In this document: positions 1-64,000 of the stretch, piece after piece
Numbering within the stretch: position 1 is the first letter of the stretch
How the letters are laid out: each line of letters begins with the position of its first letter
IMG/VR virus record: IMGVR_UViG_3300038393_001317
Reading direction: 5' to 3' (one strand)
DNA: 64,000 nucleotides
DNA from: a virus
The notes under the pieces: model-generated
What the model saw: the letters and a program-made list of their open reading frames with translations, nothing else
What the model was told of the DNA's origin: nothing
The model's database searches: none
Position numbers and translations under genes: made by a program

Positions 1-720
1 GGCCACGGCCAGCGAGACCTGGGAGTACAGCGCCGTGGTCTGCCCCATCATCGCGCCCAAGGGGTCCGCCAGGTCGGCGAGCTCGTCGGGCAGCATCGTG
101 CCCACGTCGGGCATCATGTCCTCGATTTCCTCGATCGACGCGTCCATGCTGTCCAGGCCCAGCTCCTCGAGCACGTCCGCGTCCTCCTCGTCGTCGCCGC
201 TCAGGATGACCACGCCCGGGTTCGTCTCGAGGACGGCCATCGTGATTTGGTACTGGGCCAGGAGCGGGCGCGACTTCGAGCGCCGCAAGACGAAGTTGAG
301 AGGCGCCACGACGACGGAGAAGCCGTCCAGGGCGTCGGAGAACACCAGGCGCACGCTGTTCGGGTCGATGCCGCGCGCGATCGCCAGCGCGCGCTTGGCG
401 TGCCACTGGTCGAAAACCTGGTCCTTGAGGTTCAGGAATCGCTCGACGCCGTCCTCGTCGCTTGAGGCGGTGCGGCGCCAGCCGGTGTGCCCGCTGATGG
501 TGATTTGCGGGATGCCGGCGCCGAAGCTGTCCGCCCAGGCGCCGGCCAGGGTCTGCTGCACGTTGATGCGCGACGGGTCGGTGCGCGTCAGCTCCTCCGG
601 CCGAATGACCAGGTCTACGAAGGCTTCCGGCGGCGTGACGCCCGTCGATTGGTCATCGAGCAGGAACGAAATCGGCCGCTCGCCGGCCTTCTGGCTGTCA
701 GGCGGGGCGAAGTTGGGCAT
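1..720 (-). CDS. tail/baseplate-associated structural protein, partial (3' end beyond window start); not in supplied ORF track
   Basis: Hand translation of - strand from ATG 720-718 stays open to position 1: MPNFAPPDSQKAGERPISFLLDDQSTGVTPPEAFVDLVIRPEEL...QITISGHTGWRR... Balanced residue mix and G/C third positions, unlike the Ser/Arg-rich + ORF 35..733. Directly downstream of spike gene. GTCGTGAC box upstream. Confidence 0.6.
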   Translation of the reverse strand, partial: MPNFAPPDSQKAGERPISFLLDDQSTGVTPPEAFVDLVIRPEELTRTDPSRINVQQTLAGAWADSFGAGIPQITISGHTGWRRTASSDEDGVERFLNLKDQVFDQWHAKRALAIARGIDPNSVRLVFSDALDGFSVVVAPLNFVLRRSKSRPLLAQYQITMAVLETNPGVVILSGDDEEDADVLEELGLDSMDASIEEIEDMMPDVGTMLPDELADLADPLGAMMGQTTALYSQVSLAVA

Positions 721-726
721 GCCGCG

Positions 727-742
727 AGGGTAAGGTCACGAC
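727..742 (-). promoter_or_regulatory. GTCGTGAC-CT-TACCCT box, 6 nt before ATG 720 (leaderless-type spacing)
   Basis: - strand reads GTCGTGACCTTACCCTCGCGGCATG; member of the 17-copy box family. Confidence 0.5.
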
Positions 743-743
743 C

Positions 744-1637
744 TCAATGCGGCGTGCTGACCTCGGCGCCGTCGCCCTGTTCGGTGTGACGGTGCGAGCT
801 TCCCACGTTGGTGCCGTTGTGGGTGAAGCTGCCGCCCGTTGCCGCCAGGTTGCCCGTGATGGCCGCGCCCTCGCCGCCGGAAACCGCCAGGCCGCCCTGG
901 ACGGTCACGTGGCCGGTGAAGGTGGAGCTCGGGCAGGTCACCAGGAGCTGGGGCGCCGTGAGGTGCGCGTTGCCGCCGGAGGTCACGTCCGTGGTGCCGG
1001 CCACGTTCACCGTGGCGTTGCCGTCGATCGTGACCTCGGCGTTGCCGCCGGTGTGCGACGTGAGGTTTCCGACGTGGTCCAGGTCGATGTTGCCGGACGG
1101 GTCAATCTGGAGACTCGCCTTCACGTCGCCGGCATTCGCGGTGACCAGGTGCACGTACGGCGCCGAGTCCGTGTTCTTGGTGATCTTCCATTCGCCGTCC
1201 ACGTCCTTGCCCGTCAGGTCCTCGTGCGCCGGCGTCGCGCCGATGCGAAAGAACGTGCCGCTGGGGTGCGAAACCTCGGTGTTGCCGTCCTTGTCGATCG
1301 TGACGTACACGTCCGACGGGTGCCGGTGGACGTAGAAGTCCTGGGCGGCGAAGGTCATCTCGCAAACCTGGGGGAACAGGAAGCCGAGCACAACGGGGTG
1401 CCGACCCATGAAGCCGACGATCGCCAGGCCGTCGCGGGTCGTCGCCTCGGTGAGGTCCCAGGCGTCGCCGCTCGAAGGCGTCTCGACGCTGGCGAGCGTG
1501 TTCCGGCCGGCGTTCGTGCGCGCGTCGCCGGACAGCACCTGCACGCCAGCCAGGCGCGAGCCGTCATCCAGCATGACCAGGTCGACGCTGTGATCTTCCG
1601 GATGCACTGCCGCCACGCGGCCGGGTCGCAAGCTCAT
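744..1637 (-). CDS. baseplate central spike (P2 gpV / Mu gp45-like)
   Basis: 297 aa. G/T/N-rich beta-helix-like repeats (GNAEVTIDGNATVNVAGTTDVTSGGNAHL). C-terminal SSHRHTEQGDGAEVSTP resembles the HxH..G..T..P apex of gpV-type spikes. Overlaps hub gene end (1634/1637). Confidence 0.7.
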   Translation of the reverse strand: MSLRPGRVAAVHPEDHSVDLVMLDDGSRLAGVQVLSGDARTNAGRNTLASVETPSSGDAWDLTEATTRDGLAIVGFMGRHPVVLGFLFPQVCEMTFAAQDFYVHRHPSDVYVTIDKDGNTEVSHPSGTFFRIGATPAHEDLTGKDVDGEWKITKNTDSAPYVHLVTANAGDVKASLQIDPSGNIDLDHVGNLTSHTGGNAEVTIDGNATVNVAGTTDVTSGGNAHLTAPQLLVTCPSSTFTGHVTVQGGLAVSGGEGAAITGNLAATGGSFTHNGTNVGSSHRHTEQGDGAEVSTPH

Positions 1638-3112
1638 TCGTCGGTCTCCGCCATCTCGGCCAGGTACGGCGTCGACGCGCCGCCGTCACGCTTCGCGCGC
1701 TCGATGAATCCGGTACCGCGCTCGAGCGTCAGGGTGCCAAAGAAGCCCTGCATCGGGACGTATTCGAGCGAGACCTGGGGCACGTAGTACTCGGCCGAGA
1801 ACGTGCCGCGCTGCAGGTTGATGTATGAGCCGGCGCGAATCTCCGGCCGGCCGCGCATGCGCATGGAGCCGTGCTCGAGCACGACGTTGTCGCGGTTCTG
1901 CTCCACCATGATGCGCCGGCGATCGTTCACCCAGTTGGACATGCTCACGTCGCGCGTCGCGACGGTGTTCTTGTCCTGGCCGCTGTTGAAGCTGGTCACG
2001 TCCTCGCCGCCCATCTGGGTCTCGGTGTCCATCAGGCGCACGCCGTACAGCGAGTCCTTGGCGTTGTCGTAGGTGTCGAGGATGAGGGTTTGCTTGTCGG
2101 CGTCCAGCGCGTACTGTTTGCGGAACACCTCGCTATTGAGGTCGAAGCGCGGCGAGCGCACCCAGTAGTAGTTCGCCACGTTCGCGTCGCTGCGCGAGAC
2201 CGACAGGCTGATCACGTCCGCGGCCGACACGTCGATCGAGTCGGGAATGTCGGCGCCGTTCTGGATGGCTTCGCCTGAGACGGCCTTGAACGGGTTGGTG
2301 CGATAGACCAGGTGAACGCCATCCTCGCGGTCCTCGAGGAACAGCTCGTTCCACACGCCCACGTCAAGGTACTGGCGCAGCAGGTCGTAGATCGTGCCGT
2401 CCTGGTTCTGTGGACCGGTCACGGACGTGACGCCGGGCACGTCGCTGACCGTGTCGACCAGGATTTCCTTCGGGTTCGGCGAGTTGGCCGGCATGAGCTC
2501 GGCCAGGTACGGGTTGAAGATTTTCGCGATGACCTCGCGCGCGAAGTCGACGCCCTTCTGCGTCGTCTCGAAGCCCACGCCGAACCTGGTGAACAGCTTG
2601 AAGTTGGACAGCACGTCCTGGCCGAGAACGTAGCCGGGCCAGTAGATGATGCGCATTTGCTGCCACAGCTTGCCGTAGTCCTGGCCGCTGATGACGACGC
2701 TGCGCATGGGCTTGCCGTCGGCGCTCATGGACTCGTTGCGCTGCACCTCGGAGACGAAGCCGCGCATCACGATCGGGAAGTCGTCGCCGGAGTCGTCGGC
2801 GTCGTGCATCATCCGAATCTCGACGTAGTCCATGGGCTCGATGAGCCCGTACAGCGTCTCGAAGTTGGCGCCTTCGGTGCCGTCATCGAACGGCTTGTCG
2901 ATCATCGTGATGGAGAACCCGCCGGCGGCCTCGCGCACGGATTTGGTCGTGCGCACGCTGCCGCCGTCGCCCAGGTGCGGAACCAGGTCGATGACCTGGC
3001 CGAGGCCCTGGAATCGGCTCGAGGTGGGCGTGCTGCCGTCGTCCAGGCGCGTGCGCTTGACCGTCTTGAACAGGTTCACCTGGATGCCAGGCTGGTAGAC
3101 CGGGACGCGCAT
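1634..3112 (-). CDS. baseplate hub / tail-tube initiator candidate (gpD / Mu gp44 slot)
   Basis: 492 aa with normal composition, lying between tape measure and spike. Function assigned by position only. Confidence 0.5.
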   Translation of the reverse strand: MRVPVYQPGIQVNLFKTVKRTRLDDGSTPTSSRFQGLGQVIDLVPHLGDGGSVRTTKSVREAAGGFSITMIDKPFDDGTEGANFETLYGLIEPMDYVEIRMMHDADDSGDDFPIVMRGFVSEVQRNESMSADGKPMRSVVISGQDYGKLWQQMRIIYWPGYVLGQDVLSNFKLFTRFGVGFETTQKGVDFAREVIAKIFNPYLAELMPANSPNPKEILVDTVSDVPGVTSVTGPQNQDGTIYDLLRQYLDVGVWNELFLEDREDGVHLVYRTNPFKAVSGEAIQNGADIPDSIDVSAADVISLSVSRSDANVANYYWVRSPRFDLNSEVFRKQYALDADKQTLILDTYDNAKDSLYGVRLMDTETQMGGEDVTSFNSGQDKNTVATRDVSMSNWVNDRRRIMVEQNRDNVVLEHGSMRMRGRPEIRAGSYINLQRGTFSAEYYVPQVSLEYVPMQGFFGTLTLERGTGFIERAKRDGGASTPYLAEMAETDE

Positions 3113-3113
3113 G

Positions 3114-5960
3114 TCAGGTGCCGGCCGGGCGGGCCGGGCCGCGGGCCGTCGCGATCGTGGTCACGGGCGCGGCCGCCGGCAGGCCGTTGGGTCCGTTCAG
3201 TTGGAAGGTGCCGGCAATCTCGAAGCGGCGGAAGTCCTCGCGGCCGCGCGCGGTTTCGGTGTCTGCCGGCCGCGGGAGCGGGGTCGCAGTCTCCACGGCG
3301 CCGCGCGCGGGCTTCCAGCCTTCGATTTGCTGTTGCGCATCCATGATGCGCGCGCGCTCCTCCGGAGAGTACTCGGACATGCGCTTGTCCTTGCCGCCGA
3401 CCGCCGACAACAGAGCGCCGGCGTAGGCGTCGGACTTGTTCTCGTTGGGCGGTGCCCAGCGCTTGGCGGCCTGCGATAGCGGCAGGTCCCGGTAGTTCTT
3501 GCCGGCAAACAGCAGGTTCTCCTGCGCCTTGCGGCCGGCCTCGTATGTCGGGAACACGGCAAAGCGCCCGTCGCTCGTCGTTGCGCCCTGCGACTTCGCG
3601 TAGTCCCCGTATTCGATGTTGCCGGGGTTGTTGTTTCGCCAGCTTCGCGAGCCCGCGCCCACCTTGCCCGCCGGCGGAGACTCGACGCCGGTCGGGTCCA
3701 GCTTCTCGGTCGACGGCAGGTCCGGGTTCAGCTTCCCGCGGCCACCACCAACGCCGCCGGCGTTGAAGTCACCCTCGTTGATCGAGGTGTCGGCCGCGGG
3801 CGTGTTGATCGCCTGGATTTCATGGAGCAGCTTGCGGCGCTCCTCCTTGATGGAAACGTCGTGCGTCGTGCGCGCCTCGTCCATCTTCTGCTTGATGCCG
3901 CGCTCTTTGTCGCGGAGCTCGGCGATGCGGGCGGCGTTCTCCTGGCGCTTCTCCGGCGACATGGTCTTGTCCGCCGCGGAGTTGCGCTCGAGGGCGTCGC
4001 GCTCGCTGGCGACGCCGGCGAGTTGGGTGTTGAGCTCGCTGCGCTGTTTCTCGTACGCCTGGCCGATGCGCGCCTGGCGCTCGTCGGACTCGGCTTTCGC
4101 GAAGCGCTCGCGAATCGCCATCGGGCCGCCGCCCTTCTCGCCGGCGAGCAGCATCAGGGCCATGCGCATGTCGTTCAGCAGCGGCACAGCCTTACCGGCC
4201 ATGTCCTGCACCGCGCGCTCGACGCCGTTGATCGTGGCGCGCGTGCGAGAGCCCTCGGTCTCCTCCTGGTGCTGTTTCGCGGCCGCGCGCGTCTGGCGGT
4301 CCTTCTCGTCGTCGGACAGAGAGCCGTCGGCCTCGATTTGCGACAGGCGCGAGATGCCGGTCGCATCCACGTCGTTCAGGTTGATGCCCAGCTTTTTCAG
4401 CCGCTTTCCGATGCCGCCGAGTTGCGCCGGCTCGATGGACGACAGCGCCATCGCCTGGCTGTTGTTCACGCCGAACAGGTTCGACATGGCGTTGACCATC
4501 AGCATGGGCTTGTCGCGGTAGACCTCCTTCATCTGCCGCATGATCAGCTCGAGGTTCGTCGCGTCCGAATCCGCGGCCTCCGGTCGGCTGAGGCCGTTCT
4601 TTTTGGCGAAGCTGTCGTACAACGAGCCCTCGCCGAACGTGCCGCGGCCGGTGCCAAACAGGCCCTGCTCGCGAAGCATCGCCGCCTGGATGGGGTCCAG
4701 GCCCAGGCGCGAACCGAGCGCCTGGTAGAGGAAATTCTGGCCCGCCTCGCCGGCGCCGCCTCCGCTGGCGATCGTGCTGTTCGCGCGACCCAGGAGAGCC
4801 GCCGCGCTGGCCGGGTCCATGCCGGGGATGCGCGAACCGATCATGCCGGTGTAGAAGCTCGTGTAGCCCTCGGCGTTGGCCCGGTTCATGCCCACGCGGG
4901 TTTGCTGCGCCGTGAAGCCGGCGATCGCCTCCAGGACCTCGTCGGCCTTCGCGAACTGCTTCGACTTCGCCAGGCTTTCGCCGATCACGAGCGCCAGGCG
5001 CCGGCTGTCCTCCTGCGACTGCGTGACCTGGAAAAGCCGCATCTGGGCGAAGAACTGCGTGCTCTGCGCCGGGTCCATGCCGAACGATCGTCCGAAGCCG
5101 CCGGCGGTGTTGACCTCCTCGGCCAGGGTCTTGTACTGCTCCGCCGACATGCCCGACAGCTTCGCGAACTGGGTCCCCAGCTTCTGACCCTCCTCGAACG
5201 TCATGTCCAGGCCGCGCGCCGCTTCGCGCAGCGACTCCTTGAGCCCTTCGAACTGCACGCCCACGTCGCCGAGCTGGCGCTTGAGCATGTCGTAGCCGAT
5301 GAACTCTTGCTGCGCGGCGCCGATCTTGTTCGCGATCGCGCCAATGAGTTTCACGGCCGCCATGCCGACGGCCGCGCCGATGCCGGCGCCCAGGCCCGCG
5401 GCCATGCCCGTCGACAGGCCGGCGTTCGCAATCTGGCCGCCGGGGCCCATCGCGTTGAGGCCGGCGCCGACGATGTTCGGCATGCGCGGGCCGCGGCCGC
5501 CGCCAGGAGGTGGGGGCGGTGCCGGCGGGGTCGGCGGTCCACCGCCCCCACCAGGCGGGGACGGCGGGCGCCCACCGGGCGGGGGCGCGGGAGCCGCGGG
5601 CGGCGCCTGGAAGCGACCGCCGCCGCTGACGTAGTCGAACGCCTTCTGCATTTGCCGGCCGCGCGAATGCTCGTCCGGGTACATCTGGCGCCAGTCAACA
5701 TCGAAGAACGGTTTGTCGCCCTGGCCCGTGGCCTTGAGGCGCTTGCGCAGGTCGCCCGACACGCGCTTGAGGCTTTCGAAGCCGGCATTCAGCCGCTTCA
5801 TGTCCTCGAGGGACGCCTTGTCGATCGGGTTGAACTTCTGGCGCGTCGCGCTGGCGATCGCGGCGCCGAGCTTGTTGAACTGCGCCGCGAAGTCGCTTAC
5901 GACACGGTCGGCATCGCCCTTGTCGAACGCTGCCTCTACTGGGATTTTGATGCCGGCCAT
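3114..5960 (-). CDS. tail tape measure protein
   Basis: 948 aa, longest tail-module ORF, immediately after the frameshifted chaperone. E/K/R/Q/A-rich coiled-coil-like centre. Gly/Ala hydrophobic segment GAGLNAMGPGGQIANAGLSTGMAAGLGAGIGAAVGMAAV. Pro/Gly tract. C-terminal WRNNNPGNIEYG module. Confidence 0.85.
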   Translation of the reverse strand: MAGIKIPVEAAFDKGDADRVVSDFAAQFNKLGAAIASATRQKFNPIDKASLEDMKRLNAGFESLKRVSGDLRKRLKATGQGDKPFFDVDWRQMYPDEHSRGRQMQKAFDYVSGGGRFQAPPAAPAPPPGGRPPSPPGGGGGPPTPPAPPPPPGGGRGPRMPNIVGAGLNAMGPGGQIANAGLSTGMAAGLGAGIGAAVGMAAVKLIGAIANKIGAAQQEFIGYDMLKRQLGDVGVQFEGLKESLREAARGLDMTFEEGQKLGTQFAKLSGMSAEQYKTLAEEVNTAGGFGRSFGMDPAQSTQFFAQMRLFQVTQSQEDSRRLALVIGESLAKSKQFAKADEVLEAIAGFTAQQTRVGMNRANAEGYTSFYTGMIGSRIPGMDPASAAALLGRANSTIASGGGAGEAGQNFLYQALGSRLGLDPIQAAMLREQGLFGTGRGTFGEGSLYDSFAKKNGLSRPEAADSDATNLELIMRQMKEVYRDKPMLMVNAMSNLFGVNNSQAMALSSIEPAQLGGIGKRLKKLGINLNDVDATGISRLSQIEADGSLSDDEKDRQTRAAAKQHQEETEGSRTRATINGVERAVQDMAGKAVPLLNDMRMALMLLAGEKGGGPMAIRERFAKAESDERQARIGQAYEKQRSELNTQLAGVASERDALERNSAADKTMSPEKRQENAARIAELRDKERGIKQKMDEARTTHDVSIKEERRKLLHEIQAINTPAADTSINEGDFNAGGVGGGRGKLNPDLPSTEKLDPTGVESPPAGKVGAGSRSWRNNNPGNIEYGDYAKSQGATTSDGRFAVFPTYEAGRKAQENLLFAGKNYRDLPLSQAAKRWAPPNENKSDAYAGALLSAVGGKDKRMSEYSPEERARIMDAQQQIEGWKPARGAVETATPLPRPADTETARGREDFRRFEIAGTFQLNGPNGLPAAAPVTTIATARGPARPAGT

Positions 5961-5984
5961 GGTCGCTCGATTATGTTGTCCCGT

Positions 5985-6552
5985 CTACGTGATGGTCACC
6001 CAGTCGTCCGGGTTCTCCTCCATCTGTCGCAACACGTCGTCAAGGTCGAAATCCTCGTCCTCGTCCTCGATCGTGGCCTTCGGGTTCTCCTTGAAGAACC
6101 AGGCCCAGTAGTCGGCCGCCATCTCCTCGATCGTGGCGGCGAGGAACCGCGGGTCGGTTGCCGTGAGTCCGTACTTCGCGCGGTACCAGAACTCCAGGCT
6201 AGACGCTCGGCGCTTGCCCGCCTCCTTGGACAGGCGCTTGCGGTTTTTTTCGAAAGGAGTCCTCCTTCGCTCGCAGCGCACCGTGCACCTTGAGCAGCTT
6301 GTTGTAGGTCTCCTCCTCCAGCGGGTCCATGGCGTCAATGTCCCAGTCGTCGGGGACGCGCACAGCCAGGGTCTTGATCACGGCGATGCACGTCGCGATC
6401 GTGTCCAGCCAGGGGGTCGGCTCGACGCCTTCGGTGAGGCGCGAGTACTCGACGTTGATCTTGAGATGGTCGGCCATCATGCGGCGGGCGAACATGAAGT
6501 TGCCGACGCCTGGCACTTCGACCGGGAAGTCCGTTGGGCTTGCTGCGTGCAT
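5985..6552 (-). CDS. tail assembly chaperone frameshift fusion (G-T-like), requires +1/-2 shift at A7 run
   Basis: The ORF 5985..6338 looks coding only downstream of the A7 run (...EKNRKRLSKEAGKRRASSLEFWYRAKYGLTATDPRFLAATIEEMAADYWAWFFKENP...DWVTIT). Its listed N-terminus is Arg/Trp-rich shadow of the G frame. Confidence 0.6.
6199..6552 (-). CDS. tail assembly chaperone (G-like, zero-frame product)
   Basis: 117 aa between tube and tape-measure genes. GGAG 9 nt upstream of ATG 6552. Ends ...KEDSFRKKPQAPVQGGGQAPSV shortly after an A7 run. Confidence 0.75.
   Translation of the reverse strand: MHAASPTDFPVEVPGVGNFMFARRMMADHLKINVEYSRLTEGVEPTPWLDTIATCIAVIKTLAVRVPDDWDIDAMDPLEEETYNKLLKVHGALRAKEDSFRKKPQAPVQGGGQAPSV
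6245..6251 (-). promoter_or_regulatory. slippery A7 run (recoding site) CGA AAA AAA CCG
   Basis: + strand ttttttt at 6245-6251. The T-extension frame is +1 relative to the G frame ((6552-6338) mod 3 = 1). Confidence 0.55.
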
Positions 6553-6573
6553 TGAGAGCTCCGGGGTTTAAGG

Positions 6574-6601
6574 AAAAAGGGCCGCCGGGGATGGGCGGCC
6601 C
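6574..6601 (-). terminator. intrinsic terminator after tail tube gene
   Basis: - strand GGGCCGCC-CATCCCC-GGCGGCCC followed by TTTTT. Confidence 0.65.
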
Positions 6602-6620
6602 TCTGCTGGTGTCGCCAGGC

Positions 6621-7046
6621 TTAGATGCTCAGGTTCACCACGTCCAGGGCGTTGAACTGCGCCGATGCCATGACGATGGCGTGCTTCTGCACTTCCACGT
6701 CGCCGCTGGCGTAGGAGCAGCCCACGTACTTGCGCAGGAGCGTGTTGTCGTCCTTCGAGTAGACCTCGATGTCGAAAACCAGCCCCAGGAGCATGCCGTC
6801 GCCGTTCTCGGCGGCGATGCCCACGTCGCGCATGTTGCCGCGGTTCAACACCATGGTCTGGACCGTGATGCTGTGGCGGGCCATGGTCGGGACGTACTCG
6901 ACGGCGTGAATGTCGCCGACGCCGGAGGCGGGCTCCGGCGAGTAGTCGTCGTTCATGCGCACGTTCTGCACCAGGCCGACCTGCTTGCCGTCGAACGTCA
7001 CGATGATGCGGTTGCCCGAGCGGGTCTTGAGGTTCTGCGTCGCCAT
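6621..7046 (-). CDS. tail tube protein
   Basis: 141 aa directly downstream of the sheath gene and upstream of chaperone/TMP. GGAGG SD. Confidence 0.7.
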   Translation of the reverse strand: MATQNLKTRSGNRIIVTFDGKQVGLVQNVRMNDDYSPEPASGVGDIHAVEYVPTMARHSITVQTMVLNRGNMRDVGIAAENGDGMLLGLVFDIEVYSKDDNTLLRKYVGCSYASGDVEVQKHAIVMASAQFNALDVVNLSI

Positions 7047-7062
7047 GTTGAACTACCTCCGG

Positions 7063-8778
7063 TTAGGCGGACGCGCTGCCCGAGAAGGCAGTCGCGAAGA
7101 TGGAGACCAGGACGTAGTTCACGCCGATGACCGGGTGGCACTCGAACTGCACGCGCAGCACGTCGCCATCGAGTTGCGCCTGGATGTTCTTGTAGGCCGG
7201 GTTGGCCTTGTCGCCGGTGATCACGCCCGGGCCCTGGGGCTCGGCGCGCGCGAGCTCCTTGAGCGTCGAGTCGACGCGGCTGACGGCTTGCGCGAGCAGG
7301 ATGGGCGTGCCCTTCATGCCGCGCAGATCGTCCAGCACGTCGCGGACGTTGCGCGCGACGAAGTCGACGGCGACGCCGGTCGAGACTTCGACGCGGTTGT
7401 AGTTGTCGTTCGCCAGCCAGGTCGTGATCGACTGGACGACCTTGTAGCCCTTCTTGGTGCGCTCGACGCACAGGACGCCGCCCTTGATGAGCTGGTCGGT
7501 GTCGGTCGGGTTGCGCAGGTAGCGCTCCAGGCCGCGGACCTTGATCGTCTTGTTCGTCAGCGGCGTGCCGGGGTTCACGCTGGCGAAGGCGCCGGCGATG
7601 AGGGCCGCGGTCATGTAGGCCGGGTACAGCGTCAGCTTGCCGTCGCTGTTGTAGTCGTAGTAGCCGATGTGCACGAGCGACGTGCGGTCGCTGTTCAGCG
7701 CCAGGGCCGCGGTGATCGCGGCCGCGTCGCTGGTGTTGGCGGCCGTGCCGACGATGCCGCGGCGCTCCATCTGGCCCACCGTCGACATGAACGAGCAGTG
7801 CGTGTCGTTCATGGCATGGATGGACGGGTCGGAGCTGATCGGCACGACCCACTGCACGTCCTCCTGCTGGAGCGCCGTGTAGCAGTCCGACCAGTCGCTG
7901 TTCGTGACCGTGCCGTCGGTGCCGCCGGCCAGGTACGTGAACCCGATGTTGGCGGGCGGTGCGCCGGCGCCGGTCGCGCGCGTCGCATCGAGGAAGCCCT
8001 CGGCGTTGCCGTTAATCCAGTCGATGCACGCCTGGAGGTCGGCGCGGACCGTGTAGAGCGCCGACTTCACGTCGACGTTCGTCACGAAGTCCAGGCCCTG
8101 GAGGGCGACCTTTTCGCCGTTGCCGTCGAGCACCGCCGCGGTGAAGCCGGTCACCGAGTTGATGTAGTCGACCACTTCCTGCACGCTGTCGTACACCGTC
8201 AGGTCCACCGTCGCCACCGTGTTGCCGGCGGGCGCCTGCAGCGTGATGGTGTTGCCGGCGATCGTCATGGTGCCGGTCGCCTGGGCGCCGGTGTAGCGCA
8301 CGGACATGGCCTTGCGGTACACGTCGTCCTGGCTGTAGTAGGACTGGCCGCGTTGCACGGTCAGCTTCTTGCCCAGATTCGTCGCGGCTTCCACCTTGAT
8401 CTTGATGGAATTGGCGACCAGGCCGTAGTCGGTCGACTTGAGGTCGATCGCGTTCGCGCTCGTGCCGTCCACCAGCGTGAGCGACGACTGCAACGCCGGG
8501 TTGACGCGCATCGCGACGACTTCCGCCGGCGAGCCGGTTTGCGCGCTGGGGTCGAACGCCTTGAGGACGGCGTCCAGCAGCTCGCCCGAGATGAGCGCAG
8601 CCTTCGCCTGGTCCGGCGAACCGAATCGCAGTGCCGTCTTGGGCTTGCCGCCCGCGGAGCGACCGATCAAGGCAACGACGTTGCCGACGGTCAGGTTCTT
8701 GTTGGCGAGGCCGGAGTCATCCACCACCGACGCGACCGCCGGCGAGGTGATGAGTCGGCCCCCGAAGAAAACGCCCAT
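7063..8778 (-). CDS. contractile tail sheath protein
   Basis: 571 aa in sheath-tube-chaperone-TMP order. GAGGAG SD. Assignment rests mainly on size and position. Confidence 0.75.
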   Translation of the reverse strand: MGVFFGGRLITSPAVASVVDDSGLANKNLTVGNVVALIGRSAGGKPKTALRFGSPDQAKAALISGELLDAVLKAFDPSAQTGSPAEVVAMRVNPALQSSLTLVDGTSANAIDLKSTDYGLVANSIKIKVEAATNLGKKLTVQRGQSYYSQDDVYRKAMSVRYTGAQATGTMTIAGNTITLQAPAGNTVATVDLTVYDSVQEVVDYINSVTGFTAAVLDGNGEKVALQGLDFVTNVDVKSALYTVRADLQACIDWINGNAEGFLDATRATGAGAPPANIGFTYLAGGTDGTVTNSDWSDCYTALQQEDVQWVVPISSDPSIHAMNDTHCSFMSTVGQMERRGIVGTAANTSDAAAITAALALNSDRTSLVHIGYYDYNSDGKLTLYPAYMTAALIAGAFASVNPGTPLTNKTIKVRGLERYLRNPTDTDQLIKGGVLCVERTKKGYKVVQSITTWLANDNYNRVEVSTGVAVDFVARNVRDVLDDLRGMKGTPILLAQAVSRVDSTLKELARAEPQGPGVITGDKANPAYKNIQAQLDGDVLRVQFECHPVIGVNYVLVSIFATAFSGSASA

Positions 8779-8793
8779 GGTGGACTCCTCTGG

Positions 8794-9021
8794 TTAAACG
8801 GGTTTGTTGCAGAAGTCGGAGTACCGCGAGCGGTAGGCCGCTTCGGTGTCCTTGACGTGGCCGGCGGCCGTCTCGGCGTGCTGGAAGCCGCCGATCATCT
8901 CCACGCGCTTGTCCGACTTGGACAGGCGGATGCAGAACTCCTCGAGCGTCACGTCCTCGGCGGGCGCGTTCGCGGCCGCTTGGTCGTTGGTCGTCTCGTT
9001 CGTGTTGCTGGACTTGCCCAT
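8794..9021 (-). CDS. hypothetical protein (75 aa)
   Basis: AGGAG SD, normal composition, tightly packed in the structural operon. Confidence 0.6.
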   Translation of the reverse strand: MGKSSNTNETTNDQAAANAPAEDVTLEEFCIRLSKSDKRVEMIGGFQHAETAAGHVKDTEAAYRSRYSDFCNKPV

Positions 9022-9033
9022 GAATGGCTCCTG

Positions 9034-9888
9034 TTAATGGGTGGGGATTTCTTCCGCGGAGAACGTGATTTGCACGTCCGCGATCGGGGCGACTTGGTTG
9101 GTGACGACGACGGGCGCCTTGCACGTGAACGTGCACATGGTCTGGTAGACGTTGGCCGCGTACTCGCCGTTGATGGCGTCCACATCGGTGAACGCGAACG
9201 CAATCTCGTTCATGCCGGCGGCCGCGAACACGCCCATGTTCACCATGAGCAGGCGGCGCAGCGCCTGGCGCATCGCGATTCGCTCGTCCGGGTTCAGGCA
9301 CCAGCCGACAATCTCGAGCTGCACGTCGGCCTCGCGGCCCTCGTGCTCGAGCCAGTCGCCGCCTGGCAGCTTGAAGTCGGGGACGATGAGCTCGCCGACG
9401 GCCGTAGCTTCGGCGCGGTCGTTCGCCAGGTGCACGGTGACGACCGGCAGGTCGACGGCGCCCTGGGCCGGTGGGGCCGAGTAGACGGCGATCGCATCGC
9501 GGCCGCCCTCGAGCGTGAAGGTGCCGCGCGCGCATTCGACCTTGAGGCCGTCCTCGAGGCGGTTGCGCACCACGCGCAGCACGTCGGTGCTGTGATCGTT
9601 GTACGTCGCCTGGGGGGTGCCGGAGAGCGCCGGCGCGGTCACCCAGGTACCGTCGGCCAGCTCGTAGAACGGCTTGTAGTAGATCGGCGTCTCGTTGACC
9701 AGGCCGGGCTCGGCGTCCGTGATGACGTGGTCGTGCCCCTCGAAGGCGAGCAGGGCGTCGGCGTCGTCCTGGTCGGTGAAGGTGTTGGTTTCCTTGCGGA
9801 GGAGGCGCCACTGCACCGCGCCGGCCGGAGGCACGAGCGTGATTTGCAGCGCATTGCCCGCGTACAGCGGACGGACCGAGGAAATCAT
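9034..9888 (-). CDS. virion structural protein (neck/tail-completion region), function unknown
   Basis: 284 aa with GAGGA SD. Box at 9898-9913 upstream. Confidence 0.7.
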   Translation of the reverse strand: MISSVRPLYAGNALQITLVPPAGAVQWRLLRKETNTFTDQDDADALLAFEGHDHVITDAEPGLVNETPIYYKPFYELADGTWVTAPALSGTPQATYNDHSTDVLRVVRNRLEDGLKVECARGTFTLEGGRDAIAVYSAPPAQGAVDLPVVTVHLANDRAEATAVGELIVPDFKLPGGDWLEHEGREADVQLEIVGWCLNPDERIAMRQALRRLLMVNMGVFAAAGMNEIAFAFTDVDAINGEYAANVYQTMCTFTCKAPVVVTNQVAPIADVQITFSAEEIPTH

Positions 9889-9897
9889 GGTCCTCGG

Positions 9898-9913
9898 ATG
9901 ATGTTGTCACGAC
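9898..9913 (-). promoter_or_regulatory. GTCGTGAC-AA-CATCAT box, 9 nt before ATG 9888
   Basis: - strand GTCGTGACAACATCATCCGAGGACCATG. Confidence 0.5.
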
Positions 9914-9920
9914 CCCAGCC

Positions 9921-9936
9921 GACGTGACGCCATACT
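9921..9936 (+). promoter_or_regulatory. GACGTGAC-GC-CATACT box on + strand, 6 nt before GTG 9943
   Basis: + strand GACGTGACGCCATACTGCTTACGTG; divergent partner of the 9898-9913 box. Confidence 0.5.
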
Positions 9937-9942
9937 GCTTAC

Positions 9943-10731
9943 GTGGCTGAATTTCGGATTCGAGTCGAGCTCGCCGGCGTCATGGCGAACGCCGGGAACA
10001 TCATCAATGCCCAGGTCCTGCCCCGGCTGAATCAGGCCGTGCGCGCCGTGGTCGGTCAGACGCAGGCCGATTGGATTGAGGCCGTGCAGCGGGCCCGCGG
10101 CGTCTGGAGCGGCGAAAAGGACCGCTACGCCGCCTCCATCCAGGCGCAGATGACCGGCGACTTTTCCGGCCTGGTGTGGACCGACTACAAGTACGCCGAG
10201 GAAATTGAGAACGGCCGGCCGTCGAAGGACCTCAAGTCCATGCTGGACTCGAGCCTCAAGGTCCGCACGACCAAGACCGGCAAGCGCTACCTGATCATCC
10301 CGTTCCGGCACAACACGCCCGGCAACGAGGCGCACGCGCCGGCCATGCCGGCCTCCATCTTCGCCGCGGCTCGAGGGATGACCGCCTCGCGCGTGACCGG
10401 CATGGGAACCAGGCTGTCAGGCACCGGCGCCATGGACCCCAAGACCCGCCAGGCGGCGACGGTGCCGCAGCGGCGCTACTCCTGGGGCGATCGCCTGGTG
10501 GGCGCGACCTTGCTGGGCGGCAACAAGAACCACGAGGGCATGTACCGCTTCACGACGACGACGCCAGGCGGCAAGCGCAGCTCGTCGTACCTCACGTTCC
10601 GCGTGATGATGCAGGGCTCGGCCGGCTGGGTGATCGGGCCCCGTCCCGGCCTCAACATCGCCCGCGGCGTCGTCGCGCAGATGCAGCCGAAGGCGGAGGC
10701 GGCGTTCGGTGCCGCCGTCGGCGCCGCTTAG
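9943..10731 (+). CDS. hypothetical virion-module protein (262 aa), lone + strand gene inside - strand late operon
   Basis: GTG start. Normal composition (..WTDYKYAEEIENGRPSKDLKSMLDSSLKVRTTKTGKRYLIIPFRHNTPG..). The opposing - strand ORFs (9907..10335, 10417..11289) are Arg/Gly-rich shadows. Confidence 0.75.
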   Translation: MAEFRIRVELAGVMANAGNIINAQVLPRLNQAVRAVVGQTQADWIEAVQRARGVWSGEKDRYAASIQAQMTGDFSGLVWTDYKYAEEIENGRPSKDLKSMLDSSLKVRTTKTGKRYLIIPFRHNTPGNEAHAPAMPASIFAAARGMTASRVTGMGTRLSGTGAMDPKTRQAATVPQRRYSWGDRLVGATLLGGNKNHEGMYRFTTTTPGGKRSSSYLTFRVMMQGSAGWVIGPRPGLNIARGVVAQMQPKAEAAFGAAVGAA

Positions 10732-11375
10732 GCGTTCGAGCCGCGTCCCAGCAGGTCGAACTTGCGCAGAACCATGCGCCGCGGCAGGCGCATGCCGGCG
10801 TGCTTGTTGCGGTCGTTGGAGAACGGCCCGAAGCAGTAGTACTCCTGGTACTTGACGCCCTCGATGGTGTAAGCCTTGCCGCCAGGCGGGGCGCCATCCG
10901 CCCAGGTGAGGCGGCCATTCACGTCGACGGTGGGCAGGCCGCCCTCGACAATGTTCTCGTTGTTGTCGAACCAGAACACCCGGGTGAACTCCTTGACCGC
11001 GCCGTGCATGCGCTCGCTGGGCGCGCCGCGAATCATCGCCAGGGTGAAGTTGTCGGTGCTGGTCTCGCACAGCACGCGATCGAACATGCCAATCTCGTAC
11101 AGGGGCGAGTCCTCGGGGATAGACAGGACCATGTCGCCCTGCTCCCAGCGGCCGAATTTGGCCCATTGCTGTTGCACGTTGGAGCTCGCCACGCCGGCCA
11201 GGGCGCGCGTGCCAGGCCCCCACAGGTAGCCCTTGCCGAAGCACTTCGGGCAATTCGCCTTCGGCGACAGCGACGCCGGGTTGAGGCATGGGCAGGCCGA
11301 CGCGCGGCGCCAGTTGAAGTACTCGCCCAGGTTGCCCAGCAGCTCGTTGAACGCGCCCGGGTTGAACTGCATCAC
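10728..11375 (-). CDS. structural-module protein with CxC...CxxCxGxG zinc-finger-like motif
   Basis: 215 aa containing ACPCLNPASLSPKANCPKCFGKGY. Overlaps the upstream gene end. Confidence 0.7.
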   Translation of the reverse strand: MMQFNPGAFNELLGNLGEYFNWRRASACPCLNPASLSPKANCPKCFGKGYLWGPGTRALAGVASSNVQQQWAKFGRWEQGDMVLSIPEDSPLYEIGMFDRVLCETSTDNFTLAMIRGAPSERMHGAVKEFTRVFWFDNNENIVEGGLPTVDVNGRLTWADGAPPGGKAYTIEGVKYQEYYCFGPFSNDRNKHAGMRLPRRMVLRKFDLLGRGSNA

Positions 11376-12478
11376 AGCACTCCCATGCGGATGCCGTGGA
11401 TGGCGGACATGAGACCGCCGTTCGAGCCCTTCGGCCCGTTGATGATCGCGTTCACGTCATCGTGGTACTTGCTCATGTCGTTGCTGAAACTCTGCGACAT
11501 GCCGTCGGCGCTGATCGAGCCGGACGCCGGCATGAAGCGATCGCCGATGATCTTGAGGGCGGCCTTCTTGAGCACCAGGTCGACCAGCTCAGGGTAGTCC
11601 TGGTTCGCATTCGCCAGGCCGGCGATGTAACGCACCTCGAGCGCCTGCGGCAGGCGCCGGCTCGAGAAAAGCTGCATGATCGAGGCTGACAGCGACGACA
11701 TGCTCAGCGCGTTCGTCGGCACGATGCGAATGTGGCCGTACTTCCGGTCGACGCGCAGCCAGTCCAGCGGAAAGTCATAGGTCACCGTGCCCGGCGCCGG
11801 ATAGATCATCTTCGCCGACGTGATGCTGATGATGGGTTTCTGGCGCGTCGAGAAAAAGCCCCAGGTGTCGCCCAGGAAGTCCTCGGGCCCGAAGTCATAG
11901 CCCGGGTCGATCGCCCACGGCATGCCTGGCGTGAGCGCGGCGAGCTCGTCGCTCGTCGGGTCGTGCGGGAACATCGCCGTCGGCTGGAAGAACACGCGCA
12001 GCTCGCGCTGGGCCTCCGCCTCGGCTGCGCGAATCTTGTCCCAGATGTAGTCGTCGCTGACGGCCACCTTGGGCATGATGCCGGCGGCCGCCATGAGCAG
12101 GCGATCGCCGCGCATGCGCTGCACCGCGGTGAACCGGTTCGGGAACAGCGCGGTGCCGAGCTGGACGGCATCCTCGGCGTCCTGCTTGATGAACAGGCGC
12201 AGCACAATCTCGTCCTGCAGCCCGCCGACCGTCAGCCAGGTGCCGCGCACGACGTACCACTGGCCCTCGACGCCTCCCGACAGCTCGATCGAGCTCGTGC
12301 GCTCGTCGTGCGACGCCGAGACCTGGGTCAGGCCGGCCGGCACGGTCCAGGCGACGCCGGCGAGCTCGTCGTCGGCGGGAAACAGGTCGCCCAGGTCAAA
12401 GTTGTAGACCTTGACCGCGTCCTTGTCCTTCTCCGCCGTCGGCGTCTCGAGTGCTACGTTCACCTCGGTCGTGCTCAT
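11372..12478 (-). CDS. head-tail connector/adaptor candidate
   Basis: 368 aa. Lies after the giant repeat gene (ATGA-type overlap 12475/12478) and before neck/tail genes. Function by position. Confidence 0.6.
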   Translation of the reverse strand: MSTTEVNVALETPTAEKDKDAVKVYNFDLGDLFPADDELAGVAWTVPAGLTQVSASHDERTSSIELSGGVEGQWYVVRGTWLTVGGLQDEIVLRLFIKQDAEDAVQLGTALFPNRFTAVQRMRGDRLLMAAAGIMPKVAVSDDYIWDKIRAAEAEAQRELRVFFQPTAMFPHDPTSDELAALTPGMPWAIDPGYDFGPEDFLGDTWGFFSTRQKPIISITSAKMIYPAPGTVTYDFPLDWLRVDRKYGHIRIVPTNALSMSSLSASIMQLFSSRRLPQALEVRYIAGLANANQDYPELVDLVLKKAALKIIGDRFMPASGSISADGMSQSFSNDMSKYHDDVNAIINGPKGSNGGLMSAIHGIRMGVL

Positions 12479-15400
12479 TTGCTGCCGTCCTTTTCCAGCT
12501 TGAAGATCGTAGTGTCACGCTTCAAGGAGAACGAGTCGCCCGCGGCGTCGGGCGCCTTGGGTTGCGCGCGCACCTTGAACGTGTCGCCCTCGGTGAGCTT
12601 GAAGCCCTGGCCGCGGGCCGGACCCAGGAACACCTTGGAGCCCTTGACCCCCACTGCGCCGGCGCGCGGCGTGATGGGCGTATCGCGGCCAGCCGTCGGC
12701 GCGCTCGAGCTCGAGGCGATCGACCCGGAGCCCGGCGTGACGACGGCGGAGGTCTCCGCGGCGCCCTGGCGACCCGTGACCGAAACCTGGGAGACCGCCG
12801 GCGTGATGTAGCGGTCGAACGCCGTGCGCGGCGCCGTCGACGCGAGCGCGAGGGCCGCGGCGCCAGGAGTACGCTCGTACCCCGGCGTCGGCACGTAGCC
12901 GGTCGCCACGAGCTGGGCGCGCGCCGGCGTGATGACCAGGCCCTCGAAGTCGCCGCCGGCGATCGACTGCAAGACCGCGGCGCCAGTGCCCGGCGTGAGC
13001 TCGTACGCGCTGGGCGCCACGCCCTGGCGGCCCGTTGCAGCGACAGCGCCGACGGCGGGCGTCACCACGGCGCCGCGCTGGGCGGTCACCTGGGCACCGA
13101 CGGACGCCACGGTACCGGCGCCAGGCGCCCGGGCGTTGTCGGTCAGGCGCTGGCTCGCGTAGCCGGTCGCCGACGCGGTGCCGGTAGCGGGGAACACGAC
13201 GGCTCCGCGCACGATGACCGGCGCCTTGCCCTGCGCTGACACGCCGGCGGTGTTTGGGACCGTCGAGCGCACTACCAGCGGCGCAGCGCCGGCGATCGAC
13301 AGCGACGCGGCGCCGGGCGCGCGCGGGGCGTCGCCGGCGTCGGCCACCTGGCCGCCGGTCGTCGCAACCAGGCCGCTCGAGGGAACGCGCACGATGCCGA
13401 CGGTGATCGCCGGCACCTGGCCGAGGGCCACGGCAACGCCGGAGCCTGGAATCGAGCTCTGCGTCGCATCCGGAGCCGCGGGAGCGATCGCCACGGCGCC
13501 GGCGACGGGCGCCCGGGCGTGATCGGTGACGCGCACCGGCGCCACGCCGGCGATCGACACCTGAGCCGCGGCGGGAACCACGGTGCGGCCGCGGACCATG
13601 ACGGGCGCCTTGCCCGTGATGACCATGGCCGGCTTGGTGCCCGGCGTGATCGAATCGAAGTGCACGATGCTGGAGCTCGCGCCGGCGGCCTGCATGGACG
13701 CGGACCCGGGCGTCACGGCCTGGCCGTACGACAGCGTCGGGTCGCCGCCAAGCACGCGCAGCGGCGGCGCATCGGGCGCCGACACGCGGCCGGCAACAAC
13801 GACGGCGACTTGGCCGGCGATCGCCGCGGCTCCGGAGCGCGTCACGTTCGACTCGCCGAACTCGAGGACGGCGAGCTGGCCGTCCACCAGGGGGTCACCG
13901 GTGGGGGGCTCGATCACGCGACCATCAACCAGAACAGGAGCTGCGCCGATTGCCGCCAGGTCGCCGGCGTTGTCGCTGATGCCGGTATCGAACAGCGGCA
14001 CGCGTCCGGTCACCAGCGCGGCGCCGGCGCTGGGCGTCAGCGGCACGCCGATCGACGGCGTCGCCTGCACGCCGGCGAACGCGACGGCGCCGGCGCCAGC
14101 CACGATCGTGTCCTCGCGGAACAGCGTCGGCTCCTGGCCGTCGAGGTCAATGCGCCCAGCCGCCGGCGGGTCACCGGTTTGCTGCAGGAGGACCACCTGG
14201 CCGGTGGTCGTCGTCGTGCCGCGGCTGGGCGTGATGAAGCGCTGCACACCAACCGTCGGGCCCTGGCCGATCGAGCTCAGCGTGTCGCCGTCTGGCGTCA
14301 CGAAGGATTGACGCGTCACGGCCGCTGCCTGGCCGGCGATCGCCGCGGCGCCGGTCGACGGCGTGCGGATGGTGTTTCGAATCAGCGTCGGCGCATTGCC
14401 GGACAGCGTCGCGGCGCCGGCGCTCGTGGTCTGCACTGCGCCGCGCGACGCCGTCGCAGCCTGGCCCGTTGCGGCGAGGCCGCCAGCGCTGGGCGTCAGG
14501 ATGAAGTTGCGCGCAACCGTGGCCGCCTGGCCGGCGACAGACGCAGAGCCCGCCGACGGTTGGCGCGGCCAATCAACGACGCGCGTCGCCTGCTGACCGC
14601 TAGCCGCAACAGCGCCCACGGACGGCGTGATGTTGCGCGCGACCGTGACGGACGGCGCAGCGCCGGTCAGCGTCAGCGTGCCGTCGCGCGGACCGTCCAT
14701 GTTGGGGAAGGCGACGACGATGCTTTGCTGGAATGGCGCGCTGAGAATGGACGACTGGTTCAGGCCGTAGTACCAGGTCCAGGTGTCCGTCGTGCCGCTC
14801 GGGTTGTTGCCGGCCTGGTAGGCGACCTTGACGTAGATGTACTCGCCCTGGGCCAGCGTGAAGGCCGGCGCATCCCAGGTGATCGGCACGTTCACGGTCA
14901 GGTCGTTGCCGACCCAACCCGTGGCGCCGAACTGAGCGCTCACCAGGACCGCGGTCGTGAGCTCGGTGACGACCTCGTTCACGTCCGGCGCCGCGACGTG
15001 TTGCCCCTTGAACACGCGAACGCGCAGCGTGCCCTTCGGCTTGGTGGCGCCGTCGCCGGAGCCTTGTAGCTTGAAGTTGAATACCCAGGTGCCGGCCGAG
15101 AAGTTGCCGAACTCCCCGTTGCTCATGAAGGCGCCGCCCTGGTTCTCCTTCAAGTTTGCGTCCGGCTTAGCGCCGGTCGTGGCGGTGGTCGACAGCGTTC
15201 CGTTGACGAACGCCATGTAGTCGCCGGACGCGGCGTTCGCAAGGTCCCAGCCGGTGCCCGACAGATAGCCCGGGAACGTGTACCAGTCCGCCGTCAGCTT
15301 CGCGTAGGTCTGGCCGGAGAACGACACGCCGTCGTCCATGTACCAGGTGAACAGGCCGGTCTCGACGTAGTCGGGCGTCTGGCCGGCGGTCGCGATCGCG

Positions 15401-18354
15401 CCCGCAGTCGGCGTGCGCGAGTACGAGATGCCAGGGCCGGCCTGGTTGCCGGCGACGACCACAGCTCCAGAGGTCGGCGTGAGGATGGTCTGACGCGTGA
15501 CGGACGCCGCCTGACCGGTGACGGCCGCGGCACCGACGGTCGGCGCGCGGATGATTTGCTGCGTCGAAGAAGCCGCGACGCCGGCGACGGTCACCGACCC
15601 CGCGGGCGGCGCGATCGTGTCGGAGCGAACGATGGTCGGAGCGGCGCCGGCGATCGACGCGGAACCAGCCGACGGCTGACGCGGCCAATCCACGACGCGC
15701 GCAGCCAGGCCGCCGGAGACCGCCGCGGCGCCTGCGCCTGGCGTGATGGTGACCGAGCTCGTGCCGGCGACGCCAGTCACGGCGGCCGCGCCAACGGCCG
15801 GCGTGATCAGGCTACCAGTGAGAACCGTCGGCGCCAAGCCGACAATCGACGCGGAGCCCGCTACCGGATTCTCGATGTTGTTGTTGACCAGGGCCGGCGC
15901 GTTGCCGCTCAGCGTTACAGCGCCGACACCAGGCGTCGTCTCGCGCACGATCGCCGCGGTTGGAGAGGCGCCGGTGATAGCAGCCTGGCCGCGCGTCGGC
16001 GTGATGATGGACAGGGCCTGGAAGTCCGGCGTTTGAATCGAGGTGCCAGGGCCGGACTCGAGGACCGCCGACCCGCTGCCCGACCCGGAATTGGTCACCC
16101 GAAGGAAAATCTCGACGTACAGGTACGGAACGCCGTTGCTGATCGTGACAGCGACACCCGGCGTCACGCTCACCGAGCAGGTCTGGATACCGTTGTTGCC
16201 GACGAACGTGTTCGACCAGGAGATGGTCCCGTCACCGATCGGCGATAGCCCAGTGCCATTGAAAACGGCACTCTGGGACATGCGCACGCCCATCTGCATG
16301 GTCTCGGCAGAACCCGAGGTGTTCGCGCAGTTGAGAGCGAAGTTGAAAATCCAGGTCCCGTTGGCGAACACGCCGCTCGTGAGCTGGTTGAAAAAATACT
16401 GTGAGGTGTCGGCGCTGAGGTCGTCTGCAAACGCCGGCTCAGCCGAGCCGATGCTGGTCGTGCGCGTCGCGTTGGCCGACACGCGCATGATGTTGTTGTT
16501 AGCGGGCACATCGGTCTGGAATCCAGTCGACGTGTCTCCGCTACCAGGGTTGCCCGTGTTGAGCAGGCCCGAGTACATATAAAGCGTAACCGGCCCGCCG
16601 GTACGCGTCACAGTGACAGCCTCGCCGGTGACGGCCATCGCCGCCGCGGCCGTCGGCGTGCGAACGAACGTGATGCCGCCGCCGCTGGCGGCCCCGGTGA
16701 CGGACACAGCGCCGGCGGACGGCGTCAGCAGGCGCCCGGGAATCGGGGCGGCGCCAGCAGCGCTCATCGAGGCCGCCGCCGGCGTGATCGTGAAACCGGA
16801 GGTGCCAGCGACACCAGAAACGGCCACCGACGCGGCGCTTGGCGTCATCGTGACGCTCTGCGTGAACGCCGGCGTGTCTACGCGAGCACCATCTGGTCCG
16901 ACAATGAACACCGACGTGCCGGCGCCGCTGCCGCCGTTGGTGACGTTGCACCACACCTGCACGAACAGGTAGCCGCCGCTCGAGAAGTCCAGGGCTGGCG
17001 CGCTCCAGGTCGCGATCGCCGTCGCCTGCTGGTTGTTCGGCGGCGCGATGGACGACGACACGATGACGCCGCCGGAGACTTCGGTCAGGCCGGCGCCGGT
17101 GTTGACCGAGCTGCGGTAGACGCGAAGCCTGAAATTGAACGTGTCAGCGCCGCCTGAGCCGGAGGCGGAAACCGGGAATCGGAACACCCAGTCGCCGGCC
17201 GAGAAAGAGCCAATGAGCTGCGGCGAGATGAGGCGGTCGTTGGGGTCCGCCGCGCCTTGCGAGAGGAACGACTCGTCAATCGGCCCAGCGGTGCCGTTCC
17301 ACGTCACAGTGGACGAGCCGGCCACCATGCGCGCATAGGAGCCGGCGCCGGGAGTACCGGTATCGAATCCAGTCGCCGCGTTGCCCGCCGCCAGCGGCGA
17401 GGTCGAGAGCAAGCAGAACGTGGAGCTCGACGTGCCGGCGTCGAAGTCCATGAACCACTCGAGGCCCTTGTAATCCTCGACCGGCGCCGCCGCGGAGCTC
17501 GTGACAGCGCCGACGCTGGGCGTGATCGTAGTGTTTCGAGACGCCGTAGCTGCGCCGCCGGTGACGGCGACGGCGCCAGCGGACGGCGCGATCGTTTGCC
17601 CGATTACGCTGGCCGGCGCCACGCCGGCGGCGGTGACGGCTCCGACCGTCGGCGTGATGGTCGCCGAAAGCGGCGCCACGGTCACCGTCGGCGCCACACC
17701 GGAAAGAGTTACCGACCCGGCCGAGGGAACCTGGTGGGCGACGAAGTCCGGCGTCGTGAGCGCCGAGCCGGAGCCGTTGCGCAGGTTGATGGTCTGCGAC
17801 GCGTTGGACGCCGCGCTGACAATCTTGAGCGCCAGCGAGAAGAACAGGTACTCGCCGGCGAGCGTGATCGTGGCGCCAGGCGACCAGGTGATCGAACCCG
17901 TGAACGTCGCCGCGTTCACCGTGATGGTCGCAGACTCCTGAGTGGCGGCCGTGAGCTCGGTCAGGCCGGTTTGGCCCGTCGCATCGGTCGACTTGAATAC
18001 CCGCAGGCGCAGCGTGAAGGACCCGCTGTTGTTGTTCGATCGCGCCAGCGCGAAATTGAACGTCCAGGAGGTTGCGGCGAACACGCCGTACAGCGGCGAC
18101 GGCGTGCGGAAGGAGTCGCCCGTCGTGTTGTTGATCGACGCGTCCGGCATGGCCGTCGTGCCGGCAACGATGGTTGCGTTCGCGACGTTTGCGCCCGCGT
18201 CCATCTCCGCGTATTTGGTGGGCGCGGTCGTGCTGACAATCCAGCCCGTGGCGTTCGTGGCCGTCGTCGGCGCGGTGCCGCCGTCCTGCATCGAGCCCAG
18301 GTTGGAGCCGGATGCCGCGGTGTCCGGCAGGAGGTAGAGGGTCTTGACCGCCAT
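12475..18354 (-). CDS. giant modular repeat protein (1959 aa), candidate capsid/neck fibre
   Basis: Four ~190-210-aa modules share W(T/V/I)FNF...RLRV(F/Y)(K/R). They alternate with arrays of ~20-aa xITPxxGAxxxxGxAPxxxR repeats. Ala/Thr/Gly/Ser/Val-rich. Confidence 0.9.
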   Translation of the reverse strand: MAVKTLYLLPDTAASGSNLGSMQDGGTAPTTATNATGWIVSTTAPTKYAEMDAGANVANATIVAGTTAMPDASINNTTGDSFRTPSPLYGVFAATSWTFNFALARSNNNSGSFTLRLRVFKSTDATGQTGLTELTAATQESATITVNAATFTGSITWSPGATITLAGEYLFFSLALKIVSAASNASQTINLRNGSGSALTTPDFVAHQVPSAGSVTLSGVAPTVTVAPLSATITPTVGAVTAAGVAPASVIGQTIAPSAGAVAVTGGAATASRNTTITPSVGAVTSSAAAPVEDYKGLEWFMDFDAGTSSSTFCLLSTSPLAAGNAATGFDTGTPGAGSYARMVAGSSTVTWNGTAGPIDESFLSQGAADPNDRLISPQLIGSFSAGDWVFRFPVSASGSGGADTFNFRLRVYRSSVNTGAGLTEVSGGVIVSSSIAPPNNQQATAIATWSAPALDFSSGGYLFVQVWCNVTNGGSGAGTSVFIVGPDGARVDTPAFTQSVTMTPSAASVAVSGVAGTSGFTITPAAASMSAAGAAPIPGRLLTPSAGAVSVTGAASGGGITFVRTPTAAAAMAVTGEAVTVTRTGGPVTLYMYSGLLNTGNPGSGDTSTGFQTDVPANNNIMRVSANATRTTSIGSAEPAFADDLSADTSQYFFNQLTSGVFANGTWIFNFALNCANTSGSAETMQMGVRMSQSAVFNGTGLSPIGDGTISWSNTFVGNNGIQTCSVSVTPGVAVTISNGVPYLYVEIFLRVTNSGSGSGSAVLESGPGTSIQTPDFQALSIITPTRGQAAITGASPTAAIVRETTPGVGAVTLSGNAPALVNNNIENPVAGSASIVGLAPTVLTGSLITPAVGAAAVTGVAGTSSVTITPGAGAAAVSGGLAARVVDWPRQPSAGSASIAGAAPTIVRSDTIAPPAGSVTVAGVAASSTQQIIRAPTVGAAAVTGQAASVTRQTILTPTSGAVVVAGNQAGPGISYSRTPTAGAIATAGQTPDYVETGLFTWYMDDGVSFSGQTYAKLTADWYTFPGYLSGTGWDLANAASGDYMAFVNGTLSTTATTGAKPDANLKENQGGAFMSNGEFGNFSAGTWVFNFKLQGSGDGATKPKGTLRVRVFKGQHVAAPDVNEVVTELTTAVLVSAQFGATGWVGNDLTVNVPITWDAPAFTLAQGEYIYVKVAYQAGNNPSGTTDTWTWYYGLNQSSILSAPFQQSIVVAFPNMDGPRDGTLTLTGAAPSVTVARNITPSVGAVAASGQQATRVVDWPRQPSAGSASVAGQAATVARNFILTPSAGGLAATGQAATASRGAVQTTSAGAATLSGNAPTLIRNTIRTPSTGAAAIAGQAAAVTRQSFVTPDGDTLSSIGQGPTVGVQRFITPSRGTTTTTGQVVLLQQTGDPPAAGRIDLDGQEPTLFREDTIVAGAGAVAFAGVQATPSIGVPLTPSAGAALVTGRVPLFDTGISDNAGDLAAIGAAPVLVDGRVIEPPTGDPLVDGQLAVLEFGESNVTRSGAAAIAGQVAVVVAGRVSAPDAPPLRVLGGDPTLSYGQAVTPGSASMQAAGASSSIVHFDSITPGTKPAMVITGKAPVMVRGRTVVPAAAQVSIAGVAPVRVTDHARAPVAGAVAIAPAAPDATQSSIPGSGVAVALGQVPAITVGIVRVPSSGLVATTGGQVADAGDAPRAPGAASLSIAGAAPLVVRSTVPNTAGVSAQGKAPVIVRGAVVFPATGTASATGYASQRLTDNARAPGAGTVASVGAQVTAQRGAVVTPAVGAVAATGRQGVAPSAYELTPGTGAAVLQSIAGGDFEGLVITPARAQLVATGYVPTPGYERTPGAAALALASTAPRTAFDRYITPAVSQVSVTGRQGAAETSAVVTPGSGSIASSSSAPTAGRDTPITPRAGAVGVKGSKVFLGPARGQGFKLTEGDTFKVRAQPKAPDAAGDSFSLKRDTTIFKLEKDGSK
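12478..14721 (-). repeat. repeat array R4 (about 748 codons of ~20-aa TPxxGA units)
   Basis: residues 1212-1959 of the giant protein, counted by hand. Confidence 0.7.
15355..16011 (-). repeat. repeat array R3
   Basis: Residues 782-1000. Contains VVDWPRQPSAGSASIAG, which recurs in R4 as VVDWPRQPSAGSASVAG. Confidence 0.7.
16591..16854 (-). repeat. repeat array R2
   Basis: residues 501-588. Confidence 0.6.
17464..17730 (-). repeat. repeat array R1
   Basis: residues 209-297. Confidence 0.6.
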
Positions 18355-18600
18355 TTACGCCGCGCCCAAAGAAAAAGCCGGGCGGCCGCTCACGCGCACC
18401 GCCTCGGCTTCGAGGAGAAGAAGGAGAACCGACGGGGGGCCCGTGGAGCTGCGGGTGTCCTGGCCGCGGCGCCCGATGCGTACCGGAGCGTTCACGATTG
18501 CGACGCGATCGACGCGCGCGGCAGGAGCCGGCAGGACGAGCAAAAGCGTCGCCTCCGTAGAGGCGACGCTCAGCGTCCCCGTGCCTGGCGTGATGACCAT
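18355..18600 (-). CDS. questionable 81-codon ORF, in frame with and separated by a single TAA from the giant gene
   Basis: Begins MVITPGTGTLSVAS (resembles the giant protein's repeat unit) and ends ..GAA TAA ATG. It contains a strong terminator hairpin, so it may be noncoding leader. Confidence 0.3.
   Translation of the reverse strand: MVITPGTGTLSVASTEATLLLVLPAPAARVDRVAIVNAPVRIGRRGQDTRSSTGPPSVLLLLLEAEAVRVSGRPAFSLGAA
18538..18570 (-). terminator. intrinsic terminator between 155-aa gene and giant gene
   Basis: - strand AGCGTCGCCTC-TACG-GAGGCGACGCT followed by TTTG (11-bp stem). Confidence 0.6.
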
Positions 18601-18607
18601 GACGGCG

Positions 18608-18623
18608 ATTGTGCCGTCACGGC
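18608..18623 (-). promoter_or_regulatory. GCCGTGAC-GG-CACAAT box variant, 7 nt before ATG 18600
   Basis: - strand GCCGTGACGGCACAATCGCCGTCATG. Confidence 0.35.
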
Positions 18624-18624
18624 A

Positions 18625-19092
18625 TTACGCCAGGGTGAACACGCCGGTCGCGGCCGGCTTGATCGTCAGCGTGTTGCCGGTGGTCACCGTGAAGGCGGCC
18701 GTCGACAGCGTGCAGAAGCACAGCACCTTGCCGGCGCCGGCGCCCGTCGAGTTGCGGATGACGGCGTACTTGATGTTGGTCAGGTTGCCGCCGTTCGCCG
18801 TGAACACGAGGCCCGCGGTCGAGTACGTGAACTTGAACTGCTTCGCCGACGCGCCGACGGTCCACTGGCCCGTTGCCGGCACCAGGTTGCGGCCGCCCGC
18901 GACATAGCCGCCGGTCGCCGAGATTTCGCCGGGGATGGACGCGAAGGTCGAGCGCGTCGACAGCGCGAGGATGGCGGCGGATGCCGATGCGCGGTGCAGC
19001 GACATTTTGAACACGCCGGCGCCCAGCGTGATCGTTCCGTTGCCGAAGTACTTTTTCGCTTTCGCGTAGATTTTCCAGGTGCCAGCAGCCAT
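18625..19092 (-). CDS. small virion protein (155 aa), function unknown
   Basis: GGAGC SD, G/T/A-rich beta-type sequence, followed by a terminator. Confidence 0.75.
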   Translation of the reverse strand: MAAGTWKIYAKAKKYFGNGTITLGAGVFKMSLHRASASAAILALSTRSTFASIPGEISATGGYVAGGRNLVPATGQWTVGASAKQFKFTYSTAGLVFTANGGNLTNIKYAVIRNSTGAGAGKVLCFCTLSTAAFTVTTGNTLTIKPAATGVFTLA

Positions 19093-19104
19093 GTTTTGCT
19101 CCGG

Positions 19105-20544
19105 TTAGGCTTCGATGGAATCCGCCGCCAGGTCGGCGCCGGTGTTGAGAATGTGGGTCAGGAGCCCGTCGCCGTACATCTCGAGCTCGAACTCGTTGCC
19201 CAGGACCTTGATCAGGTCCATGAACTCCTGAGCCTGAGCGACCATCCAGGGATGGCACTTGAAGATGCGGCCGCCGACGATCAGCGGCGTGACGACCGGG
19301 CCGTCGTTTTCGGGTTGCGAGTAGGCGTGATGCGCCTCCTCCTCGGACAGGCACGAGTCGCACCCGAACAGGTGGTACTTCTTGAAGCCGAGCATGCGCA
19401 GCAGCGGGATGGCGCGCAGCAGCACCGTGGAGCCGCCGGGCACGCCGTACCAGATTTCGTCCGTGTACTGCGCGTTGAGCTCGGCCTGAATCATCTCCGC
19501 CGTGGTGTGCCAGAGCAGCACCTGGTCGTGCGGGATGCCTTCGAACACGCTGGGGTCGCACTGGCTCGCCAGCATGTACTTGCACGCCGGCACCGGGCGG
19601 CGCGTGAAGCGCGCGTTGAACGGGCGGGCGTCGACCATGATGAGGGCCGACGGCGTGATGCCGTTGTCCAGGCACCAGTCGTGCGCGCCGTTCAGGCAAA
19701 TCAGCTTGACGCCGGCCTCGCGCAGCTTGCGGATGGTCTCGACCTGGCCGGCCAGGCTGGGCCCGCCGCCGACGATCATGACCTCCACGTCATTGGTCTC
19801 GTGCGGCACGGCCTGGGTGTAGCCCTGGGCGATGTTGTGCCGCACGTTGGCGCGGACCTCGTCCTCCGCCATGTTCAGCGTGCCGACTTCGACAATGTCG
19901 GTACCCGTCGACCAGGCGCTCACGTAGAAGCAGCAGGCGTTGTCGCTCTGCGCGCTCCAGTGGATGATGCAGCCGCGTTCGGTGAACTTCTTGAGCCACC
20001 ACTCGTACGGGTGCACCGACAGGTGCAGGGGATGGCCGATCAGCGCGCCGCACACGTCGTCTACCGTGCTGATTTGGTAGAACACGTGCTGGGCCGCCAT
20101 CAGCGTGTTGTCCAGGACCGCGTCGACGTGCTCGGGCGGAATGTGCTCGAGCACGTCGGTGCAGTAGCCGTACTCCGCGTTCGCCGGCAGCGGCTTGGTG
20201 AGGTCCGCCTCGAGGAAGCGCATGGCGTGAGCCTGCGTCTCGAGCATCGGGCGAATGTCCTCGTCCAGGCAGTTGCTGGCGAAGTCCAGCATGGTGACGT
20301 TGAGACCGTTGAACGCCAGGGCGAACGAGCCGCGGCCGGTGCCGCAGCCCATGTCGAGGATGGTCGAGCCCGGCTTCGGGCGCGCCACGTCGAAGAACAT
20401 GGGGACCATGTCCTCGCCCGGGGCAACGGCGCGGTATTCCGGCCGCTCCCACATCTGGCGGTAAATGTCCGCCTCCGCCGGGCGGGCGGGGGCGATGAGC
20501 ACCTGGGGCGGCGCTCCTTCGATTCCGGTCTCTACGGTTTGCAT
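19105..20544 (-). CDS. class I SAM-dependent methyltransferase fused to DUF115/MptE-like (Maf-type glycosyltransferase-like) domain
   Basis: N-terminal motif I ILDMGCGTGRGS with CTDVLEHIP. C-terminal VMIVGGGPSL...KLICLNGA...ITPSALIMVDA...GGSTVLLRAIPLLRMLGFKKYHLFGCD matches the hallmarks I know for Maf/DUF115. Confidence 0.7.
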   Translation of the reverse strand: MQTVETGIEGAPPQVLIAPARPAEADIYRQMWERPEYRAVAPGEDMVPMFFDVARPKPGSTILDMGCGTGRGSFALAFNGLNVTMLDFASNCLDEDIRPMLETQAHAMRFLEADLTKPLPANAEYGYCTDVLEHIPPEHVDAVLDNTLMAAQHVFYQISTVDDVCGALIGHPLHLSVHPYEWWLKKFTERGCIIHWSAQSDNACCFYVSAWSTGTDIVEVGTLNMAEDEVRANVRHNIAQGYTQAVPHETNDVEVMIVGGGPSLAGQVETIRKLREAGVKLICLNGAHDWCLDNGITPSALIMVDARPFNARFTRRPVPACKYMLASQCDPSVFEGIPHDQVLLWHTTAEMIQAELNAQYTDEIWYGVPGGSTVLLRAIPLLRMLGFKKYHLFGCDSCLSEEEAHHAYSQPENDGPVVTPLIVGGRIFKCHPWMVAQAQEFMDLIKVLGNEFELEMYGDGLLTHILNTGADLAADSIEA

Positions 20545-20597
20545 GTTGGTTCGCTTCGGGGGTACGTGTCGATCGCCTGGTGGGTAGCCAGGCGGGC

Positions 20598-21122
20598 TTA
20601 GAACACCTCGGGCTGGCCGTCGCCGGCGCCCGCGGGCTTGCTTTCCTGCGTGCCGGCGCCAGCGCCCGCACCTTCGCCGCCGGTGCCCGTCGACGCATTC
20701 GCGTCGCCCGTGCCGGGCGTCATCTCGCCGCCGCCGGCCGCGCCGGAGGCTTGCTGTTGCTGGCCGGCGCCGTTGTCGCCGCCGGTCTGCTTGTTCTTGT
20801 CCTTCGAGTCCTTCTTGGTGGACTTGGAGGTCGTCGTCGTGGCCGCCTGGCCCGTCGATGCGGAGCTCGAGCCCGCGCCGGCGCCGGTACCGGTGCCGCC
20901 GTCGACGTGCGAGCCGGTCTTTTCACCGGGTTGCTGGTGGACGCCCTTCGGCGCGCCGACGAGCTCGTAGCCGCCCACGCTGATGAAGTGCTGCGCCACG
21001 TCCGGGTCGATCGGCTCGGACACCATGCCGTGACCGTCGGGATGCTTCTCGAACTTCACCCCGTTGATTTCGTCGCTCGCGTTGGGGCGCTTGCAAATGA
21101 CCTTGACCTTGTTGCTGCTCAT
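20598..21122 (-). CDS. hypothetical head-module protein with long G/A/T/S/Q low-complexity tail
   Basis: 174 aa with a globular N-terminus (MSSNKVKVICKRPNASDEINGVKFEKHPDGHGMVSEPIDPDVAQHFISVGGYELVG). Immediately after the MCP terminator. Confidence 0.75.
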   Translation of the reverse strand: MSSNKVKVICKRPNASDEINGVKFEKHPDGHGMVSEPIDPDVAQHFISVGGYELVGAPKGVHQQPGEKTGSHVDGGTGTGAGAGSSSASTGQAATTTTSKSTKKDSKDKNKQTGGDNGAGQQQQASGAAGGGEMTPGTGDANASTGTGGEGAGAGAGTQESKPAGAGDGQPEVF

Positions 21123-21144
21123 CTCGATTCCTGGTTGTGTTTCA

Positions 21145-21179
21145 AAAACGCCCGGGCCCTCGTTGGAAGGCCCGGGCGC
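21145..21179 (-). terminator. strong intrinsic terminator after major capsid gene
   Basis: - strand CGCCCGGGCC-TTCCAACGAG-GGCCCGGGCG followed by TTTTTG (10-bp GC stem). Confidence 0.75.
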
Positions 21180-21206
21180 GCTTTCACCTGTCGGGCGCGC
21201 CGGCGA

Positions 21207-22712
21207 TTACTCGCCGGTGTGCGGACGCCAGAGCGCGTTGCTGGGCAACACGTTCTTGATGTAGCCGTGGTGCTTCGGCTTGGTGATCCGCAGGTAGCCG
21301 AACAGGAACTGGAACCAGGAGATGACCGGCATGCCGCCGATGCCGAACGGCAGCGGAATCTTGGTCATCGGCTGGAACTGGCGCCAGCCGATCGCGTCGG
21401 CCGAGCGGTTCATGTTCAGCAGCGGGACGGCCGTGGTGCCGGGAATGTTCTGGTTCTCGTCCACGTAGACCGTGGTCGCGCCAGCGCACTTCACCGTCGC
21501 CATCAGGCGGAACTCCGACGTGGTGTTCACGCCGTCCTGCTTCGAACGGAAGATGCGGTAGCCCGTTTCCGTCGCCGCGCCGGAACGCGTGATGGTCAGG
21601 GTCACCTTGTTGCCCGCGGCCACCGCCACCTGGGCGGACTTGGTCAGCGCGGTCATGCCTTCACCGCTCGCGCCGATCGACTCGACGGCGTAGTAGTAGT
21701 TGCCGGCACGGCCCGCGGTGAAGTAGTTCGCCGGGGTACCCGCGGCGGCCACACCGGCGATCGACACCGGCTTGAACGCCACGTTGGCCGCGGCGATCGC
21801 CGCGAAGTTCACCTCGAACGGGGACTGCATCGGGTGCGCCTCGTCGTGGATGAACGTGTCCATGTGCGTCTTGAGCACGCCGTTCGTCAGGCGGATGCCT
21901 TCGACGTGCGCGCCGACCTGGGGCGTGTTCTGGCCCGGGCCCCAGCGGAACGCCGGGTCGAGGCCCATGTTCAGGTCGTTCTGCACCGAGTTGGGCAGGT
22001 ACACGTCCGTGCTGCGGCCCCAGGAACCGTAGCGGGACACCGCCACGTTGATCTTGGAGAAGGGCTCGACGGAGTCGAGCTTCGCGCCGTTCATGTTCAG
22101 CACGCACTCGGCGGGCATCTCGCCGGCAGCGATCGAGTCATCGAGCTGCTTGAAGATGCCGTCGTACTGCGTCGGGCTCGCGCTCGAATCGCCGTAGAAC
22201 AGCAGGTACTCGGCGTCCGTCAGGAGCTGCAGGGCACCGTTGCGCTCCTCGACCGCGGTCGCTTCCACGATGTTCTTGCCGATGTTCAGCACGTAGCCGA
22301 CCTGGCGCAGCGTCATCAGGAACTTGACCAGGCCGATTTCACGGCTGTAGTCGCCCTGCGCAGCGCGCACGACGCCCATCTGGGTGTTCGTGGTGCCGCC
22401 CAGGAAGCCGCCCACGCTGGTCTGGCGCGAGTACTCGTCCACGATGTTCGTGGCGTTGGTGCTCTGGAGCTGGTTGAACAGGATGAAGTGTTCGTTCTCC
22501 TGGATGGTCGTTTTCATGGCCGTGTCCAGGGACTGCACGCCGAGCGCGCCGCCGCCCGTGAGCGTCGCCACGTCGGTCTGGTAGTTGCTCGCCTGGAGCG
22601 CCTTCTGGAGCTCCTCGAACTGCGAGAGGGCGCCGCCTTGCGAGCCGCCCAGAGCGGCGCCGGCGCCGCTTGCAGCCGCCATGCCCGCGAATTGCTGGAG
22701 AAGTTGTTTCAT
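21207..22712 (-). CDS. major capsid protein
   Basis: 501 aa from ATG 22712 (GAGG SD). The track start 22823 adds Arg/Pro-rich shadow overlapping the scaffold gene. Order is protease-scaffold-MCP, followed by a strong terminator. Confidence 0.8.
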   Translation of the reverse strand: MKQLLQQFAGMAAASGAGAALGGSQGGALSQFEELQKALQASNYQTDVATLTGGGALGVQSLDTAMKTTIQENEHFILFNQLQSTNATNIVDEYSRQTSVGGFLGGTTNTQMGVVRAAQGDYSREIGLVKFLMTLRQVGYVLNIGKNIVEATAVEERNGALQLLTDAEYLLFYGDSSASPTQYDGIFKQLDDSIAAGEMPAECVLNMNGAKLDSVEPFSKINVAVSRYGSWGRSTDVYLPNSVQNDLNMGLDPAFRWGPGQNTPQVGAHVEGIRLTNGVLKTHMDTFIHDEAHPMQSPFEVNFAAIAAANVAFKPVSIAGVAAAGTPANYFTAGRAGNYYYAVESIGASGEGMTALTKSAQVAVAAGNKVTLTITRSGAATETGYRIFRSKQDGVNTTSEFRLMATVKCAGATTVYVDENQNIPGTTAVPLLNMNRSADAIGWRQFQPMTKIPLPFGIGGMPVISWFQFLFGYLRITKPKHHGYIKNVLPSNALWRPHTGE

Positions 22713-22753
22713 GTGAACCTCGTTGGGAAGTTGTGGGCTGGTTTTCGCAGGGC

Positions 22754-23458
22754 TTAGGCCGCCTTGGCCTTCGCAACCTTGGAAATCAGGTCGGTGGGAA
22801 CGGGCTGGCCGGAGCGCAGGCACACGTCGATCGTGGTGAGACCGACGCCGTCGATCAGCTTCTGGTCATAGGCGGAGTGCGCCTTGAGCATGAACTCCTC
22901 GGCCGACACTTCCGCGCCGCCCTCACCGCCCTTGGCGAGCGTGCCTTCGCCGCCCTGGCCGCCTTGGCCCTGGCCGCCGGCGCCCGCGCCGCCCTTGTCG
23001 TGGATGGCGATGACCGTCTTGCGGCCGCGCCCTTCGCCGCGCAGAGCGGTGACCTGCTCGCCCAGCGACTTGATCATGGCGTTCTGCTTGCCGATCACGT
23101 CCATGGTGATCGTCAGCGACTTGGTGAGCGCCGCTTCGGTGTTGTCCAGGCGCGCCGTGAGCGCCTTCACCAGCTCGGTGCCGTCCTCGGCCTCGACCTC
23201 GGTCCCGTCGGCCAGGGTGACCTTGAGGGACTTGGTGAGCGTCTGGCCGCCTTCGCCGCCTTCGCCGCCGGCCGCGCCGCCTTCGCCCGCGCCGGCACCT
23301 TCGCCCGCACCGGCCTGGCCTTCGCCGCCGCCTTCACCACCTTCGCCACCCGCGCCGGCACCGGCGCCTTCGCCGCCCGCCGGAAGCGACTTCGCGAGGG
23401 TATCCGTGCCTGCCTGGGCCTGCTCGAGGTCCGCCAGCAGCTTCTGGAATTGACTCAT
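22754..23458 (-). CDS. scaffolding protein candidate
   Basis: 234 aa from ATG 23458 (ATGA overlap with protease stop). Coiled-coil-like segments flank two acidic Gly/Glu/Ala tracts. Position is protease->MCP. Confidence 0.65.
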   Translation of the reverse strand: MSQFQKLLADLEQAQAGTDTLAKSLPAGGEGAGAGAGGEGGEGGGEGQAGAGEGAGAGEGGAAGGEGGEGGQTLTKSLKVTLADGTEVEAEDGTELVKALTARLDNTEAALTKSLTITMDVIGKQNAMIKSLGEQVTALRGEGRGRKTVIAIHDKGGAGAGGQGQGGQGGEGTLAKGGEGGAEVSAEEFMLKAHSAYDQKLIDGVGLTTIDVCLRSGQPVPTDLISKVAKAKAA

Positions 23459-24381
23459 GATTTGCTCCGTTTGTTGAGACCAGTTTTCAAATCGCGCACG
23501 AAGCGCTCGACCCATTCAGCCGCTTGGTCGGACGGCAAGCTGAAATGTTTGGCGGCGTACGAGACGAGCTCGTTCGCACCGGGGTTCTCGCCGACCACGC
23601 CCGTGCGGACGTACTCGGCCAATTTCTCGCGGAACTCGTGGTAGTTCCTGGGGGCCTGGCCGCGATCGAGCGACTGCATGCCCAGCGCGGCGCCGCCGGT
23701 CTTGGCGGCCGCGTCCGTTGCGTAGCTGGCCTCGAGGGCTTTCGCCAGGTCGAAGCCGTCGGCGCCGAAGCACTTCGCGAACGCGCCCATCGGCAGCGTT
23801 GCGCACTCCGGCACGTGCTGGTTCACCGGCGTCTTGCTGAAACCGATGTTGGTCCAGCGGACCTTTTGGACGATCGCCTTGCGCAGCTTGGTCGCAGGGT
23901 CGATCACGACCTTGGTCGCGGACTTGTCGATCGCGCCGCCGACCGACGGGTACCAGCGCTGCGGCGGCTGGAGCTCGGTAAGCGACGACCAGAACTCATT
24001 GGCGCGCGCGGCCGCGATGCCGTCGCCGGCGTAAATCTCGCACTTGACGAACGTCGACTTGCCGTTCTGGCGCACGTCGACCGGCCGGCCAATCTCGTAC
24101 AGGTTCGCGTCCGGGATGCCGGGCCAGCCCTTCGCCGGGTTCGGCTTGCCGATCAGCGTGTAGTGCTCGAGGTCGATGTTGCCGTAGCGCTTGAAGTACT
24201 CGGCGGACTCGGCGAGCGCCTTCGCGGCGACCACCTCGTTTTGCTGGTCCAGACCCTCGTTGCTGGCCTCGCAATACAGGAACCGGCGGCCGCCATCCGT
24301 CGACGGCGTCGCCTTCAACATCGAGCCGATGCTGATAAACGAGGGGACGGCCGCGAGCAGGCTTTCGTCGGACTGCAACAT
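23455..24381 (-). CDS. prohead (maturation) protease candidate
   Basis: 308 aa upstream of scaffold/MCP, with segments such as EASNEGLDQQNEVV and IDLEHY. Assignment is mostly positional. Confidence 0.6.
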   Translation of the reverse strand: MLQSDESLLAAVPSFISIGSMLKATPSTDGGRRFLYCEASNEGLDQQNEVVAAKALAESAEYFKRYGNIDLEHYTLIGKPNPAKGWPGIPDANLYEIGRPVDVRQNGKSTFVKCEIYAGDGIAAARANEFWSSLTELQPPQRWYPSVGGAIDKSATKVVIDPATKLRKAIVQKVRWTNIGFSKTPVNQHVPECATLPMGAFAKCFGADGFDLAKALEASYATDAAAKTGGAALGMQSLDRGQAPRNYHEFREKLAEYVRTGVVGENPGANELVSYAAKHFSLPSDQAAEWVERFVRDLKTGLNKRSKS

Positions 24382-24387
24382 GAGCGT

Positions 24388-24403
24388 ATGGTGTTGTCAC
24401 GAC
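24388..24403 (-). promoter_or_regulatory. GTCGTGAC-AA-CACCAT box, 6 nt before ATG 24381
   Basis: - strand GTCGTGACAACACCATACGCTCATG; no SD possible. Confidence 0.55.
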
Positions 24404-24430
24404 CACGCCGCGCCGAGGTGAGCGCCCACG

Positions 24431-24454
24431 AAAAAGGCCGCACGCGGCGGCCTT
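24431..24454 (-). terminator. intrinsic terminator upstream of protease operon
   Basis: - strand AAGGCCGC-CGCGT-GCGGCCTT followed by TTT. Confidence 0.55.
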
Positions 24455-24475
24455 GTTGTCAGTGGTTGGGGGTGA

Positions 24476-24742
24476 TCAGGAGTCCGGCTCGAGGTGCGCG
24501 CGCGCCTGGGCGATGACCTGGTGCAGGCGGCCGCGCTCCTCGATCGCGTTCATGTACGTCTCCGCGGCCTCGCTGTCGCCATGCAGCGACGGGATGGTGC
24601 GGGTGTTCTCGATCGTGCGCTCGACCTCCTCGAGGCGCTTCTCGGCGGCCGCCAGGATGCGGCGCTCGTCCTCCTGGGTGCGGTGGGCCAGGGCGCCGAG
24701 CTCGCCGAGCTGCCGGCGCGGCGTGTCGATCGGGTCGTTCAT
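24476..24742 (-). CDS. hypothetical coiled-coil protein (88 aa)
   Basis: Normal charged/helical composition; start overlaps the upstream ORF stop (24739/24742). Confidence 0.7.
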   Translation of the reverse strand: MNDPIDTPRRQLGELGALAHRTQEDERRILAAAEKRLEEVERTIENTRTIPSLHGDSEAAETYMNAIEERGRLHQVIAQARAHLEPDS

Positions 24743-24921
24743 TCCGGCCTCGCAATCAGCAGGAGCTGGTGACCGCGCGGCCCGGGCATGAAGTGGTGCC
24801 GCAGGAGCTGGAGGGCGGCGCGCCCCGACAGGGCGTTGCCGGGGATGCTATTCAGGCCGTGCGTCGGCTCGCCGTACAGGGCGTACCGGGCGGCCAGCGA
24901 AATGAGGCTGATGCGGAACAT
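24739..24921 (-). CDS. hypothetical small protein (60 aa)
   Basis: Fills the gap after the 1525-aa gene and is coupled to the next ORF. Weak SD. Confidence 0.45.
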   Translation of the reverse strand: MFRISLISLAARYALYGEPTHGLNSIPGNALSGRAALQLLRHHFMPGPRGHQLLLIARPE

Positions 24922-24934
24922 GGCCCTATGTTAC

Positions 24935-27900
24935 TCAAAAAAGAGCACCAGGGGAATCCGCCTCGCGCACCTGGCGCTCGCGCAGGAACTGGGCGATGCC
25001 GGTCTCGTCCAGGCCCTCCAGGCTGGAGGTCATGAGGTCGCGCAGGCCGTATTTGCGTTGCAGGCGATCGCGGGCGCGGTGCACCTCGGGATGGTCCGGA
25101 ACGGCGTCGATCAGCTCCACGTCGTTTTCCTGGCCGGTGCGGAAAATGCGGCCGTTGCGCTGGGCGTGCGTCATGGCGGTCATCGGCGTGTCCGCCTGGT
25201 ACAGCCACTGGCCGCGCTGCACGTTCATGCCGGTCGCGCCGGCGTCGGACGCCACCAGAATGTCCGCCTGGGCCTCGCCCTGCTCCGGCTTGAACATGCG
25301 GCGCTTGCGCTCCTTCTCCTTCGGGCCGTCCTTGCCGGTGATCGTGACCACGCGATGGCCGGCCTTCTCCAGGCGCTCGGCCAGCATCTGGACCTGCTTG
25401 AGGGAGTGCGCGAACACCACGCCGGGCTTTCCCTTGCGCTCGGCCGCCTTCGCGACCAGGTCGTCGGCGATCGGGTTGTCCTCGTGCTCCATGATGGTCC
25501 GCATGACCGCGGACGACTTCATGATGCCCAGGCTTTGCTGGAGCTCCTTCGCGCGGGCCTGGTGCGCCGACTCCTCGAGGCCGTCGAATTGCTGCGGCGC
25601 GATCGCCTTCATGGCGTCCACGTCGACGCGGCCCTGGATTCGCGCGATGCGCGCCCGGGTGAAGTGACCCTCGAGCTCGGCGAGCGCCTGGCGCTGGCCG
25701 GCCGACAGCGCGAGCTTCGACTCCTTGCGGTCGGCGTGCACGTCCGGGTCGATCTTGCTCGGGAAGATGTAGCGCGCCATCTCGCGGCGCAGGGCGTCCT
25801 TCGACGCCAGGGTGTCGGCGCCGTAGCGGCGCATGAACTCGCCGCGATCGCGGTACCGCGCCGGGTCCATCTTGCGCATGAGGTCGAACACCTCGCTAGC
25901 GTCGTTCTTGACCGGGTCGCCGCTGGCCGTCACGTAGTACGGCGTCACGTCCGGATGCGACAGCGCGTCGACCACATTCGCCAGGCTCGAGTTTTCCTTG
26001 CCGGCGCGGTTGAGGGTGTTCTGGCCCTCGTCCACGTTCAGGTAGTCGTAGCTGATGCCCTCGCGCTCGAGCGTCGCCTTCATCCAGTCCTTGCGCTCGT
26101 CGTCCGACATGGCCGCCACGCGCGCGGTCATCTCGTCGGGCGAGACGCCGGCGTGCTGGGCCGCCAGGTGCATCATGTCGTCGCGGAACGACTGGTGCGT
26201 CATGACCGTGAAGTGGTTGCTCGCGTCCTTGTGGGCCTTGATGCGCTCCTCGCGGCTGGCGCCGGGCTCGATATGCCACTTGTACTTGCCGGGCTCGAGG
26301 TAGCGCAGCGCCTCGCCGGCGAACTGGCCCTGCACGATCGACGGCACCAGGAACAGGCCGCGCTTCGCCTTACCCTGGCCGTGCAGGTGCGAGTAGGACG
26401 CCAGGCCGAGCAGGGTCTTGCCGGAGCCGGTACCGAAGGCTGCGACCACGCGCTTGTTCGCGTCGATCAGCTTGACCAGGCGCTGTCGCGCGGCGTTCTT
26501 GCCGCCCGACATGGTCGGCTCCCACAGGCGCAGGGGCTGGCCGGGCTTGAAGTTGCGGCCGACGACGCCCATCATGCCGGCGAGCTGGCGCTCCGCCTCG
26601 TGGCCGATGGTGTAGCGCTCGTCGCCGGCGAGCTGGGGTTCCTGGTCGCCGGCGGCCGCGGGGGCGTCCTCGGTGGAGAAGAACCCCATCTGGGCCTGCT
26701 CCAGCGCCTCGTTTTTCTCGCGGGCGGCGTCCAGCTTGTCGGAGACCGCGCCGGCGGCGTACTTGCCGGCGGAGCGCTCGCGCAGGCTGTCCACCAGGGC
26801 GCGCTCGCGGGCCATGCGCTCCTCGCGCGCGGCCGGGTCGACGGCGTCCAGGTGGTTCAGGTTGTTGCGGATGACCGTGCGGCCCAGCTTGAGCGGCGCC
26901 CGCGGGTTCAGCTTGTTGTGCGCCTCGAGGAACGACTTCGCGACACGCGAGCGAATCAGGTCCTGCACGGCCTGGTACGCCTTTTCGTTGCCGTGCATGG
27001 CCTCGACGTACTTCGCCCAGTCCAGCGATGCGCTGCCCACCTTGGCGGCCAGCTCGTCGCGGCGCGCGCGCCAGTCGGCCCAGGCCGGGTTCTCGGTCTC
27101 CTCGCCGAACATATCGCCGACGGTCTTTTCCGGCTCCGCGGCGACGTGGTCCTCGAGCTCGCGGCGCATGTTGCCGGCGTCGGGGCTTTCCTTCGCGACG
27201 TTGCGGTAGAAGAACTCGCGCAGCGCGCGCTGGTCCTGCTGCTCGAGCTCGCCGAGCTGCTTGAACGCGGCGACGCCCTCCGGCGTTTCCGCCAGGGCGC
27301 GGTGCAGCGCGTCCACGCTCACCTGGTCGACGTTGAACTTCTGGCGGTTGATCGCCTGGCGCCCGTTCGGATGCCGGCGCTGCATGAACACGTCGGCGTA
27401 GCCGTCGAAGTCACCGGCCAGGGCTTCGGCGCGGCGCGGCTTGCCGCGGCCGTCCTTGAGCGGGGCGACGGCGTCGAGCGCCTTGCGGTACTCGTCCGCG
27501 CGATCGGCGCCGACCTTGTCGAAGAACGCCGCCGACTGAATGTCCGCGACTATGTCGCCGGGCGTGTCACCGTCGGCCGCGCGGCCGCCGATGTAATCCA
27601 GGAGCGACTGCTCGAGGTCGGCGCCAGGCGTGAAGGGCTCGGCCAGGCGCGGCGCGACGCCGGGCTTCACGTCCATGGCGAGGTCGGGCCGGCGCGCGAC
27701 GCCGATCGGGAGCCAGCCGTCCTCGTCCTGGTCGCCGCGGATGATCGCCAGGTTGCGCTGGACCTGCTCCACGTCGGCGCGGTCGATCGGCTTCGCCAGG
27801 CGATCGAGGCCGGCGCCGGTGACGGTCAGGAACGTGTTGCCGCCGGCGGTGTCCACCTGGTATTCGCCGCGCTGCAGGCCGATCGCGCGCACCTGGGTGA

Positions 27901-29512
27901 TCGCCGACTCGATCGAGCGCTTGCCCATCGAGACCTGGAATTGGTCCTTCTTGCCCTGCTTGAGCGCCACCGTCAGCGCGGCGTTCGCCTCCATCTCGCC
28001 CAGGGTCTGGCCGAGAATCTTCTGGGCGTCCACGACGGCGCGGCGCCGGCGCGCATTCATTTCCTGGGCGACTTGCAGGTCCTGCGCGGTCTCGCCCTCG
28101 CCCAGCTCGATTTCCTTCGCGGCATCCAGGAGCTCCTGCGCGCGGCCCATGGCCTCGGCGCTCGACTCCATGTAGTGGTGCAGGTGGAAGTCCTGCATGC
28201 CCTCCGTGATGCGCTGCACGTCCTCGGGCATGTCGTTGTGGATGCGGCGCGCCAGGACCTGGGCGGCGCCGGCGACGCCGAGCACGTCCACGACGCTGCG
28301 GTCGACCAGCGCCTGGCCGCCGACGGCGAGCGCCAGGCTGTTGATGCTGTTGTGCGCGCCGACGGCCACGTGCTTGCCCAGGGTCTCCTCGGGTCGATCG
28401 CCGGCCAGGCGGTTGAACTCCGACAGGAACGCGCGGGTCTGCGCGGTGCGCAGGTCGTTCGCCAGGTCCTCGGCGATCTTGGTGTCGGCCTCCGGGTCCG
28501 CGGTGTACTCGAGCACGTACGCCTTCGGCTCGGCCGTCGCCTTGTCGATCGCCGCGTTCGCCTCGCGCGCCTTCTTTTGGATTTGCTTGAGGCGCTTCGC
28601 GGCGCGAAGAATCTCCGCGGCCTGCTTCGCGTCGGCCAGGGTCGTGTCGTTCTTGGGGCCGACGGGCTCGCGAATCTTCTCGAGCTCGCCCTTGATCATC
28701 TTCGCCGTCTCGCCGCGCTTGACGGCCGCCTGGCGCTGGTCGTCGGTGAGCAGGGCGGCCTTCGCCTCCTTGATCGGCGCGACCTCCTTTTTCAGCTCCT
28801 CGTCGGTGAGGCCCGCCTTCTCGGCGCGCTCCTTGAAGTTGTTCGCGAAGCCCGTCGCGGCGCCCCCGGCGGGCGTCGGGTCCAGGTCCTCGACGCTGAT
28901 CACGTCGGGGTCCTTGGCATCGAGCGGAATCTCGCCGATGCCGGCCTCCAGGCGGGCGGCGTGATCGGCCACCAGGCGCTGGCGCTGCATCTCGACCGCC
29001 TCGGACGCGCGGCGCATGATGGTCTTGTGGTGCTCCTGGGCGGCCTTGTTGCGCGCGGCGTCGGACACGTTCGCGTACTGCTCCTCGGGGAACTCGAGGT
29101 CCTTCGGCTCCCAGCCCATGGCCTGGGCGACGGTCTGCACGAACTTGCGCTCGTGTTCGCGTTGCTGGCGCTGCACGTCCAGCTTGGCCTGCTTCTTTTT
29201 CTCGGCGATGCCGGCCTCGCGATCGCGCTTGGCCTGGATTTTCCGCTCCTCGGCTTTGGCCTTCTTTTTCTGCTCGGCCTCCGCCTTGTACTCGGACTCC
29301 TTCTTGACGCCCCGCAGCTTGAGGTAGTTCAACTTGCCGCCGGCGCCGCCAATGACGTGCGCCGAGCCGTCGGCGTTCGGCTGAATCAGGACTGGCTGAC
29401 CCTCGGAGCCGGGGCCGTTCGGGTGCACGGTAATCCAGCGCGCGCCCTCGGGGATGGCGGCCGCCTTCGCGAGCGGTTTTGCCGGCAGGAAAACGATGGG
29501 GCGATCGGCCAT
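24935..29512 (-). CDS. 1525-aa cargo-block protein with C-terminal superfamily-2 helicase
   Basis: Walker A AAFGTGSGKT, motif II NVDEGQ, helicase-C VVFAHSLKQVQMLAERLEKAGHRVVTITG...ASDAGATGMN...HAQRNGRIFRTGQ (about nt 25088-26515). Long coiled-coil/unknown N-terminus starts ..RWITVHPNGPGSEGQPVLIQ. Confidence 0.85.
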   Translation of the reverse strand: MADRPIVFLPAKPLAKAAAIPEGARWITVHPNGPGSEGQPVLIQPNADGSAHVIGGAGGKLNYLKLRGVKKESEYKAEAEQKKKAKAEERKIQAKRDREAGIAEKKKQAKLDVQRQQREHERKFVQTVAQAMGWEPKDLEFPEEQYANVSDAARNKAAQEHHKTIMRRASEAVEMQRQRLVADHAARLEAGIGEIPLDAKDPDVISVEDLDPTPAGGAATGFANNFKERAEKAGLTDEELKKEVAPIKEAKAALLTDDQRQAAVKRGETAKMIKGELEKIREPVGPKNDTTLADAKQAAEILRAAKRLKQIQKKAREANAAIDKATAEPKAYVLEYTADPEADTKIAEDLANDLRTAQTRAFLSEFNRLAGDRPEETLGKHVAVGAHNSINSLALAVGGQALVDRSVVDVLGVAGAAQVLARRIHNDMPEDVQRITEGMQDFHLHHYMESSAEAMGRAQELLDAAKEIELGEGETAQDLQVAQEMNARRRRAVVDAQKILGQTLGEMEANAALTVALKQGKKDQFQVSMGKRSIESAITQVRAIGLQRGEYQVDTAGGNTFLTVTGAGLDRLAKPIDRADVEQVQRNLAIIRGDQDEDGWLPIGVARRPDLAMDVKPGVAPRLAEPFTPGADLEQSLLDYIGGRAADGDTPGDIVADIQSAAFFDKVGADRADEYRKALDAVAPLKDGRGKPRRAEALAGDFDGYADVFMQRRHPNGRQAINRQKFNVDQVSVDALHRALAETPEGVAAFKQLGELEQQDQRALREFFYRNVAKESPDAGNMRRELEDHVAAEPEKTVGDMFGEETENPAWADWRARRDELAAKVGSASLDWAKYVEAMHGNEKAYQAVQDLIRSRVAKSFLEAHNKLNPRAPLKLGRTVIRNNLNHLDAVDPAAREERMARERALVDSLRERSAGKYAAGAVSDKLDAAREKNEALEQAQMGFFSTEDAPAAAGDQEPQLAGDERYTIGHEAERQLAGMMGVVGRNFKPGQPLRLWEPTMSGGKNAARQRLVKLIDANKRVVAAFGTGSGKTLLGLASYSHLHGQGKAKRGLFLVPSIVQGQFAGEALRYLEPGKYKWHIEPGASREERIKAHKDASNHFTVMTHQSFRDDMMHLAAQHAGVSPDEMTARVAAMSDDERKDWMKATLEREGISYDYLNVDEGQNTLNRAGKENSSLANVVDALSHPDVTPYYVTASGDPVKNDASEVFDLMRKMDPARYRDRGEFMRRYGADTLASKDALRREMARYIFPSKIDPDVHADRKESKLALSAGQRQALAELEGHFTRARIARIQGRVDVDAMKAIAPQQFDGLEESAHQARAKELQQSLGIMKSSAVMRTIMEHEDNPIADDLVAKAAERKGKPGVVFAHSLKQVQMLAERLEKAGHRVVTITGKDGPKEKERKRRMFKPEQGEAQADILVASDAGATGMNVQRGQWLYQADTPMTAMTHAQRNGRIFRTGQENDVELIDAVPDHPEVHRARDRLQRKYGLRDLMTSSLEGLDETGIAQFLRERQVREADSPGALF

Positions 29513-29518
29513 CGCCTC

Positions 29519-29534
29519 ATCGTAGGGTCACGAC
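29519..29534 (-). promoter_or_regulatory. GTCGTGAC-CC-TACGAT box, 6 nt before ATG 29512
   Basis: - strand GTCGTGACCCTACGATGAGGCGATG. Confidence 0.55.
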
Positions 29535-29538
29535 GGCG

Positions 29539-30096
29539 TCAGTCCTTTTTCGCCATCAGGCGGCGCAGCGAGCCCTTCGCCGGCGCCGTGGACGACAGGA
29601 ACTGGTCGCGGTGCTTGATCGCCTCGCGGGCATGGTCAGGGTGCACGCCCTGGCTCGTGAAATGCTCGTGCATCTCCTCGTCGGAGCTGCTTTCGTCGTT
29701 GGCGAGCGATTGCTCCATGAGCTCGAGGTGATCGTCCGGCACCTCGGACTTCGGCTTGCCCTGGGCGCGCTCGAGGTTCTTTGCGGCGTCGGCGGCCGGG
29801 TCGGCCGGCTTCGGGATGCCACGGGCGCCCTTCACGTCGTCGTGCGGCACGTCATGCTGGTTGCCGTCCTCGCCGTGCACGTGATGGACCACGGACTTGC
29901 CGTCGCGGTGACCCATGTAGATGCCCAGGCCGTTCTTGCCCTTCTTTTCCGGGTGCGGGAAGAACACATGCTGGCCCGGCTTGTAGCCCTTCGGGTGCGC
30001 TTGCAGGTTCACCAGGCGCTCGTGGCCGGTGACAGTCGTCCCGTCCTTCTTGGTGTACGGGCCGACGTGCGACTTGAGCAGAACGATGGGCTTCAT
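29539..30096 (-). CDS. His-rich 185-aa cargo-block protein with shared N-terminal leader
   Basis: MKPIVLLKSHVGPYTKKDGTTVTGHERL...; GGAG SD. Confidence 0.75.
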   Translation of the reverse strand: MKPIVLLKSHVGPYTKKDGTTVTGHERLVNLQAHPKGYKPGQHVFFPHPEKKGKNGLGIYMGHRDGKSVVHHVHGEDGNQHDVPHDDVKGARGIPKPADPAADAAKNLERAQGKPKSEVPDDHLELMEQSLANDESSSDEEMHEHFTSQGVHPDHAREAIKHRDQFLSSTAPAKGSLRRLMAKKD

Positions 30097-30106
30097 GGTG
30101 ACTCCG

Positions 30107-30122
30107 ATTGTTTGGTCACGAC
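30107..30122 (-). promoter_or_regulatory. GTCGTGAC-CA-AACAAT box, overlaps TGA of upstream gene
   Basis: - strand GTCGTGACCAAACAATCGGAGTCACCATG. Confidence 0.45.
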
Positions 30123-30445
30123 AGCCCGGCGTCCGGGTCCTGGAGCGTGTAGACCTCGCCGTGCGCGTCGGTGACGGTCGGCCGGCCCAGGTTGAACGTG
30201 GCGTTCTGGCGGTACTCCTGGGCGGCCGCCTGCAGCGCGGCGTCCAGCGACGTGACGGCCTCGGGCGCCATGCGCGCCATGGCGTCGGGCTCCTCGTAGT
30301 CGCCGAGCAGGTGCAGGTTCTCGCGGGTGTAGAACTGCTTGAGGAGCGCCTTCACGAACCACCAGTAGGGGCCGAAATTGCGGTAGCGCCGCGGGTCCTG
30401 TTGCAGGAGCTGGAGCGTGCTTTCGGCGAATGCGCGGGCGTTCAT
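30116..30445 (-). CDS. hypothetical 109-aa protein
   Basis: ATGA overlap with the 2157-aa gene; normal composition (..FGPYWWFVKALLKQFYTRENLHLLGDYEEPD..). Confidence 0.7.
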   Translation of the reverse strand: MNARAFAESTLQLLQQDPRRYRNFGPYWWFVKALLKQFYTRENLHLLGDYEEPDAMARMAPEAVTSLDAALQAAAQEYRQNATFNLGRPTVTDAHGEVYTLQDPDAGLS

Positions 30446-33400
30446 TTGGCGGTCTCCAGGCTTTCCGCGATGAGCTCGCGCATGGTCTTTCCTGAGCTCG
30501 AGTGGTGACTCGTGTAGTAGCCGCCGTAGCCGCTGTACGGCGCGAACTTGCCGGTCAGGCCGTACTCGCGAAGCTGGTTGGGCGTCATGTCCAGGATGCC
30601 GGCCTGGTCGGCGGCATGGTGCAGGTGCTGGAGCAGGGCGCGCGAGTGGTTCCAGCCCTGCGCGAGCACGCGCACGGTCTCGGCGTCGATGTTCGCCTTG
30701 TGGTGCCGGCGGCCGCCCTCGAGCATCGCCTCCGCCAGGTCGTTGTGGCCGGACTGGAGCGCCATCTTCAACAGGGCGTTGTGCACGCTCAGGTCGTGCG
30801 CGCCGGCGATCGCGTAGTTCGAATGCTTCTTGTCGAACACCGCGGACATGGGCTTGCCCAGGTCGCCCAGGTGCCGCGCGCGCGCCCAGAGCATCGTGAG
30901 CGCTTCCTTCGGATAGCGCGCGGTCATGCCGGCGTCGCCGTACGACTCGTTGCGGCCCTCGACTTTCGCCAGCGGGTAGATGGCGTCGAACGCGTCCTTG
31001 ATCGAGCCGGCGCGGCGAATGCGCTGCATCTGCTCGGACTTCATGCGCTCCTTCGCCTCCTTCACCAGGGGCGCGTCGACGCCGTACGTGCGGGAGTCGC
31101 CGCCCAGGCGCTGGAGCGCCGCCTTGAACGGGTTAACGTGCTTCCCGTCGTAGCGCGTGCCGGCGTACTCGCGAGCCGCCGTGCTGTAGGACTTGTTGCG
31201 GCCGCGCTTGCCGCTCGACGCATGGAAGTGCGAGCCGATCTTCGCGCCGCGGCGCGCATCCATGAACGCCTGGATGGCCTTTTCCTTCGCGTCGCTGGTC
31301 GGGAGCAGGTAGTCGTGCGTGTCGTGCTTGTCGCGAGCGTGATAGCTTTCGACGGACTCGAGCGCGCCGGTCTCCTTGTTGATCATGGTCACGTCGCCGT
31401 ACGGCATCGTGAACTTGTAGTCCTTCATGCCCTGCTTGATGCGCTCCTGGAGCATGTCCTTGTTCTTGTCGATGACGGCCGTCGGCAGCGCCGCAATCTC
31501 CTCCCACTTCGAGATGCCGTCCAGCTTCTCGGCGGCCGCGGCTTCGAACTTCTCCTGGGCCTCCTTGCCTTCGGCTTCGGCGTCGTACTTGAACAGCGCG
31601 GCGTCCTTGAGCTCGTCCAGCTTGACGGTCGCTCGCTTGCCGCCCTCGAGGTCGGCGTAGCGGCGGATGGTCACGGTACCGTCGCGCATGTTGACGCCGG
31701 TGACCACGACCTTGCCCTCGCCGGGCATCTCGAGGCCGACGTTGGCCGTCAGCGTCGCGCCGGTCGCCGGGTGAATCAGCGTGTCGCTCGCGCTGTCCAG
31801 CGCGGACTTCGCCGGCCAGTACTTGTTGTTGAACAGCGACGTTTTCGCCGCCTCGATGCGATCGCGCAGCATCGTCGCCGACTTGGTTTCCTTGTTCTTG
31901 AGGGCACTGTAGCTGCGCGACAGGTCCACGAAGCGAACGAACTGCTTCTGGGCGTCGGCGCGCTGGTCGGCCTCGTACCGCTTCATGGCGGCCGACTTGT
32001 CCTCATCGAACTTCTTGCGGGCCTCGTCCGGGTCGGCCGACAGCATGATGCGCATGTCGTCCAGGGTCAGGTTGCCCTCGCGCGCCAGGTTCTCGACGCG
32101 ATCGCCGCCATTCCAGAGCAGGTCCTGCCAGTCGCGCTTGGCGTGCACGGCCTGGTAGCGGTAGCCGTCGAAACTGCCCTTCGCCAGGTACGAGTGAGTG
32201 CGCACCGACTCGTTCAGGTTGCCCTGGCGGATGCCGCGGCCCAGGCGCTGCTGCACCGTGGCCGGCTCCCAGGGAATGTCCAGCTCGTGAATGTCGGTAG
32301 TGGTCTTTTGCAGGTTCAGGCCCTCGGCCATCGTGACGTTGCCGATGACGACCTTGAGCTTGCCGGCGTTGAACTTGTCGGCGATGTTCTGGCGCTTGAC
32401 CGCGGAGCCCGCGACCTGGGCGTTGATGATGCCGATTTGCTCGCGCGGAATGCCGGCGTCGACCAGGGAGCGCACGATCTTGTCGTGCGTCGGCACCGAC
32501 TCGCAGAACACGATTTGGCCGCCCTCCTTCGCGCCGGCGACGACGTGCTTCGCCAGCTCCTCGAGCTTCGGCGATCGCGCGCCCTCGTGGCCCAGGAGCG
32601 CCAGGTCCAGGGCGGCCTTGCCCATCTTGTCCATGATGGAGAAGATGTGGCTGTCGCCCGTGGCGTCCTTCTTGCCAGACGACTCCTCGGCCAGCGCGCG
32701 CAGCTCGGCGTAGATGTTCTGTTGCGCCGGCGTCATGTCGACCAGGTGCGTCTGCTGGTCGCGCTCCGGCAGCTTGAGGCCCACGTCCTGCGCGGTGCGC
32801 CGGTCGATGAACCGGAACATGATTTCGCGCAGCTCGTCCAGGTTCTTGAACCCGGACACCACGAGCGCGTCCTCGATCGAGCCGTTCGTGCCCAGGACCT
32901 TGTCCTGCTGAAACTCGCAGAAGCGGTCCAGGAACTCCTCGCTGTTGCGGATGCCGATGTTCTCGAACGCCTCCGGCGCGATATGCGACAGCATCGAGTA
33001 AATCTCGAGCGGGCTGTTTTTCGTCGGCGTCGCCGTCAGGCCGTAGATGCCCTTGCCGTTGCCGCCGTTCTCGCGCACCCAGCGGGTCTTGAGGTTGAAG
33101 TCCAGGGCCCGGTTGGAGAGGCCCTGGCCGCCCAGGAACTTCGGGTTCTCGCCGAAGCGCGCGCGCGCCGCGTAGAGGTTTTTCTGGTGGTGCATCTCAT
33201 CGGCGATGAGCATGTCCACGCCCAGGTCATCGAACCAGATCGCGTCGGTGCGGTCGGCGAACTCGCGCTGCGCCAGGTGCTGCTCGAACTTCTCGCGGAT
33301 GGCCTTGCGCCGCTTGTCGCCGGCGTTGCCCAGGGCCTCGCCGCGCTGCACCCAGAAGTCCTCGCCGTAGTACTTCTCCTTGGTCTCCGGATTGAGGTCG

Positions 33401-36400
33401 ACCTCCTCGAACGCCGGCTCGCTGATGAACACAAAGTCGTAGTCGTTCTGCGTCAGGTCGTGGTACTTGCGCTTGCGCTCCGCGGCGTCGTCGTCGCGGC
33501 CGACCAGCTCGCCGGCCTTGTCGCGCGCGAAGTTGGCGCCGATCGTGAGCACGCGCGAGCCCGGGAACCAGACCTGGGACTCGGCGTACCAGTTGGCGAG
33601 CACCGACTTGGGCACGACGATGATCGGGCGCTTCGCGGTGCCCTGCATCTTCGCCATACGCGCCAGGAGCAGGCCGCCCAGCGTCTTGCCCAGGCCCACG
33701 TCGTCCGCGATGATGCCCTTGCCGTCCGCCAGGCTGCGGCGCAGCGACGACCAGCGCCAGGCGCGCACGTCGCGGTCCGTCGTGAGGCCCGGCACGTCCA
33801 TGGGCTCGTCGGAAAAGTCGCGCTGCACGAAGCCGCGGAACTTGCGGTTGTAAAGGTCCTCGACCGCATCGCGGTACTGCGATGCGCACAGCCACTGCTT
33901 GAACTCGTCGTTCAGGCGCTCGAGCTGAGGCAGGTCCTCCTCTTTGCGCACGCCGGTGCGATTGAGGTACTTGTCCAGGAGCTTCGACGTGCCGTACTCG
34001 TTGCCGCCGCGGATGATGTAGACGCCGTCGCGGAAGGTAATCTCGACGGGCTTCTGCTTGCGCGTCCACTCGTTGGCCTGGTCGCTGTCGTACTGCTTCC
34101 AGTTGAAGAACGCCTCGACCACGTGCAGCGGCAGGAAGGCCGAATTGAGCTGGACCTCCACGTCCTCCAGGGCCTTCGGGTCGATCGCCTTCTCGAGGCG
34201 CGACACCTGGTCGGCGAGCTTGTCCTGGAGCGCGTGACCGCCGGCGAGCGCCGCCTTCGCGGCATCCAGCTTCGGCCACAGCTCGCCCGTCAGGTACATG
34301 CTCATGGGCGTCCAGCGGCCCTCGCTGACCCACGCGTAGCGCGCATCCGCGGCGAGCTGGTCCTCGACTTCGGCCAGGTCCTTGCCCAGGCGCTCGGCGA
34401 GCTCGGCGGCCGTGAAGTCCGCGGACTTCGCCTCCAGCGCCATCGCTTCGGCGGTCACGTCGAAGCCGCCCTCGAGCGCGCGCGAGCCCTTGCCCAGGAC
34501 GGCGTCGGACAGCTCGCCCTGGCGGTTGACGGCGCCGACCAGGCGGAACAGGCGCTTGTCCGACGACGCCGCGGTCATCAGGTCCTTGTTGTCGGCCGGG
34601 ATGCCATGCTTCGCCACCCAGGCGCGCACGTCGGCCTCGAGCTGCGGCCGGTTCACGGCCTGGCCGTTGAACAGGCGGTCGATTTCCGCGGCGATCGGGC
34701 CGGCGTCGGCGATCGCCGGCGCCTGCATGAACTCGTCCACGCGATGCCAGCGCGGCGGGTCGCCCTGCAAGATGTACTGCACGCCGTCGACGGTTTTCAC
34801 GTCGCCGACCTTGGCCGTCGTGAGGTACGGACGATCGCGCTGCGCGGCGTTGCGCGCACGCTCGCGCGTCTCGTCGTTCGTGATCGTCTCGAGCACCTGG
34901 TCGACCGTCAGCTCGGTCGCCGGGCGCGACTCGCTGTCCGCCGTGAAGGCCGCCAGGGCCTCGGGCACACCGGCCATGGAGCCGTTGACGGTAATGTCGT
35001 TGCCCATGCCGGCCTGGGCGCGCCAGCCCGGGCCCATGGTGCCGAGAATGTTCGCGGCGCCGCGGCCGGTGAAGTACGAACCGGCGATGAACTCCTCGTC
35101 CCAGACGCCCAGCTTCTTGAGCGCGGCCTGGTCGTCGGCGACCTTGTCGTCCAGGACGTTGAGCGCCTGGCCGACGGCGTCGGGCCGCTTGCGGAAGTAC
35201 ACCACGTCGGTGGTCACTTCGGTATGCGAGTGCTCGAACGCGGTGTTCGGCATGCGCTGGGCGCCCAGGAACTCGGCGCGGCACAGCCAGCCCTGGCGCA
35301 TCGAGCGCGCGGAGCTCGAGTCCAGGATGCCGGTCGGCACGACCAGGGCGATGATGCCGCCGGGCTTCGCCTTGTCGATCGCGGTGTCCACGAAGTACTG
35401 CTCCGCGGTGCCGATTTGCTTCTTGTCGTCCTTCGCCAGCATGCCGCGCGGGCCGTACGGCGGGTTGCCGATCACCACGTCGAACTGGCGGTCGTCCATG
35501 GTTGCGAAGCGCTCGAACGCCGCGGTGTGCACCTCATGGCGATCGCCATGCAGCACGGTCGCGACGGTCGCGCTCACCGGGTCGAGCTCGACGCCGGTGA
35601 CCTTGAAGCCGGCGGGCGCGGTATGCAGGAACACGCCGGTGCCGCACGACGGCTCGAGGGCGTCGCCGTGCGTGATGCCCAGGGAGCCGATGACTTCCCA
35701 CATGGCGCGGGTTACGTCCGGGTCGGTGTAGTACTCGTTCAGGCTGTCGCCGCATCCGCCGTTGCCGCTGTACTGACGCATGAGCGCGCGGTCGGCGCCG
35801 TCGTACGGGCCGCCCTGGGCGATGCGTGCCGCCACCTGGTTGTTGATCGAGCGGCGGTCGGCCTTGCTGATGCCGGCCGCCACGCCGAAGGGGGCCGAGC
35901 GGTCGTGCGTGTCGATCGCCGGCGTCTCGGGTTCCGCGGGTTTCGTTTCAGCCGGCGGGGGATTCGTCTCGCCTTTGGGCGCTTTCGTTGCGCGCTTCGG
36001 CTTCTTGTCCTTGCCCTTGAAGTAGTCGCGGTACGCGCGGCCGAAATGCTTCTGGGCGTCCAGCTCCTCCTGGAGCGTCGTGCGCTGGCCCGACATGAGG
36101 TTCATGCGCAGGTCGCCGCTGCCGGCCAGAATCTCGTCCTTCTGCTTGCCCAGGCGATCGCGCAGGCCCGTCAGCGTCTCGAGGTGCCCGGCGAGCTCGT
36201 CCAGCTTGGCGGCGTGCTTCTTGAACTCCGCGCGATGCGCGCCGACGGCGCCCTCGAACTGGCCCTCGCGGACCACGTCCGGTACCGGCGCCTTGCGCTG
36301 CGACTCGAGGCCGGCTTCGGCCTCGCGCATGGCCGTCTCGGCCTTGTTCTTTTTCGAGTGCGTGCGCTCCATCTCGGCGCGCACCTTGCCCATCTCGTGG

Positions 36401-36915
36401 TAGTGGGTCTCGTGTTGCGTGCGGTGCAGCTCGAGCCAGCGCCGGCGATCGGCGTCGCTCAGGCCGCGCAGCGACTGGCGCGGCGTCGGCGCCGGGTGCT
36501 CGTCGTCGGTCGATCGCCGCTCCTCATCCCCAGTGTTTTCAACGACTTGCGCGGGTTCGGCCGCTGCAGGCGCAGGCGACGGCGTGAACATATCCGGCAC
36601 GGGCGCCGGCGCCGGCGCAACGCCCGGGAACTGCGCGGCGACCTGCTCGGGCGTGATGCCGCCCAGCTTCGCCATCTCGACGTACAGCCGCTGCTGGTGC
36701 GCCGCGGACATGGACGACAGCGTGCGCGTCATGCCGGCGACGCCGCCGTGCTTGTCGATGAACGCTTGCAGCCGGCCGTGATGCGCTGGGTGAACACCCT
36801 TCTTGCGCATCGCGGTGTGCTCCGGGATGACAACGCCGTCCTTGCGCACGTGCGTCGCCACTCGCACGGGCGTGTCGAACAGGGCCAGTTGGGATTTCTG
36901 GAAAAGGATGATCAT
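30442..36915 (-). CDS. 2157-aa N6-adenine-type (NPPY) DNA methyltransferase + SNF2/DExH helicase protein (P1 DarB-like architecture)
   Basis: Motif I LEPSCGTGVFL and motif IV VVIGNPPYGP (about nt 35176-35793). Helicase IIADDVGLGKT, MLIADEMHHQKN, LTATPTKNSPLE, QIVFCES...VIGNVTMAEGLNLQ...QQRLGRGIRQGN (about nt 32176-33783). Confidence 0.9.
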   Translation of the reverse strand: MIILFQKSQLALFDTPVRVATHVRKDGVVIPEHTAMRKKGVHPAHHGRLQAFIDKHGGVAGMTRTLSSMSAAHQQRLYVEMAKLGGITPEQVAAQFPGVAPAPAPVPDMFTPSPAPAAAEPAQVVENTGDEERRSTDDEHPAPTPRQSLRGLSDADRRRWLELHRTQHETHYHEMGKVRAEMERTHSKKNKAETAMREAEAGLESQRKAPVPDVVREGQFEGAVGAHRAEFKKHAAKLDELAGHLETLTGLRDRLGKQKDEILAGSGDLRMNLMSGQRTTLQEELDAQKHFGRAYRDYFKGKDKKPKRATKAPKGETNPPPAETKPAEPETPAIDTHDRSAPFGVAAGISKADRRSINNQVAARIAQGGPYDGADRALMRQYSGNGGCGDSLNEYYTDPDVTRAMWEVIGSLGITHGDALEPSCGTGVFLHTAPAGFKVTGVELDPVSATVATVLHGDRHEVHTAAFERFATMDDRQFDVVIGNPPYGPRGMLAKDDKKQIGTAEQYFVDTAIDKAKPGGIIALVVPTGILDSSSARSMRQGWLCRAEFLGAQRMPNTAFEHSHTEVTTDVVYFRKRPDAVGQALNVLDDKVADDQAALKKLGVWDEEFIAGSYFTGRGAANILGTMGPGWRAQAGMGNDITVNGSMAGVPEALAAFTADSESRPATELTVDQVLETITNDETRERARNAAQRDRPYLTTAKVGDVKTVDGVQYILQGDPPRWHRVDEFMQAPAIADAGPIAAEIDRLFNGQAVNRPQLEADVRAWVAKHGIPADNKDLMTAASSDKRLFRLVGAVNRQGELSDAVLGKGSRALEGGFDVTAEAMALEAKSADFTAAELAERLGKDLAEVEDQLAADARYAWVSEGRWTPMSMYLTGELWPKLDAAKAALAGGHALQDKLADQVSRLEKAIDPKALEDVEVQLNSAFLPLHVVEAFFNWKQYDSDQANEWTRKQKPVEITFRDGVYIIRGGNEYGTSKLLDKYLNRTGVRKEEDLPQLERLNDEFKQWLCASQYRDAVEDLYNRKFRGFVQRDFSDEPMDVPGLTTDRDVRAWRWSSLRRSLADGKGIIADDVGLGKTLGGLLLARMAKMQGTAKRPIIVVPKSVLANWYAESQVWFPGSRVLTIGANFARDKAGELVGRDDDAAERKRKYHDLTQNDYDFVFISEPAFEEVDLNPETKEKYYGEDFWVQRGEALGNAGDKRRKAIREKFEQHLAQREFADRTDAIWFDDLGVDMLIADEMHHQKNLYAARARFGENPKFLGGQGLSNRALDFNLKTRWVRENGGNGKGIYGLTATPTKNSPLEIYSMLSHIAPEAFENIGIRNSEEFLDRFCEFQQDKVLGTNGSIEDALVVSGFKNLDELREIMFRFIDRRTAQDVGLKLPERDQQTHLVDMTPAQQNIYAELRALAEESSGKKDATGDSHIFSIMDKMGKAALDLALLGHEGARSPKLEELAKHVVAGAKEGGQIVFCESVPTHDKIVRSLVDAGIPREQIGIINAQVAGSAVKRQNIADKFNAGKLKVVIGNVTMAEGLNLQKTTTDIHELDIPWEPATVQQRLGRGIRQGNLNESVRTHSYLAKGSFDGYRYQAVHAKRDWQDLLWNGGDRVENLAREGNLTLDDMRIMLSADPDEARKKFDEDKSAAMKRYEADQRADAQKQFVRFVDLSRSYSALKNKETKSATMLRDRIEAAKTSLFNNKYWPAKSALDSASDTLIHPATGATLTANVGLEMPGEGKVVVTGVNMRDGTVTIRRYADLEGGKRATVKLDELKDAALFKYDAEAEGKEAQEKFEAAAAEKLDGISKWEEIAALPTAVIDKNKDMLQERIKQGMKDYKFTMPYGDVTMINKETGALESVESYHARDKHDTHDYLLPTSDAKEKAIQAFMDARRGAKIGSHFHASSGKRGRNKSYSTAAREYAGTRYDGKHVNPFKAALQRLGGDSRTYGVDAPLVKEAKERMKSEQMQRIRRAGSIKDAFDAIYPLAKVEGRNESYGDAGMTARYPKEALTMLWARARHLGDLGKPMSAVFDKKHSNYAIAGAHDLSVHNALLKMALQSGHNDLAEAMLEGGRRHHKANIDAETVRVLAQGWNHSRALLQHLHHAADQAGILDMTPNQLREYGLTGKFAPYSGYGGYYTSHHSSSGKTMRELIAESLETAK

Positions 36916-36941
36916 GGGCGCGCCTGGTCCGGGTGCCCTAG

Positions 36942-36957
36942 ATCATCCTGTCACGAT
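36942..36957 (-). promoter_or_regulatory. ATCGTGAC-AG-GATGAT box variant, overlaps TGA of upstream gene
   Basis: - strand ATCGTGACAGGATGATCTAGG..., 34 nt before ATG 36915. Confidence 0.35.
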
Positions 36958-38846
36958 TGCGTGCGGTCGCTATCCTCGCGCTCGCCGGAGACCGACGCCC
37001 GGGCCTGCACCTCGGGGTCATCGAACCTGGCGGCCCAGATCGGCGCCAGGCGATCGAGGGCGCCGGCGTCGTGTTCGCGGAAACCGGCATCGAACGCGCC
37101 GTCGACGGCGTCCTCGGGACCGTTGTACGTGTAGTGCGCGCGCAACCCGCGCTCATCGAACACCTGGTAGCGGTACTTGCCCTCGTGGCTGGCGTCGGGC
37201 ATCAGCACGGCCCACTGCTTGCCGTTCTGGTGCCGCAGCTCGAAGCCGTCGCCGAACTGGCGGAAGTGCTCACGCACGGCCTCGCGCTGGGGATTGCCGC
37301 GGCGCTCGTACGGCGCCACGGGATGGCCCTCGCGGACGTAGCCGGCGACCATCGCCTTGAGCATGCCCGGCTTGTCGGCCGTCGCGCGGACCTTTTCCAC
37401 AAACTTGTCCACAGGCATGGTTACCACCTCTCCCAGGAACCGCGGGTCGTCGTAGTGCATGAGGTAGGCCGCGCGGGCCTGCTTTTCCGACAGGAAGCCG
37501 GCCATGACCTTGTCCTCGTCGTAGCGGCGCCAGGCCGACGCGGAAGGCGCGCCGTGCTTGCGTTGCCGCACGATGTAGACGTTCGGAGCGAAGGCCAGCG
37601 ACGGCCCCAGGTACACGTCGACCTCGTCGCCGTCGGCGCCCATCGAGTCCTCGAAGAACCCGTAGTCGTAGCGCATCTTGGTCGCGCCGCCAGGCCAGCG
37701 GCGGGTCGAGCCGGCCGGGTTTTCCACACGAACGGTGAGCCCGCGCCACTGCACGCGGGGCTTGAAGTACTCGCCCGACTTCGCCTGGGCGGCCGTCGGC
37801 GGCGTCCAGCCCTGAGCGAACAGGTCGACGTGGTGCACGGGCGCCGTGAAGAACCCGACCTGCTCGTCGCCGTCGTCCAGGATGGCCTTCGCCAGCACGG
37901 GCTCGAGGTCGCCGCCGTACTTCTTGGGCACGACGCGCGACAGAATCTCCTTGATCTTGTCGAACTTGGTCGGGCCCGACAGGCCGCCGAGCTCGTGCAG
38001 CTTCGAGCGCATCACGTTCGCGTCCGCGGTCACGCCCGGCACGTCGGAGACGTAGCACTCGCGAATGACCTCCATGCGCTCCTCGAACCGCGGCGAGCTC
38101 ACCGCGCCCAGGATATGCAGGCGGTCGGGCAGGTAGTCGCCGGACAGGAGCTCGCGCAGGTCCGCGCCGCTCATGGCGGCCGCGGCCGACGGGATGCCGA
38201 CGACGAAGTCGGTACCGCCCAGCGCCGCGGCGACGCGATCGTAGGCTTCGCGCTGGTTCAGCGGCCCGCGCTGGAAGGGGACGATGACCTCGTGTCCGGC
38301 CTCCATCCACTCCTGGATTTGCTCGGCGTGCTCCTCGATCAGCTCGAGCGTCGCGACCTGGTCGCCGATCACGTCCGGCGCCACCATCATGAGCAGGTTG
38401 CGGTACCGGTACGGCGTCTCCTCGCAGATGCGGCGCGACAGCTCCGAGTACTTCGCGAACACCGGCCCGAAGTTGATGCGCGCGTTCTCCGGCTTGCCGG
38501 CGCGCATCGCCGCCTTGAACGCATTGAAGGCGCCGGAGTCCACGAACACCGGCTTTTTCTCGCGGCGGATGGCTTCGGCGATGCGGTCCATGCCGAACGA
38601 CGACAGCTCGCCGATTTCCGTGCCCAGGCCGGCCGGCGACTCGATCGCCGCCTCCATGTCGCGCCGGCGACTCATGCCGGACGCGTACGGGAACGGCGTC
38701 ACCTGGTCGCCGCCGGTGGGCTCGCGCAGCTCGAGCGACACCTGGGCGGGCTTCGCTGACGGCCGCTTGTCGTCGTGCGCGCGCACCACGGTGCCGTCCT
38801 TCTTGGTGTAGCCCTTGACGTGGGCCTTCGCCAACACAATCAGCAT
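36951..38846 (-). CDS. 631-aa cargo-block protein: leader + possible TGT/DpdA-like barrel + inorganic-pyrophosphatase-like domain
   Basis: Start trimmed to ATG 38846 (AAGGA SD), giving MLIVLAKAHVKGYTKKDGTVVRAHDDKRP. PVFVDSGAFNAF resembles the DSGxF motif of transglycosylases. VENPAGSTRR...YDYGFFEDSMGADGDEVDVYLGP resembles the family I PPase YGF..DGDP.DV motif. Confidence 0.8.
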   Translation of the reverse strand: MLIVLAKAHVKGYTKKDGTVVRAHDDKRPSAKPAQVSLELREPTGGDQVTPFPYASGMSRRRDMEAAIESPAGLGTEIGELSSFGMDRIAEAIRREKKPVFVDSGAFNAFKAAMRAGKPENARINFGPVFAKYSELSRRICEETPYRYRNLLMMVAPDVIGDQVATLELIEEHAEQIQEWMEAGHEVIVPFQRGPLNQREAYDRVAAALGGTDFVVGIPSAAAAMSGADLRELLSGDYLPDRLHILGAVSSPRFEERMEVIRECYVSDVPGVTADANVMRSKLHELGGLSGPTKFDKIKEILSRVVPKKYGGDLEPVLAKAILDDGDEQVGFFTAPVHHVDLFAQGWTPPTAAQAKSGEYFKPRVQWRGLTVRVENPAGSTRRWPGGATKMRYDYGFFEDSMGADGDEVDVYLGPSLAFAPNVYIVRQRKHGAPSASAWRRYDEDKVMAGFLSEKQARAAYLMHYDDPRFLGEVVTMPVDKFVEKVRATADKPGMLKAMVAGYVREGHPVAPYERRGNPQREAVREHFRQFGDGFELRHQNGKQWAVLMPDASHEGKYRYQVFDERGLRAHYTYNGPEDAVDGAFDAGFREHDAGALDRLAPIWAARFDDPEVQARASVSGEREDSDRTQS

Positions 38847-40012
38847 GGTCCGTCCTTCTCGCCGAACGCGCCGGCCGGCAGCTTCCACTGGTCCGGCGGC
38901 ACGACGATCGGCCCCGTCCAGGTCTTGGAATTGCCCAGCGCCGCCACCTCGGGCTGGTCGATCGCCGCCTGGTACGCGCGGCCCTTGCCGGCGCGCGTCA
39001 TCAGGTCCTCCTTGCGGTGGATGGTCACGCCGAACTCGCGCTCGCGCTGCGCCACCTTGCCGGTCTCGTTCGGGTACAGCTTGTGGTTCGTCGCAATCTG
39101 ATTCGGGCCGGCGAAGATGCAATTCCGGCACGACAGGCGGCCGTAGCCGAGCTGATACGACGGGTGCGGCACGACGCCGTGCTTGCGCATCACGTCCCAC
39201 ACCTGGGCCTCACTCCAGCCGTGCACCGGCCGGTAGTGGTCGACGTGGCGCGTCGAGCTGTGCGCGCGATCGGGCTCGAACGCCTTGTAGTTCGCGCGGT
39301 TGGAGCTCTCCTCGGCGCGCTCGCCGGTCACGATCAGCGTGCGCTTGCCGGTGAACCGTTCCTGGTTCCGGACGGCCGCGGCCATCACGTCGACCTTGAG
39401 GGCGCCGCTGCACCAGCGCGTCGTGAGGTTGGCGGACTGCTGGGGGAATTTCCTGCGCGTGCCCAGCGGTCCATGTTCGCCGCCAGCGCGCCCGCGGGTT
39501 CCGTCCGGCTTCTCGAAGATGACCGGCGCGGTGCGCTGGTTCTCGCGCAGCATCTCGCGCTCGAAGCCGCCCTCGCGCCAGGAGAAGTAAATCGGGACGC
39601 CCAGGGCCTCCGCGATCTTCCGGCAGTAGTCTTTGGTGATCGGCCAGTCCATGAAGGACGCGCCCTCACCGTCAATGTCGTGATGGTGCAGCTCGATCTT
39701 CGCCGGCGGCACGCCGTTCTCGAGGAGCGCCAGGACGCAGGCGATGCTGTCCTTGCCGCCGCTGAATCCGACCAGGACCTTGTCGTAGCTGGCGAGGTCG
39801 GGCCCGGGCGCGATCGCGACCGCGGAGCCGTGAGCTGAGATGGAAAACACCTTGGGCGCATGCTCCTCGAACAGGTCGCGCTGCTTCGCCTGGTCGGCGG
39901 TCACGGCCGGCGGCGGCCGCGGCGTCGGGCGCTTGTCCTGGTGCGGCGCCACCGCGGTGCCGTCGCGCTTGACGTAGCCCTTCACGTGGGTCTTGAGCAG
40001 GAGCACGGTCAT
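38840..40012 (-). CDS. PP-loop ATPase / PAPS-reductase-like protein with shared leader
   Basis: Start trimmed to ATG 40012 (ATGA overlap with MuF stop), giving MTVLLLKTHVKGYVKRDGTAVAPHQDKRP. PP-loop VLVGFSGGKDSIA. Later TTRWCSGALK and SCRNCIF. Confidence 0.8.
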   Translation of the reverse strand: MTVLLLKTHVKGYVKRDGTAVAPHQDKRPTPRPPPAVTADQAKQRDLFEEHAPKVFSISAHGSAVAIAPGPDLASYDKVLVGFSGGKDSIACVLALLENGVPPAKIELHHHDIDGEGASFMDWPITKDYCRKIAEALGVPIYFSWREGGFEREMLRENQRTAPVIFEKPDGTRGRAGGEHGPLGTRRKFPQQSANLTTRWCSGALKVDVMAAAVRNQERFTGKRTLIVTGERAEESSNRANYKAFEPDRAHSSTRHVDHYRPVHGWSEAQVWDVMRKHGVVPHPSYQLGYGRLSCRNCIFAGPNQIATNHKLYPNETGKVAQREREFGVTIHRKEDLMTRAGKGRAYQAAIDQPEVAALGNSKTWTGPIVVPPDQWKLPAGAFGEKDGPC

Positions 40013-41157
40013 TTGGACCCCAGCGTGTTGCGCAGCCACTCGGCGAACTTCGGGTCGTCGCCGGCCTGCTCGGCGATCGTCGGAACCCAGCGGCCGCGGC
40101 AGTGCGGGTGCTGCGTTCCTGCAGCCGGCCACCACAGCTCGTGCGGCTCGCGCTCGATCAACAGGCCGCCCAGGCGCTTGTGCAGCGCCGCGCTCCGGCC
40201 GACGTTCGTCTTGCCGGGCCAAATGTCGGTCTGGCCGTTCTTGTGAATGTCGCCGGCGCCGACGACGTTCATGACCCGCCCGTCAATCGTGCGGCAAAAC
40301 TTACACGCGCCCTTGTACTGCTCGATGCGCTTCACGCGCGCGCCGTGCGGCAGGCTGGCGATGTAGCCCTGGTTCTGGGCCTCGACGGTTTCGGTCACGG
40401 CGATGCGACGCCAGTCGCGATTGAGCTGCGCGAACTGGTCGCCGAGCTTGGTCTCGAGCGCGCCGGCGAGCGGAGCGTCGCCCAGGTGCACGGCATTGAC
40501 GTGTTGTGCGATCGTCTGGCGCATGCGGTGCCGCACGTCGTTCGAGACCTCGCGCACGTTCTCGGCCGTGCTGGCGATCGCGTACTCGAGGCCGGCGCGC
40601 TGCGGCCGCGTGAACGGGAACAGGTCGATCGCCGCCTGGGCGGTGAGCGGCAGCGCCGCGATGACCTGGTCGGCCTGGGCCGCGGTGACCTGGTCCATGT
40701 TGGCCTGCACGCGGCCCATGATCGTCGCGCGCGTCGCCAGCCACTCGGCCTCCGCGCGCATGTCGTCCGCCGGCAGGTAGCGCTGCGTCAGCCAGTCGAC
40801 CATCATCATGTGGTCCTCGAGGGTCCACTCGCCAGGCGGCAGGTGCTCGAGGTACAGCTTCACCAGGTCCAGCTCGCCGCGCGACCAGCGCTCCATGACG
40901 CCGGCGGGCCGCGCGACGCGGTCCATACCGGGTCGATGCCGGGCGCCGTCGGACCACGCCTTGAGCTCGCGACGGAACGCCTCGAGTCGATCGAGACCGC
41001 GTTGCGTGAACAGCTCCACCAGGCGCGCGACGAACGGGTTGTCGACGGGGAGCCAAATGTCCTCGCCGTTGTGGTCGTGGATGGCCTTGTAGATCAGGTT
41101 GAGCGCCATGTCCGTCTGTTCGGCGGATAGCGGCTCGAGGTCGACAAACAGGCCCAT
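40009..41157 (-). CDS. MuF / SPP1 gp7-like minor head protein
   Basis: RIAVTETVEAQNQGY, CKFCRTIDGRV and GTQHPHCRGRW match the Mu F-family pattern as I know it. Confidence 0.75.
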   Translation of the reverse strand: MGLFVDLEPLSAEQTDMALNLIYKAIHDHNGEDIWLPVDNPFVARLVELFTQRGLDRLEAFRRELKAWSDGARHRPGMDRVARPAGVMERWSRGELDLVKLYLEHLPPGEWTLEDHMMMVDWLTQRYLPADDMRAEAEWLATRATIMGRVQANMDQVTAAQADQVIAALPLTAQAAIDLFPFTRPQRAGLEYAIASTAENVREVSNDVRHRMRQTIAQHVNAVHLGDAPLAGALETKLGDQFAQLNRDWRRIAVTETVEAQNQGYIASLPHGARVKRIEQYKGACKFCRTIDGRVMNVVGAGDIHKNGQTDIWPGKTNVGRSAALHKRLGGLLIEREPHELWWPAAGTQHPHCRGRWVPTIAEQAGDDPKFAEWLRNTLGSK

Positions 41158-41163
41158 CTAGCG

Positions 41164-41179
41164 ATCATCGAGTCACGAC
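41164..41179 (-). promoter_or_regulatory. GTCGTGAC-TC-GATGAT box, 6 nt before ATG 41157
   Basis: - strand TTTTCGTTTGTCGTGACTCGATGATCGCTAGATG, directly after a terminator. Confidence 0.55.
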
Positions 41180-41182
41180 AAA

Positions 41183-41212
41183 CGAAAAGCCGGAGCAGTC
41201 GCCCGCTCCGGC
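41183..41212 (-). terminator. intrinsic terminator
   Basis: - strand GCCGGAGC-GGGCGACT-GCTCCGGC followed by TTTTCGTTT. Confidence 0.65.
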
Positions 41213-41387
41213 CTTCCGGTTAGGCCCCCGTCTACCGCGAGCCCCGAAGCCCCGCAGGAAAGGACGCCGCCTACCCCTAGACGACGCGATCGTGACCTAA
41301 CTGCGGCCTTTATTTCCCCAATAGAAGCCGCTCAGGGTCGCAACAGCCAAGTGATGAACACCCGCCACGCTTCCGGCTTGCGCCGGC
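41183..41387 (-). ncRNA. candidate ~190-200-nt ncRNA (box at 41394-41409 to terminator at 41183-41212)
   Basis: Promoter-like box and terminator bracket a segment with no ORF of 60 codons or more on either strand. GC-rich hairpins. No family recognised. Confidence 0.35.
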
Positions 41388-41393
41388 GCGCGT

Positions 41394-41409
41394 AGTGTGG
41401 GCTCACGAC
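41394..41409 (-). promoter_or_regulatory. GTCGTGAG-CC-CACACT box variant with no ORF downstream
   Basis: - strand GCGGCGTTTTTTCGTCGTGAGCCCACACTACGCG. Confidence 0.4.
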
Positions 41410-41410
41410 G

Positions 41411-41434
41411 AAAAAACGCCGCGGCGTTGCGGCG
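41411..41434 (-). terminator. intrinsic terminator
   Basis: - strand CGCCGC-AACGCC-GCGGCG followed by TTTTTT. Confidence 0.55.
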
Positions 41435-41513
41435 CGCGGCGTGCTTCGGTGTCAGGGGAGGCGAAACCCGGGGAGCTCACATGGGGCAGTGGACTTCAAC
41501 TTAGGAGGAGACA

Positions 41514-41675
41514 ATGGCCGGTGCCGGCGCCAACCCGACACACTCCCCGGGGTTCTCGAACTCTCACGACAGCGGCCGCCTGGCGACTGTCGTGAGAGCT
41601 CGCACTCTCACGGCCGGGTACGTCTCCGGCGCGGGGCTTTCACCGCTCGTGATGCCTGTCGCCAGGTTCCCCTAG
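41514..41675 (+). CDS. possible 53-codon + strand ORF with ideal RBS (below track cutoff)
   Basis: AGGAGG-AGACA-ATG giving MAGAGANPTHSPGFSNSHDSGRLATVVRARTLTAGYVSGAGLSPLVMPVARFP, with fairly G/C-rich third positions. It spans the palindromes and has no recognisable + promoter. Confidence 0.2.
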   Translation: MAGAGANPTHSPGFSNSHDSGRLATVVRARTLTAGYVSGAGLSPLVMPVARFP

Positions 41676-41869
41676 CGCACTGGCTTTGTCGGAATCAACC
41701 GGAACGGGCGCCAACTAGCCCTCGGAGTCATCCGACTCGCCACCGCGACAGGTTCGGCAGGGAGCCGGAATCACCTCGCATTTTTGGCAGAGCCTCGGGA
41801 CCGTTCGCTGTCGGTATGCGTCCCCGATGAAGTTAGACCCGGCTGTCACCCCGGGCCCCTCGCGCTTTC

Positions 41870-42115
41870 CTACTCGGCCGCCGAAGCGACCGGAGCTTTG
41901 TCTTTTTCGGCGCCGTCGGCCGGCTCACCCATCAGCTCCTTGGCTTCCGCCTCGCTGATTTCGTGACCCCAGTCGACGCCCTTGTCCTTGCTGCCCATGT
42001 AGGGCACGAACTCGCCCTTCGACGGGCTCCAAACCTCGACCGGGTTCCCGCGAGCGGGACCGCGGAACAGCGCGCCCTCGTTCTCGATGTAGACCATGTT
42101 CGGGTTCTCGTTCAC
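41870..42115 (-). CDS. 81-aa protein translationally coupled to the RelA/SpoT-like gene (possible immunity/antitoxin)
   Basis: GTG start in a GTGA overlap with the upstream stop (42112-42115); acidic, normal composition. Confidence 0.6.
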   Translation of the reverse strand: MNENPNMVYIENEGALFRGPARGNPVEVWSPSKGEFVPYMGSKDKGVDWGHEISEAEAKELMGEPADGAEKDKAPVASAAE

Positions 42116-43614
42116 TTTGCTTTCCTAACCAACATGATCATTTTCGATGAAGTCTGGGATTTTTGCAAGGGCCGCTCGTCGCTTTTTTGCGACGCGCCCG
42201 GCTTGCCGTCCTTGCCGGCGGGTTTCGCCTCCGGCTGAGCGCCGGCCGTGGCCTGGGCCCAGGCTTTGCCGTACAGGTCCTTCTGCTCTTTCAGCGCCTC
42301 GTAGAACTTGGTGTGGTCCTCGTCGGACCAGGCGTCCGTGGGCGCCGGCTCGTTGTACTTCGCGCGCAGCGATCGACACACGCCGTAGGCATGGTGACCG
42401 TGGTCTTTCGCCAGGGTCATCGCCTTCACATGCACCTGGAGCTCGGCGAGCATGCCGTTGGGCAGCTTCACGATCGTCATTGCGTCGCGGTAGCCCTCGC
42501 TGGTCGGCTCCGCGAACCGGTCCTTGGGTTGCTGCGCCAGCTCGACGCCGGACTCTTTCAGCTTGGCGAGCGCCGTTTTCACGTCCGCCATCGTCGGCAC
42601 GCTGATCGTCGCGCGGACAATGTCGCGGAGCTGCGACCAGTCGCCGTCGTAGTCGGCCATGACCTTTTCCTTCGCGCGCGACTCGCTTTTCAGCGGCGCC
42701 ACGAACACGAAGCCCTGCTCGCTGGCCCAGTCCTCGGGCGTGAGGTCGTCGGGCCGCTTGCCCTCGACCAGGCCCATGGACTTCGCGATGCCGGACAGTT
42801 GCTCCTTGAACTGGTTCAGGCCCTCGGTGCCGTGCTTGACCAGGTCCTCCCAGGTCTTGTGCGGCTGGTTCACCTTCTTGGGCAGCTTCGCGGTCTCGGC
42901 CTGGTCGAACACGGCGTCGCCCTTCGCCGGCGGCTCACCGGCGTCCGCGGCCGGCCGCGCCTCGTGCGGCGAGCTCGTCGGCTTGCCGCCGCCTTCCCAG
43001 TGGTGCGTCACGGCGCCGTGGCGGACGCGATGCTCGCCGCCGGCGTCGTCCTTCACGGTGACGCCATGCTGGCCGGCGGCCGTCACCTGGCCGTGCCCGC
43101 GGTGCGCGCCGTTCACGAAGCCGACATGCCGGCCGGGTTGCGCCGGCGCGGCCGCCTGGTCGGTGCTGACCCAGCGCTGCGTCTGCACGCCGTTCTTGTC
43201 GGTGACCTGCTTCTTGACCAGGCCCGGTCGGTTCGCGAGCGGCCCGCCCTTGAACAGGAGCACGGGGCGGCGCGGGTCAAAGGCTTTCGCGATCACGAGC
43301 GGGTCCTCTTTTGCCTCGTTGGGCGTTGCGACGTAGCGGCGCCGGCCGGCCTGGTCCTGGAGGAGCATGCCGTCCTCGCCCTGGTCGATGATTTGGCCGC
43401 GGATGGCGACGCGCGACTTGTGGCCCAGGACCTTGTCCCAGGTGATCTTGTGGTGGGCGCCGTCAATCTCGCCGGTGACGCCATGCTTGCCGTGCGCGGC
43501 GACGCGGCACGTGCACGGCTGGCCCTCGTGGTGGACGTACAGCTCGTCGCCGACCTCCACACCAGGCCGGCGCTCCGGCTCCTTCTGGGTCTTGCCCGGG
43601 GCCTTCGGCGTCAT
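42112..43614 (-). CDS. 500-aa protein with C-terminal RelA/SpoT (RSH) nucleotidyltransferase-like domain
   Basis: PLKSESRAKEKV...LRDIVRATISV...SEGYRDAMTIVKLPNGMLAELQVHVKAMTLAKDHGHHAY (about nt 42280-42852). N-terminus has two HG(K/Q)HGVTG-type repeats. ATGA overlap with portal stop. Confidence 0.75.
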   Translation of the reverse strand: MTPKAPGKTQKEPERRPGVEVGDELYVHHEGQPCTCRVAAHGKHGVTGEIDGAHHKITWDKVLGHKSRVAIRGQIIDQGEDGMLLQDQAGRRRYVATPNEAKEDPLVIAKAFDPRRPVLLFKGGPLANRPGLVKKQVTDKNGVQTQRWVSTDQAAAPAQPGRHVGFVNGAHRGHGQVTAAGQHGVTVKDDAGGEHRVRHGAVTHHWEGGGKPTSSPHEARPAADAGEPPAKGDAVFDQAETAKLPKKVNQPHKTWEDLVKHGTEGLNQFKEQLSGIAKSMGLVEGKRPDDLTPEDWASEQGFVFVAPLKSESRAKEKVMADYDGDWSQLRDIVRATISVPTMADVKTALAKLKESGVELAQQPKDRFAEPTSEGYRDAMTIVKLPNGMLAELQVHVKAMTLAKDHGHHAYGVCRSLRAKYNEPAPTDAWSDEDHTKFYEALKEQKDLYGKAWAQATAGAQPEAKPAGKDGKPGASQKSDERPLQKSQTSSKMIMLVRKAK

Positions 43615-45368
43615 GGTTCGATGCGCAGCACCGGCAGGCCGAACGACTTCTGGAGGCTGGCCTTCTCGTCGTCGCTCGGGCCGGCGCCGCCCTCCTCGAG
43701 GTCCTGGTCGTCATCGCCGCCGGCGTCCTGGCCGCCAGGCTGACCGAAGTCCTCCTCGCCGCCGTCGCCGAAGTCCTGGCCGCCCATCGCAGACGGGTCG
43801 GACTGGCCGGGCATGCCGAAGTCCTGCTCCTGCGGCATGGCCTCTTGCTGCCAGGCGGCGACGAGCGCGGGATTGAGCGGGGCATCGCCCCAGGTTTCCT
43901 TGATCGGCTTGCGGCCGTCCTCGGCGCGCACCTCGTTGACCGTCATCGTCTGCTTCTTGCGGTCCCAGACGGTGGCCTCGTCCTCCTCGTCCAGGCCGGT
44001 CCACACGAACTCGGCGTCCTCGTTGAAGTCGGCGACGATGTAGTCGGTGAACAGGTTCTGGAAGTACGACAGCAGCGGGCGCAGGCCCTTGTCCTTCGAG
44101 CTGGCGATCTTCTCCTCGGTGTCGGAGCCCGACAGGCTCGAGGTGCCGTTGGTGAACGACTCGAAGTTGATTTCGTCCGGCGCCATGCCGTAGATCGCGC
44201 AGATGATCGACGCGAGAAACGTCATCCACTTGCCGAACATCAGCTCGGACGCCGGCTCGCCGAAACTCTCGAATTTCGCCGCGGACTCCTGGTCCTTCGA
44301 CACCATCACGGGCAGCGCATGGGCATTGTTGATGCCCTTGACCATGCCGTTCCAGTAGCGCTTGAACGCCTTAATGTCGTCGTCGCTGTAGGCGCCGAAC
44401 AGGTTCAGCACGCCGCGCGGCATCGCGTTCGAGTCGAAGAACTTGACGTTGTACGTGAACGCGTTGAGGAAGCCGGTCACCACGCGAATCAGCAGCTCGG
44501 TCTCGCCCATGCCGTAGCCGCCCGACAGCACGTCGGTGCGCGGGTTGCGCGGCACGTAGACCAGGTCGTCGTACGTGTACGCGCTGCGAATGTTCCCCTG
44601 CACGAGCTGGATAGCGAAAATCTCGTCGTCGCCACGGTAGCCCTGCTCGGTGCACAGGCGGATGGTCGCGCCGTCGACCGCGTAGATGCCGTCGATGCCC
44701 AGGCTGCGATCGCGCTTGAACTCGGTCTCGATCGGCGCGGCGTCCATGGTGAGCGAGTCGCGGACCAGCTTCGCCATGAACGTGCTCATGTCGTCGCGCT
44801 TCAAGCGCTGACGCATGCGCGGCTTGAACTCGAAGCCGCCGTGCGAGAAGAACTTCTCGAGGAGCTGCAGGGACTTGGTCTGGTCCTCGCCGAGCTCCGC
44901 CTTTTTGTCGCGCATGCTGACGCGGAAGCCCGGGCCCTTGCCGTCGGCCTGCGGCCGGCAAAAGCGCTGCACCTGGCGGATGCGCGTCATGATCACGGCG
45001 TTCAGGATGGGCGTCGACTCCACCATCTGGCGCATGGCGTCGAACGAGAACACGCCCTGGCGCTCGTAGTAGTCGCCCATCACGCCGATTTGCACGTCGT
45101 CCAGGTAGACCGACTGCATGCCGGGCTTGCGATCGCGCGCCGCGGCCGACGGGAGCTGGATGACGTTGTTCTTGCGCAACGCCTTGGTCATCGCCTGGTC
45201 CTCGTATCCGTCCTGGATGAACGTGAGGAGCGGCGCCAGGCGCTCGAGGTTGATCAATTCCGCGGAGACCTGGCCCATGGCCCCTTTTTGGAGCTGCGTC
45301 ATTGCGTCCTGACGCTCGTCGGCCGGTGCACGCGGGTCGTGGGCGACGCTGAGGGCGGAGTCCTTCAT
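43611..45368 (-). CDS. portal protein
   Basis: 585 aa at the head of the morphogenesis operon, with an acidic D/E/G-rich C-terminus. Size and position are typical. Box upstream. Confidence 0.75.
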   Translation of the reverse strand: MKDSALSVAHDPRAPADERQDAMTQLQKGAMGQVSAELINLERLAPLLTFIQDGYEDQAMTKALRKNNVIQLPSAAARDRKPGMQSVYLDDVQIGVMGDYYERQGVFSFDAMRQMVESTPILNAVIMTRIRQVQRFCRPQADGKGPGFRVSMRDKKAELGEDQTKSLQLLEKFFSHGGFEFKPRMRQRLKRDDMSTFMAKLVRDSLTMDAAPIETEFKRDRSLGIDGIYAVDGATIRLCTEQGYRGDDEIFAIQLVQGNIRSAYTYDDLVYVPRNPRTDVLSGGYGMGETELLIRVVTGFLNAFTYNVKFFDSNAMPRGVLNLFGAYSDDDIKAFKRYWNGMVKGINNAHALPVMVSKDQESAAKFESFGEPASELMFGKWMTFLASIICAIYGMAPDEINFESFTNGTSSLSGSDTEEKIASSKDKGLRPLLSYFQNLFTDYIVADFNEDAEFVWTGLDEEDEATVWDRKKQTMTVNEVRAEDGRKPIKETWGDAPLNPALVAAWQQEAMPQEQDFGMPGQSDPSAMGGQDFGDGGEEDFGQPGGQDAGGDDDQDLEEGGAGPSDDEKASLQKSFGLPVLRIEP

Positions 45369-45374
45369 GACCGC

Positions 45375-45390
45375 AGGGTAGTGTCACGAC
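45375..45390 (-). promoter_or_regulatory. GTCGTGAC-AC-TACCCT box, 6 nt before ATG 45368
   Basis: - strand GTCGTGACACTACCCTGCGGTCATG. Confidence 0.55.
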
Positions 45391-45411
45391 AACGCCGGGC
45401 GGAAATGGGGC

Positions 45412-45441
45412 TTGCGCTTTTTTGATCAAGCCACCCATAAT
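45412..45441 (+). promoter_or_regulatory. sigma70-like promoter candidate TTGCGC-N18-CATAAT for + strand block
   Basis: gcTTGCGCttttttgatcaagccaccCATAATtgaggaacc; contains the TTTTTGATCAAG box. Confidence 0.3.
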
Positions 45442-45459
45442 TGAGGAACCATCAACCCC

Positions 45460-45717
45460 ATGGAGGCGAATTTGCCCACCCCGAACCAGGCCGCACCCCA
45501 GGCCCACACCAAGACCAACGACACCTGCCTGCCGAAGTGCGGCGACGACGAGCCGATTTTCGTGCTGCGCGCGCAGGACGCCAGCGCCGACGCCGTCGTG
45601 CAAAAGTGGATTGAGCTCAACGTCGACACCCTCGGCTACGAGCACCCGAAAATCCTCGCGGCGATCGCCACGCGCGACGCCATGGCGGCCTGGCCCTCGC
45701 GCAAGACGGCGGACTGA
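45460..45717 (+). CDS. hypothetical protein (85 aa)
   Basis: First gene of the + block, GAGGAA upstream, ..EPIFVLRAQDASADAVVQKWIELN.. Confidence 0.7.
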   Translation: MEANLPTPNQAAPQAHTKTNDTCLPKCGDDEPIFVLRAQDASADAVVQKWIELNVDTLGYEHPKILAAIATRDAMAAWPSRKTAD

Positions 45718-45719
45718 GC

Positions 45720-46073
45720 ATGCCAATCCTCGACCACAGCCCCAGCCGGTACCGCGAACTCTCCGAGCCGGTGCCGCGCGGCGTCATTGACGACCGCCTC
45801 CAGGCGTTTTTCAAGGAGCTCCAGGAGCTCCGCATCAAGCACAAGATCGCCGACGTGCACGTGATCGTGCGCGCCGACGTGATCGTGCAGGACGACCTGC
45901 TCGCCGAGGCGGAAGTCGCGCCCGTGATGACCAGCGGCCACCTGGGCGACTCGCGCCTGGCGGAGCCGATGACCGCCTGGGCGTTCGGCCGCGCGAGCGC
46001 CGAGCGCATGCAGGAAATCGACAACGTGAAGGCGAACGGCATCCGCGCCGGCCGCCGTGACCGGGAGCGCTGA
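45720..46073 (+). CDS. hypothetical protein (117 aa)
   Basis: Starts 3 nt after the previous stop; normal composition. Confidence 0.7.
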   Translation: MPILDHSPSRYRELSEPVPRGVIDDRLQAFFKELQELRIKHKIADVHVIVRADVIVQDDLLAEAEVAPVMTSGHLGDSRLAEPMTAWAFGRASAERMQEIDNVKANGIRAGRRDRER

Positions 46074-46074
46074 C

Positions 46075-47583
46075 ATGCCGATCGAACGAGCGCCCGACGA
46101 CAAGGGCCCCGACTACGTCCTGCTCCAGGTCGCCAACGTCAAGCGCATGGACGTGCGCATGCAGGCCGACGAGCTGATAACCCAGCTCACGCCGTACCTC
46201 ATCTCGCGCGACTGGGCGCCGCCTGGGCGGCTCGAGCGCGAGGAGCGGCGGGCCGACGCCGCGATCGCGACCCTCGAGCGCGCCGGCTATACCTACCACG
46301 GCGCCGAGCTCTGGAAGCCGCCGCTGGGCAAGGCGCCGACGTTCGCGCACGAGAAGGGCTGGCACCTGGGCGTGCAGAACGACGCCCTCTACATCATCGA
46401 GGGCGAGCCGCCGGCGGCTTCCGGTAACGACTACCCGAACCACGAGGCCGATCGCCGCGCCGTCGCGCGCGTCCTGGACGAACAGCTCGCCGGCCGCATT
46501 GTGTCGGACGCGAACGTGGGCAAGCGCTACTGGAGCCAGGTATTCAAGACTGACGGCGCCGCGGCCCAGGCCGCCATGCGCCAGCTCCACGAGCGGGGCT
46601 TTCGCTTCGACATGGCCGGCGGAGAATGGAAGCGACCGGGCAGCGGCGTGCACGTCGGCGATACGCGCTTCGAGGGCTGGCTTTCCGAATACGAAGTCGG
46701 CGACAGCGGCGTCGTGCGCTACACGAAGCAGAACATGCGCGACGCCTACGCCGCCGGCCATGAGGAGGGTTGGGGCGAGGGTCGAGCCGACCTGTCGAAG
46801 GTCAAGAACGCGATCGACCCGCGCGACGCGCGCTGCGAATCCGACGCCCGCGGCATCCTTGCGGACGTGCTCAACCCGACCAGGTCGGAGCCGGTCGAGC
46901 GCTACATGGACGGCCTGGCGATGGCCGCCCGCGCGATCGACGCGCCGATCGAGGCCGACAAGCTGGCGGAAATCGCCGCGCAGCTCCGCGCGTTCCACGC
47001 CTGGCTGGTGCGCAACGGCTTAGAGAACGACACGCTCGAGGGCGGCGGCGCCAGCCCGCCGGCGGGCGACAGCGAGGGCGAGTCCTGGGCCCGCGAAGCG
47101 CTCGCCGCGCGCGAGTCGGAGTGGAATGCCTGGCGCTTCACCGAGCAGGTCATGGCGCACCTGCGCACGCTCGGCCTGCGGCGCAGCGAGGACAAGCTGT
47201 TCGTCACCATCAAGGTACCCGAAGGCCACACCGTCAGCATCCCGATCGCAGTCGACCCGTGGGAGCCGCAGTGCTTCCCGCTGACGACGTGGATGATGCA
47301 GAAGCAGGAGCTCCTGCACTCGATCGGGCCGCGCCAACGCCAGGGCGACGAGCCGCACCAGACCGGCGTCTGGTACCGCTTCGACGGCGAGGACTATCCG
47401 GTGTTCTGTGAAACGCCCAGGTGCCCGGTCACGGGCGGCACCAAGGTGACGGTGCGCTTCCGCGACGGCGAGGAGCTGACGACCGACAAGCCGGAGCAGA
47501 TGCGCTGGGCCTGGTCGCGGCCGTACAAGTCGTGCGCCGACATTGTCGCGTACCGGCTCGAGGACGACGAACTTCCGTTTTGA
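46075..47583 (+). CDS. hypothetical protein (502 aa), no recognisable domain
   Basis: I prefer ATG 46075 (just after the upstream stop) to the overlapping track start 46057. Confidence 0.75.
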   Translation: MPIERAPDDKGPDYVLLQVANVKRMDVRMQADELITQLTPYLISRDWAPPGRLEREERRADAAIATLERAGYTYHGAELWKPPLGKAPTFAHEKGWHLGVQNDALYIIEGEPPAASGNDYPNHEADRRAVARVLDEQLAGRIVSDANVGKRYWSQVFKTDGAAAQAAMRQLHERGFRFDMAGGEWKRPGSGVHVGDTRFEGWLSEYEVGDSGVVRYTKQNMRDAYAAGHEEGWGEGRADLSKVKNAIDPRDARCESDARGILADVLNPTRSEPVERYMDGLAMAARAIDAPIEADKLAEIAAQLRAFHAWLVRNGLENDTLEGGGASPPAGDSEGESWAREALAARESEWNAWRFTEQVMAHLRTLGLRRSEDKLFVTIKVPEGHTVSIPIAVDPWEPQCFPLTTWMMQKQELLHSIGPRQRQGDEPHQTGVWYRFDGEDYPVFCETPRCPVTGGTKVTVRFRDGEELTTDKPEQMRWAWSRPYKSCADIVAYRLEDDELPF

Positions 47584-47590
47584 GGGAACC

Positions 47591-48055
47591 ATGGGAACCG
47601 CACGAATCCAGTCACCTATCCCCGAGCTCGCCGCGCTGCGCATCTTCCCGATGCCGTCGAAGCCGCTCAAGAACGCGCGCCTCCTGCGCGTGCCGCCGGC
47701 CGGCGTTATCGTCGCCGTCGACGCCGCCGGAAACGCCTACAGCACCCAGGTGCAGGGCACCAGCAAGACCTACTACGACCTGGAGGCCGGCCGCATCCGG
47801 TTCACCATGGAGGGCCTGGCGAAGCTGGGCGTCGTCGCCGCGAAGGCGCTGAAAGCGCATCGCGCGCTTGTCGAGGCCGAGACCGTGCGGGATGCCAAGC
47901 GCGCCGCGGCACGCGAGGTGATCGGCGACATGAAGAAGCTGGGCATGAAGCCGACGAGGGCGCAGTGCATCAAGATCGAGCTCGCGCTCGGCGGCGGGCC
48001 GCGGGCCCGGGCGATCATCGCGGACGCGCTCGGCGCGGACGCCTTGCCGGCATGA
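47591..48055 (+). CDS. hypothetical protein (154 aa)
   Basis: Start trimmed to ATG 47591, preceded by GAGGGA. Confidence 0.7.
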   Translation: MGTARIQSPIPELAALRIFPMPSKPLKNARLLRVPPAGVIVAVDAAGNAYSTQVQGTSKTYYDLEAGRIRFTMEGLAKLGVVAAKALKAHRALVEAETVRDAKRAAAREVIGDMKKLGMKPTRAQCIKIELALGGGPRARAIIADALGADALPA

Positions 48056-48240
48056 GCGGCGACGCCAGCGGGCCGGGCGACTGGCCCCAGATGATCAAGG
48101 ACTGCCAGCAGCGCGAGTCGAAGCTGTCGGACTGGGAGCGCACGTTCATTGACAGCGTCGAGGACCGACTCGCCAAGGGGCAGGGCCTCACGCCGAACCA
48201 GGTCGCGCGCCTGGACGAAATCTGGGAGAAAGTGACGTGA
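48052..48240 (+). CDS. hypothetical protein (62 aa)
   Basis: ATGA overlap with the upstream stop; the track N-terminus is Arg-rich shadow. Confidence 0.6.
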   Translation: MSGDASGPGDWPQMIKDCQQRESKLSDWERTFIDSVEDRLAKGQGLTPNQVARLDEIWEKVT

Positions 48241-48638
48241 GCATTTTCACCAGGCGGGCCCGTGAGCGCGCGCTCCAGGCGCCGCGCCGGCGCCACAAGT
48301 ACGAGCTCGTGCAGGTCGAGCACCAGGACAACGGCCAGGCGCTGCGCATCACGCTCCAGGACACGCGCACCATCCCGCTCAGCGCGTACCCCGCGGAGGC
48401 GGTCATCCAGCGCGTGAAGGACCTGGGCTACGCCGTCGACGGCGTCCGCAAGGAGCCGGTCGTCATCGTCCAGAAGGTCTACATGGACGGCAGCGACGAG
48501 CAGCCGGGCGACGAGCTGTGCGTCATCGACGCCGAAACCCTCGAGCGCGCCGGCCGCCTGGCGCTATGCGGGCAGCGCGCGGCCGCGCACGAATTGATCA
48601 TCGACGCAGTTGTCAAATCCACAGGAGCCAGGCTATGA
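48237..48638 (+). CDS. hypothetical protein (133 aa)
   Basis: GTGA overlap (GTG start). Confidence 0.65.
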   Translation: MSIFTRRARERALQAPRRRHKYELVQVEHQDNGQALRITLQDTRTIPLSAYPAEAVIQRVKDLGYAVDGVRKEPVVIVQKVYMDGSDEQPGDELCVIDAETLERAGRLALCGQRAAAHELIIDAVVKSTGARL

Positions 48639-48835
48639 GAAAGCTGACTATCGCCGTCGCCGTCGTGGGCGTGCTCATCGCGATCGCCGACGCGCTATTC
48701 CGGCTGACGCACGACTACCGGGTTGGCTTCGAGCAGGCGCTCGAGTTTTTGCTCGTCGCCTTGATTCTGGCCGTCGCCCAGCTCTGGCCGCCTGAGCGCG
48801 GCCAGCAGCCGGAGCGGCCGTTCCCGCTGCGTTAG
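48635..48835 (+). CDS. small membrane protein (66 aa, two hydrophobic helices)
   Basis: ATGA overlap; LTIAVAVVGVLIAIADALF and FLLVALILAVAQLW. Confidence 0.6.
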   Translation: MRKLTIAVAVVGVLIAIADALFRLTHDYRVGFEQALEFLLVALILAVAQLWPPERGQQPERPFPLR

Positions 48836-49062
48836 ACGCGGGACTCGAGGTCGGTGACCTTGAGCGTGCCGCCGGTCACGCCGACGTTCGCGACGTAGTT
48901 CGTGTCCGTCACGCCGGCGTCGGCGTCGAGCTTGGCGAGCAGCGCGTTGTACTTGGTCGCCAGGGCGTTGTGCGCGGCGATCAGGTCGGCCAGCACGTCG
49001 CCGACCTTCTCCTTGCTGATCTTGTTGATGCGCGCCTGCTTCTTGGGGGTCGGTGCAACCAT
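48832..49062 (-). CDS. 76-aa protein, apparently monocistronic unit
   Basis: GGAGAG SD. Box plus terminator upstream. Stop shares the tetranucleotide TTAG with the convergent + gene. Confidence 0.65.
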   Translation of the reverse strand: MVAPTPKKQARINKISKEKVGDVLADLIAAHNALATKYNALLAKLDADAGVTDTNYVANVGVTGGTLKVTDLESRV

Positions 49063-49098
49063 GGGATTCTCTCCGGTGTCGTTCGAACGAAGGCCCCC

Positions 49099-49114
49099 AT
49101 GGTGCGGTCACGAC
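49099..49114 (-). promoter_or_regulatory. GTCGTGAC-CG-CACCAT box directly after terminator
   Basis: - strand CCGGCCTTTTTGTTTGGTCGTGACCGCACCATGG. Confidence 0.5.
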
Positions 49115-49143
49115 CAAACAAAAAGGCCGGGTCTCCCCGGCCT
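49115..49143 (-). terminator. intrinsic terminator
   Basis: - strand AGGCCGGG-GAGA-CCCGGCCT followed by TTTTGTTTG. Confidence 0.65.
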
Positions 49144-49166
49144 TTCGCGTTGAGCTCGAGCTCGTG

Positions 49167-49490
49167 TCAGGTGCTCGCGCAGCTCACCCAGGAACCGGGC
49201 GCGCGGTAGTGGTCGGCCTTGCGATCGGCGCGCCAGGCGCGGTACGTGGTCTTGACGGCGTCGGCCAGGCGCTGCAGGTGCACGGCGAACACGCCGCCGG
49301 GCGCGAACATGCTCAGGGCCTTGTCGATCGCCTGGCTGACCTTGAGGCAGGCCGATTCCCAGAGCTCGCGGCCGCGGTAGACGGCGCGCTCCCAGGCGGC
49401 CGTCACGCGGTCGTAGACCGGGTCCAGCCAGGACAGGGCGAAGATGATGGCGCCGGCGAGGGCGGCCCAGATGCTGCGGTGTGCTTTCAC
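49167..49490 (-). CDS. small membrane-associated protein (107 aa)
   Basis: I prefer GTG 49490 with AAGGAG 6 nt upstream. The track start 49583 would read through the 49555-49570 box. Contains IWAALAGAIIFALSWL. Confidence 0.55.
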   Translation of the reverse strand: MKAHRSIWAALAGAIIFALSWLDPVYDRVTAAWERAVYRGRELWESACLKVSQAIDKALSMFAPGGVFAVHLQRLADAVKTTYRAWRADRKADHYRAPGSWVSCAST

Positions 49491-49554
49491 GATGAGCTCC
49501 TTGGAGGTTGACGGGTTCTCGAGGACGTAAATCGCACGTCGGGCGAGAACCCTC

Positions 49555-49570
49555 ATCGTGTTGTCACGAC
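49555..49570 (-). promoter_or_regulatory. GTCGTGAC-AA-CACGAT box, overlaps TGA of upstream gene
   Basis: - strand GTCGTGACAACACGATGAGG. Confidence 0.45.
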
Positions 49571-49836
49571 ATGCGCGGCGCACGCCGCGGCGCGGGAGCC
49601 GACGCGCAGGGCTCGTGGTCGAACTTCACCGACCACGAGCCTGCCGCCGGGGCGGTCAGGGCCATGCCGACCGCCTTGCCGTCCACGCAGTAGAAGGCGA
49701 TCGCGGGCTTGTTGTCGTCCGAGCGGGGGGTCTCGGTCGACGCCGCATGCGCCTGCGGGAAGGCGGCCGCGCCCAGGACGACGCACGTCAGGGACCAGAG
49801 CCCCACCAGTGCGACGACCAGGGCGCGGTTGATCAC
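49564..49836 (-). CDS. secreted small protein (90 aa) with signal peptide
   Basis: MINRALVVALVGLWSLTCVVLGAAAFPQAHA/AS, with two further Cys. ATGA overlap with the upstream gene. Confidence 0.65.
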   Translation of the reverse strand: MINRALVVALVGLWSLTCVVLGAAAFPQAHAASTETPRSDDNKPAIAFYCVDGKAVGMALTAPAAGSWSVKFDHEPCASAPAPRRAPRMS

Positions 49837-50165
49837 AGCTCGCCTTGGACGCTGGCGACCCAGTCGACGTTCGGGTCCGTGAAGTACGCCGAAGCGCTCG
49901 AGCTCGCGCTCGTGATGGTCACGTCGTCGGGCTTCTGCTCGTCGTACGAGCCGGTCCAGCCCAGCGAGCCGTTCATGGCGACGATCACGACCTTGCCGTC
50001 AGGCACGGCGCCCAGGCAATTCGCGATGTTGGCGGCGTTCGCCAGCGCGGCGTCGCGATCGCGCTTGTGGATGGACTGCGTCTCGGCCATCTTGTCGAAC
50101 GCGGCGGCGGCGTTCGCGAGGGCCTTTGCGATGGTGCCGCCCTTGACGGTGAACGAGTAGGACAT
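49833..50165 (-). CDS. hypothetical protein (110 aa)
   Basis: I prefer ATG 50165, preceded by GGAGAG, over the GTG at 50177. Confidence 0.65.
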   Translation of the reverse strand: MSYSFTVKGGTIAKALANAAAAFDKMAETQSIHKRDRDAALANAANIANCLGAVPDGKVVIVAMNGSLGWTGSYDEQKPDDVTITSASSSASAYFTDPNVDWVASVQGEL

Positions 50166-50191
50166 GGGGCTCTCCACAGGTGGAAAACCTC

Positions 50192-50207
50192 ATCGTGCGG
50201 TCACGAC
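50192..50207 (-). promoter_or_regulatory. GTCGTGAC-CG-CACGAT box
   Basis: - strand GTCGTGACCGCACGATGAGG, 34 nt before ATG 50165. Confidence 0.45.
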
Positions 50208-50208
50208 C

Positions 50209-52329
50209 TCACTTCGCCATGAACAACACGCACGCTACCTGGTCAGGCTTGATCATGAAGTGGCGCTCCGCGCACCGGCCGGTCCAGACGCCCTCCTCGT
50301 CGTAGCCGGCGGCGCACTGGCCGCAGGTGTCGCCCAGGCCCTGCGACTGCGCCTCCACCATCTGCGCGACGGTCTCGGGCATGCCGGCGCGGCGGAGTTG
50401 ATCGGCTGGTTCCATTGAGACGACCTCCGCCTCGGGGATGAGGAATGTCGCGGTGCCGTGCGAGCGGGCCCAGGCCACGTCGCACAGCATGTTCGCGTAG
50501 GAAAAGTGAGGGTCGATGCCGATTTTCTTGACGGACCGCTTGAACTGGTTCGTCTCCTCGTCCTTCTCGGCGACCAGCGCGGTTTTCGTGAAATGCGTGA
50601 ACGCGATCGGCAGCACGGCCGCGGTCTGGGCGATGCCCTTTTCCTTGACCTCCTGGACCAGGCCCTGCGGGTCCGGGAACACGCACAGCGGCTCCTTCGC
50701 GGTGAACCGCGCCATGGAGACCTGCATGCACTTGTACTGGTCCATCTTGAGGGTGTAGCGATCGCGCTCGGCCTCGTCGGTGCGGCGCTCGCTCACGTCC
50801 AGCTTGGGCGCGTCGCCCCAGGCGATCATGCCCTCCGCCATCCGGCCGAAGCTGTCGCAGATGAACACGCGGCCGCGGTGCCGGTTCGCGAAGCGCTTCG
50901 CGTCGTTGTAGTTCGGGTTGATTTCCACCACGCACACGGCAACGCCGAAGGCTTCCATGAGCTCGTCGCAGCGCGCGAACGGGTCGGCGCTGTAGATCAT
51001 CTCGACGTGCACCGTCGCCTGGCGGCCGTCGGGCAGGCGCTCCTTGATCACCACGACGTTGAAGTTGCCCATCTGGTCGATGCCCATGTAGCAACCCTTG
51101 CCGCGGGTTTTCCACCGCACGCCCAGGGCCTTGCCGGCCTCGACGCAGCGCGCCAGGTGCTCGAGCGTCACCGGGACCTGGCTCGGGTCCAGGTACGGCT
51201 TGCCCAGCTTGCGGTTGAAGAAGTTTTTCATGTCGGTCGCCGTGTTGTAGGCCGACAGAATTTCCTCGGGGCTGATGGTGGGCGAAAGGAACTGCGGGAA
51301 GTGCACGCTGCGGATGCGCAGCTTGCGGTCCTTGAGCGGCACGTCGAGCTGCGGGCCCGGGTCGCGCTCCGGGTGCTCGGCTATCCATTCGCCGTCCTGG
51401 CTGTCGTCAATCCAGTGGCCGTTCGGGCACACGTAGCGGTAGGTGTCGCGCTCCTTGTCCAGGCGGATGCACTCGGGGAAATAGTCATCGAGCGGCTTGC
51501 TCGAGCCGCACGTGCGGCACCGCGTATGGAAGCGAAACCTGGTGCCGCGCTTGTACCAGTGGTCAATGTCGGCGTCCGGCCAGTTGGCCGTCGAGCCCAT
51601 TTGCAGCGTGCGCAGCGGCGACGCCGACAGGCGCTCGATCGTCTTTTCAATCTGGTCCAGGGTCATCTCCTGGACCTCATCGAACGACAGCACGTCCATC
51701 GGGATGGACTCGGTCGTCGCGCGGCCGCTGGTCCACGAGAAGATGAACAGCGCCGAGTCGATGCGCCGGCGGTTGACGTTGCCCTCGCCCTGCTTGCGGC
51801 CGGAGCCGTCGGCGGCGTCTTGCGTCATGAGCGCGTGCACCTCGGGCACGCTGCGCACCACGGGCATGAAGCGCTCGGTCGACTTGACGCCGGCCAGGTT
51901 CATGTCCGGCAGGAACATGCCGATCGTGCACTGTCCGAGCTGGCGGCCGAACTTGAGGCCCAGGTAGATCGTCGCCAGCATCTCCATGACCGTGAACCCG
52001 ACCTGGGCGCACTTCATGATCACGAGCATGTAGCGGTACGCCTCGTCAATCGAGCTGGGCACCTGGTCGTAGACCCAGGCCATGGCCGGCCGGTCGTCCA
52101 GGCGGAAGGGTTTGCCGTCGACCTTGAGGCCCTTCGCGCCCAGGTCCTCGCACCACTGGCGGAACGTCACCTCCGGCGCGATCACCAGCGTCTCGCGGTT
52201 CTCGCCGGTCGCGACTTCGATCGCGGCCATGGTCTCCTCGAGGCCGGAGGTCATGAACGCCAGCAGGTCGGGCTTGCGCGGCGGCGGGTTGCCGCGGCCG
52301 CCGCCGTGCGGCTTGTAGCTTCCGCTCAT
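50209..52329 (-). CDS. terL: terminase large subunit (lambda GpA-like)
   Basis: 706 aa. MKCAQVGFT resembles the GpA-family KSAQ(V/I)G(F/Y)(T/S) P-loop-like motif. Also VLSFDEVQE and Cys clusters CRTCG...CPNGH. Overlaps terS (52326/52329). Confidence 0.75.
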   Translation of the reverse strand: MSGSYKPHGGGRGNPPPRKPDLLAFMTSGLEETMAAIEVATGENRETLVIAPEVTFRQWCEDLGAKGLKVDGKPFRLDDRPAMAWVYDQVPSSIDEAYRYMLVIMKCAQVGFTVMEMLATIYLGLKFGRQLGQCTIGMFLPDMNLAGVKSTERFMPVVRSVPEVHALMTQDAADGSGRKQGEGNVNRRRIDSALFIFSWTSGRATTESIPMDVLSFDEVQEMTLDQIEKTIERLSASPLRTLQMGSTANWPDADIDHWYKRGTRFRFHTRCRTCGSSKPLDDYFPECIRLDKERDTYRYVCPNGHWIDDSQDGEWIAEHPERDPGPQLDVPLKDRKLRIRSVHFPQFLSPTISPEEILSAYNTATDMKNFFNRKLGKPYLDPSQVPVTLEHLARCVEAGKALGVRWKTRGKGCYMGIDQMGNFNVVVIKERLPDGRQATVHVEMIYSADPFARCDELMEAFGVAVCVVEINPNYNDAKRFANRHRGRVFICDSFGRMAEGMIAWGDAPKLDVSERRTDEAERDRYTLKMDQYKCMQVSMARFTAKEPLCVFPDPQGLVQEVKEKGIAQTAAVLPIAFTHFTKTALVAEKDEETNQFKRSVKKIGIDPHFSYANMLCDVAWARSHGTATFLIPEAEVVSMEPADQLRRAGMPETVAQMVEAQSQGLGDTCGQCAAGYDEEGVWTGRCAERHFMIKPDQVACVLFMAK

Positions 52330-52964
52330 AGGCGCATGGACAGCGACATGCCGTGTCGCTCGTTCACCACGCGCAGGCGCGCCAGGATGCGCTTCTGGGT
52401 CTCGAGGTCGGCCTTGCCAATCTCCTCGATGATGATGCTGTAGAACTGTTGGATGGTGCGAGCGTTCCAGAGCTCGTCCAGCACCTTGAGGCTGGTCTCG
52501 ATGATCGAGGCGCGCGTCTTGATCGACTTCTCGAAGGTGTGCGCGTTCTTGATGCGCTCGCTGACCTCGCCGCTTTCGGTGTCGGTGACCTCCTTGACGC
52601 TGAATGCCCGCAGGAGCTCGGCGTCGCGGTACAGGTTCTCAATCTCCTCGGCGAAATCGAGCTTGCGCATGCTGCGCTCGACGCCCTGGCGCGCCACCAG
52701 CGCCGGCGGCGGGGACGGAATCTCGCCGGCGGCCGCGGCGGTCGCGCGATCGCGCAGCGCGTCGTGCGCCTGGCGAATCTCGACCTGGCTGGGCGGGTCG
52801 TTCTTGACCTTGCGAATCCAGGTCCAGATCGTCGCCGGCGGAATGTCCGAGCAGGTGTCGAGAAGTGGCCGGTAGTTCTTGGGCCCGTGTTCGGCCAGGT
52901 GGGCCTTGATCAGGCCCAGGACCTCAGTCTTGCGCTCCTCGGTGAACGTGGCTTTGGCTGGCAT
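52326..52964 (-). CDS. terS: terminase small subunit candidate
   Basis: 212 aa immediately upstream of and overlapping terL, with an N-terminal HTH-like segment. Box with leaderless spacing. Confidence 0.55.
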   Translation of the reverse strand: MPAKATFTEERKTEVLGLIKAHLAEHGPKNYRPLLDTCSDIPPATIWTWIRKVKNDPPSQVEIRQAHDALRDRATAAAAGEIPSPPPALVARQGVERSMRKLDFAEEIENLYRDAELLRAFSVKEVTDTESGEVSERIKNAHTFEKSIKTRASIIETSLKVLDELWNARTIQQFYSIIIEEIGKADLETQKRILARLRVVNERHGMSLSMRL

Positions 52965-52970
52965 CCCTCG

Positions 52971-52986
52971 AGGCTACCGTCACGTC
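52971..52986 (-). promoter_or_regulatory. GACGTGAC-GG-TAGCCT box, 6 nt before ATG 52964
   Basis: - strand GACGTGACGGTAGCCTCGAGGGATG. Confidence 0.5.
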
Positions 52987-53368
52987 ACAGGCCGAGGAGC
53001 TTCCCCGCGTCGCCAACATCGCCAGGGCCGATGCTCTGTTGCTCACCGTCGACGGACGGCAACGACTGCGGCTTGTGCTCCGGCCAGGGCTCTTTCGTCC
53101 ACTGCGCGTGACCCATGAGCGGCTGCGGATGCGGGTCGCCGTCCTGCAGCAGCGTGATGCCGTTGAAGCGGTGCGCGTTGCCCTTGGCGTCGGTGACCTC
53201 GAGGTCGACCAGGCGCGCGGTGTGCACGTTGGTGACGATCGCGGGCAGGCCGCGCAGCTTGCCCATCTCGAGCGTGCCGCGCGGGCCGCGGGGCATGCCG
53301 GCACTCGGGACATACCAGACCTCGTCGTTGGGGGCCGGCGGCTTGAACTTGTTGCTGGTGCTGGGCAT
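52985..53368 (-). CDS. hypothetical protein (127 aa)
   Basis: GAGGAGG SD. Confidence 0.65.
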   Translation of the reverse strand: MPSTSNKFKPPAPNDEVWYVPSAGMPRGPRGTLEMGKLRGLPAIVTNVHTARLVDLEVTDAKGNAHRFNGITLLQDGDPHPQPLMGHAQWTKEPWPEHKPQSLPSVDGEQQSIGPGDVGDAGKLLGL

Positions 53369-53378
53369 GGCGCCCTCC

Positions 53379-54077
53379 TCAGTCGTGGTCGTTCCTGGTG
53401 TCCAGGACGGGCCGCATTGTCACGGTGAGCGCGTCGCCGGCGGCCAGCGGTGCGGTGTCGCTCAGGTCGACGCGGTCAACCAGGGTCGCGGTCTCGCGCG
53501 TCGCAATAGCCGGCACGGGCAGGTCGCCCAGGCGCAGCAGGCCGCGCGCGACATTCACGTCGTCGTCGCTGTACGGCGTCTCCTCCTCGATCGCGTTCGC
53601 CTCGCGCACGCCGCCCGGGTGCCGCATCATGCGGTGCAGGCGGTCGGCCAGCGCCGGCCAGGTGCGGCAGGTGCCGGCGGGCCCGAAGTGAATCAGGGCG
53701 CCGCGGAACTTGTCGCAGTTGGCGCGGTGCGGGCGGTCGTCCACCAGCACGTCGCCGTCGTCGCCCAGCAGGCCCTTGTCGTGCGTCATGATGATGTTGC
53801 GACGCAGCGCCGGCAGGTACTTGAACACCCAGGCGGCCTTGTCACTGTACGCGTATGCGATGCCCGTCGGCGGTTTTGTTGCGATGAACGTCTCGAACCC
53901 GTACTGCCCAGCCAGGCTCAGGACCTTTGCCATGCCGGCGATCGCGCCCTCGAGCGGCGGCATGTTGAGGTAGGCGCCGGGCAGCTTCTTGACCTCGTCG
54001 CCGGTCAGGCTGTGGCGCTTCATGAACGCGTCGAAGTCCACCAGGACGCCGTCCATGTCGAAGAAAAGTCGCTTCAT
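53379..54077 (-). CDS. HAD-superfamily 5'(3')-deoxyribonucleotidase-like protein
   Basis: Start trimmed to ATG 54077, giving MKRLFFDMDGVLVDFDAF (DxDGVLxDF motif I), then IATKPP and VLVDDRP. Confidence 0.7.
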   Translation of the reverse strand: MKRLFFDMDGVLVDFDAFMKRHSLTGDEVKKLPGAYLNMPPLEGAIAGMAKVLSLAGQYGFETFIATKPPTGIAYAYSDKAAWVFKYLPALRRNIIMTHDKGLLGDDGDVLVDDRPHRANCDKFRGALIHFGPAGTCRTWPALADRLHRMMRHPGGVREANAIEEETPYSDDDVNVARGLLRLGDLPVPAIATRETATLVDRVDLSDTAPLAAGDALTVTMRPVLDTRNDHD

Positions 54078-54079
54078 GA

Positions 54080-54262
54080 TCAGTCCATCAGAAAGAGCCA
54101 GAGGATGCCGACGGCCGTCACCAGCTCGCCGGCGGTCTCGAGGCTCGAGCCAGGCTTGCCGATGCCCATAGCGAGCAGGCCCATGGCGAGCGTGATGAGC
54201 GCGGGCGCGTGTCGCTTGAGCTCCCACCACGGGTCATCGGGGTGCAGATTCTTGGAGCTCAC
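54080..54262 (-). CDS. small two-helix membrane protein (60 aa)
   Basis: GTG start in a GTGA overlap with the upstream stop; ..ALITLAMGLLAMGIG...LVTAVGILWLFLMD. Confidence 0.5.
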   Translation of the reverse strand: MSSKNLHPDDPWWELKRHAPALITLAMGLLAMGIGKPGSSLETAGELVTAVGILWLFLMD

Positions 54263-54762
54263 GCCGGCACCTCCGCGGCCTGGTGGTCCAGGGCGTCGAT
54301 GCACATTTGGATGGCGGCGCGCGCGACCAGGTCGACGCGGTCGGCCTTGATCACCTCGAGGCGCGTGCGCAGCTCGCCGGCGTCGATCGAGCCCGACGCG
54401 CGCGGCGGCGGCACGATGCCGGCATGCTCGAGCGTGTTCGCTTGGGCCTCCTGCGTGTAGGCGGCGTGAATCGCCTCCTCGTCGGCGCTCATGGGTTCGA
54501 CCAGCGGCCCGGCGGCACCGGCAGCGCACGCGATCGCATCGGCGTCGCCGCCCATGTCGGTGTCGTCGTAATCGAGCTCGTCGTCCTCGGGAATCGAGAC
54601 CCACGCCAGGTAGGCCAGGGACAGCACGCCCAGGGCCTCGAACCAGAAGCGCTTGGCGCCCTCCTCGAACGGCAGGCCGGTAATCCAGGTGAAGATCGCC
54701 GTGCCGATCGCGCACAGCGCGACGGCGATGACGGAGACGGTCAGGAGCTGGAGACGGTTCAC
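54259..54762 (-). CDS. membrane protein (167 aa)
   Basis: GTGA overlap. Two N-terminal hydrophobic helices, then an acidic region. Confidence 0.65.
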   Translation of the reverse strand: MNRLQLLTVSVIAVALCAIGTAIFTWITGLPFEEGAKRFWFEALGVLSLAYLAWVSIPEDDELDYDDTDMGGDADAIACAAGAAGPLVEPMSADEEAIHAAYTQEAQANTLEHAGIVPPPRASGSIDAGELRTRLEVIKADRVDLVARAAIQMCIDALDHQAAEVPA

Positions 54763-55244
54763 AAGCCCTCCGCGTGCAGGGCCGGGCCGCAGTCGCGCGC
54801 CGGCCGGAAGTCGTAGCCGTCGGTGAGCAGCGGCAGGTGTCGCATGGTCGGGTCGCCGGCGCGCAGCTTGTGCTCTGCGGCCTCGGCCACGTCGGCGGAA
54901 ATCTCGGCGATCGGGCCGCGCGGTCCGGAGACGACGGCGCCCTGCGGCGTGAACGCGCGCAGCGGCTCCGCGGAGAACACCATGACGCGCGGCAGGGGCT
55001 CGGCCGACGTGAGATTGAGCTGGCGACGCGCGCGCGCCTCCTCGGTCTCGGCGTCGATCGCGCGGCCGTTCACCACGAACGACGGCCGCGGCGGCGGGTT
55101 GAACACCGTGTCGGGGTTGCGGGCCAGGGTCTCGTGGTCGTCAGTGGATTGCGACGCGGCGCCGCGACGCAGCCACAAAAGCAAGGCCACGAAGGCCAGG
55201 ACGACCAGGATGACGGGGAGGTACGACAAAAGAGCTTGGGGCAC
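54759..55244 (-). CDS. N-terminally anchored membrane protein (161 aa)
   Basis: GTG start with GAGGAG 7 nt upstream; LSYLPVILVVLAFVALLLWL. Confidence 0.65.
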   Translation of the reverse strand: MPQALLSYLPVILVVLAFVALLLWLRRGAASQSTDDHETLARNPDTVFNPPPRPSFVVNGRAIDAETEEARARRQLNLTSAEPLPRVMVFSAEPLRAFTPQGAVVSGPRGPIAEISADVAEAAEHKLRAGDPTMRHLPLLTDGYDFRPARDCGPALHAEGL

Positions 55245-55404
55245 TGCTCACTCCTCGGGGGTATTGCGGATGAGTTATTGTGTCGCGTTTTTGATCAAGT
55301 GGATATAGCGCGCACGCAACATCGGGCGCCGGCGGAAACGGATTCGGGCAGCTCGCGGCGACGTGGCCTGGTTGGCCGCAACGCGTGCACTGGTCGCCCT
55401 TCAC
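55141..55404 (-). CDS. possible CCHC zinc-knuckle peptide
   Basis: MKGDQCTRCGQPGHVAASCPNP fits CX2CX4HX4C. ATGA overlap with the upstream gene. The 3' two-thirds has poor codon bias and overlaps the next gene. Confidence 0.3.
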   Translation of the reverse strand: MKGDQCTRCGQPGHVAASCPNPFPPAPDVACALYPLDQKRDTITHPQYPRGVSSAPSSFVVPPRHPGRPGLRGLAFVAASRRRVAIH

Positions 55405-56039
55405 TTCGCCGGCCTCCAGGCGTAACCGCGGCCGGCGACGGCGACGATCGGCAGGCCCATGAGCTGCATGTCGGCTATGTCGCGGTAGACGGTGCGCGGC
55501 ACGACGGCGAACTGCTTCGCCAGGTGTTCCGCGGTCAGCGTGTCATGCGCGCGCAGGGCCTCCACGATGCGGTGCCGGCGCTTGGAGATGTACGGGCTTT
55601 CCGGGTGCAGCTCCTCGGGCACGTCGGGCGGCGGCTCGTCGTACGCGCGCAGCTCCCAGCGCGGGAGTGCGACCTGGTAGCTCACCTTGGCGTCGCCGAT
55701 CATGAGGGTGCGCTCGACGGGGTCGGTGTCCCAGACGGGGAACCATCCCATGCGCCGGCGGGCGTTGGTCTTTGGCGCCGGCATCGGCGGCGCGGGCGGC
55801 AGCCTCGGCGCGGGTGTCGGCGCCGGCGTCGGTGCGGGCATCGCGGCGCCGTGCTTGGCGAACAGGTTCGCGCGGGCGATGCGCGCCAGGACGGAGTCCT
55901 TCGGCTTGTCGCTCAGCGTGTTGACCATGCGCCGCTCGTCCGGCCAGGACGTGGGCGCCGGCGGCAGCATGCCGGTCGCGAACACGTTGAACGCGCGCGC
56001 GCCGGCGTCGTCGTCCTGGTCCTGCGGCTCGCCGGTCAT
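55401..56039 (-). CDS. DNA-binding protein with C-terminal HTH (HTH_11/DeoR-like)
   Basis: ..LTAEHLAKQFAVVPRTVYRDIADMQLMGLPIV..GRGYAW; Pro-rich linker. Confidence 0.65.
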   Translation of the reverse strand: MTGEPQDQDDDAGARAFNVFATGMLPPAPTSWPDERRMVNTLSDKPKDSVLARIARANLFAKHGAAMPAPTPAPTPAPRLPPAPPMPAPKTNARRRMGWFPVWDTDPVERTLMIGDAKVSYQVALPRWELRAYDEPPPDVPEELHPESPYISKRRHRIVEALRAHDTLTAEHLAKQFAVVPRTVYRDIADMQLMGLPIVAVAGRGYAWRPAK

Positions 56040-56620
56040 CGGTCGGTCACCACGCGCAGCGGCCGGCCCTTGATCGGGTTGGCCTCGCCGTCGGTGACGG
56101 CCTCCACAAAGTTGATGACCTGGGGCGAGTGCGCGCCGTATCGGCGCACGACCTGGTTGAACTCCTCGAGGTCATGCCCCAGCAGGCCGAAGATGGGCGC
56201 GCCCTCCTTGGTGAAGCGCAGGTTGCCCAGCGCGTCGCGCGCGTGCACGCAATGTGACAGCTCGTGGAAAACCAGAATCTCGCGATCGAGCGGCGACGCG
56301 TCGGCCCAGTACATGGAGTCCAGGGCGATGATGAAGTCCGGGTAGCCGCCGAAGTACTGCTCGAGCAGCCACTCGAACATGCCGGACAGCTCGCCGTTGG
56401 CCGTCGGCTTGCAGTACGCCGTGCCGACTTCCCAGCGCGCATGCTTGCGCTTCGGCTCGTTGCGCATCAGGAACTCGATATGGGGCTCGGCCTCGCGCAG
56501 CTCCTCGAACTCCGGCATGGCGTACACCCGGGCGAAGATGGGCCCGACGACGTTGAGGTCCGGCCGGCTGAATGCGCCGGGCTCGTCCTGGGCGAAGTCG
56601 ATCGCGCGACGTGCGCTCAT
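56036..56620 (-). CDS. putative zinc metallopeptidase (HExxH)
   Basis: Start trimmed to ATG 56620 (ATGA overlap); ILVFHELSHCVH. Confidence 0.6.
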   Translation of the reverse strand: MSARRAIDFAQDEPGAFSRPDLNVVGPIFARVYAMPEFEELREAEPHIEFLMRNEPKRKHARWEVGTAYCKPTANGELSGMFEWLLEQYFGGYPDFIIALDSMYWADASPLDREILVFHELSHCVHARDALGNLRFTKEGAPIFGLLGHDLEEFNQVVRRYGAHSPQVINFVEAVTDGEANPIKGRPLRVVTDR

Positions 56621-56835
56621 GGCGCCATCCCGGAGCCGCTGCAGGTCGGGCAGATGGCGCCCTCGTTGTAGCGGTCGTTGCCCCAGCCGAAGCAGTCGGG
56701 GCACAGCTTCGGCCGCGGCGGTGCCGGCCGGCGCGCGGCGACGATCAGGCCGACCAGCAGGATGATGATGACCAGGGCGGGCGCGCCCAGGGCCAGGACC
56801 ATCGCCCAGGCGGGAGCGGCGCCGGCAGGACTCAC
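56617..56835 (-). CDS. membrane-anchored protein with DnaJ-like CxxCxGxG zinc finger
   Basis: GTGA overlap at 56832-56835; LALGAPALVIIILLVGLIVAA then CPDCFGWG...CPTCSGSG. Confidence 0.55.
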   Translation of the reverse strand: MSPAGAAPAWAMVLALGAPALVIIILLVGLIVAARRPAPPRPKLCPDCFGWGNDRYNEGAICPTCSGSGMAP

Positions 56836-57080
56836 GCCGATGCTCCAGGCGCCGGCGTCGCGGGCTTCGCGGCCGCGGTCTTGGCCTCGAGCCAGGCGGT
56901 CACCGACTCGGCGATCGCCTCGACGCCCTTCTGCCCGACGTTCGCGGCCAGGTAGCCGCCCAGGGCGAGCTTCACGAGCTCGAGCCAGGCGGCCTCGCTG
57001 ATGACGTGGCCCATGAGGAGCCAGGTGACGAGCGCGACGAGCGCGATCGCGACGAGCAGCTTGCGGGAGGTGTAGCGCAT
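56832..57080 (-). CDS. small membrane protein (82 aa)
   Basis: LLVAIALVALVTWLLMGHV, then an amphipathic segment. Confidence 0.6.
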   Translation of the reverse strand: MRYTSRKLLVAIALVALVTWLLMGHVISEAAWLELVKLALGGYLAANVGQKGVEAIAESVTAWLEAKTAAAKPATPAPGASA

Positions 57081-57089
57081 GGTGGTCTT

Positions 57090-57353
57090 TCAGTGCCAGG
57101 TGCACATGACGGTCTGGTGCAGGTGGGCCAGGTGGGCCTGGGCGGCGTCCTTCTCGGCGTGTCCACCGTCGACGGCACCGTTGCGCCAGCCGTGCCAGTA
57201 GGCGCGCGAGTAGTAGCTCGCCGTCGGAGGGGGGTCGCCGCGCAGGCCAGCGCGGTAGCCGGCCAGGACGTGGTCCATGTCCAGGGCGTCCATGTCGGCC
57301 AGGTCGAACACGGGCGCGAACTCGGGATGGCGCATCGGCATCGCGGGGCTCAT
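57090..57353 (-). CDS. hypothetical protein (87 aa)
   Basis: Overlaps the upstream gene end (57350/57353); normal composition. Confidence 0.6.
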   Translation of the reverse strand: MSPAMPMRHPEFAPVFDLADMDALDMDHVLAGYRAGLRGDPPPTASYYSRAYWHGWRNGAVDGGHAEKDAAQAHLAHLHQTVMCTWH

Positions 57354-57646
57354 GGCTCGGCCGGCTCCTCGTCCTCCTCCAGGCGCGCCGGCGTCCAGCC
57401 GTGGCGGTGGAGCTCGGCCAGGCCCTCGGGCGTCAGCCAGACCTTGGTCTTGACCAGGCCGCGGTCCATGAGCGACGTGAGCACGCGCGCCAGGGTGTTC
57501 TTGGCGGCGTCGGCCGTCGCGCCGGTCGTGCTCTGCATGAACGCACGCAGCGCGGTCGGCTCCTGCGGGCCGGCATTCGCCAGGTGCGCAAGGGTGCGGT
57601 ACGGCGTGTCGTTACGGTTGAGGCTTCGGTGACGTGGACCGGGCAT
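57350..57646 (-). CDS. winged-helix-like DNA-binding protein (98 aa)
   Basis: I prefer ATG 57646 over the track's TTG; ..AKNTLARVLTSLMDRGLVKTKVWLTPEGL.. Confidence 0.55.
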   Translation of the reverse strand: MPGPRHRSLNRNDTPYRTLAHLANAGPQEPTALRAFMQSTTGATADAAKNTLARVLTSLMDRGLVKTKVWLTPEGLAELHRHGWTPARLEEDEEPAEP

Positions 57647-58094
57647 CGCTGGGCTTTCCAAACAATGCCTCGATCATTGGGTCACGACGCGCACCGCGGC
57701 GCTTGAGCTGGCGCTCGGCGTTGCGACGCGCGAGCTCGTCCGGGTCGGTCACGCGTAATTTCTCACGCAGGTCGCGCCGGCGCTCGGTGACCGTGCGCTT
57801 GTTCGGCCGGCGCTTGTCGGTGTCGCGGCCGCCGGGCGTGATGACCTGAAACAGCGCGATGGGCGGGCGATCGCTCACGCGCCAGTCGGCGATGCGCACG
57901 CGCCGCGGGCCAGGCGGGACGCCGTCGCGCTCGACGCCGCGCAGGAAGTCCAGGTACTGCACCGTGGTGCGCTTTGCCAGGTGCAGGTGCTCGGCCAGCT
58001 CCTGCGCGCTGTGCGGCTCGGCCAGGAACTCGAGGGCCTTCTCGAGCTTCTTGACCGCGGCGGGCTTGCGGAACGCGTAGGTCTTGTGGGTCAC
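57612..58094 (-). CDS. HTH/winged-helix DNA-binding protein (160 aa)
   Basis: GTG start in a GTGA overlap with the MTase stop; ..SAQELAEHLHLAKRTTVQYLDFL.. and a basic C-terminus. Confidence 0.65.
   Translation of the reverse strand: MTHKTYAFRKPAAVKKLEKALEFLAEPHSAQELAEHLHLAKRTTVQYLDFLRGVERDGVPPGPRRVRIADWRVSDRPPIALFQVITPGGRDTDKRRPNKRTVTERRRDLREKLRVTDPDELARRNAERQLKRRGARRDPMIEALFGKPSDARSTSPKPQP
57673..57688 (-). promoter_or_regulatory. GTCGTGAC-CC-AATGAT box inside 3' end of upstream gene
   Basis: - strand GTCGTGACCCAATGATCGAGG, 26 nt before ATG 57646. Confidence 0.45.
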
Positions 58095-59251
58095 GCCGGA
58101 ATGAGCGGAATCTGCCGGGCCTTGAACTCGGCCAGGCGCTGCACCTCGGCCTCTGCCTCGCGCAGGCGCTCGCGCTCCTTGTACGCCCAGGCCAGGCGCG
58201 CGCGGATGACCGCCTCGTAGCCGGCGGGCTCGCCGTCCTCGCGATCGAGCTCGAGCAGCACGGGCCGCAGGTCCTCCAGGATGGCGCTCACGCCGAAGGT
58301 GCCGCTGCCCGCGAACAGGTCCAGCGTGACGCCGCCGGCGGGCGTGACCAGGCGCTGGAGCCAGCGGCCGACGGCGATCGGCTTGACCGTGGTGTGATGG
58401 TTGCGCCGGCCGTTGCGCGCCGGCAGGCCCTCGAGGCCGGCCTCGCGCTCGCCGGGCGTCGCCTTGCCGCAGTAGAAAAACCGGGCGGCAGAGCCGGCGC
58501 CGTCGTCGCGCATGTCGAACGGCACGCGCTGGCGCAGGTTGGTGACCGCGCCCGTGCTGGCGCAGCTCGGCTCGTCGCCGCGGATGGCGCCCTTCGCGCC
58601 GGCGCTGTCGGGGAAGTGCGCCAGGACCTCGTCGCTGCCGTCGTGCAGCAGGTTGGCCGGCCAGCGGCCCAGGTCATTCGCGCGGGCGCCGCCCATGCTC
58701 AGGTCGGTGCCGGCGCGCGCCCGGGTGCGGTCATGCCCGCGGTCACCTGAGCAGTTGCGCCGGTACGCCTCGAGGTCGTCGCCCTCGGGGGCGATGCGGC
58801 AGGCGTCGACGTTCAGGCCGCCCAGGCCGTTGCGCTCGACGTTGTCGTAGATCGTGCCCTTGAACGGCTTGCGCGCCAGGGCGATGGGTTCCCAGGCCGG
58901 TTTCGCCTGGGTGCCGCGGCCCTCGCCCAGGTCGCGCGACTTCGGCATGCCGGAGCCGTAGACCCAGGCGAATTGATCGCGCACTTCCCAGCCGGCGTCC
59001 TCGATCGCGCAGGCCAGGCGGTGGTAGGTGCGGGTTCCGGAGAACGCCATGAGGTGGGCGCCGGGCTTCGCGACGCGCAGCGCCTGGGCCCATAGTTCCA
59101 CGTGAAACGCGATGCCGGAGCGGTCCCAACCCTTGTCCATGAAGCCCAGCTCGTAGGGCGGGTCGGTGACGATCGAGTCGATGCTGTCGTCCGGCATGGC
59201 ACGCAGCAGCTCGAGCGCATGTCCGATGCGCAGGTCGTGTCGGTCGGTCAC
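58091..59251 (-). CDS. DNA methyltransferase (N6-adenine/N4-cytosine, DPPY first = beta-class order)
   Basis: SIVTDPPYELGF near the N-terminus and TLDLFAGSGTFG near the C-terminus. Confidence 0.8.
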   Translation of the reverse strand: MTDRHDLRIGHALELLRAMPDDSIDSIVTDPPYELGFMDKGWDRSGIAFHVELWAQALRVAKPGAHLMAFSGTRTYHRLACAIEDAGWEVRDQFAWVYGSGMPKSRDLGEGRGTQAKPAWEPIALARKPFKGTIYDNVERNGLGGLNVDACRIAPEGDDLEAYRRNCSGDRGHDRTRARAGTDLSMGGARANDLGRWPANLLHDGSDEVLAHFPDSAGAKGAIRGDEPSCASTGAVTNLRQRVPFDMRDDGAGSAARFFYCGKATPGEREAGLEGLPARNGRRNHHTTVKPIAVGRWLQRLVTPAGGVTLDLFAGSGTFGVSAILEDLRPVLLELDREDGEPAGYEAVIRARLAWAYKERERLREAEAEVQRLAEFKARQIPLIPA

Positions 59252-59445
59252 TTCGGGGTCCTTGGCTTTTCGAAGGCGTGCCGGTACTGCCTGGGCAGGA
59301 GGCGCCGCGCGCGGACGACAACGTCCTTGGGTAGAGGCGTGCCGGCGTGCTCCAGGAGCTCGTCAATCACGCCGTAGAGCTCTGGCACCAGGCGCTTGAC
59401 GATCGCGGCGTCGACGCGGGCCTCGGGTGTTGGCTCGGAGGTCAT
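59248..59445 (-). CDS. hypothetical protein (65 aa)
   Basis: Start trimmed to ATG 59445; stop overlaps the MTase GTG start. Confidence 0.5.
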   Translation of the reverse strand: MTSEPTPEARVDAAIVKRLVPELYGVIDELLEHAGTPLPKDVVVRARRLLPRQYRHAFEKPRTPK

Positions 59446-59672
59446 CAGTAGCGGCCTCGCTTCGGGCCCTGCAGCGCGCGCCGGCGATCGGCGGCCAGGC
59501 GGGCGCCACGCTCGGCGGGGGTCTCGCCGGCGGCCGGGTCCACCTTGATGCGGGCGTAGCGGTCGCTGTCCACCAGGGCGACGGTCGTCGTCATGGCCGC
59601 GGTAGCCAGGGCGATGCGGAAGTGGGCGGACGTGCCGCTGTACCTGGTGCCGAAGGGGTCGCCGAAGCTCAT
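59445..59672 (-). CDS. hypothetical protein (75 aa)
   Basis: Start trimmed to ATG 59672 (ATGA overlap). Confidence 0.5.
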   Translation of the reverse strand: MSFGDPFGTRYSGTSAHFRIALATAAMTTTVALVDSDRYARIKVDPAAGETPAERGARLAADRRRALQGPKRGRY

Positions 59673-60376
59673 CGCGGCGCCCGCTCGAGAATCGCGTCGC
59701 CGTGCGGGAGCTCGACGCCCTTCGCGTCCAGGCCACGCACGCCGAAGAAGTCGGCGTAGGCGCGCACCTCGTACTCGGCCTTCCACTCCTCGGGGTAGGC
59801 GTGCGGCGTGATGCTGGCGCCCTCGCGGTTGATGCTGACGTAGTACGTCTTGCGGCCGCCGGTCTCGGTCATGACCGCCACGGACACGTCGCGCACGGCG
59901 CGCGCGGGCCAGCGGTTGAGCATGACCGCGGCCTCCTTCGCGTAGTCGTTGCCGGCGGCGATCTTGTCGGCCAGCCAGGCCGCGCGCTCGGCATCCGTGG
60001 CGCCTGGCGCGCCCGGGGCGGCCTCGATGCCCAGGTACTCGAGCGGCGTCAGCACGGCCGGCGTGTCGGGCCCGACGTGGGCCTCCTCGATGTTGACGCT
60101 CAGGTACTCGCGCGCCTCGTCGTCGTCCATGCCCATTGCCATCAACGCGTCGAGCAGGCGGCAGCGGTCGTACACCACGATCATGGGCTCGCCGCAGCGC
60201 TTGGCAACGCCGACGATCGCGCCGTCGAAGCCGTCGCCGTCCAGGAACAGCAGCTCGGTGTCATCGAAGGCGCCGGCGAGCTGGTCGCGGATGCTGCCAG
60301 GCGCGGCGGGGTCGGCCTGGTCGCCGCTGATTTGGCGCAGCGCCTCATTCAGCCGGTTGTGGTGGTTCTCGCTCAT
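59669..60376 (-). CDS. hypothetical protein (235 aa)
   Basis: Start trimmed to ATG 60376 (ATGA overlap); normal composition. Confidence 0.65.
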   Translation of the reverse strand: MSENHHNRLNEALRQISGDQADPAAPGSIRDQLAGAFDDTELLFLDGDGFDGAIVGVAKRCGEPMIVVYDRCRLLDALMAMGMDDDEAREYLSVNIEEAHVGPDTPAVLTPLEYLGIEAAPGAPGATDAERAAWLADKIAAGNDYAKEAAVMLNRWPARAVRDVSVAVMTETGGRKTYYVSINREGASITPHAYPEEWKAEYEVRAYADFFGVRGLDAKGVELPHGDAILERAPR

Positions 60377-60609
60377 TCGCGGGGCTTCCAGTTTCGGGGG
60401 TTGAGCATGTCGTCCACGTCCTGGTAGTTGAAGCGCTGGCCGCAGGTGCCGCACTCGAACGGGTCACCCTGGGCAACCGGGCGGCCGTCGACGTGTTCGT
60501 AGTCGGAGAGCTGGCGCGCCTCGCCAACGCAGGGGATGCTCACGCGATGGAAGGCGGGACCGCCACAGGCCGGGTGCGTGAACGTGAAGGGGTGAGACGC
60601 TTTACTCAT
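60373..60609 (-). CDS. small Cys-containing (zinc-ribbon-like) protein (78 aa)
   Basis: ..HPACGGP...IPCVGE...ECGTCGQRF.. Confidence 0.6.
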   Translation of the reverse strand: MSKASHPFTFTHPACGGPAFHRVSIPCVGEARQLSDYEHVDGRPVAQGDPFECGTCGQRFNYQDVDDMLNPRNWKPRE

Positions 60610-60620
60610 TTTTGAGCATT

Positions 60621-60911
60621 CTAGGCGGGCACGCTCTGCGCGGCAACGATCAGGCTGGGAAACTCCGGCGTCGGCGTCGGGTTTCGTTCACACCGCACGC
60701 CGGCGTCGCGGCCGGTCTTGGTGCGGATGCCGCACGAGCAGATGCTCGAGACCTCGCGGTGCACGGTCTCGGCGCCGCAGTTGGTGCAGGTCCAGCGGTG
60801 CGCATGGTCGTCGGCGCAATCGAGCGGCCGCTCGCCGCGGACGATGCGGCCGAAGCAGGCGGCGCAGACGTGGTCGGTGAGGGAGACGAGGCCGGTAAGG
60901 GTGCGCGCCAT
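60621..60911 (-). CDS. Cys-rich zinc-ribbon-like protein (96 aa)
   Basis: VCAACFG...WTCTNCG...CSCG. Confidence 0.6.
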   Translation of the reverse strand: MARTLTGLVSLTDHVCAACFGRIVRGERPLDCADDHAHRWTCTNCGAETVHREVSSICSCGIRTKTGRDAGVRCERNPTPTPEFPSLIVAAQSVPA

Positions 60912-60914
60912 CGC

Positions 60915-61448
60915 TCAGAACAACCGGAGCTGACGCAGTGCCGGCGTGACGCAGGGCGCCAGGCCGAAGCGGACGACGGACTTGTTGTCGCGAAGCGCCG
61001 AGATGATCAGCTCGGCGTCGTCCAGGGTGAAGGGCGCCGTCGACGTTCGCAGCTCGCCGCCCGCCATGAAGCGGATGCGCCGGCGCGCCAGGCATGCGAG
61101 CTTGACCGGCGCCGTGCCCTTCGCGTTCTTGCCCTTCATGAACTCGTACTCGCGGTTCTTGCACGAGACGCAGTGCATGCCGCCGATCAGGCGCGGTGCC
61201 GGCCGGTGGCATCGCGAGCAGACCTTGGAGCCGGCCAGGCTCGAGGTCGACGCGTCAGCCTCGCCGGCGTGCAGGGCGCCCAGTGGGCAGCGCCGGCATG
61301 ACTCGCGGGCCTGGTCCCCGCATCCTGGGCCGTTGCTGGCGCGCCACATACCGGCGCACGAGCTCGTGCTCAACCTGGCCTTGAGGTGCTGGCAATCGAA
61401 GTAGAGGACGCCAGGCGTCAGCTCGATGGAATGGTACTCAACCTGCAT
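60915..61448 (-). CDS. Cys-rich protein (177 aa), first gene of the - strand early operon
   Basis: CRRCP...CSRCH...CVSCKN; starts next to the AT-rich control region. Confidence 0.65.
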   Translation of the reverse strand: MQVEYHSIELTPGVLYFDCQHLKARLSTSSCAGMWRASNGPGCGDQARESCRRCPLGALHAGEADASTSSLAGSKVCSRCHRPAPRLIGGMHCVSCKNREYEFMKGKNAKGTAPVKLACLARRRIRFMAGGELRTSTAPFTLDDAELIISALRDNKSVVRFGLAPCVTPALRQLRLF

Positions 61449-61734
61449 AAGAGTCCCCCCGGATATATGCGGCTGAGGCGGGATTCTATGGTTGCGCTGA
61501 AATCATGCTGATACTTTACATTCTGTAACCAACAGTCGCCCTAGTCCGACAAAGGACCATCAGCGGCGTCCTACAAATCCGTGGTTTCCCGGCCACGAGC
61601 TGTTCTGGTTGGGCGGTTTGGGCTTGGTTGAGGCCGGCGGTTTTGGAAAAAGTCCTTTGTAATCAACGCTCTCTACTACTACCAAAACCAAAAAACCTAG
61701 ATTTAGATAGATAGATACATAGCAGGAGAGGTCT

Positions 61735-61768
61735 ACATATATTCACAATAATTGTGTTTAATATATGT
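61735..61768. repeat. nested palindrome ACATATAT-TCACAATAATTGTGTTTA-ATATATGT
   Basis: Outer arms 61735-42 / 61761-68; inner CACAAT-A-ATTGTG at 61744-56. Confidence 0.7.
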
Positions 61769-61841
61769 ATAGGGGAGAGTAGGAGGGATATGATTCGCAG
61801 CCCAGCAGACGGTTTTTCGGTTTTGGACCGGCTAACTGCCT

Positions 61842-61857
61842 GTCGTGATTCGATAAT
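61842..61857 (+). promoter_or_regulatory. GTCGTGAT-TC-GATAAT box on + strand upstream of + gene
   Basis: + strand ctGTCGTGATTCGATAATcgg. Confidence 0.45.
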
Positions 61858-61915
61858 CGGAAAACCGGCATCCCACCGGAATCCAACCCAAAACCGAAAA
61901 CCAGCCCCGGAATAT

Positions 61916-62587
61916 ATGGACCAGGACACCCTATTAAGAGTGCGACGCGCCGTCATGGCCCTCACGGCCAAGGAAAACGGTCAGTCGGTGCTTATCAGAT
62001 GCGACACCTCTGCCGCGCAACAAATAAGCGCTGAGGTACACCGATTCGCCCGATCGCGTGACCTGGGCGTCGCCCTGGCCGACGAGGACACCGGCGTTCG
62101 CGTGACGCGCGACGACTCCAGGAAGGGCGCGCCGGCCAGCCGCTACGCGCCGATGGACAACCTCGAGGTGGGTGACTCGCACGTGTTCGAGGTGCCGCTC
62201 GAGGACCACTACAAGGTCCGCCAGGCCGCCAGCACGCGCATGAAAACGTCGGCCGGCAAGAAATTCCGGTGCGAGCGAGAAGGCAACGGAATCCGGGTCA
62301 CGCGCCTGCCCGACGACGCCACGATCAGCGCGGGCCGGCCGCGTCGCCACAGCATCAACCTGGGCGCCCTAGACACCCACCAGGCCGTCGCGTTCGCCGG
62401 CTACGACATGCACAGCGCCGTGCGCACCGCGGCGTCGCAGTGGGCCTACCGCCACAACTGGGTACTGCACACGCGAATCGTGGGCGACACGATCACCGTG
62501 TACCGCCTCGACAACCTCGAGGTGTTCCGCGGCATCGACCAGGTGAACAACGGCCTCAACCAAATCCTGGCCGCCAGGGCCGGCTGA
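61916..62587 (+). CDS. hypothetical protein (223 aa; alternative start ATG 61790)
   Basis: Lone + gene between two - strand operons. The 5' portion uses rare A/T-ending codons (CTA TTA AGA ATA). Followed by a + strand terminator. Confidence 0.65.
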   Translation: MDQDTLLRVRRAVMALTAKENGQSVLIRCDTSAAQQISAEVHRFARSRDLGVALADEDTGVRVTRDDSRKGAPASRYAPMDNLEVGDSHVFEVPLEDHYKVRQAASTRMKTSAGKKFRCEREGNGIRVTRLPDDATISAGRPRRHSINLGALDTHQAVAFAGYDMHSAVRTAASQWAYRHNWVLHTRIVGDTITVYRLDNLEVFRGIDQVNNGLNQILAARAG

Positions 62588-62663
62588 GGTATAGTCGCGC
62601 CAGGTCTGGATGACGGCGCGCGCTCAAGACGGACCTCATAAATGTCCACGAGCGCGCCGCGAG

Positions 62664-62686
62664 ACCCGCCCCTGCCGGCGGGTTTT
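62664..62686 (+). terminator. intrinsic terminator of the + gene
   Basis: ACCCGCC-CCTGCC-GGCGGGT followed by TTT. Confidence 0.55.
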
Positions 62687-62691
62687 GCGTT

Positions 62692-63012
62692 TCAGCGCGT
62701 CGCCTCGGCAACGATCGCCGCGAGCCTGGTCTTGAGCCCTCTGGGCACGACGCCGGTCGCCAACGCCATCTGGACCTGGGCCAGGACCTCGACCGGTACC
62801 AGCGCCATCATGGTCTCGGGCTCGAGCTCGATCGGCGGCGAGTTGCGCGGAAGCCGGTAGCACGCGAAGCGGCCGAAATGCTTCTGGGCGCGGTGCACGC
62901 TGTCGCGTCGCTCGGGCCCCAGCTTGAACGCCGGCGGATGCTCGAACCTCGGCTGAGGGTTGTAGCCGTTGTAATTCGTCGCCACCGTGATGATGAAGTC
63001 AGGTTTCGCCAT
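62692..63012 (-). CDS. hypothetical protein (106 aa)
   Basis: Normal composition; overlaps the upstream gene end. Confidence 0.6.
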   Translation of the reverse strand: MAKPDFIITVATNYNGYNPQPRFEHPPAFKLGPERRDSVHRAQKHFGRFACYRLPRNSPPIELEPETMMALVPVEVLAQVQMALATGVVPRGLKTRLAAIVAEATR

Positions 63013-63262
63013 GCTCGCGCCTCCAGGCCGCCAGGGCTTCGCGGCCGCGGTCCGTTATGGTCTCGCCGATGTTGCGGACGTTCTCCCAGCTCAGGGGACC
63101 GTCGGCCACCTTGATGAACACCCAGGTCGACCAGCCCAGGCGCATGCAGTGAAAGCCGGTCGCGCCCCTGGGCCGGCCGTTGACGATTCCCTCGCGCTCG
63201 AGCCGGGCCAGCCAGGCGGCGCGCGCCGGCGTGACCACGGGCCAGATCGCGCGCTGTGTCAT
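62999..63262 (-). CDS. hypothetical protein (87 aa)
   Basis: Start trimmed to ATG 63262 (ATGA overlap). Confidence 0.55.
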   Translation of the reverse strand: MTQRAIWPVVTPARAAWLARLEREGIVNGRPRGATGFHCMRLGWSTWVFIKVADGPLSWENVRNIGETITDRGREALAAWRREHGET

Positions 63263-63540
63263 TGCACTCGGTTCTGAATGCGGTACGCGGCGTTGAGCAC
63301 GTCGCGCGCCACGTTGCGCCGCATCTCGCGGCCGCGATCGCCGGCCAGGACGGCCCACTGCCTGAGCTCGAGCGCCGAGCTGTTGATGAACGCCTGGTTC
63401 GCGCGCTCGCCGACCTCGGTCTCGAACGTGCCGCGGCGGCGCCTGGCATCGAGGTGAGCGACGGCGACCTGCTCGATGCGTGTCCAGTCGCTGCGCGACC
63501 AGAACCAGGGCGGCGGCGCGCGGTGCACGATGCGGGTCAT
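63259..63540 (-). CDS. hypothetical protein (93 aa)
   Basis: ATGA-type overlaps at both ends. Confidence 0.55.
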   Translation of the reverse strand: MTRIVHRAPPPWFWSRSDWTRIEQVAVAHLDARRRRGTFETEVGERANQAFINSSALELRQWAVLAGDRGREMRRNVARDVLNAAYRIQNRVQ

Positions 63541-63857
63541 GATGCCTTCGCCTTGTCGATCGCGTTGACCTGGGCGCGCACCTTCGGCGGGATATTCGTG
63601 CTCACGAAGCGCCGGCCGACCTCGTGCCAGGACTGCATGAACCCATGCCGGCGAATCGCGGCCGACAGCGCCATGCGACAGCCAGGCGGGCCGCCGTTGC
63701 TCGAGTAATTGCCGGCGCGCGGGAAGTGCTCGGCCGGGAACACAGCATGCTCGAGGTCCACGAAATGCACGGTGAACTCGCCGGCCGCGCGTTGCTCGAG
63801 CAGGTAGCGCGCGATGCGCACGGCGATGGGCTCGACCTTGGCTCGAGGGCTTCTCAT
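63537..63857 (-). CDS. hypothetical protein (106 aa)
   Basis: Coupled to its neighbours; normal composition. Confidence 0.55.
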   Translation of the reverse strand: MRSPRAKVEPIAVRIARYLLEQRAAGEFTVHFVDLEHAVFPAEHFPRAGNYSSNGGPPGCRMALSAAIRRHGFMQSWHEVGRRFVSTNIPPKVRAQVNAIDKAKAS

Positions 63858-64000
63858 CGCTTCACCGGCGCCAGGGCCGCCATGACGATGCGCCCGTGAT
63901 GCTGCACGGACTTCTGGAGCTCCAGGCGCGCGTCGTGCAGCGCCTCGGCGCGCCTGGTCATCTCCGCGGGCTGGGCCGTCAGCACGGCGCCGGCGGCCGC
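63854..64000 (-). CDS. hypothetical protein, partial (5' end beyond window)
   Basis: Hand translation is open from 64000 to TGA 63856-63854: AAAGAVLTAQPAEMTRRAEALHDARLELQKSVQHHGRIVMAALAPVKR. Confidence 0.45.
   Translation of the reverse strand, partial: AAAGAVLTAQPAEMTRRAEALHDARLELQKSVQHHGRIVMAALAPVKR

Follow-up and report, generated by a model that had tools for sequence, protein, structure and literature searches.

A DpdA-like barrel and a PAPS-reductase-like enzyme as putative head cargo of a soil phage

A soil phage appears to pack a barrel enzyme of the TGT/DpdA family into its head, probably to disguise its DNA on cell entry. The enzyme is encoded in a 64,000-nucleotide stretch of viral DNA (the window; IMG/VR record IMGVR_UViG_3300038393_001317) by gene B, whose protein is a fusion of a TGT/DpdA-family barrel, a known InPase domain and a third module; the adjoining gene A encodes a PP-loop enzyme of the PAPS-reductase fold. 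The fuller reading, in which genes A and B are separate, independently recruited, leader-tagged cargo that is injected, and the barrel inserts host preQ0, has in our judgment about an even chance of being right.

The two open reading frames described in a first-pass annotation, and all the motifs it quoted, are present in the sequence (Table 1). Both lie on the minus strand and overlap by 7 nt, and no terminator-like site was found within either gene or between them. Longer ORF-finder versions (460 and 749 aa) extend into upstream genes, and we favor the shorter starts because of the shared leader and the homologs. An independent run recovered the whole stretch on a single 52.6-kb contig, gap-free and differing by 22 substitutions, and all modules are under purifying selection (dN/dS 0.08-0.30 against a close relative).

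Table 1. Genes A and B, their modules and motifs, and selected neighbors in the window.
Feature	Residues	Coordinates	Strand	Remarks
MuF-like minor head protein, upstream		40009..41157	(-)	weak PF06152, E 0.065
Gene A (P0001): leader, linker and PAPS-reductase-fold PP-loop enzyme	390 aa	38840..40012	(-)	
Gene A leader	1-30	39923..40012	(-)	hydrophobic strand, L-x-K-[AST] site, basic HV.GY..RDG motif
Q-x-D-L-F motif, sliding-clamp-binding-peptide-like	44-48	39869..39886	(-)	
PP-loop	84-89	39746..39763	(-)	98-100% conserved in 112 homologs
Span with invariant Cys	Cys201, Cys295, Cys298	39119..39412	(-)	100% conserved
Gene B (P0002): three-module cargo polyprotein	631 aa	36951..38846	(-)	
Gene B leader	1-30	38757..38846	(-)	pattern as in gene A leader; site at 5-8
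DpdA/TGT-family barrel	48-312	37911..38705	(-)	Asp103, Asp158, Gln192, His244 motif, Asp275; DSGAF at 103-107
L-A-K-A, putative head-protease site	318-321	37884..37895	(-)	barrel/InPase border
InPase domain	345-494	37365..37814	(-)	PF18823 E 7e-31; motifs at 375-452
M-L-K-A site	495-498	37353..37364	(-)	followed by second leader-like motif
Third module	500-631 (core about 525-610)	36954..37349	(-)	
DarB-like methyltransferase-SNF2 helicase, downstream		30442..36915	(-)	related leader
Head maturation protease		23455..24381	(-)	phrog_1028 E 4e-36

The barrel is modeled as a (beta/alpha)8 TIM barrel (pLDDT 96). Its fold matches include TGT, DpdA and Cap10, but a TIM fold is by itself unspecific: in the fold search aldolases (Z 15.4) outranked Cap10 (13.2), TGT (12.9) and DpdA (12.3), and Foldseek and VIA-align also placed epimerases and aldolases equal to or above TGT. 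Given this ranking, we did not accept fold similarity as sufficient and based the assignment on motifs and profiles. By hhalign, the barrel matches the 9g DpdA profile at 96% (E 4e-9), and 12 of 20 barrel homologs match phrog_887 (best 1e-11). Asp103 (the DSG acid/base), Asp158 (base-binding) and Asp275 (the nucleophile) are 100% conserved across 147 homologs; the invariant catalytic residues align in the profile alignment with 9g DpdA Asp72, His196 and Asp215, and His244, likewise 100% conserved, pairs with His196, the DpdA1 histidine. When run over the 9g and Rosebush genomes, a profile of the family matched only their DpdA/TGT gene (16 and 12 bits, respectively), and it had no match on nt-1, phiST or HVTV-1. 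PDB sequence searches gave no match for either protein.

We dropped an aldolase reading of the barrel because the invariant residues fit the TGT pattern. A tRNA-acting bacterial TGT was also rejected, as there is no conserved Cys and hence no C-terminal Cys/His zinc domain; E. coli Tgt aligned at just 5% by hhalign, through the DSG motif alone, and PF01702 gave no match. The TGT/DpdA likeness that the first-pass annotation had offered as weak evidence is far stronger than it had supposed. On motifs and profiles, we assign the barrel to the TGT/DpdA family, with an intact active site and predicted exchange activity.

In a quick-version tree, the barrel clade is separate from DpdA1 on a long branch. 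The barrel did not cluster with described members of DpdA1 to DpdA4, and DUF6610 (DpdA4) matched only at E 0.018. Phage DpdA1 of Enterobacteria phage 9g and Rosebush (PMC6884629) has the same barrel, with its catalytic motifs, the His196 equivalent among them, following one another in the same order, but the barrel here is a minimal, 265-aa form that is leader-tagged or fused into head cargo, whereas DpdA1 lies among replication genes. Where 9g DpdA has Gly-Gly in the loop reading the 7-substituent, the barrel family has G/A-I-P, and a different base may therefore be the incoming one. DpdA from Salmonella Montevideo (PDB 7ui4; PMC10164549) matches at Z 12.3 (rmsd 4.2, 224 aligned, 12% identity), and its Asp95, Phe99, Asp130, His181 and Asp256 correspond in motif order to Asp103, Phe107, Asp158, Gln192 and Asp275 of the barrel; the latter is, however, much shorter, and the window holds no dpdB-K cluster.

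The family comprises 1,035 clusters at E up to 1e-10. No Pfam entry matches it significantly, tblastn over 50,697 phage records gave no match, and no member was found in cultured phages. Most members are standalone and lack a leader. The barrel also recurs as a part of giant polyvalent proteins, the longest of 7054 aa, members occur on 46 plasmids, with standalone ones carried by conjugative plasmids, and one member (L014), on a long branch, ends a queD-queC-folE-queE operon. Another member is HTK67_RS00195 of Pseudomonas fluorescens pG20. Among neighbors and fusions are DNA methylases (11 of 86 loci), Mom-like proteins and the ScoMcrA N-terminal domain. There appears to be a large uncatalogued DpdA-like family that is used as head cargo, as part of giant polyvalent proteins and by conjugative plasmids; to our knowledge, the phage DpdA enzymes described so far are expressed like any other gene and are mostly encoded next to genes for preQ0 synthesis. 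If the family is active, base exchange would join the functions delivered by invaders at entry, and many phages and plasmids may bear 7-deazaguanine marks missed by current screens.

The InPase domain of gene B scores 107 bits against PF18823 (curated cut-off 26.8) and retains both acidic motifs, D-G-D-x-x-D and D-E-D-K. The family I pyrophosphatase proposed earlier therefore stands, but as the middle module and not the C-terminal half. InPase has been described as a general domain of polyvalent proteins (PMC5512222). The C-terminal module is also found in the cargo polyproteins P0027, P0161, L011 and L058, and had no match in Pfam, NCBIfam, PHROGs, the Atlas or a homolog search. In one relative, L204, barrel and InPase are encoded as separate neighboring genes.

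Genes A and B sit in a myophage head-gene cluster containing portal, MuF, cargo genes, protease and capsid. The MuF-like gene keeps its position after the portal in relatives, all seven close PAPS homologs that were looked up are located in a head module, and in relative L064 the barrel is inserted inside the DarB-like methyltransferase-SNF2 helicase. The same cluster includes a RelA/SpoT-like gene, and ART domains occur in the polyproteins; conflict domains are here fused or clustered among head genes. The leader pattern of gene A is common to neighboring cargo genes and, when homologs are compared, restricted to head-cluster versions, its site occurring in just 1 of 84 short homologs. The leader tag reported in the first pass is supported, on genes of a head-cargo cluster.

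Putative protease sites fall at module borders in relatives also, including an M-[IL]-K-[AS] site at the InPase end in L002, L007, L064, L091, P0184, P0187 and P0191. Site density is 7.3 per 1000 aa in head proteins compared to 0.87 elsewhere, for a pattern defined post hoc on the same window. The head maturation protease is presumed to be the processing enzyme of the cargo; A511-type phages reportedly process their capsid at Lys-Ser, a precedent for cutting by a head protease. Polyvalent proteins and the P1 Dar system (PMC5512222) likewise feature InPase and RelA/SpoT-like, DarB-like and MuF neighbors, and have head-gene context and domain shuffling in common with this cluster, but here short modules carry leaders and are flanked by putative head-protease sites, and no MPTase domain was found. 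The main text of that paper includes no TGT, PAPS or PP-loop domain.

We envisage a Dar-like, head-packaged enzyme kit consisting of two separate cargo cassettes, genes A and B. Both proteins would be produced late and carried into the prohead by their leaders. The head protease would then cut after or within the L-x-K-[AS] sites, which would take off the leaders and free the barrel, InPase and C-terminal module of the 631-aa protein from one another, and the cargo would enter the cell along with the DNA. There, as its homology and intact active site suggest, the barrel would work like DpdA: Asp275 would attack the sugar, with Asp103 as acid/base, guanine would leave, and a 7-deazaguanine, most likely host preQ0, would enter the phage DNA and mask it from restriction. 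InPase would clear pyrophosphate or nucleotide signals generally. Host preQ0 is favored because 9g DpdA alone inserts it in E. coli (PMC6884629) and because QueC, QueD and FolE are absent from two complete close relatives (G001 and G002), which stand in for the window's genome in whole-genome gene searches. These relatives do not carry the FolE/QueD/QueE/QueC set, and the DpdA-only phage group similarly does without preQ0 genes of its own. Counted against this reading as a whole are the presence of QueC in just 2 of 35 barrel-bearing viral records, the long branch of the operon-linked member, the fold ranking and the loop difference; the few molecules injected might also not act fast enough to forestall restriction.

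That a DpdA-like barrel modifies progeny DNA late, while still in the producing cell, in parallel to Mu Mom and with packaging incidental or absent, strikes us as rather unlikely. Such a role fits the late-gene position, the leaderless, standalone form of most family members and the finding that all known DpdA act after replication (10.1101/2023.04.13.536721), but not the leader being found only on head-cluster versions, or the recurrence of the barrel in giant polyvalent proteins. The injected barrel might instead be an offensive effector, removing or swapping guanine in host DNA or tRNA for take-over and leaving abasic sites or mis-modified tRNA. The RelA/SpoT-like gene, the ART domains, a substrate loop unlike that of DpdA and the clamp-like motif of gene A, which could target host replication forks, would all suit an effector; standalone members on conjugative plasmids, the member in a preQ0 operon, the company of protective methylases and Mom genes, and the missing zinc-binding domain of tRNA-TGT make it quite improbable. 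Finally, Cap10 was the top TGT-family structure (Z 13.2, rmsd 3.9, 225 aligned), with TGT and DpdA within 1, and shares a His and Asp pair with the barrel (10.1101/2025.04.06.647259). We nonetheless think it very unlikely that the barrel is a Cap10-like binder of deazaguanylated proteins or deazaguanine nucleotides that jams type IV CBASS or Qat-type defenses, as the Z-scores are tied, the sequence profile indicates DpdA1 and the genomic context is one of DNA modification.

For gene A, the earlier PP-loop/PAPS-reductase assignment was supported by profile and structure: it scores 42 bits against PF01507 (cut-off 22.5) and E 3e-36 against phrog_424, and its model (pLDDT 96) is closest to APS reductase (Z 13.9, rmsd 3.9, 199 aligned), with both PP-loop and fold in place. 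Judging by conservation, the three invariant Cys are candidate Fe-S ligands, as part of a putative cluster. The Q-x-D-L-F motif, found in 24 of 25 leader-bearing homologs versus 0.22 in shuffles, may bind the sliding clamp. PP-loop, PAPS-reductase fold and three invariant Cys are shared with phrog_424 proteins, DndC, SspD, BrxP and TtuA/NcsA-type thiolases, from which gene A differs in its leader and clamp-like motif. Gene A is neither a true CysH (36.5 bits versus 154 for the equivalog) nor a DndC (31.7 bits versus a cut-off of 290). Its homologs end in Thr (39%), Ser (23%) or Cys (15%) without the C-terminal reductase Cys motif, and sulfate assimilation was therefore rejected. QueC/Cap9 was rejected too, with no PF06508 QueC match in G001, which has a 95% identical gene A copy. 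PADLOC gave partial matches only, the best being 56 bits for BrxP, with a sixth of the model covered. No cysteine desulfurase was found in five close-relative records; hosts can supply one. Gene A is probably an independent ATP-dependent nucleic-acid modifier, probably with Fe-S, and most likely sulfur-inserting. Head recruitment and the clamp-like motif point phage PAPS-reductase-like enzymes toward DNA, not sulfur metabolism, and gene A offers a handle on these orphan enzymes.

The first-pass annotation had joined both genes in a dedicated pathway of adenylation, pyrophosphate pull and base exchange. Its three modules have each been shuffled, split off or lost without the others, which argues against such a pathway, and the generality of InPase undercuts the pull; TGT-type base exchange, moreover, releases no pyrophosphate. 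None of 24 near-complete viral genomes with gene A's PAPS subfamily carries the barrel, and of 17 near-complete barrel genomes, 14 have no PF01507 gene and 3 have a PAPS gene of any kind. Gene A and the barrel are not an obligate pair, and gene A is a separately inherited passenger. The two enzymes may be linked functionally in some looser way. A literature search yielded no publication that connects TGT-like with PAPS-like phage genes, and the complex prediction for gene A and the barrel (score 0.01, mark 0.32) is not counted for or against either reading.

We regard as unlikely a coupled pathway in which the PP-loop enzyme makes or modifies the base inserted by the barrel and InPase pulls the adenylation, in the way that QueC serves DpdA or Cap9 serves Cap10. 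A PAPS-like domain does lie at most 8-10 kb from the barrel in 11 of 86 loci, with nine loci over a fixed BLAST threshold against 0.014 expected from cultured-phage density, a biased control. PAPS-like domains are fused to the barrel in L017, L050 and L058 and adjoin it in L011, L106, L221 and L224, and InPase-PAPS fusions occur. Yet, besides the genome counts above, most co-occurring PAPS domains share only 26-32% identity with gene A, the close relatives L002, L007, L091 and L204 have barrel and InPase with no adjacent PAPS gene, and methylases co-occur at equal frequency. It is also rather improbable that, within an injected, protease-matured kit, an undescribed DpdA subfamily with an altered pocket inserts a base other than preQ0, made or finished by an Fe-S PP-loop enzyme that is delivered along with it and targeted to the clamp; if so, virion proteins would install a novel DNA modification after entry. 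A PP-loop enzyme adjoining a TGT-fold protein is likewise seen in Cap9-Cap10 of type IV CBASS (10.1101/2025.04.06.647259), whereas gene A is not of the QueC family, genes A and B are not an obligate pair, and their context is that of a phage head.

Gene B, which encodes a 631-aa protein, consists of three modules: a TGT/DpdA-family barrel, an InPase domain and a C-terminal module. The pyrophosphatase that the first-pass annotation read in gene B is borne out by a match to PF18823 well above the cut-off. InPase is already known as a typical domain of phage polyvalent proteins, which are probably packaged (PMC5512222). The C-terminal module is a cargo domain of ~80 aa that recurs in other cargo polyproteins (P0027, P0161, L011 and L058). 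Module arrangements vary among relatives, with InPase ahead of the barrel in L007 and L221, InPase-PAPS fusions in P0184, P0187 and P0191, the gene B modules as separate genes in L204, and a module moved into the DarB-like protein in L064. Leaderless proteins of 1,600-4,400 aa (L004, L005, L015, L022, L025, L041 and L118) also contain the barrel, so its recruitment involved two or more types of cargo protein.

Coordinates of features in the window and in related loci
Feature	Location	Strand	Remarks
Terminase	window 50209-52329	minus	
Portal	window 43611-45368	minus	
Barrel	gene B aa 48-312		
InPase	gene B aa 345-494		PF18823
C-terminal module	gene B aa 500-631, window 36954-37349	minus	no family match
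Q-x-D-L-F motif, gene A	window 39869-39886	minus	
Q-x-D-L-F motif, DarB-like protein	window 36877-36891	minus	
queD-queC-folE-queE and barrel-family gene	L014:5838-8771		AT-rich viral contig
Unannotated standalone barrel gene	L209:9001-9780		pG20, conjugative Pseudomonas plasmid; ~5 kb from mobA/traI
Unannotated standalone barrel gene	L208:9037-9822		pHN39-SIM, conjugative Pseudomonas plasmid; near cytosine methylase

The barrel had no significant match in Pfam, NCBIfam or PADLOC, and tblastn of 50,697 phage records returned none. A profile search recovered 1,181 clusters (50% identity), of which 1,035 had E up to 1e-10, and family members range from 245-aa standalone forms to one 7,054-aa giant. 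The structure model is a confident TIM barrel, whose fold matches included aldolases (Z 15.4), Cap10 (13.2), bacterial TGT (12.9) and DpdA (12.3). This fold search does not settle identity, for which the sequence offers more specific evidence: twelve of 20 barrel homologues matched phrog_887 (queuine tRNA-ribosyltransferase; best E 1e-11), the family profile aligned with that of phage 9g DpdA at 96% (E 4e-9), and global alignment placed Asp103, His244 and Asp275 on Asp72, His196 and Asp215 of 9g DpdA. Across 147 barrel sequences Asp103, Asp158, His244, Gly247 and Asp275 are invariant and Gln192 is 99% conserved; by motif order, these residues match ones shown to matter in Salmonella DpdA (PMC10164549). 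The earlier suspicion of a TGT/DpdA likeness is upheld by the phrog_887 matches, profile alignment and invariant residues, and the barrel is very probably homologous to these enzymes, with an intact site. When the whole 9g and Rosebush genomes were searched with the barrel profile, the DpdA/TGT gene was the only match (16 and 12 bits); the nt-1, phiST and HVTV-1 genomes gave none. A quick tree placed the family in a single clade distant from DpdA1. From these profile, residue, genome-search and tree results, we infer that the barrel would work like DpdA, by homology, and that its family, as judged by sequence, falls outside DpdA1-4 as described. Its loop reads G/A-I-P where 9g DpdA has Gly-Gly, a difference that may matter.

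The surroundings of barrel-family genes point to DNA. In L014, such a gene directly follows queD, queC, folE and queE, and a DNA polymerase gene precedes the whole set. One DNA methylase family is shared by 11 of 86 barrel loci, Mom-like families appear in several groups, and one set of barrels (L026, L030, L031, L032, L040, L044 and L053) is fused behind a shared N-terminal domain, probably ScoMcrA_N (PF26345), which is seen in the matching Atlas cluster. Standalone barrel-family genes, nearly all unannotated, are carried by 46 plasmids, mostly from Pseudomonas. Most barrel carriers have no preQ0 pathway: QueC is encoded in 2 of 35 barrel-bearing viral records, and QueC, QueD and FolE are absent from two complete close relatives. 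This pattern resembles DpdA-only phages, and 9g DpdA by itself puts host preQ0 into DNA in E. coli (PMC6884629). We consider DNA the likely target of the barrel. At a separate locus, a barrel gene has a DndB-family gene (L203:1889-2965) at a distance of 5 kb, amid ParA, SSB, RecT and methylase genes; DpdB is related to DndB.

Gene A (390 aa) scores above the PF01507 cut-off and matches phrog_424. The best structural matches of its model are APS/PAPS reductases (Z 13.9), followed by the thiolases TtuA and NcsA (11-12), Cap9 (10.0) and QueC (9.3), in keeping with the PP-loop/PAPS-reductase-like enzyme originally described. Among homologues the PP-loop, Cys201, Cys295 and Cys298 are invariant; the C-terminal Cys is not conserved, and a CysH-type reductase was rejected for that reason. 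DndC, with a score far under its cut-off, and QueC were also rejected. A PP-loop with three Cys is the arrangement found in Fe-S sulfur-inserting enzymes, and because of it our best, still tentative, guess is that gene A may carry out adenylation followed by sulfur transfer onto nucleic acid. Of 25 head-cluster PAPS homologues (P0169-P0204), 24 have Q-x-D-L-F after the leader (the N-terminal ~30 aa), versus 0.22 in shuffles; the DarB-like protein, too, has it after its leader. We take this motif to resemble a sliding-clamp-binding peptide, and by that analogy its presence in gene A suggests a DNA target. The termini of short barrel proteins show enrichment for it as well (13/90 and 9/101 versus under 1), but it is not in gene B itself.

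The first-pass annotation had joined gene A, the barrel and the pyrophosphatase into one modification chemistry. PAPS-like domains lie within 8-10 kb of the barrel in 11 of 86 loci, three of them fusions, and are adjacent to it in two of seven further head-cluster loci; this co-occurrence is above chance and favors a coupled pathway. The pair is not obligate, however. The barrel family is found in 0 of 24 near-complete genomes with gene A's PAPS subfamily, any barrel-like neighbor in 2 of 79 viral loci of that subfamily, and of 17 near-complete genomes with the barrel, 14 have no PF01507 gene. Moreover, the co-occurring PAPS domains are mostly distant from gene A, methylases co-occur with the barrel just as often, and InPase, being fused to many partners, argues weakly for a specific pull. 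A coupled pathway is thus improbable, and the simplest reading of the association is common residence in DNA-modification and cargo hotspots. At L173:9262-10474, the gene immediately after a gene A-subfamily PAPS gene is DpdA-like but of another type, nearer to 9g DpdA than to the barrel family.

The window derives from a myophage. In minus-strand order, terminase and portal are followed by a RelA/SpoT-like gene, a MuF-like gene, genes A and B, a DarB-like methyltransferase-helicase, a second SNF2 helicase, head maturation protease, scaffold, major head protein and, later, tail sheath. Soil and rhizosphere metagenomes from several studies contain near-identical DNA, and one independent contig covers the whole stretch gap-free; both open reading frames and every motif first quoted for them are present. 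In comparison with L001, a close relative, dN/dS values are 0.08 (PAPS domain), 0.30 (barrel), 0.18 (InPase) and 0.27 (C-terminal module). Elsewhere in the window lie a separate DNA methyltransferase gene (58091-59251) and a 5'-3' deoxyribonucleotidase-like gene (53379-54230).

Capsids of the A511 type are reportedly processed at Lys-Ser. An [LMF]-x-K-[AST] site occurs within the first 14 residues in five of six cargo genes of the head cluster and within the first 40 in 3 of 23 others, with 7.3 sites per 1000 aa in capsid, scaffold, protease and portal versus 0.87 elsewhere; the pattern was defined on the window itself, so support from relatives counts more. There, the sites coincide with module borders, each of the seven close PAPS homologues examined is located in a head module, and among 84 short homologues one carries a site. 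Packaging and cleavage of the cargo proteins seem fairly likely, and the entire chain, from delivery to protective preQ0-type insertion, is an evenly balanced proposition. The barrel family is a new DpdA-like subfamily in a polyvalent-cargo setting, a variation on kinds already known. In related head clusters, a Tad2-like anti-defence gene (L220:5378-5629) directly follows the portal, and at L224:4708-7449 a RelA/SpoT-like gene precedes a 70-aa gene and an HD_4 hydrolase gene.

Follow-up and report, generated by a model that had tools for sequence, protein, structure and literature searches.

What occupies 712 bases of a phage head module in which no gene is to be found? The gap in question (41158-41869, - strand) belongs to a 64,000-nucleotide stretch of viral DNA, IMG/VR record IMGVR_UViG_3300038393_001317, termed here the window, and lies between a portal/500-aa/81-aa operon and the gene for a 382-aa, MuF-like protein, whose ATG is at 41157. 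A first-pass annotation, made from the letters alone, had proposed one or more candidate non-coding RNAs linked to the cargo block or, failing that, a decayed gene or a small protein. The reading to which we lean, with somewhat better than even confidence, is that the gap is an RNA-gene island whose three conserved structured RNAs, A1, A2 and B, would act in trans.

Reading frames, composition and searches

On the - strand the gap contains a 44-aa ORF (41715-41849), a 31-aa ORF overlapping the 81-aa gene and no others; those on the + strand are of 129, 66, 53 and 35 aa. The absence of a gene between the 81-aa frame and the MuF-like ATG was as described earlier, with the features at the places given for them, and so was the description of the region as something other than an AT-rich spacer, its GC content being 0.647 (41001-42000) against ~0.66-0.70 in both flanks.

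Is it nevertheless a decayed gene, or the home of a small protein? The + strand has ORFs of 53, 66 and 129 codons, and the AGGAGG reported upstream of the 53-codon one (41514-41675) is present, ~6 nt before ATG 41514. However, there is no Pfam or PHROG match, and on the RNA strand the complement of the AGGAGG is a conserved CUCC(U) tract. In the nearest relative, L003, most of the 53-codon ORF is deleted and its AGGAGG and ATG put the shared bases in a different frame. Comparison with relatives by tblastn gives short, interrupted matches, equal in all six frames, and indels of 1, 2 and 4 nt fall within conserved blocks of the homologues. The L003 deletion and change of frame, with the six-frame result, largely refute this alternative, and we hold it to be exceedingly improbable.

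Is it then a known RNA? At gathering score no model of Rfam 15 (4227 models) matched anywhere in the window, and at E up to 10 the matches in 40900-42200 were at chance level, the top one scoring 18.5 bits where the cut-off is 45. The permuted tmRNA, RF04321, is absent from the window's Rfam listing at E up to 10, ARAGORN found neither tRNA nor tmRNA, and no part of the window passes as a tRNA by RF00005 or ARAGORN; the earlier judgement by eye that no Rfam family, tRNA or tmRNA is represented thus agrees with the programs. Covariance models for GOLLD and ROOL matched neither the window nor the related locus L104, and blastn of the entire gap against 50,697 phage records gave no match. The literature searched in full text, including the Mecenats66/PHB04-group paper and the put structure paper (PMC9378689), does not mention A1, A2, B or the A1 core described below. 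The text of a viral RNA catalogue with 10,006 candidates (PMC10690425) is also without these elements, and overlap with the sequences of its candidates is possible.

Compared with shuffled sequences, the gap has a folding-energy z of -3.9 on the - strand and -1.8 on the + strand; by module the values are -3.6 for B, -1.8 for A1 and -0.9 for A2. Those of A1 and A2 taken alone are weak, and were counted against an RNA reading. The case for RNA is based on conservation and covariation, not on folding energy.

Unit B and the promoter-like box

Both terminators proposed for the - strand are present as terminator-like hairpins, one at 41435-41416 with T6 after it and one at 41218-41183 that leads into TTTTCGTTTG. 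The segment that ends at the second is unit B, and its features, with the boxes of two flanking genes, are:

45390-45383, - strand: promoter-like box of the portal operon, 22 nt before the portal ATG
41870-42115, - strand: 81-aa gene, last of the portal/500-aa/81-aa operon, TAG at 41872-41870
41394-41409, - strand: predicted B promoter, GTCGTGAG (41409-41402), CC, then a -10-like CACACT (41399-41394)
about 41388-41180, - strand: B RNA, ~205 nt
41386-41373, - strand: B hairpin P1, GCAA loop
41337-41335 with 41319-41317, - strand: B pseudoknot, CCC with GGG
41331-41326 with 41308-41303, - strand: B helix P2
41301-41294 with 41226-41219, - strand: B long-range helix P3, enclosing P4-P6
41264-41257, - strand: B UCCUUUCC tract
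41218-41183, - strand: terminator 2, a hairpin then TTTTCGTTTG (U-tract)
41157-41179, - strand: promoter-like box of the 382-aa gene, GTCGTGAC (41179-41172) and GATGAT (41169-41164)

The covariance model R1 matches the window at 41346-41179 with 171 bits, and with it ~22 distinct related contigs, whose 382-aa proteins share 50-90% identity with that of the window. The matches are always on the coding strand and in most loci stop 15-25 nt short of the 382-aa gene. Paired cells make up 95.5% of the alignment of B but 35-48% of slid controls, with compensatory change at 38 of 53 pairs and many G-U pairs. The pseudoknot pair is C-G in five sequences, G-C in 11 and broken in none; the terminator too is conserved, with compensatory changes. 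All 17 sequences examined have a GTCGTGAY-N2/3-(C)ACACT box upstream of the B core, often straight after a terminator, and the P1 hairpin is likewise conserved, with a GNRA tetraloop in about half of them. L003, with a 382-aa protein 90% identical to the window's, keeps ~97% of bases across the B core. An exact-pattern scan for the P2 loop in 185,579 bacterial species genomes found none. Alignment A7 was fitted to its model, so that its pair counts are inflated.

The view of this segment as a unit with a promoter and a terminator yet without an ORF has thus fared well, the fold recurring in ~22 contigs, the box in the 17 sequences examined, and the terminator being conserved. Its box, rightly taken for promoter-like, is better described as a variant (GTCGTGAG, CACACT) of the consensus GTCGTGAC-NN-TAcnAT. 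All 11 exact copies of GTCGTGAC are on the - (coding) strand (4.5 expected, both strands together), all are intergenic and five are followed at exactly 22 nt by an ATG without a Shine-Dalgarno; the motif is family-wide in the relatives, PHB04 included. It is thereby shown to be promoter-like, keeping to one strand, lying between genes and occurring family-wide. At the level of sequence B has what is expected of an independent sRNA gene, i.e., a conserved promoter box, a terminator and no kept frame, and it is probably an independent transcription unit. Its transcription, we infer, starts at ~41388-41386 and would yield an autonomous RNA of ~205 nt.

Could B instead be a cis leader, a riboswitch or protein-dependent attenuator, of the 382-aa gene, its ligand- or protein-binding fold determining if transcripts begun at the 41409 promoter end at terminator 2 or continue into the cargo operon? 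The order of parts, promoter, pseudoknotted fold, intrinsic terminator and gene, is that of terminating riboswitches; B is aptamer-like in having a pseudoknot, a junction of several helices, unpaired bases that do not vary and a terminator directly against P3, and in most loci the distance to the gene is the short one already given. However, unlike riboswitches, B is followed by a separate conserved promoter box, between terminator 2 and the start codon. ATG 41157 lies 22 nt after the start of that box and has no Shine-Dalgarno, an arrangement equalled in many related loci (box at 3979-3994, ATG at 4001), so the gene would have its own start and read-through RNA would be poorly translated. Adjacency is also broken, in L009/L010 by a GIY-YIG gene on the opposite strand between B and the 382-aa gene, and in L102 by a 262-aa gene downstream of B. 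Further, P3 varies freely while the terminator is nearly constant, no co-varying anti-terminator pairing is seen by eye, and no Rfam riboswitch model matches B. A leader function is on this evidence unlikely.

Three other candidates at B were discarded. Pairing of its box (GUCGUGAC) with the invariant GUUGCGAC, suggested by RNAalifold, has a second strand unconserved in more distant homologues, and the box, if a promoter, is probably not transcribed, which also counts against it. Pairing of AAAGGCC in B with GGCCUUU at the 5' end of the 382-aa gene was rejected as B is unchanged where the gene start changes, and a group II intron match on the B terminator of L104 (20 bits, E = 0.31) is due to chance.

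Modules A1 and A2 and a widespread core

The ~450 nt before the first terminator had been presented as one unit. They are structured and end at a terminator, but consist of two separable modules:

41591-41869, - strand: A1, ~280 nt with at least nine helices, beginning directly 3' of the 81-aa gene stop; helices P1a, Pa, Pb/Pc (loop ACAGCGAA), Pd (loop AGUUGG), Pe, H1, H2 and Pf
41857-41836, - strand: A1 helix Pa, loop GGUGACAG
41613-41646, - strand: A1 core, ~40 nt, the two abutting hairpins H1 and H2
41646-41631, - strand: H1, GCGG-UGAAAGCC-CCGC
41630-41613, - strand: H2, GCCGG-AGACGUAC-CCGGC
41612-41591, - strand: A1 helix Pf
41557-41602, - strand: 21-nt inverted repeat (I2), arms 41602-41582 and 41577-41557, from a repeat search
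41410-41555, - strand: A2, ending at terminator 1 (41435-41416 and a U-run to 41410)
41543-41555 with 41463-41475, - strand: A2 closing helix (pair I11, 13 nt, 92% complementary)
41541-41521, - strand: A2 hairpin, loop GUUGGCG
41511-41503, - strand: A2 CUCCUCCU tract
41492-41475, - strand: A2 invariant CCACUGCCCCAUGUGAGC

Full-length homologues of A1 were found by nhmmer in L006, L008, L009/L010, L104 and L105, and its 5' part only in L003. In the MAFFT alignment A9, 91.1% of its cells are paired, where slid controls have 32-45%, and compensatory change is seen at 15 of 53 pairs. Homologues of A2 are in L003, L006, L009/L010, L011, L012, L103 and L104, with just the hairpin-loop motif in L105; RNAalifold gives 23 pairs, 12 with compensatory change. 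Both alignments are small, of six sequences each. The long-range pairing noticed earlier at about 41540-50 with 41468-77 is real, being the A2 closing helix. A2 also contains CAUGUGAGC, reminiscent of tmRNA; A2 as a decayed acceptor piece of tmRNA was rejected, a conserved T-arm being absent.

How would A1 and A2 be transcribed? A motif scan found no box on the - strand between 45383 and 41570, and we infer that both are co-transcribed with the 81-aa gene, forming a 3' tail to the portal operon, in which case they would end at terminator 1. The box-like GTCGTGAG at 41570-41563 is within the inverted repeat, which the repeat search gave along with a direct repeat, D1, and which dominates the single-sequence fold. 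As its CUCUCACG strand is also a strand of Pf, a conserved helix, that inverted repeat would form an alternative hairpin; it is not seen as such in relatives, and is inside the segment missing from L003.

The A1 core has travelled further than its module. With a 44-nt core query, blastn against the 50,697 phage records recovered copies in PHB04 and P1; the core recurs in unrelated phages, and copies are in PHB04, the Bordetella avium phages IFTN2/IFTN6 and P1/P7-like phages, and also in Herminiimonas and Herbaspirillum genome records. In alignment A11, of 21 distinct sequences, 96.3% of core cells are paired, with compensatory change at eight of nine pairs; in P1 H1 is GAGG/CCUC. In P1/P7 the core is 3 nt upstream of tRNA-Asn, in P1 within the C1-controlled leader of the ban operon; none of its copies is annotated. 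RNA elements annotated in P1 are the 'dicF-like region' of the same leader and the C4 antisense RNA. The core shares that leader with the dicF-like region, yet is separate from it, ~420 nt downstream. An Rfam search of the P1 leader stretch at E up to 1 gave nothing over the core and found neither C4 nor DicF, and these two were also absent from the matches in the window's gap at E up to 10. The core is at the start of the recombination operon in IFTN2, and in the Herminiimonas locus accompanies phage-like recT, exonuclease and integrase genes, both neighbourhoods being tRNA-free.

Within A1, a long-range pairing of 5' GCGCGAGGGG with core CCCCGCGC and a UCAC/GUGA hairpin were both dropped, as compensatory changes in distant phages are confined to H1 and H2. 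Likeness of H1 to a lambda boxB hairpin is a resemblance only, there being no boxA, and so is that of H1 and H2 to the D-arm and anticodon arm of tRNA, there being neither T-arm nor acceptor stem.

Might the core act in cis on the polymerase that has just made it? The put RNA of HK022, ~70 nt with two stems, is an RNA-only processive antiterminator that binds the beta-prime zinc-binding domain of RNA polymerase and suppresses downstream terminators (PMC9378689). By similar logic polymerase that has made the core would ignore terminators 1 and 2 and carry on across any tRNA and tmRNA genes lying downstream. The core, like put, is two adjacent stem-loops in the nascent transcript of phage operons, put also being free of protein factors (PMC9378689); its loop bases are invariant, it is always on the transcribed strand, it is upstream of both terminators in the window, and it occurs in operon leaders (that of P1 ban before the tRNAs, and the IFTN2 recombination operon start). 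However, with the comparison being of architecture only, the core is smaller, ~40 nt with stems of 4-5 bp against put's ~70 nt, long stems and triplex, and no sequence similarity was seen. From phage to phage its place with respect to promoters and terminators differs: it is 3' of tRNA or tmRNA genes in PHB04, L012 and L060, and in P1 an intrinsic terminator is upstream of it rather than downstream. Finally, L003 lacks the equivalent of window 41742-41565, i.e., the 3' half of A1 including the core, while retaining both terminators, so that at least this close relative can do without the core, unless the loss is an assembly artefact. We regard such antitermination as quite unlikely.

The slot in relatives and a proposed role of the island

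In the relatives the same slot holds tRNA-Met (L008, L009, L092 and L104), permuted tmRNA, RF04321 (L092 and L093; PHB04 has one too), and swappable cargo genes, and for this reason it is termed an RNA-gene island. The ORF-free gap measures 1.29 kb in L104, and L105 has one of 0.94 kb. In these islands Rfam finds only tRNA and permuted tmRNA, never overlying A1, A2 or B. Phage tRNA/tmRNA clusters, e.g., tRNA-Met/Asn/Pro with permuted tmRNA in PHB04, thus occupy the same slot and strand in close relatives and share with the island its mosaic gain and loss, but by ARAGORN and Rfam none of A1, A2 and B is tRNA or tmRNA, and by eye none has a T-loop, acceptor stem or tag reading frame. The window itself is without the tRNA and tmRNA genes that motivate a link to translation.

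Are the modules, then, just spacer or trailer of a tRNA/tmRNA operon, kept only as processing or stability signals (sites for RNase P, RNase E or RNase III) and in the window left over once the tRNA and tmRNA genes had gone? The core is 3-60 nt upstream of a tRNA in P1, L008, L009, L092 and L104, and the window and L003 lack parts of the island. However, ~280 nt with at least nine covarying helices and invariant loops, as in A1, exceed the need of a processing site, B, with a promoter and terminator of its own, never adjoins a tRNA, and the core is tRNA-free in IFTN2 and the Herminiimonas locus. The idea is improbable as an account of the modules.

GOLLD and ROOL are large ornate phage-associated RNAs, often beside tRNA genes, to which no function has been assigned (see also PMC12286853). 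Both of them oligomerise. A1 is like them in being long, multi-helix, covariation-supported, phage-borne, beside tRNA genes in relatives, and without a coding or obvious regulatory role; it is unlike them in its ~280 nt, its occurrence in high-GC proteobacterial phages, its modularity, with a core that travels alone, and its lack of an Rfam match.

With helices maintained through compensatory changes, and with G-U pairs that suit the - strand only, A1, A2 and B are very probably conserved structured non-coding RNAs. The original proposal of non-coding RNA gains from this conservation and covariation, and from the lack of a conserved reading frame; no functional link to the cargo block is shown. 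In the RNA-gene-island reading all three would be stable, folded, trans-acting RNAs, probably bound by protein or themselves binding ribosomes or mRNA, and in relatives RNase P cleavage at the downstream tRNA would set the 3' end of the A RNA. Their target may be translation or RNA metabolism during infection, as with the neighbouring tRNA and tmRNA genes of relatives; a trans role in one of these or in anti-defence is a tentative suggestion. A2 and B each have a conserved CUCC(U) tract resembling an anti-Shine-Dalgarno, in a predicted exposed position.

Some observations concern partners. The CUCC tracts could pair internally with conserved G-runs instead of with mRNAs, and a fold as compact and pseudoknotted as that of B is commoner among RNAs that bind a ligand or protein than among sRNAs that act by base-pairing. 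The gene neighbouring B has a RelA/SpoT-like domain.

What would follow? Structured RNAs with such covariation support and no family are uncommon, and here three are side by side, in an accessory slot of the head module that to annotation pipelines is just a gap. That they are three new RNA classes, with the roles for core, B and tracts set out next, is possible though rather doubtful. The A1 core would then be a widespread, unnoticed element of proteobacterial phages including P1/P7, either a new protein-free antiterminator or the conserved heart of ornate RNAs linked to tRNA arrays, and B a new pseudoknotted ligand- or protein-binding RNA made from a phage-specific promoter. If the cis-acting alternatives are right, what is new would instead be an antiterminator or a riboswitch-like class. 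P1-like plasmids are in ~10% of complete E. coli genomes. The clade of the window's phage is uncultured, but as the core is in the model phage P1 and the cultured Bordetella phage PHB04, its function is testable by standard E. coli genetics. For several genes of the window the GTCGTGAC promoter, with an ATG 22 nt downstream and no Shine-Dalgarno, points to a leaderless expression strategy. The island RNAs (tRNA-Met, tmRNA, and A2 and B with their anti-Shine-Dalgarno-like tracts) could support that strategy, and the tracts of A2 and B could help shift translation to the phage's leaderless messages.

Coding potential and neighbours of the gap

The window has a GC content of ~68%, and around the gap (41158-41869, minus strand), the interval between the 81-aa and 382-aa genes, almost every gene is on the minus strand. 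After the portal the order is a 500-aa gene, the 81-aa gene, the gap, the 382-aa gene, a PAPS-reductase-like gene, an InPase-containing polyvalent protein and a 2157-aa ORF that corresponds in relatives to methylase/helicase proteins 2039-2154 aa long. The portal shares 61% identity with that of vB_BbrM_PHB04, a 94-kb Bordetella myovirus in the genus Phabquatrovirus, and 54-63% with the portals of 90-95-kb Aeromonas, Pseudomonas, Enterobacter and Yersinia phages.

43611-45368, minus strand: portal, 585 aa
42112-43614, minus strand: 500-aa protein, borderline RelA/SpoT-like domain (26.9 bits; cut-off 27)
40009-41157, minus strand: 382-aa protein ("MuF"), C-terminal motif HPHCRGRW

MuF-family proteins have a C-terminal H-x-x-C-R motif, which HPHCRGRW resembles, and the MuF label derives solely from this motif and the post-portal position; despite 1246 metagenome homologues retrieved by protein search, the 382-aa protein has no match in Pfam or PHROG. 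The post-portal protein varies among relatives: those of L008, L009 and L104 carry Zeta-toxin/AAA_33 kinase domains. In PHB04 separate ppGpp-synthetase and Ser/Thr-phosphatase genes fill the slot used by RNAs in the window.

That the gap encodes a small protein is all but excluded. Its small ORFs match no Pfam or PHROG family, 1-, 2- and 4-nt indels are found within its conserved blocks, and tblastn with every stop-to-stop segment gave no frame-specific similarity, the matches being short, interrupted and alike in all six frames. The first-pass annotation had offered as alternatives a decayed gene or a 53-codon plus-strand ORF with a perfect AGGAGG. Against these speak that equality of the six frames and the nearest relative contig, L003, in which most of the ORF is deleted and an AGGAGG and ATG put the shared bases in another frame; the AGGAGG itself is the mere complement of a conserved CUCC(U) tract in the linker of module A2, described below.

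Comparison with relatives identifies the slot, flanked by the small gene and the 382-aa gene, as an RNA-gene island. The 382-aa protein is 90% identical in L003 (a viral contig), 66-81% in L006-L010 and L102-L105, and 42-62% in 80 additional loci from a metagenome scan, and in every one of these relatives the slot varies. It runs from the small gene through A1, tRNA-Met, permuted tmRNA, A2, an optional cargo gene (Metallophos, or proteins of 121, 180 or 262 aa) and B to the 382-aa gene; its ORF-free stretches are long, reaching 1.29 kb in L104 and 0.94 kb in L105, and the permuted tmRNA (RF04321) scores 93-104 bits in L092 and L093. The window keeps A1, A2 and B, without tRNA or tmRNA. In L010 (3120-3935, minus strand), and likewise in L009, a GIY-YIG homing-endonuclease gene of opposite orientation separates the B terminator from the 382-aa promoter, inserted precisely between them.

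Three conserved RNA structures

All conclusions here are computational. The features named in the first-pass annotation were each located where it had placed them, and its proposal of highly structured, candidate non-coding RNA holds: the minus-strand fold beats shuffled controls (z = -3.9; plus strand weaker, z = -1.8), and the gap is made up of three RNA structures that are conserved, covarying and specific to one strand, one of which has promoter and terminator motifs of its own. As had been noted by eye, no recognised RNA family is detected in the gap, nor a tRNA or tmRNA.

41869-41591, minus strand: A1, with a core of two abutting hairpins, H1 and H2 (41646-41613), and further helices including Pd, Pe and Pf
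41555-41410, minus strand: A2, ending at terminator 1
~41388-41180, minus strand: B, ending at terminator 2

Full-length A1 homologues were found by nhmmer in L006, L008, L009/L010, L104 and L105; L003 retains the 5' 125 nt and has lost the 3' half. On a plain MAFFT alignment (A9) of only six sequences, a hand-checked 10-helix structure keeps 91.1% of cells paired (slid partners: 32-45%), with compensatory change in 15 of 53 pairs. Conserved loops include GGUGACAG, UCAGCAG, AGUUGG, UGAAAGC and AGACGUAA. Within what had been described as a stem-rich stretch, the GUGAGAG/CUCUCAC pairing of the window matches conserved helix Pf, which is CUUGAGG/CCUCAAG in relatives. L003 lacks ~180 nt at 1750-1777, equivalent to window 41742-41565, where helices Pd, Pe, H1, H2 and Pf fall. 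Either the core, widespread elsewhere, was deleted naturally or the contig is misassembled here. In the window a local duplication at 41557-41602 (direct repeat 41555-41581/41599-41625, 74%) creates a 21-bp inverted repeat, as such not seen in relatives, that competes with Pf and includes a box-like GTCGTGAG at 41570; an alternative fold and an additional start site are both conceivable.

The long-range pairing already suspected proves to be the A2 closing helix (41555-41543 with 41475-41463), which stays paired across phages though its sequence differs. A2 also has a hairpin with loop GUU(A/G)GCG and an invariant CCACUGCYYCAUGUGAGC, with compensatory change at 12 of 23 predicted pairs. The window carries it, as do L003, L006, L009/L010, L011, L012, L103 and L104 (L105 has only the hairpin-loop motif), and it is separable from A1: in L009 ~800 nt including tRNA-Met and ORFs intervene.

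In B, window 41346-41180 is ~97% identical to L003 and alignable with L006-L009, and a covariance model (R1) built from six sequences matches ~22 distinct contigs, on the coding strand every time.

P1: variable hairpin, GNRA tetraloop in about half of 17 sequences examined
Pseudoknot: single-stranded ACC(C/G) with (G/C)GG of the P2 loop
P2: hairpin, loop nearly invariant (AUUSGGGAAAUAAAGG)
P3: long-range, sequence replaced almost wholly from phage to phage
P4-P6: inner helices
Pyrimidine tract: UCCUUUCC or UCUCCU, between P5 and P6
Terminator hairpin: GAAA cap

In the 16-sequence alignment A7, which was fitted to the model and so favours it, 95.5% of cells are paired against 35-48% with slid partners from the identical alignment; both sides change in 38 of 53 pairs, and none of 500 shuffles reached the observed values on any measure. 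The variable pseudoknot pair is C-G in five sequences, G-C in 11 and broken in none, and the folding z-score is -3.6. The exact P2-loop pattern is absent from genomes of 185,579 bacterial species and occurs in five viral-contig stretches, all of the same clade or duplicates of loci already collected. As B is compact and pseudoknotted, with GNRA-capped hairpins, binding of a protein or ligand seems likelier for it than the action of a simple base-pairing sRNA.

The A1 core in other phages

Pattern scans and regular-expression searches found H1 (GCGG-UGAAAGC-CCGC) and H2 (GCCGG-AGACGUAA-CCGGC) together in 21 distinct sequences, with 96.3% of cells paired and compensatory variants at eight of nine pairs, among them UCGG/CCGA, GCGU/ACGC, GUGG/CCAC, CUGG/CCAG and CGGG/CCCG. 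No record examined annotates it.

PHB04 (L001) 3059-2599, minus strand: tRNA-Met, tRNA-Asn, tRNA-Pro
PHB04 2116-1745, minus strand: permuted tmRNA (tag ANDDYIRAAA)
PHB04 ~1054-1015, minus strand: core, downstream of the tmRNA in a gap without annotation
Phage P1 (AF234173) 68989-69025 (L106 1501-1537): core, in the leader of the C1-controlled ban operon

In PHB04, a cultured phage, the tmRNA, three tRNAs and core share one ~1.1-kb unannotated stretch, with an RtcB RNA-ligase gene (5984-7177) a few kb away; with this content the accessory region fits an RNA-repair or translation theme. The core also occurs in two Herminiimonas genomes, in one of which (L101) it has phage-like recT and exonuclease genes on one side and an integrase gene on the other, a probable prophage; in Bordetella avium phages IFTN2 and IFTN6 and the P1/P7 group (blastn); and in a Herbaspirillum metagenome-assembled genome (L100), with tRNA-Met and tRNA-Gly adjoining it downstream. 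There, immediately upstream of the core, 2417-2517 (minus strand) is tRNA-like with a ~45-nt insertion between D-arm and T-arm (Rfam tRNA, 30 bits, barely over cut-off).

In P1, where H1 takes the further compensatory form GAGG/CCUC, tRNA-Asn (then tRNA-Thr) begins 3 nt downstream and an annotated "dicF-like region" lies ~420 nt upstream. The core recurs in P7, D6, RCS47 and SJ46. Of 5426 complete E. coli genomes 559 have this P1 stretch, annotated there for tRNA-Asn alone, and Rfam gives no match over it. Besides the dicF-like region, the ~650-nt ban leader contains a weak, sub-threshold match to permuted tmRNA (E = 0.009, 24 bits) and an intrinsic terminator.

By analogy the core might be a put-like antiterminator, with which its architecture and operon-leader positions agree, but its small size, its loss from L003 and its inconsistent location relative to terminators do not. 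As mere processing signals of a tRNA operon the modules would be too elaborate, and B is independent.

Putative promoters and proposed working

The box, a promoter-like motif with family-wide consensus GTCGTGAC-NN-TAcnAT, has 11 exact GTCGTGAC copies in the window, all intergenic and all on the minus strand, where ~4.5 were expected over both strands.

Minus-strand starts: 57688, 50207, 49570, 49114, 45390, 41179, 36956 (ATCGTGAC), 30122, 29534, 24403, 9913, 742
41409-41394, minus strand: variant copy belonging to B
61842, plus strand: box-like TGTCGTGATTCGATAATCGG

Exactly 22 nt separate the first base of the box from ATG in five cases (742, 24403, 29534, 41179, 45390), with a -10-like hexamer between (TACCCT, CACCAT, TACGAT, GATGAT) and no Shine-Dalgarno sequence. 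That spacing recurs before the homologue of the 382-aa gene in many relatives and before the PHB04 portal gene; in related loci the motif is nearly confined to the coding strand, and intrinsic terminators immediately precede several boxes. From its strand bias, intergenic sites, spacing and hexamer, the box is read as a putative phage-specific promoter that would yield leaderless or nearly leaderless mRNAs. At 48700-50210 (minus strand) three boxes (50207, 49570, 49114) fall within 1.1 kb, one immediately following a terminator and two without ATG at the usual 22 nt; they may mark further short transcription units. The sole plus-strand site falls in the GC minimum of the window (0.579, 61001-62000), which may be a divergent promoter or control region.

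That B has promoter and terminator motifs but no ORF, as first proposed, is borne out by its relatives: GTCGTGAY-N2/3-(C)ACACT stands upstream of the B core in 17 of 17 sequences examined, the terminator motif is also conserved, and no reading frame is kept. The 3' end of B usually lies 15-25 nt before the 382-aa gene in R1 matches. A role as cis leader of that gene is weakened by the separate promoter that intervenes and by the arrangements in L009/L010 and L102. We infer instead that B would be made as a separate RNA, ~205 nt in the window (41388-41180), and that A1 and A2 would form the 3' tail of the portal operon, stopping at terminator 1.

None of A1, A2 and B belongs to any Rfam 15 family, and the P1, PHB04 and RefSeq E. 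coli records examined do not annotate them. Full-text literature searches returned nothing on these elements, though they may figure, unnamed, among the 10,006 candidates of a published viral RNA catalogue (PMC10690425). They are classed as new families within a kind already known, the structured RNAs that phages carry near tRNA genes. A tract resembling an anti-Shine-Dalgarno sequence is exposed in both A2 and B, and box-driven genes of this phage are often without Shine-Dalgarno sequences; a connection between the two is suggestive. A1, A2 and B would be stable trans-acting RNAs, and the island an accessory one, for RNA and translation functions.

Follow-up and report, generated by a model that had tools for sequence, protein, structure and literature searches.

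A predicted Tas1/Apk-like synthetase on a double-barrel carrier, with a candidate immunity partner, behind the portal gene of a PHB04-like phage

Introduction

Why do phages have Tas1-like (p)ppApp synthetase toxins? The papers on the MuF-Apk2 toxins state that their physiological role is unknown, and packaging and injection were not shown there (PMC10083569, PMC12226406). The question is raised again by a 64,000-nucleotide stretch of viral DNA (IMG/VR record IMGVR_UViG_3300038393_001317; hereafter the window), in which a gene coding for a RelA/SpoT-homologue (RSH) protein directly follows the portal gene and is coupled to a small open reading frame (ORF). The family represented by this locus could help to test it. 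A cultured member is available in Bordetella phage PHB04 (gp034-gp033-gp032, the last being the hydrolase), and the occurrence of RSH and Zeta warheads on one carrier, in a single genomic slot, provides a natural test bed. The family also includes natural lineages with and without a hydrolase, together with orphan and composite copies in bacteria, which may represent anti-phage protection. The present work describes the two encoded proteins and their genomic setting, and weighs the roles that they may play.

Results

Both ORFs lie on the minus strand, where the initial annotation had placed them: the RSH gene at 42112..43614, with an ATG start and a product of 500 aa, and the small ORF at 41870..42115, with a GTG start and a product of 81 aa. 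The peptide blocks that had been quoted from the larger protein are found in its translation, at residues about 306-410. The upstream gene, previously called a portal gene, indeed codes for one (43611..45368, minus strand, 585 aa; PF04860 E 3.4e-22, phrog_12 E 1e-43), and its product exhibits 59-64% identity to the portals of related loci. The portal stop overlaps the RSH start as ATGA (junction ...CCATGACG...), and the RSH stop overlaps the small-ORF start by the GTGA reported before (junction ...GCAAAGTGAACGAG...); the portal gene, the RSH gene and the small ORF are linked by this ATGA and GTGA coupling. To judge from their conservation, both ORFs are genuine genes and not chance ORFs of GC-rich DNA, since the 500-aa protein has at least 183 cluster homologues (44-67% identity) and the small ORF is conserved at the protein level in 29 of 33 loci. 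A long plus-strand ORF (42163..43743) was not accepted as a real gene, since in this DNA of 68% GC it shadows a conserved gene on the other strand.

The genes that follow on the same strand provide the context in which the pair is to be read. A MuF-like head-morphogenesis protein of 382 aa is encoded at 40009..41157 (minus strand); its library matches are weak (Phage_min_cap2 E 0.065; phrog_758/4728 E 0.02-0.05), and it shares 50-64% identity with the product of the same-position gene in all related loci. MuF is thus encoded separately, in agreement with the initial statement that the RSH domain is not fused to it. The start of a PAPS-reductase/DndC/BrxP-like protein (38840..40012, minus strand, 390 aa from ATG 40012; PF01507 E 2e-10, phrog_424 E 4e-36, PADLOC BrxP E 7e-16) overlaps the MuF-like stop by ATGA, and the protein begins with the leader MTVLLLKTHVKGYVKRDGTAVAPHQDKR. 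The same N-terminal leader, together with one internal copy, is found in an InPase-domain protein (36951..38846, minus strand, 631 aa from ATG 38846; PF18823 InPase E 1e-30), and a looser copy forms the N-terminus, MIILFQKS...HVRKDGVVIPEH, of a giant DarB-like protein of 2157 aa (30442..36915, minus strand) bearing N6_Mtase, Eco57I, SNF2-rel_dom and Helicase_C domains. Written as a consensus, the shared leader is M..LLFK.HVKGYTRKDGT.V..H. InPase, PAPS-reductase-like and DarB-like domains have been predicted to be packaged and injected (PMC5512222). As context, the DarB-like protein marks the operon as a virion-borne effector module.

The RSH synthetase domain occupies residues 235-460 of the 500-aa protein (42235..42912, minus strand). 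Its assignment to the RelA/SpoT fold, first proposed from conserved blocks, is borne out by a family-profile match to Tas1, by the first rank of Tas1 in the Foldseek comparison and by invariant catalytic residues. Against PF04607, the profile named in the initial annotation, the protein scores 26.9 bits (GA 27.0; E 6.2e-6) in an alignment that spans positions 6-102 of the 113 in the profile; among the relatives, a match at E<=1e-3 is obtained for 44 of 56 (best 1.4e-8). Tas1 (6ox6) matches the 500-aa protein in phmmer at E 5e-6, and the profile built from the family matches Tas1 at E 3.3e-9, compared to E 1e-3 to 1e-2 for S. aureus Rel, RelP, RelA and RelSeq. The AlphaFold model of the domain, with pLDDT above 94, yields 49 Foldseek matches at E<=1e-3, nearly all of them RSH synthetases; Tas1 stands at the top (E 1.5e-8), followed by RelQ/RelP/Rel (about 40 SAS/Rel structures), and CapRel is found at rank 45 (E 5e-4). 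Since Tas1 comes first in phmmer, profile and Foldseek searches and CapRel only 45th, the domain is classified, by sequence and predicted structure, as Tas1/Apk-like and not CapRel/FaRel2-like. It is the one recognisable effector domain of the protein. PHROGs, PADLOC and NCBIfam hold nothing for the 500-aa protein, and PF04607 is the sole match across it and the small protein in PADLOC, Pfam and NCBIfam.

Ten residues of the domain (K309, K317, D331, R334, G374, Y375, E391, Q393, K397 and H407) are invariant in all 56 sequences. In HMMER alignments, the basic residues of syn1, the Asp of syn2, the Gly-Tyr of syn3 and the Glu-x-Gln of syn4 are aligned with their counterparts in Tas1 and RelSeq. 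The catalytic elements of such synthetases comprise the basic residues of syn1 (ATP triphosphate), the Asp of syn2 (Mg2+), the Gly-Tyr of the syn3 G-loop and the Glu-x-Gln of syn4. The active site of the predicted enzyme is, on this alignment, intact. The borderline Pfam score and the location in the head module could also be accommodated by a catalytically dead RSH fold, kept as a structural or internal head protein, yet this is extremely unlikely when 56 sequences of 44-67% identity show no variation in any donor-site, Mg2+ or acceptor-loop residue and dedicated antidote genes accompany the domain.

The nature of the reaction product is a finer matter. Two signatures reported for Apk2, namely R-x-T in syn2 (vs A-x-R) and x-H in syn4 (vs I-R) (PMC12226406), are present, with R334 in 56/56, T336 in 54/56 and H395 in 49/56 of the sequences. 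The Apk signature of syn3, G-x-N (vs S-x-H), is absent, the protein reading GYR-D377-A-M379; among the relatives, DxM (D-(L/I)-M) appears in 38 and DxN in 17 of 56. Since syn3 is not Apk-like and Apk signatures on their own do not fix specificity (PMC12226406), assignment of the product stays tentative. The initial annotation had named tRNA pyrophosphorylation as an alternative to (pp)pApp synthesis. A warhead of this type, like FaRel2, CapRel and PhRel2, would modify the 3'-CCA ends of tRNA and stop translation on entry. Both activities occur within the toxSYNTH fold (PMC11782079), and sequence alone cannot tell the product; nevertheless, tRNA modification appears improbable, considering that Tas1 and SAS enzymes that use nucleotides are the nearest relatives by sequence and structure, that CapRel ranks far below them, and that syn2 and syn4 bear the Apk-type signatures. 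The Mesh1-like character of the hydrolase linked to the domain in relatives points the same way, as weak evidence, because SAH enzymes also neutralise tRNA-targeting toxSAS (PMC7229694).

The domain is followed by a C-terminal tail (residues 461-500; 42115..42234, minus strand), which is modelled with pLDDT below 50 and ends in ...KMIMLVRKAK; its consensus in the family ends in L.KS.....MI.L. The tail resembles the first half of the N-terminal leader motif of the neighbouring proteins.

The N-terminal part of the protein, residues 1-225 (42940..43614, minus strand), is here termed the carrier module. In the AlphaFold model it consists of two repeats, each a beta-barrel of five strands (43414..43545 and 43000..43128), which are separated by beta-hairpins; pLDDT is about 90-95 in both barrels. 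Two repeats had been described from the sequence, with a consensus motif. The two copies stand: they are recovered by BLASTP of the segments (E 0.01, 10/22 identical) and share the same five-strand layout in the model, whereas the quoted motif is merely approximate, as seen in copy 1 (residues 41-57, HGKHGVTGEIDGAHHKI) and copy 2 (residues 191-207, GQHGVTVKDDAGGEHRV). No match to residues 1-225 was found in Pfam, PHROG or NCBIfam, and no similarity to MuF in Pfam or PHROG. The double-barrel carrier is a new module, missed by current annotation libraries. In longer homologues, an extra domain of 130-150 aa is inserted after it.

The relatives exhibit a variety of arrangements in which the RSH domain and the carrier are separated and recombined. 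The domain is fused to the portal C-terminus in L027-L031, P0221, P0226 and P0240, and in L033, a distant relative with 29% identity, it is truly fused to MuF. Homologous RSH domains also appear within polyvalent proteins of 900-2100 aa, together with ART-PolyVal, Acb1 and RadC-helicase domains; the homologues P0151, P0171, P0177, P0240 and P0072 are polyvalent. Injection is not implied by the portal-RSH fusions, because a protein covalently joined to the portal would not obviously exit the capsid. In sister phages, the carrier module (54% identity, residues 3-261) bears a Zeta toxin in the same genomic slot; in these loci, the small ORF is swapped for an unrelated small ORF, and the Mesh1-like HD gene is missing too. 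The carrier is thereby shown, by comparison of the loci, to be swappable between RSH and Zeta warheads.

The small protein (41870..42115, minus strand) follows the warhead in these exchanges. Its start is ambiguous. In all called homologues, the initial Met is that of M(V/I)YIENEG; here it corresponds to ATG 42097 and a product of 75 aa. The alternative start six codons upstream, GTG 42115, which lies within the GTGA overlap, gives 81 aa, recurs in several loci and is preceded here by AGGA at eight bases. The small ORF stands beside the RSH domain in 29 of 33 phage loci and keeps this adjacency in three different carrier contexts; in the portal-RSH fusion loci, it is convergent, on the opposite strand, yet still adjacent. 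A frameshift extension of the RSH protein was therefore rejected as an explanation of the small ORF. The RSH domains and the small proteins each fall into three subtypes, which go together in pairs. The initial proposal that the small ORF encodes the partner of the RSH warhead is thus supported by the adjacency, by the co-variation of subtypes and by the replacement of the gene when the warhead is Zeta. From its pattern of occurrence, the small protein behaves like a direct-binding immunity factor for the RSH domain, for which it is a candidate.

The small protein is modelled by AlphaFold as four strands and a helix (pLDDT 76), for which no structural neighbours were found (best E 1.1); searches of the PDB by sequence yielded no relative, searches of Pfam, PHROGs, PADLOC and NCBIfam yielded no match, and no Cys/His zinc motif is present. 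Kinship with Tis1 or pZFD was rejected, because neither the model nor the PDB sequence search produced a relative. Neither the 500-aa nor the small protein matches a known class of toxSAS antitoxin (pZFD/PAD1, Tis1-like, PanA, SAH) or a PADLOC toxin model. The small protein may thus represent a new candidate immunity family, missed by the annotation libraries.

The overlapping bicistronic layout of toxin and small partner could also be expected of a toxSAS toxin-antitoxin, abortive-infection or superinfection-exclusion module that acts within the phage-carrying cell and is not delivered by the virion; CapRel and, in phage Phrann, PhRel-ATphRel are examples. Pairs of toxSAS and antitoxin are known, as is the FaRel operon of SAH, toxSAS and small antitoxin (PMC7229694), and CapRel is among the structural matches at E 5e-4. 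We consider this explanation to have a slim chance. The RSH gene is coupled to the portal gene within a late head operon, fusions of its domain to portal proteins, to MuF and to polyvalent virion proteins occur, and its top matches are Tas1 and small alarmone synthetases, not tRNA-targeting toxSAS; moreover, no PADLOC defence model is matched, and the partner shows no similarity to pZFD, PAD1, Tis1 or PanA.

Between the small ORF and the MuF-like gene lies a non-coding gap of 712 bp (41158..41869, minus strand), without a minus-strand ORF of at least 50 aa and with no tRNA or Rfam family. It occupies the slot in which most relatives have a gene for a Mesh1-like small alarmone hydrolase. Such a hydrolase (HD_4 / Mesh1-like) is present in about 22 related loci and is absent from the window. 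A decayed hydrolase gene, in the gap or elsewhere in the window, was rejected, as tblastn matched only the leader motif and no HD domain. The gap holds a conserved structured element (41160..41365; MFE -100 kcal/mol, z -3.4), which ends in a terminator-like hairpin (41218..41183), and contains blocks about 97% identical to L003.

Relatives of the small proteins also occur in bacterial genomes, where all nine of the loci found are orphans. Some of the bacterial genes are composites of a Zeta-partner and an RSH-partner (E 2.6e-9 and 7e-10), and others carry two RSH-partner subtypes in tandem; two orphans adjoin defence-type genes, for a STAND protein with NACHT or for a protein of the DUF4011-helicase-REase type. 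Among these orphan and composite genes are one of 110 aa in Hydrogenophaga (L043), one in Microvirga (L044) and a tandem one in a MAG (L042). These copies bear on a further explanation, whereby the enzyme is a non-toxic synthetase of (p)ppGpp or another alarmone that tunes host transcription and translation, and the small protein is an assembly chaperone or packaging adaptor. Alarmone-like reprogramming was indeed proposed for the RelA/SpoT domains of polyvalent proteins (PMC5512222), the syn3 motif resembles neither that of Apk nor that of Rel, and synthesis of both (p)ppGpp and (p)ppApp is described for exported relatives of Tas1 (PMC12691689). This explanation is nonetheless unlikely. With Zeta, the carrier takes up a member of a genuine toxin family in place of RSH, and the small gene is swapped along with the warhead; an adaptor of the carrier would be expected to stay, yet the small gene follows the warhead, which argues against such a role. 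Chromosomal orphan and composite copies are likewise ill-fitting for a phage assembly chaperone, and most relatives have a hydrolase antidote.

Discussion

The reading that we favour, and regard as fairly probable, is that of a capsid-packaged, injected (pp)pApp-synthetase-like effector accompanied by a direct-binding immunity protein. The phage would be a large PHB04-like myovirus (about 95-98 kb), and the 500-aa protein its effector, built of two parts, the carrier and a Tas1/Apk-type pyrophosphokinase warhead. This effector would be made late, in a translationally coupled operon with the portal, packed along with the PAPS-reductase-like, InPase and DarB-like proteins into the portal-proximal part of the capsid, and passed into the next host with the DNA. 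There, the warhead would use ATP to pyrophosphorylate an adenine nucleotide at its 3'-OH, with (pp)pApp as the most likely product, and the resulting drain of ATP may, for a time, disable the metabolism of the host or those of its defences that depend on ATP. Inside the producing cell, the warhead would be bound and silenced by the small protein, as Apk2 and Tas1 are by IapK and Tis1. Most relatives may employ a second antidote acting on the product, the Mesh1-like hydrolase, which would have been lost here, at least within the window; the two-antidote logic is thus incomplete here, since the hydrolase is absent from the window, although its gene may be located in the further 34 kb of the 98-kb contig. 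Against the injected-effector reading, an ATP drain would hurt the cell that the phage needs.

The bacterial copies raise a broader and more tentative possibility, namely that the small protein represents a new immunity family against phage-injected effectors, which bacteria have captured in a host-phage arms race, and that the double barrel is a new capsid-delivery domain beside MuF. If true, the orphan and composite copies would neutralise effectors injected by PHB04-like phages, and an injected alarmone synthetase would therefore be needed for infection. Such a situation would amount to an effector-immunity arms race of the type known from type VI secretion.

Comparison with known systems

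A parallel for the proposed effector and its candidate partner is found in Tas1 (Apk1)-Tis1 of P. aeruginosa (PDB 6OX6), a (p)ppApp synthetase toxin that is delivered and has its immunity protein encoded next to it; the RSH protein likewise has an adjacent small gene. The two synthetases have variants of the PxKS, DxxRxT, GY and ExQ motifs in common, yet identity is about 22% over the domain, and Tis1 is unrelated to the small ORF. Tas1 is delivered by a PAAR/T6SS domain, compared to the phage capsid proposed here. The FaRel tricistronic module, consisting of SAH, toxSAS and a small type II antitoxin (PMC7229694, PMC11782079), controls an RSH toxin of the (pp)pApp type through both a hydrolase and a specific small protein, but it is a chromosomal toxin-antitoxin module without a delivery domain, and its AT2faRel is Tis1-like plus pZFD, while the small partner described here is neither.

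The polyvalent and Dar-type packaged effectors (Iyer et al. 2017, PMC5512222) share the neighbourhood of portal, MuF, InPase and DarB-like methylase-helicase genes. In contrast to polyvalent proteins, which carry at least two effector domains, the 500-aa protein has a single effector domain and a dedicated partner gene.

The closest described system is MuF-Apk2/IapK/Aph1, of the MuF polymorphic toxins of temperate phages (PMC10083569, PMC12226406), known from S. pneumoniae, M. haemolytica, P. multocida and B. caccae (PMC10083569, PMC12226406). In both cases, a gene of the head module encodes a protein with a C-terminal Tas1-like RSH warhead and is followed by a small gene, whose product is here a candidate immunity partner. 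Synthetase, small protein and hydrolase follow one another in most relatives of the present locus, as in the described triad apk2-iapK-aph1 (PMC12226406). The differences concern each component. The carrier is an unrelated double beta-barrel and MuF a separate gene; the small protein lacks similarity to Tis1 or to any solved structure; the hydrolase of the relatives is closer to Mesh1 (E 5e-36) than to Aph1 (E 6e-4), and the window is without one; and the phage belongs to a group similar to the Bordetella myovirus PHB04 (94 kb), whereas MuF toxins were described in prophages. The module is thus a variant of known phage toxin-immunity modules, distinguished by its carrier and by a candidate immunity family, both of them new, rather than a new kind of system.

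RSH domain and active site

The 500-aa protein encoded directly after the portal gene (42112..43614, -) carries a real RSH domain. The peptide blocks that the initial annotation had read as small alarmone synthetase motifs are present in its translation, and in a profile check against PF04607 (RelA_SpoT) residues 311-407 scored 26.9 bits (E 6.2e-6), 0.1 bit below the curated cut-off, with 44 of 56 aligned relatives matching the Pfam model at E<=1e-3. The best PDB sequence match is Tas1 (6OX6, E 5e-6), a type VI (p)ppApp synthetase, which a profile built from the 56 relatives recovers at E 3e-9; the profile additionally picks up an exported synthetase as well as Rel, RelP and RelA (1e-3 to 1e-2). 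The AlphaFold model (mean pLDDT 83, and >94 over residues 235-460) exhibits the RSH fold, Tas1 ranking first in Foldseek (E 1.5e-8), followed by ~40 SAS/Rel synthetase structures, with CapRel at only E 5e-4.

The active site is intact, and from its sequence the domain looks active: the ATP-triphosphate lysines K309 and K317, the Mg2+ aspartate D331, the acceptor-loop G374-Y375 and E391-x-Q393 are all invariant in the family alignment. Adenosine and guanosine 3'-pyrophosphokinases are reported to differ in their syn2, syn3 and syn4 signatures (PMC12226406). The domain contains syn2 R-x-T and syn4 x-H, while syn3 G-x-N was not found in it, the sequence in the window being D-A-M. The protein is most likely a (pp)pApp synthetase; because exchanging these motifs does not convert specificity (PMC12226406), (pp)pApp is held as the likeliest rather than the established product.

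Operon organization and a shared leader

The RSH gene lies in a coupled operon. One long minus-strand operon in the window (G+C 64-73%) comprises the portal gene (43611..45368; PF04860 E 3e-22, phrog_12 E 1e-43), the RSH gene, an 81-aa small ORF (41870..42115), a MuF-like gene (40009..41157) beyond a 712-bp gap with no ORF (41158..41869), a PAPS-reductase/DndC/BrxP-like gene (38840..40012), an InPase-domain gene (36951..38846) and a DarB-like gene for a 2157-aa N6-methylase and SNF2-helicase protein (30442..36915). The portal and RSH genes overlap by ATGA, the RSH gene and the small ORF by GTGA, and the MuF-like stop and PAPS-like start again share ATGA. Two plus-strand ORFs, 42163..43743 (526 aa) and 36957..38759 (600 aa), were rejected as genes, being antisense to conserved minus-strand genes and expected by chance in 68% GC DNA.

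The PAPS-reductase-fold protein matches the defence-system models BrxP (E 7e-16), DndC and SspD, and also phage phrog_424; its role, as a cargo enzyme, could lie in DNA modification or in countering defence. Both the 2157-aa giant and a second giant protein of 1525 aa (24935..29512, -), with a ResIII/SNF2 helicase, resemble P1 DarB-type antirestriction proteins.

A leader of ~25 aa, (M)hhLLFK(S/T/A)HVKGYT(R/K)KDGT.V.(P/A)H.DKR, forms the N-terminus of the PAPS-like (39950..39997, -) and InPase (38784..38831, -) proteins, with a further copy within the latter (37317..37361, -) and a looser form at the N-terminus of the DarB-like giant (36800..36915, -). It recurs at the N-termini of Mesh1-like hydrolases in related loci (L001, L002, L008, L015, L017, L019, L020 and L022), and the C-terminus of the RSH protein, KMIMLVRKAK, looks like its first half. 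The leader may be a capsid-targeting or processing signal common to cargo proteins.

Family architectures

In a large protein collection, at least 183 clusters show 44-67% identity to the 500-aa protein; nearly all are metagenomic, many on 90-98-kb contigs, and the sole cultured member is gp034 of Bordetella phage vB_BbrM_PHB04 (53% identity). A profile search of 1.8 billion representatives yielded 4687 proteins at E<=1e-3 and 461 at E<=1e-30, of 177 to 2130 aa. Pfam scans of a sample of the family placed RSH C-terminally on portal proteins (Phage_portal_3 + RSH; portal + InPase + RSH), after ART-PolyVal, with Acb1, and at the end of a 2130-aa RadC/SNF2-helicase giant. RSH likewise forms the C-terminal third of 866-904-aa portal proteins in five IMG/VR loci (L027-L031), and another locus (L033) has a MuF fusion of a 29%-identical copy. 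Longer close homologues bear an extra 130-150-aa domain between the N-terminal module and RSH, ParB-like in the homologue P0072, and polyvalent proteins of 1000-1300 aa rank first in Foldseek against viral models. These architectures fit the themes of both phage polyvalent proteins (PMC5512222) and MuF toxins (PMC10083569), for which packaging and injection are a prediction.

In portal-RSH fusions of 790-1030 aa (L027 5967..8681, L031 6033..8633, P0221, P0226 and P0240), RSH sits past a low-complexity linker at the portal C-terminus, in P0240 as InPase plus RSH. The linker motif E..HPR...G.F reappears in the next head protein.

The small partner protein

The small ORF, with the core M(V/I)YIENEGALFRGPARG.P.EVW....FVPY.G..K..DWG..ISE.EA..LM., adjoins the RSH gene in 29 of 33 loci. 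Three of the remaining four end at the RSH gene or hold a divergent copy missed by the search, so that L033 is the only one of the 33 in which no homologue was detected. Loci with portal-RSH fusions have it on the opposite strand, with a stop that overlaps the stop of the fusion gene; the association with RSH is therefore independent of co-transcription. Three RSH sequence subtypes match three small-protein subtypes one-to-one.

The AlphaFold model of the small protein (pLDDT 76) has four short strands and a C-terminal helix; no relative was found in the PDB by fold (best E 1.1) or sequence, and there was no match in Pfam, PHROGs, PADLOC or NCBIfam. Every called homologue begins at the Met equivalent to ATG 42097, whereas GTG 42115 has the better Shine-Dalgarno sequence and is also seen in other loci, so that either may be the start.

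A carrier with exchangeable warheads

The two repeats described initially at the N-terminus are approximately right: residues 17-70 and 158-212 align weakly (E 0.01), yet both are modelled as the same five-strand barrel (pLDDT ~90-95). In three sister phages, the slot after the portal gene encodes this N-module with a C-terminal Zeta toxin (PF06414 E 2e-24) in place of RSH (L036 6001..7817; L037 3186..4990; L038 643..2447). Their portals are 59-62% identical to that of the window and they have the same NinI-type phosphatase; L036 alone also has a 58%-identical MuF-like gene and the same InPase gene. The N-module is 54% identical over residues 3-261 in L036 and 37-38% in the other two. The N-module is therefore a carrier with exchangeable toxin warheads.

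Downstream of each Zeta fusion is an overlapping small ORF of 70 or 57 aa, not homologous to that of the window and presumably encoding the immunity or antidote protein of the Zeta toxin; the hydrolase gene was not found at these three loci. The partner genes are thus warhead-specific, the small ORF and the hydrolase following RSH rather than the carrier or the locus.

The hydrolase of related loci

An HD_4 protein is encoded downstream of the small ORF in about 22 related loci, including PHB04 (gp032), and matches human and fly Mesh1 (E 5e-36 to 3e-30), Rel/SpoT hydrolase domains and, weakly, Aph1. It is absent from the 64-kb window, its 90%-identical relative L003 and the related locus L026, and no relic was found in the 712-bp gap. 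The position it takes in relatives is here occupied by a non-coding element of ~200 nt (41160..41365, -), roughly 97% identical to L003 and more conserved between the two phages than the genes on either side. The element folds stably (MFE -100 kcal/mol, z -3.4), has at its end, immediately before the MuF-like start, a terminator-like hairpin of 16 bp, and matches no Rfam family.

Bacterial orphan and composite genes

With each bacterial species represented by one genome, a scan revealed the small protein at nine loci, in Caldimonas, Hydrogenophaga, Bradyrhizobium, Microvirga, Methylobacterium (with an internal stop) and four MAGs; none of the nine has RSH, portal, MuF-like, hydrolase or InPase homologues within 10 kb. 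In the 110-aa ORF of Hydrogenophaga (L043 9854..10186), the RSH-partner core is fused to a sequence homologous to the L036 Zeta-locus small ORF (53% over 32 aa, E 2.6e-9). The Microvirga gene (L044 about 9840..10201) combines the core with the small ORF of the L037 Zeta locus (44% over 52 aa, E 7e-10), and a Proteobacteria MAG (L042 9992..10396) encodes a tandem fusion of RSH-partner cores from two different subtypes.

Polymorphic toxins typically have fused and orphan immunity genes, a pattern that these copies match. They provide the strongest indirect evidence that the RSH partner and the Zeta-locus partner are both immunity factors, and suggest that bacteria may use the small proteins against the phage's effectors. 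Both these copies and the warhead swap are better matched by a packaged, injected (pp)pApp-synthetase-like effector with a direct-binding immunity protein than by a TA or exclusion module acting inside the cell, non-toxic alarmone signalling in which the small protein is a chaperone, tRNA pyrophosphorylation or a dead structural domain, all of which fit less well.

Two orphan loci lie beside defence-type genes: the Hydrogenophaga gene comes after a 2238-aa DUF4011-helicase-REase-DUF3320 protein, and that of Bradyrhizobium is flanked by a resolvase and a 1646-aa NACHT protein.

Proposed mechanism and comparison with known systems

As an injected effector, the RSH protein would be packaged close to the portal, enter the next host and pyrophosphorylate adenine nucleotides, draining ATP. 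In the producing cell the small protein would bind and silence it, and the hydrolase of relatives would clear any product.

RSH toxins encoded with immunity genes in phage head modules (MuF-Apk2/IapK/Aph1) and polyvalent proteins that contain RelA/SpoT domains are known already, and PHB04 gp034 is labelled RelA/SpoT domain-containing in UniRef. The order synthetase, small protein, hydrolase in relatives is identical to that of apk2-iapK-aph1, in which IapK acts by blocking the acceptor site, Aph1 by hydrolysing the product (PMC12226406); the FaRel operon parallels the same set. New are the double-barrel carrier, which is not MuF and swaps between RSH and Zeta, the high frequency of portal fusions, the small partner family without known relatives, the apparent, lineage-specific loss of the hydrolase, and the orphan and composite copies of the small protein in bacteria.
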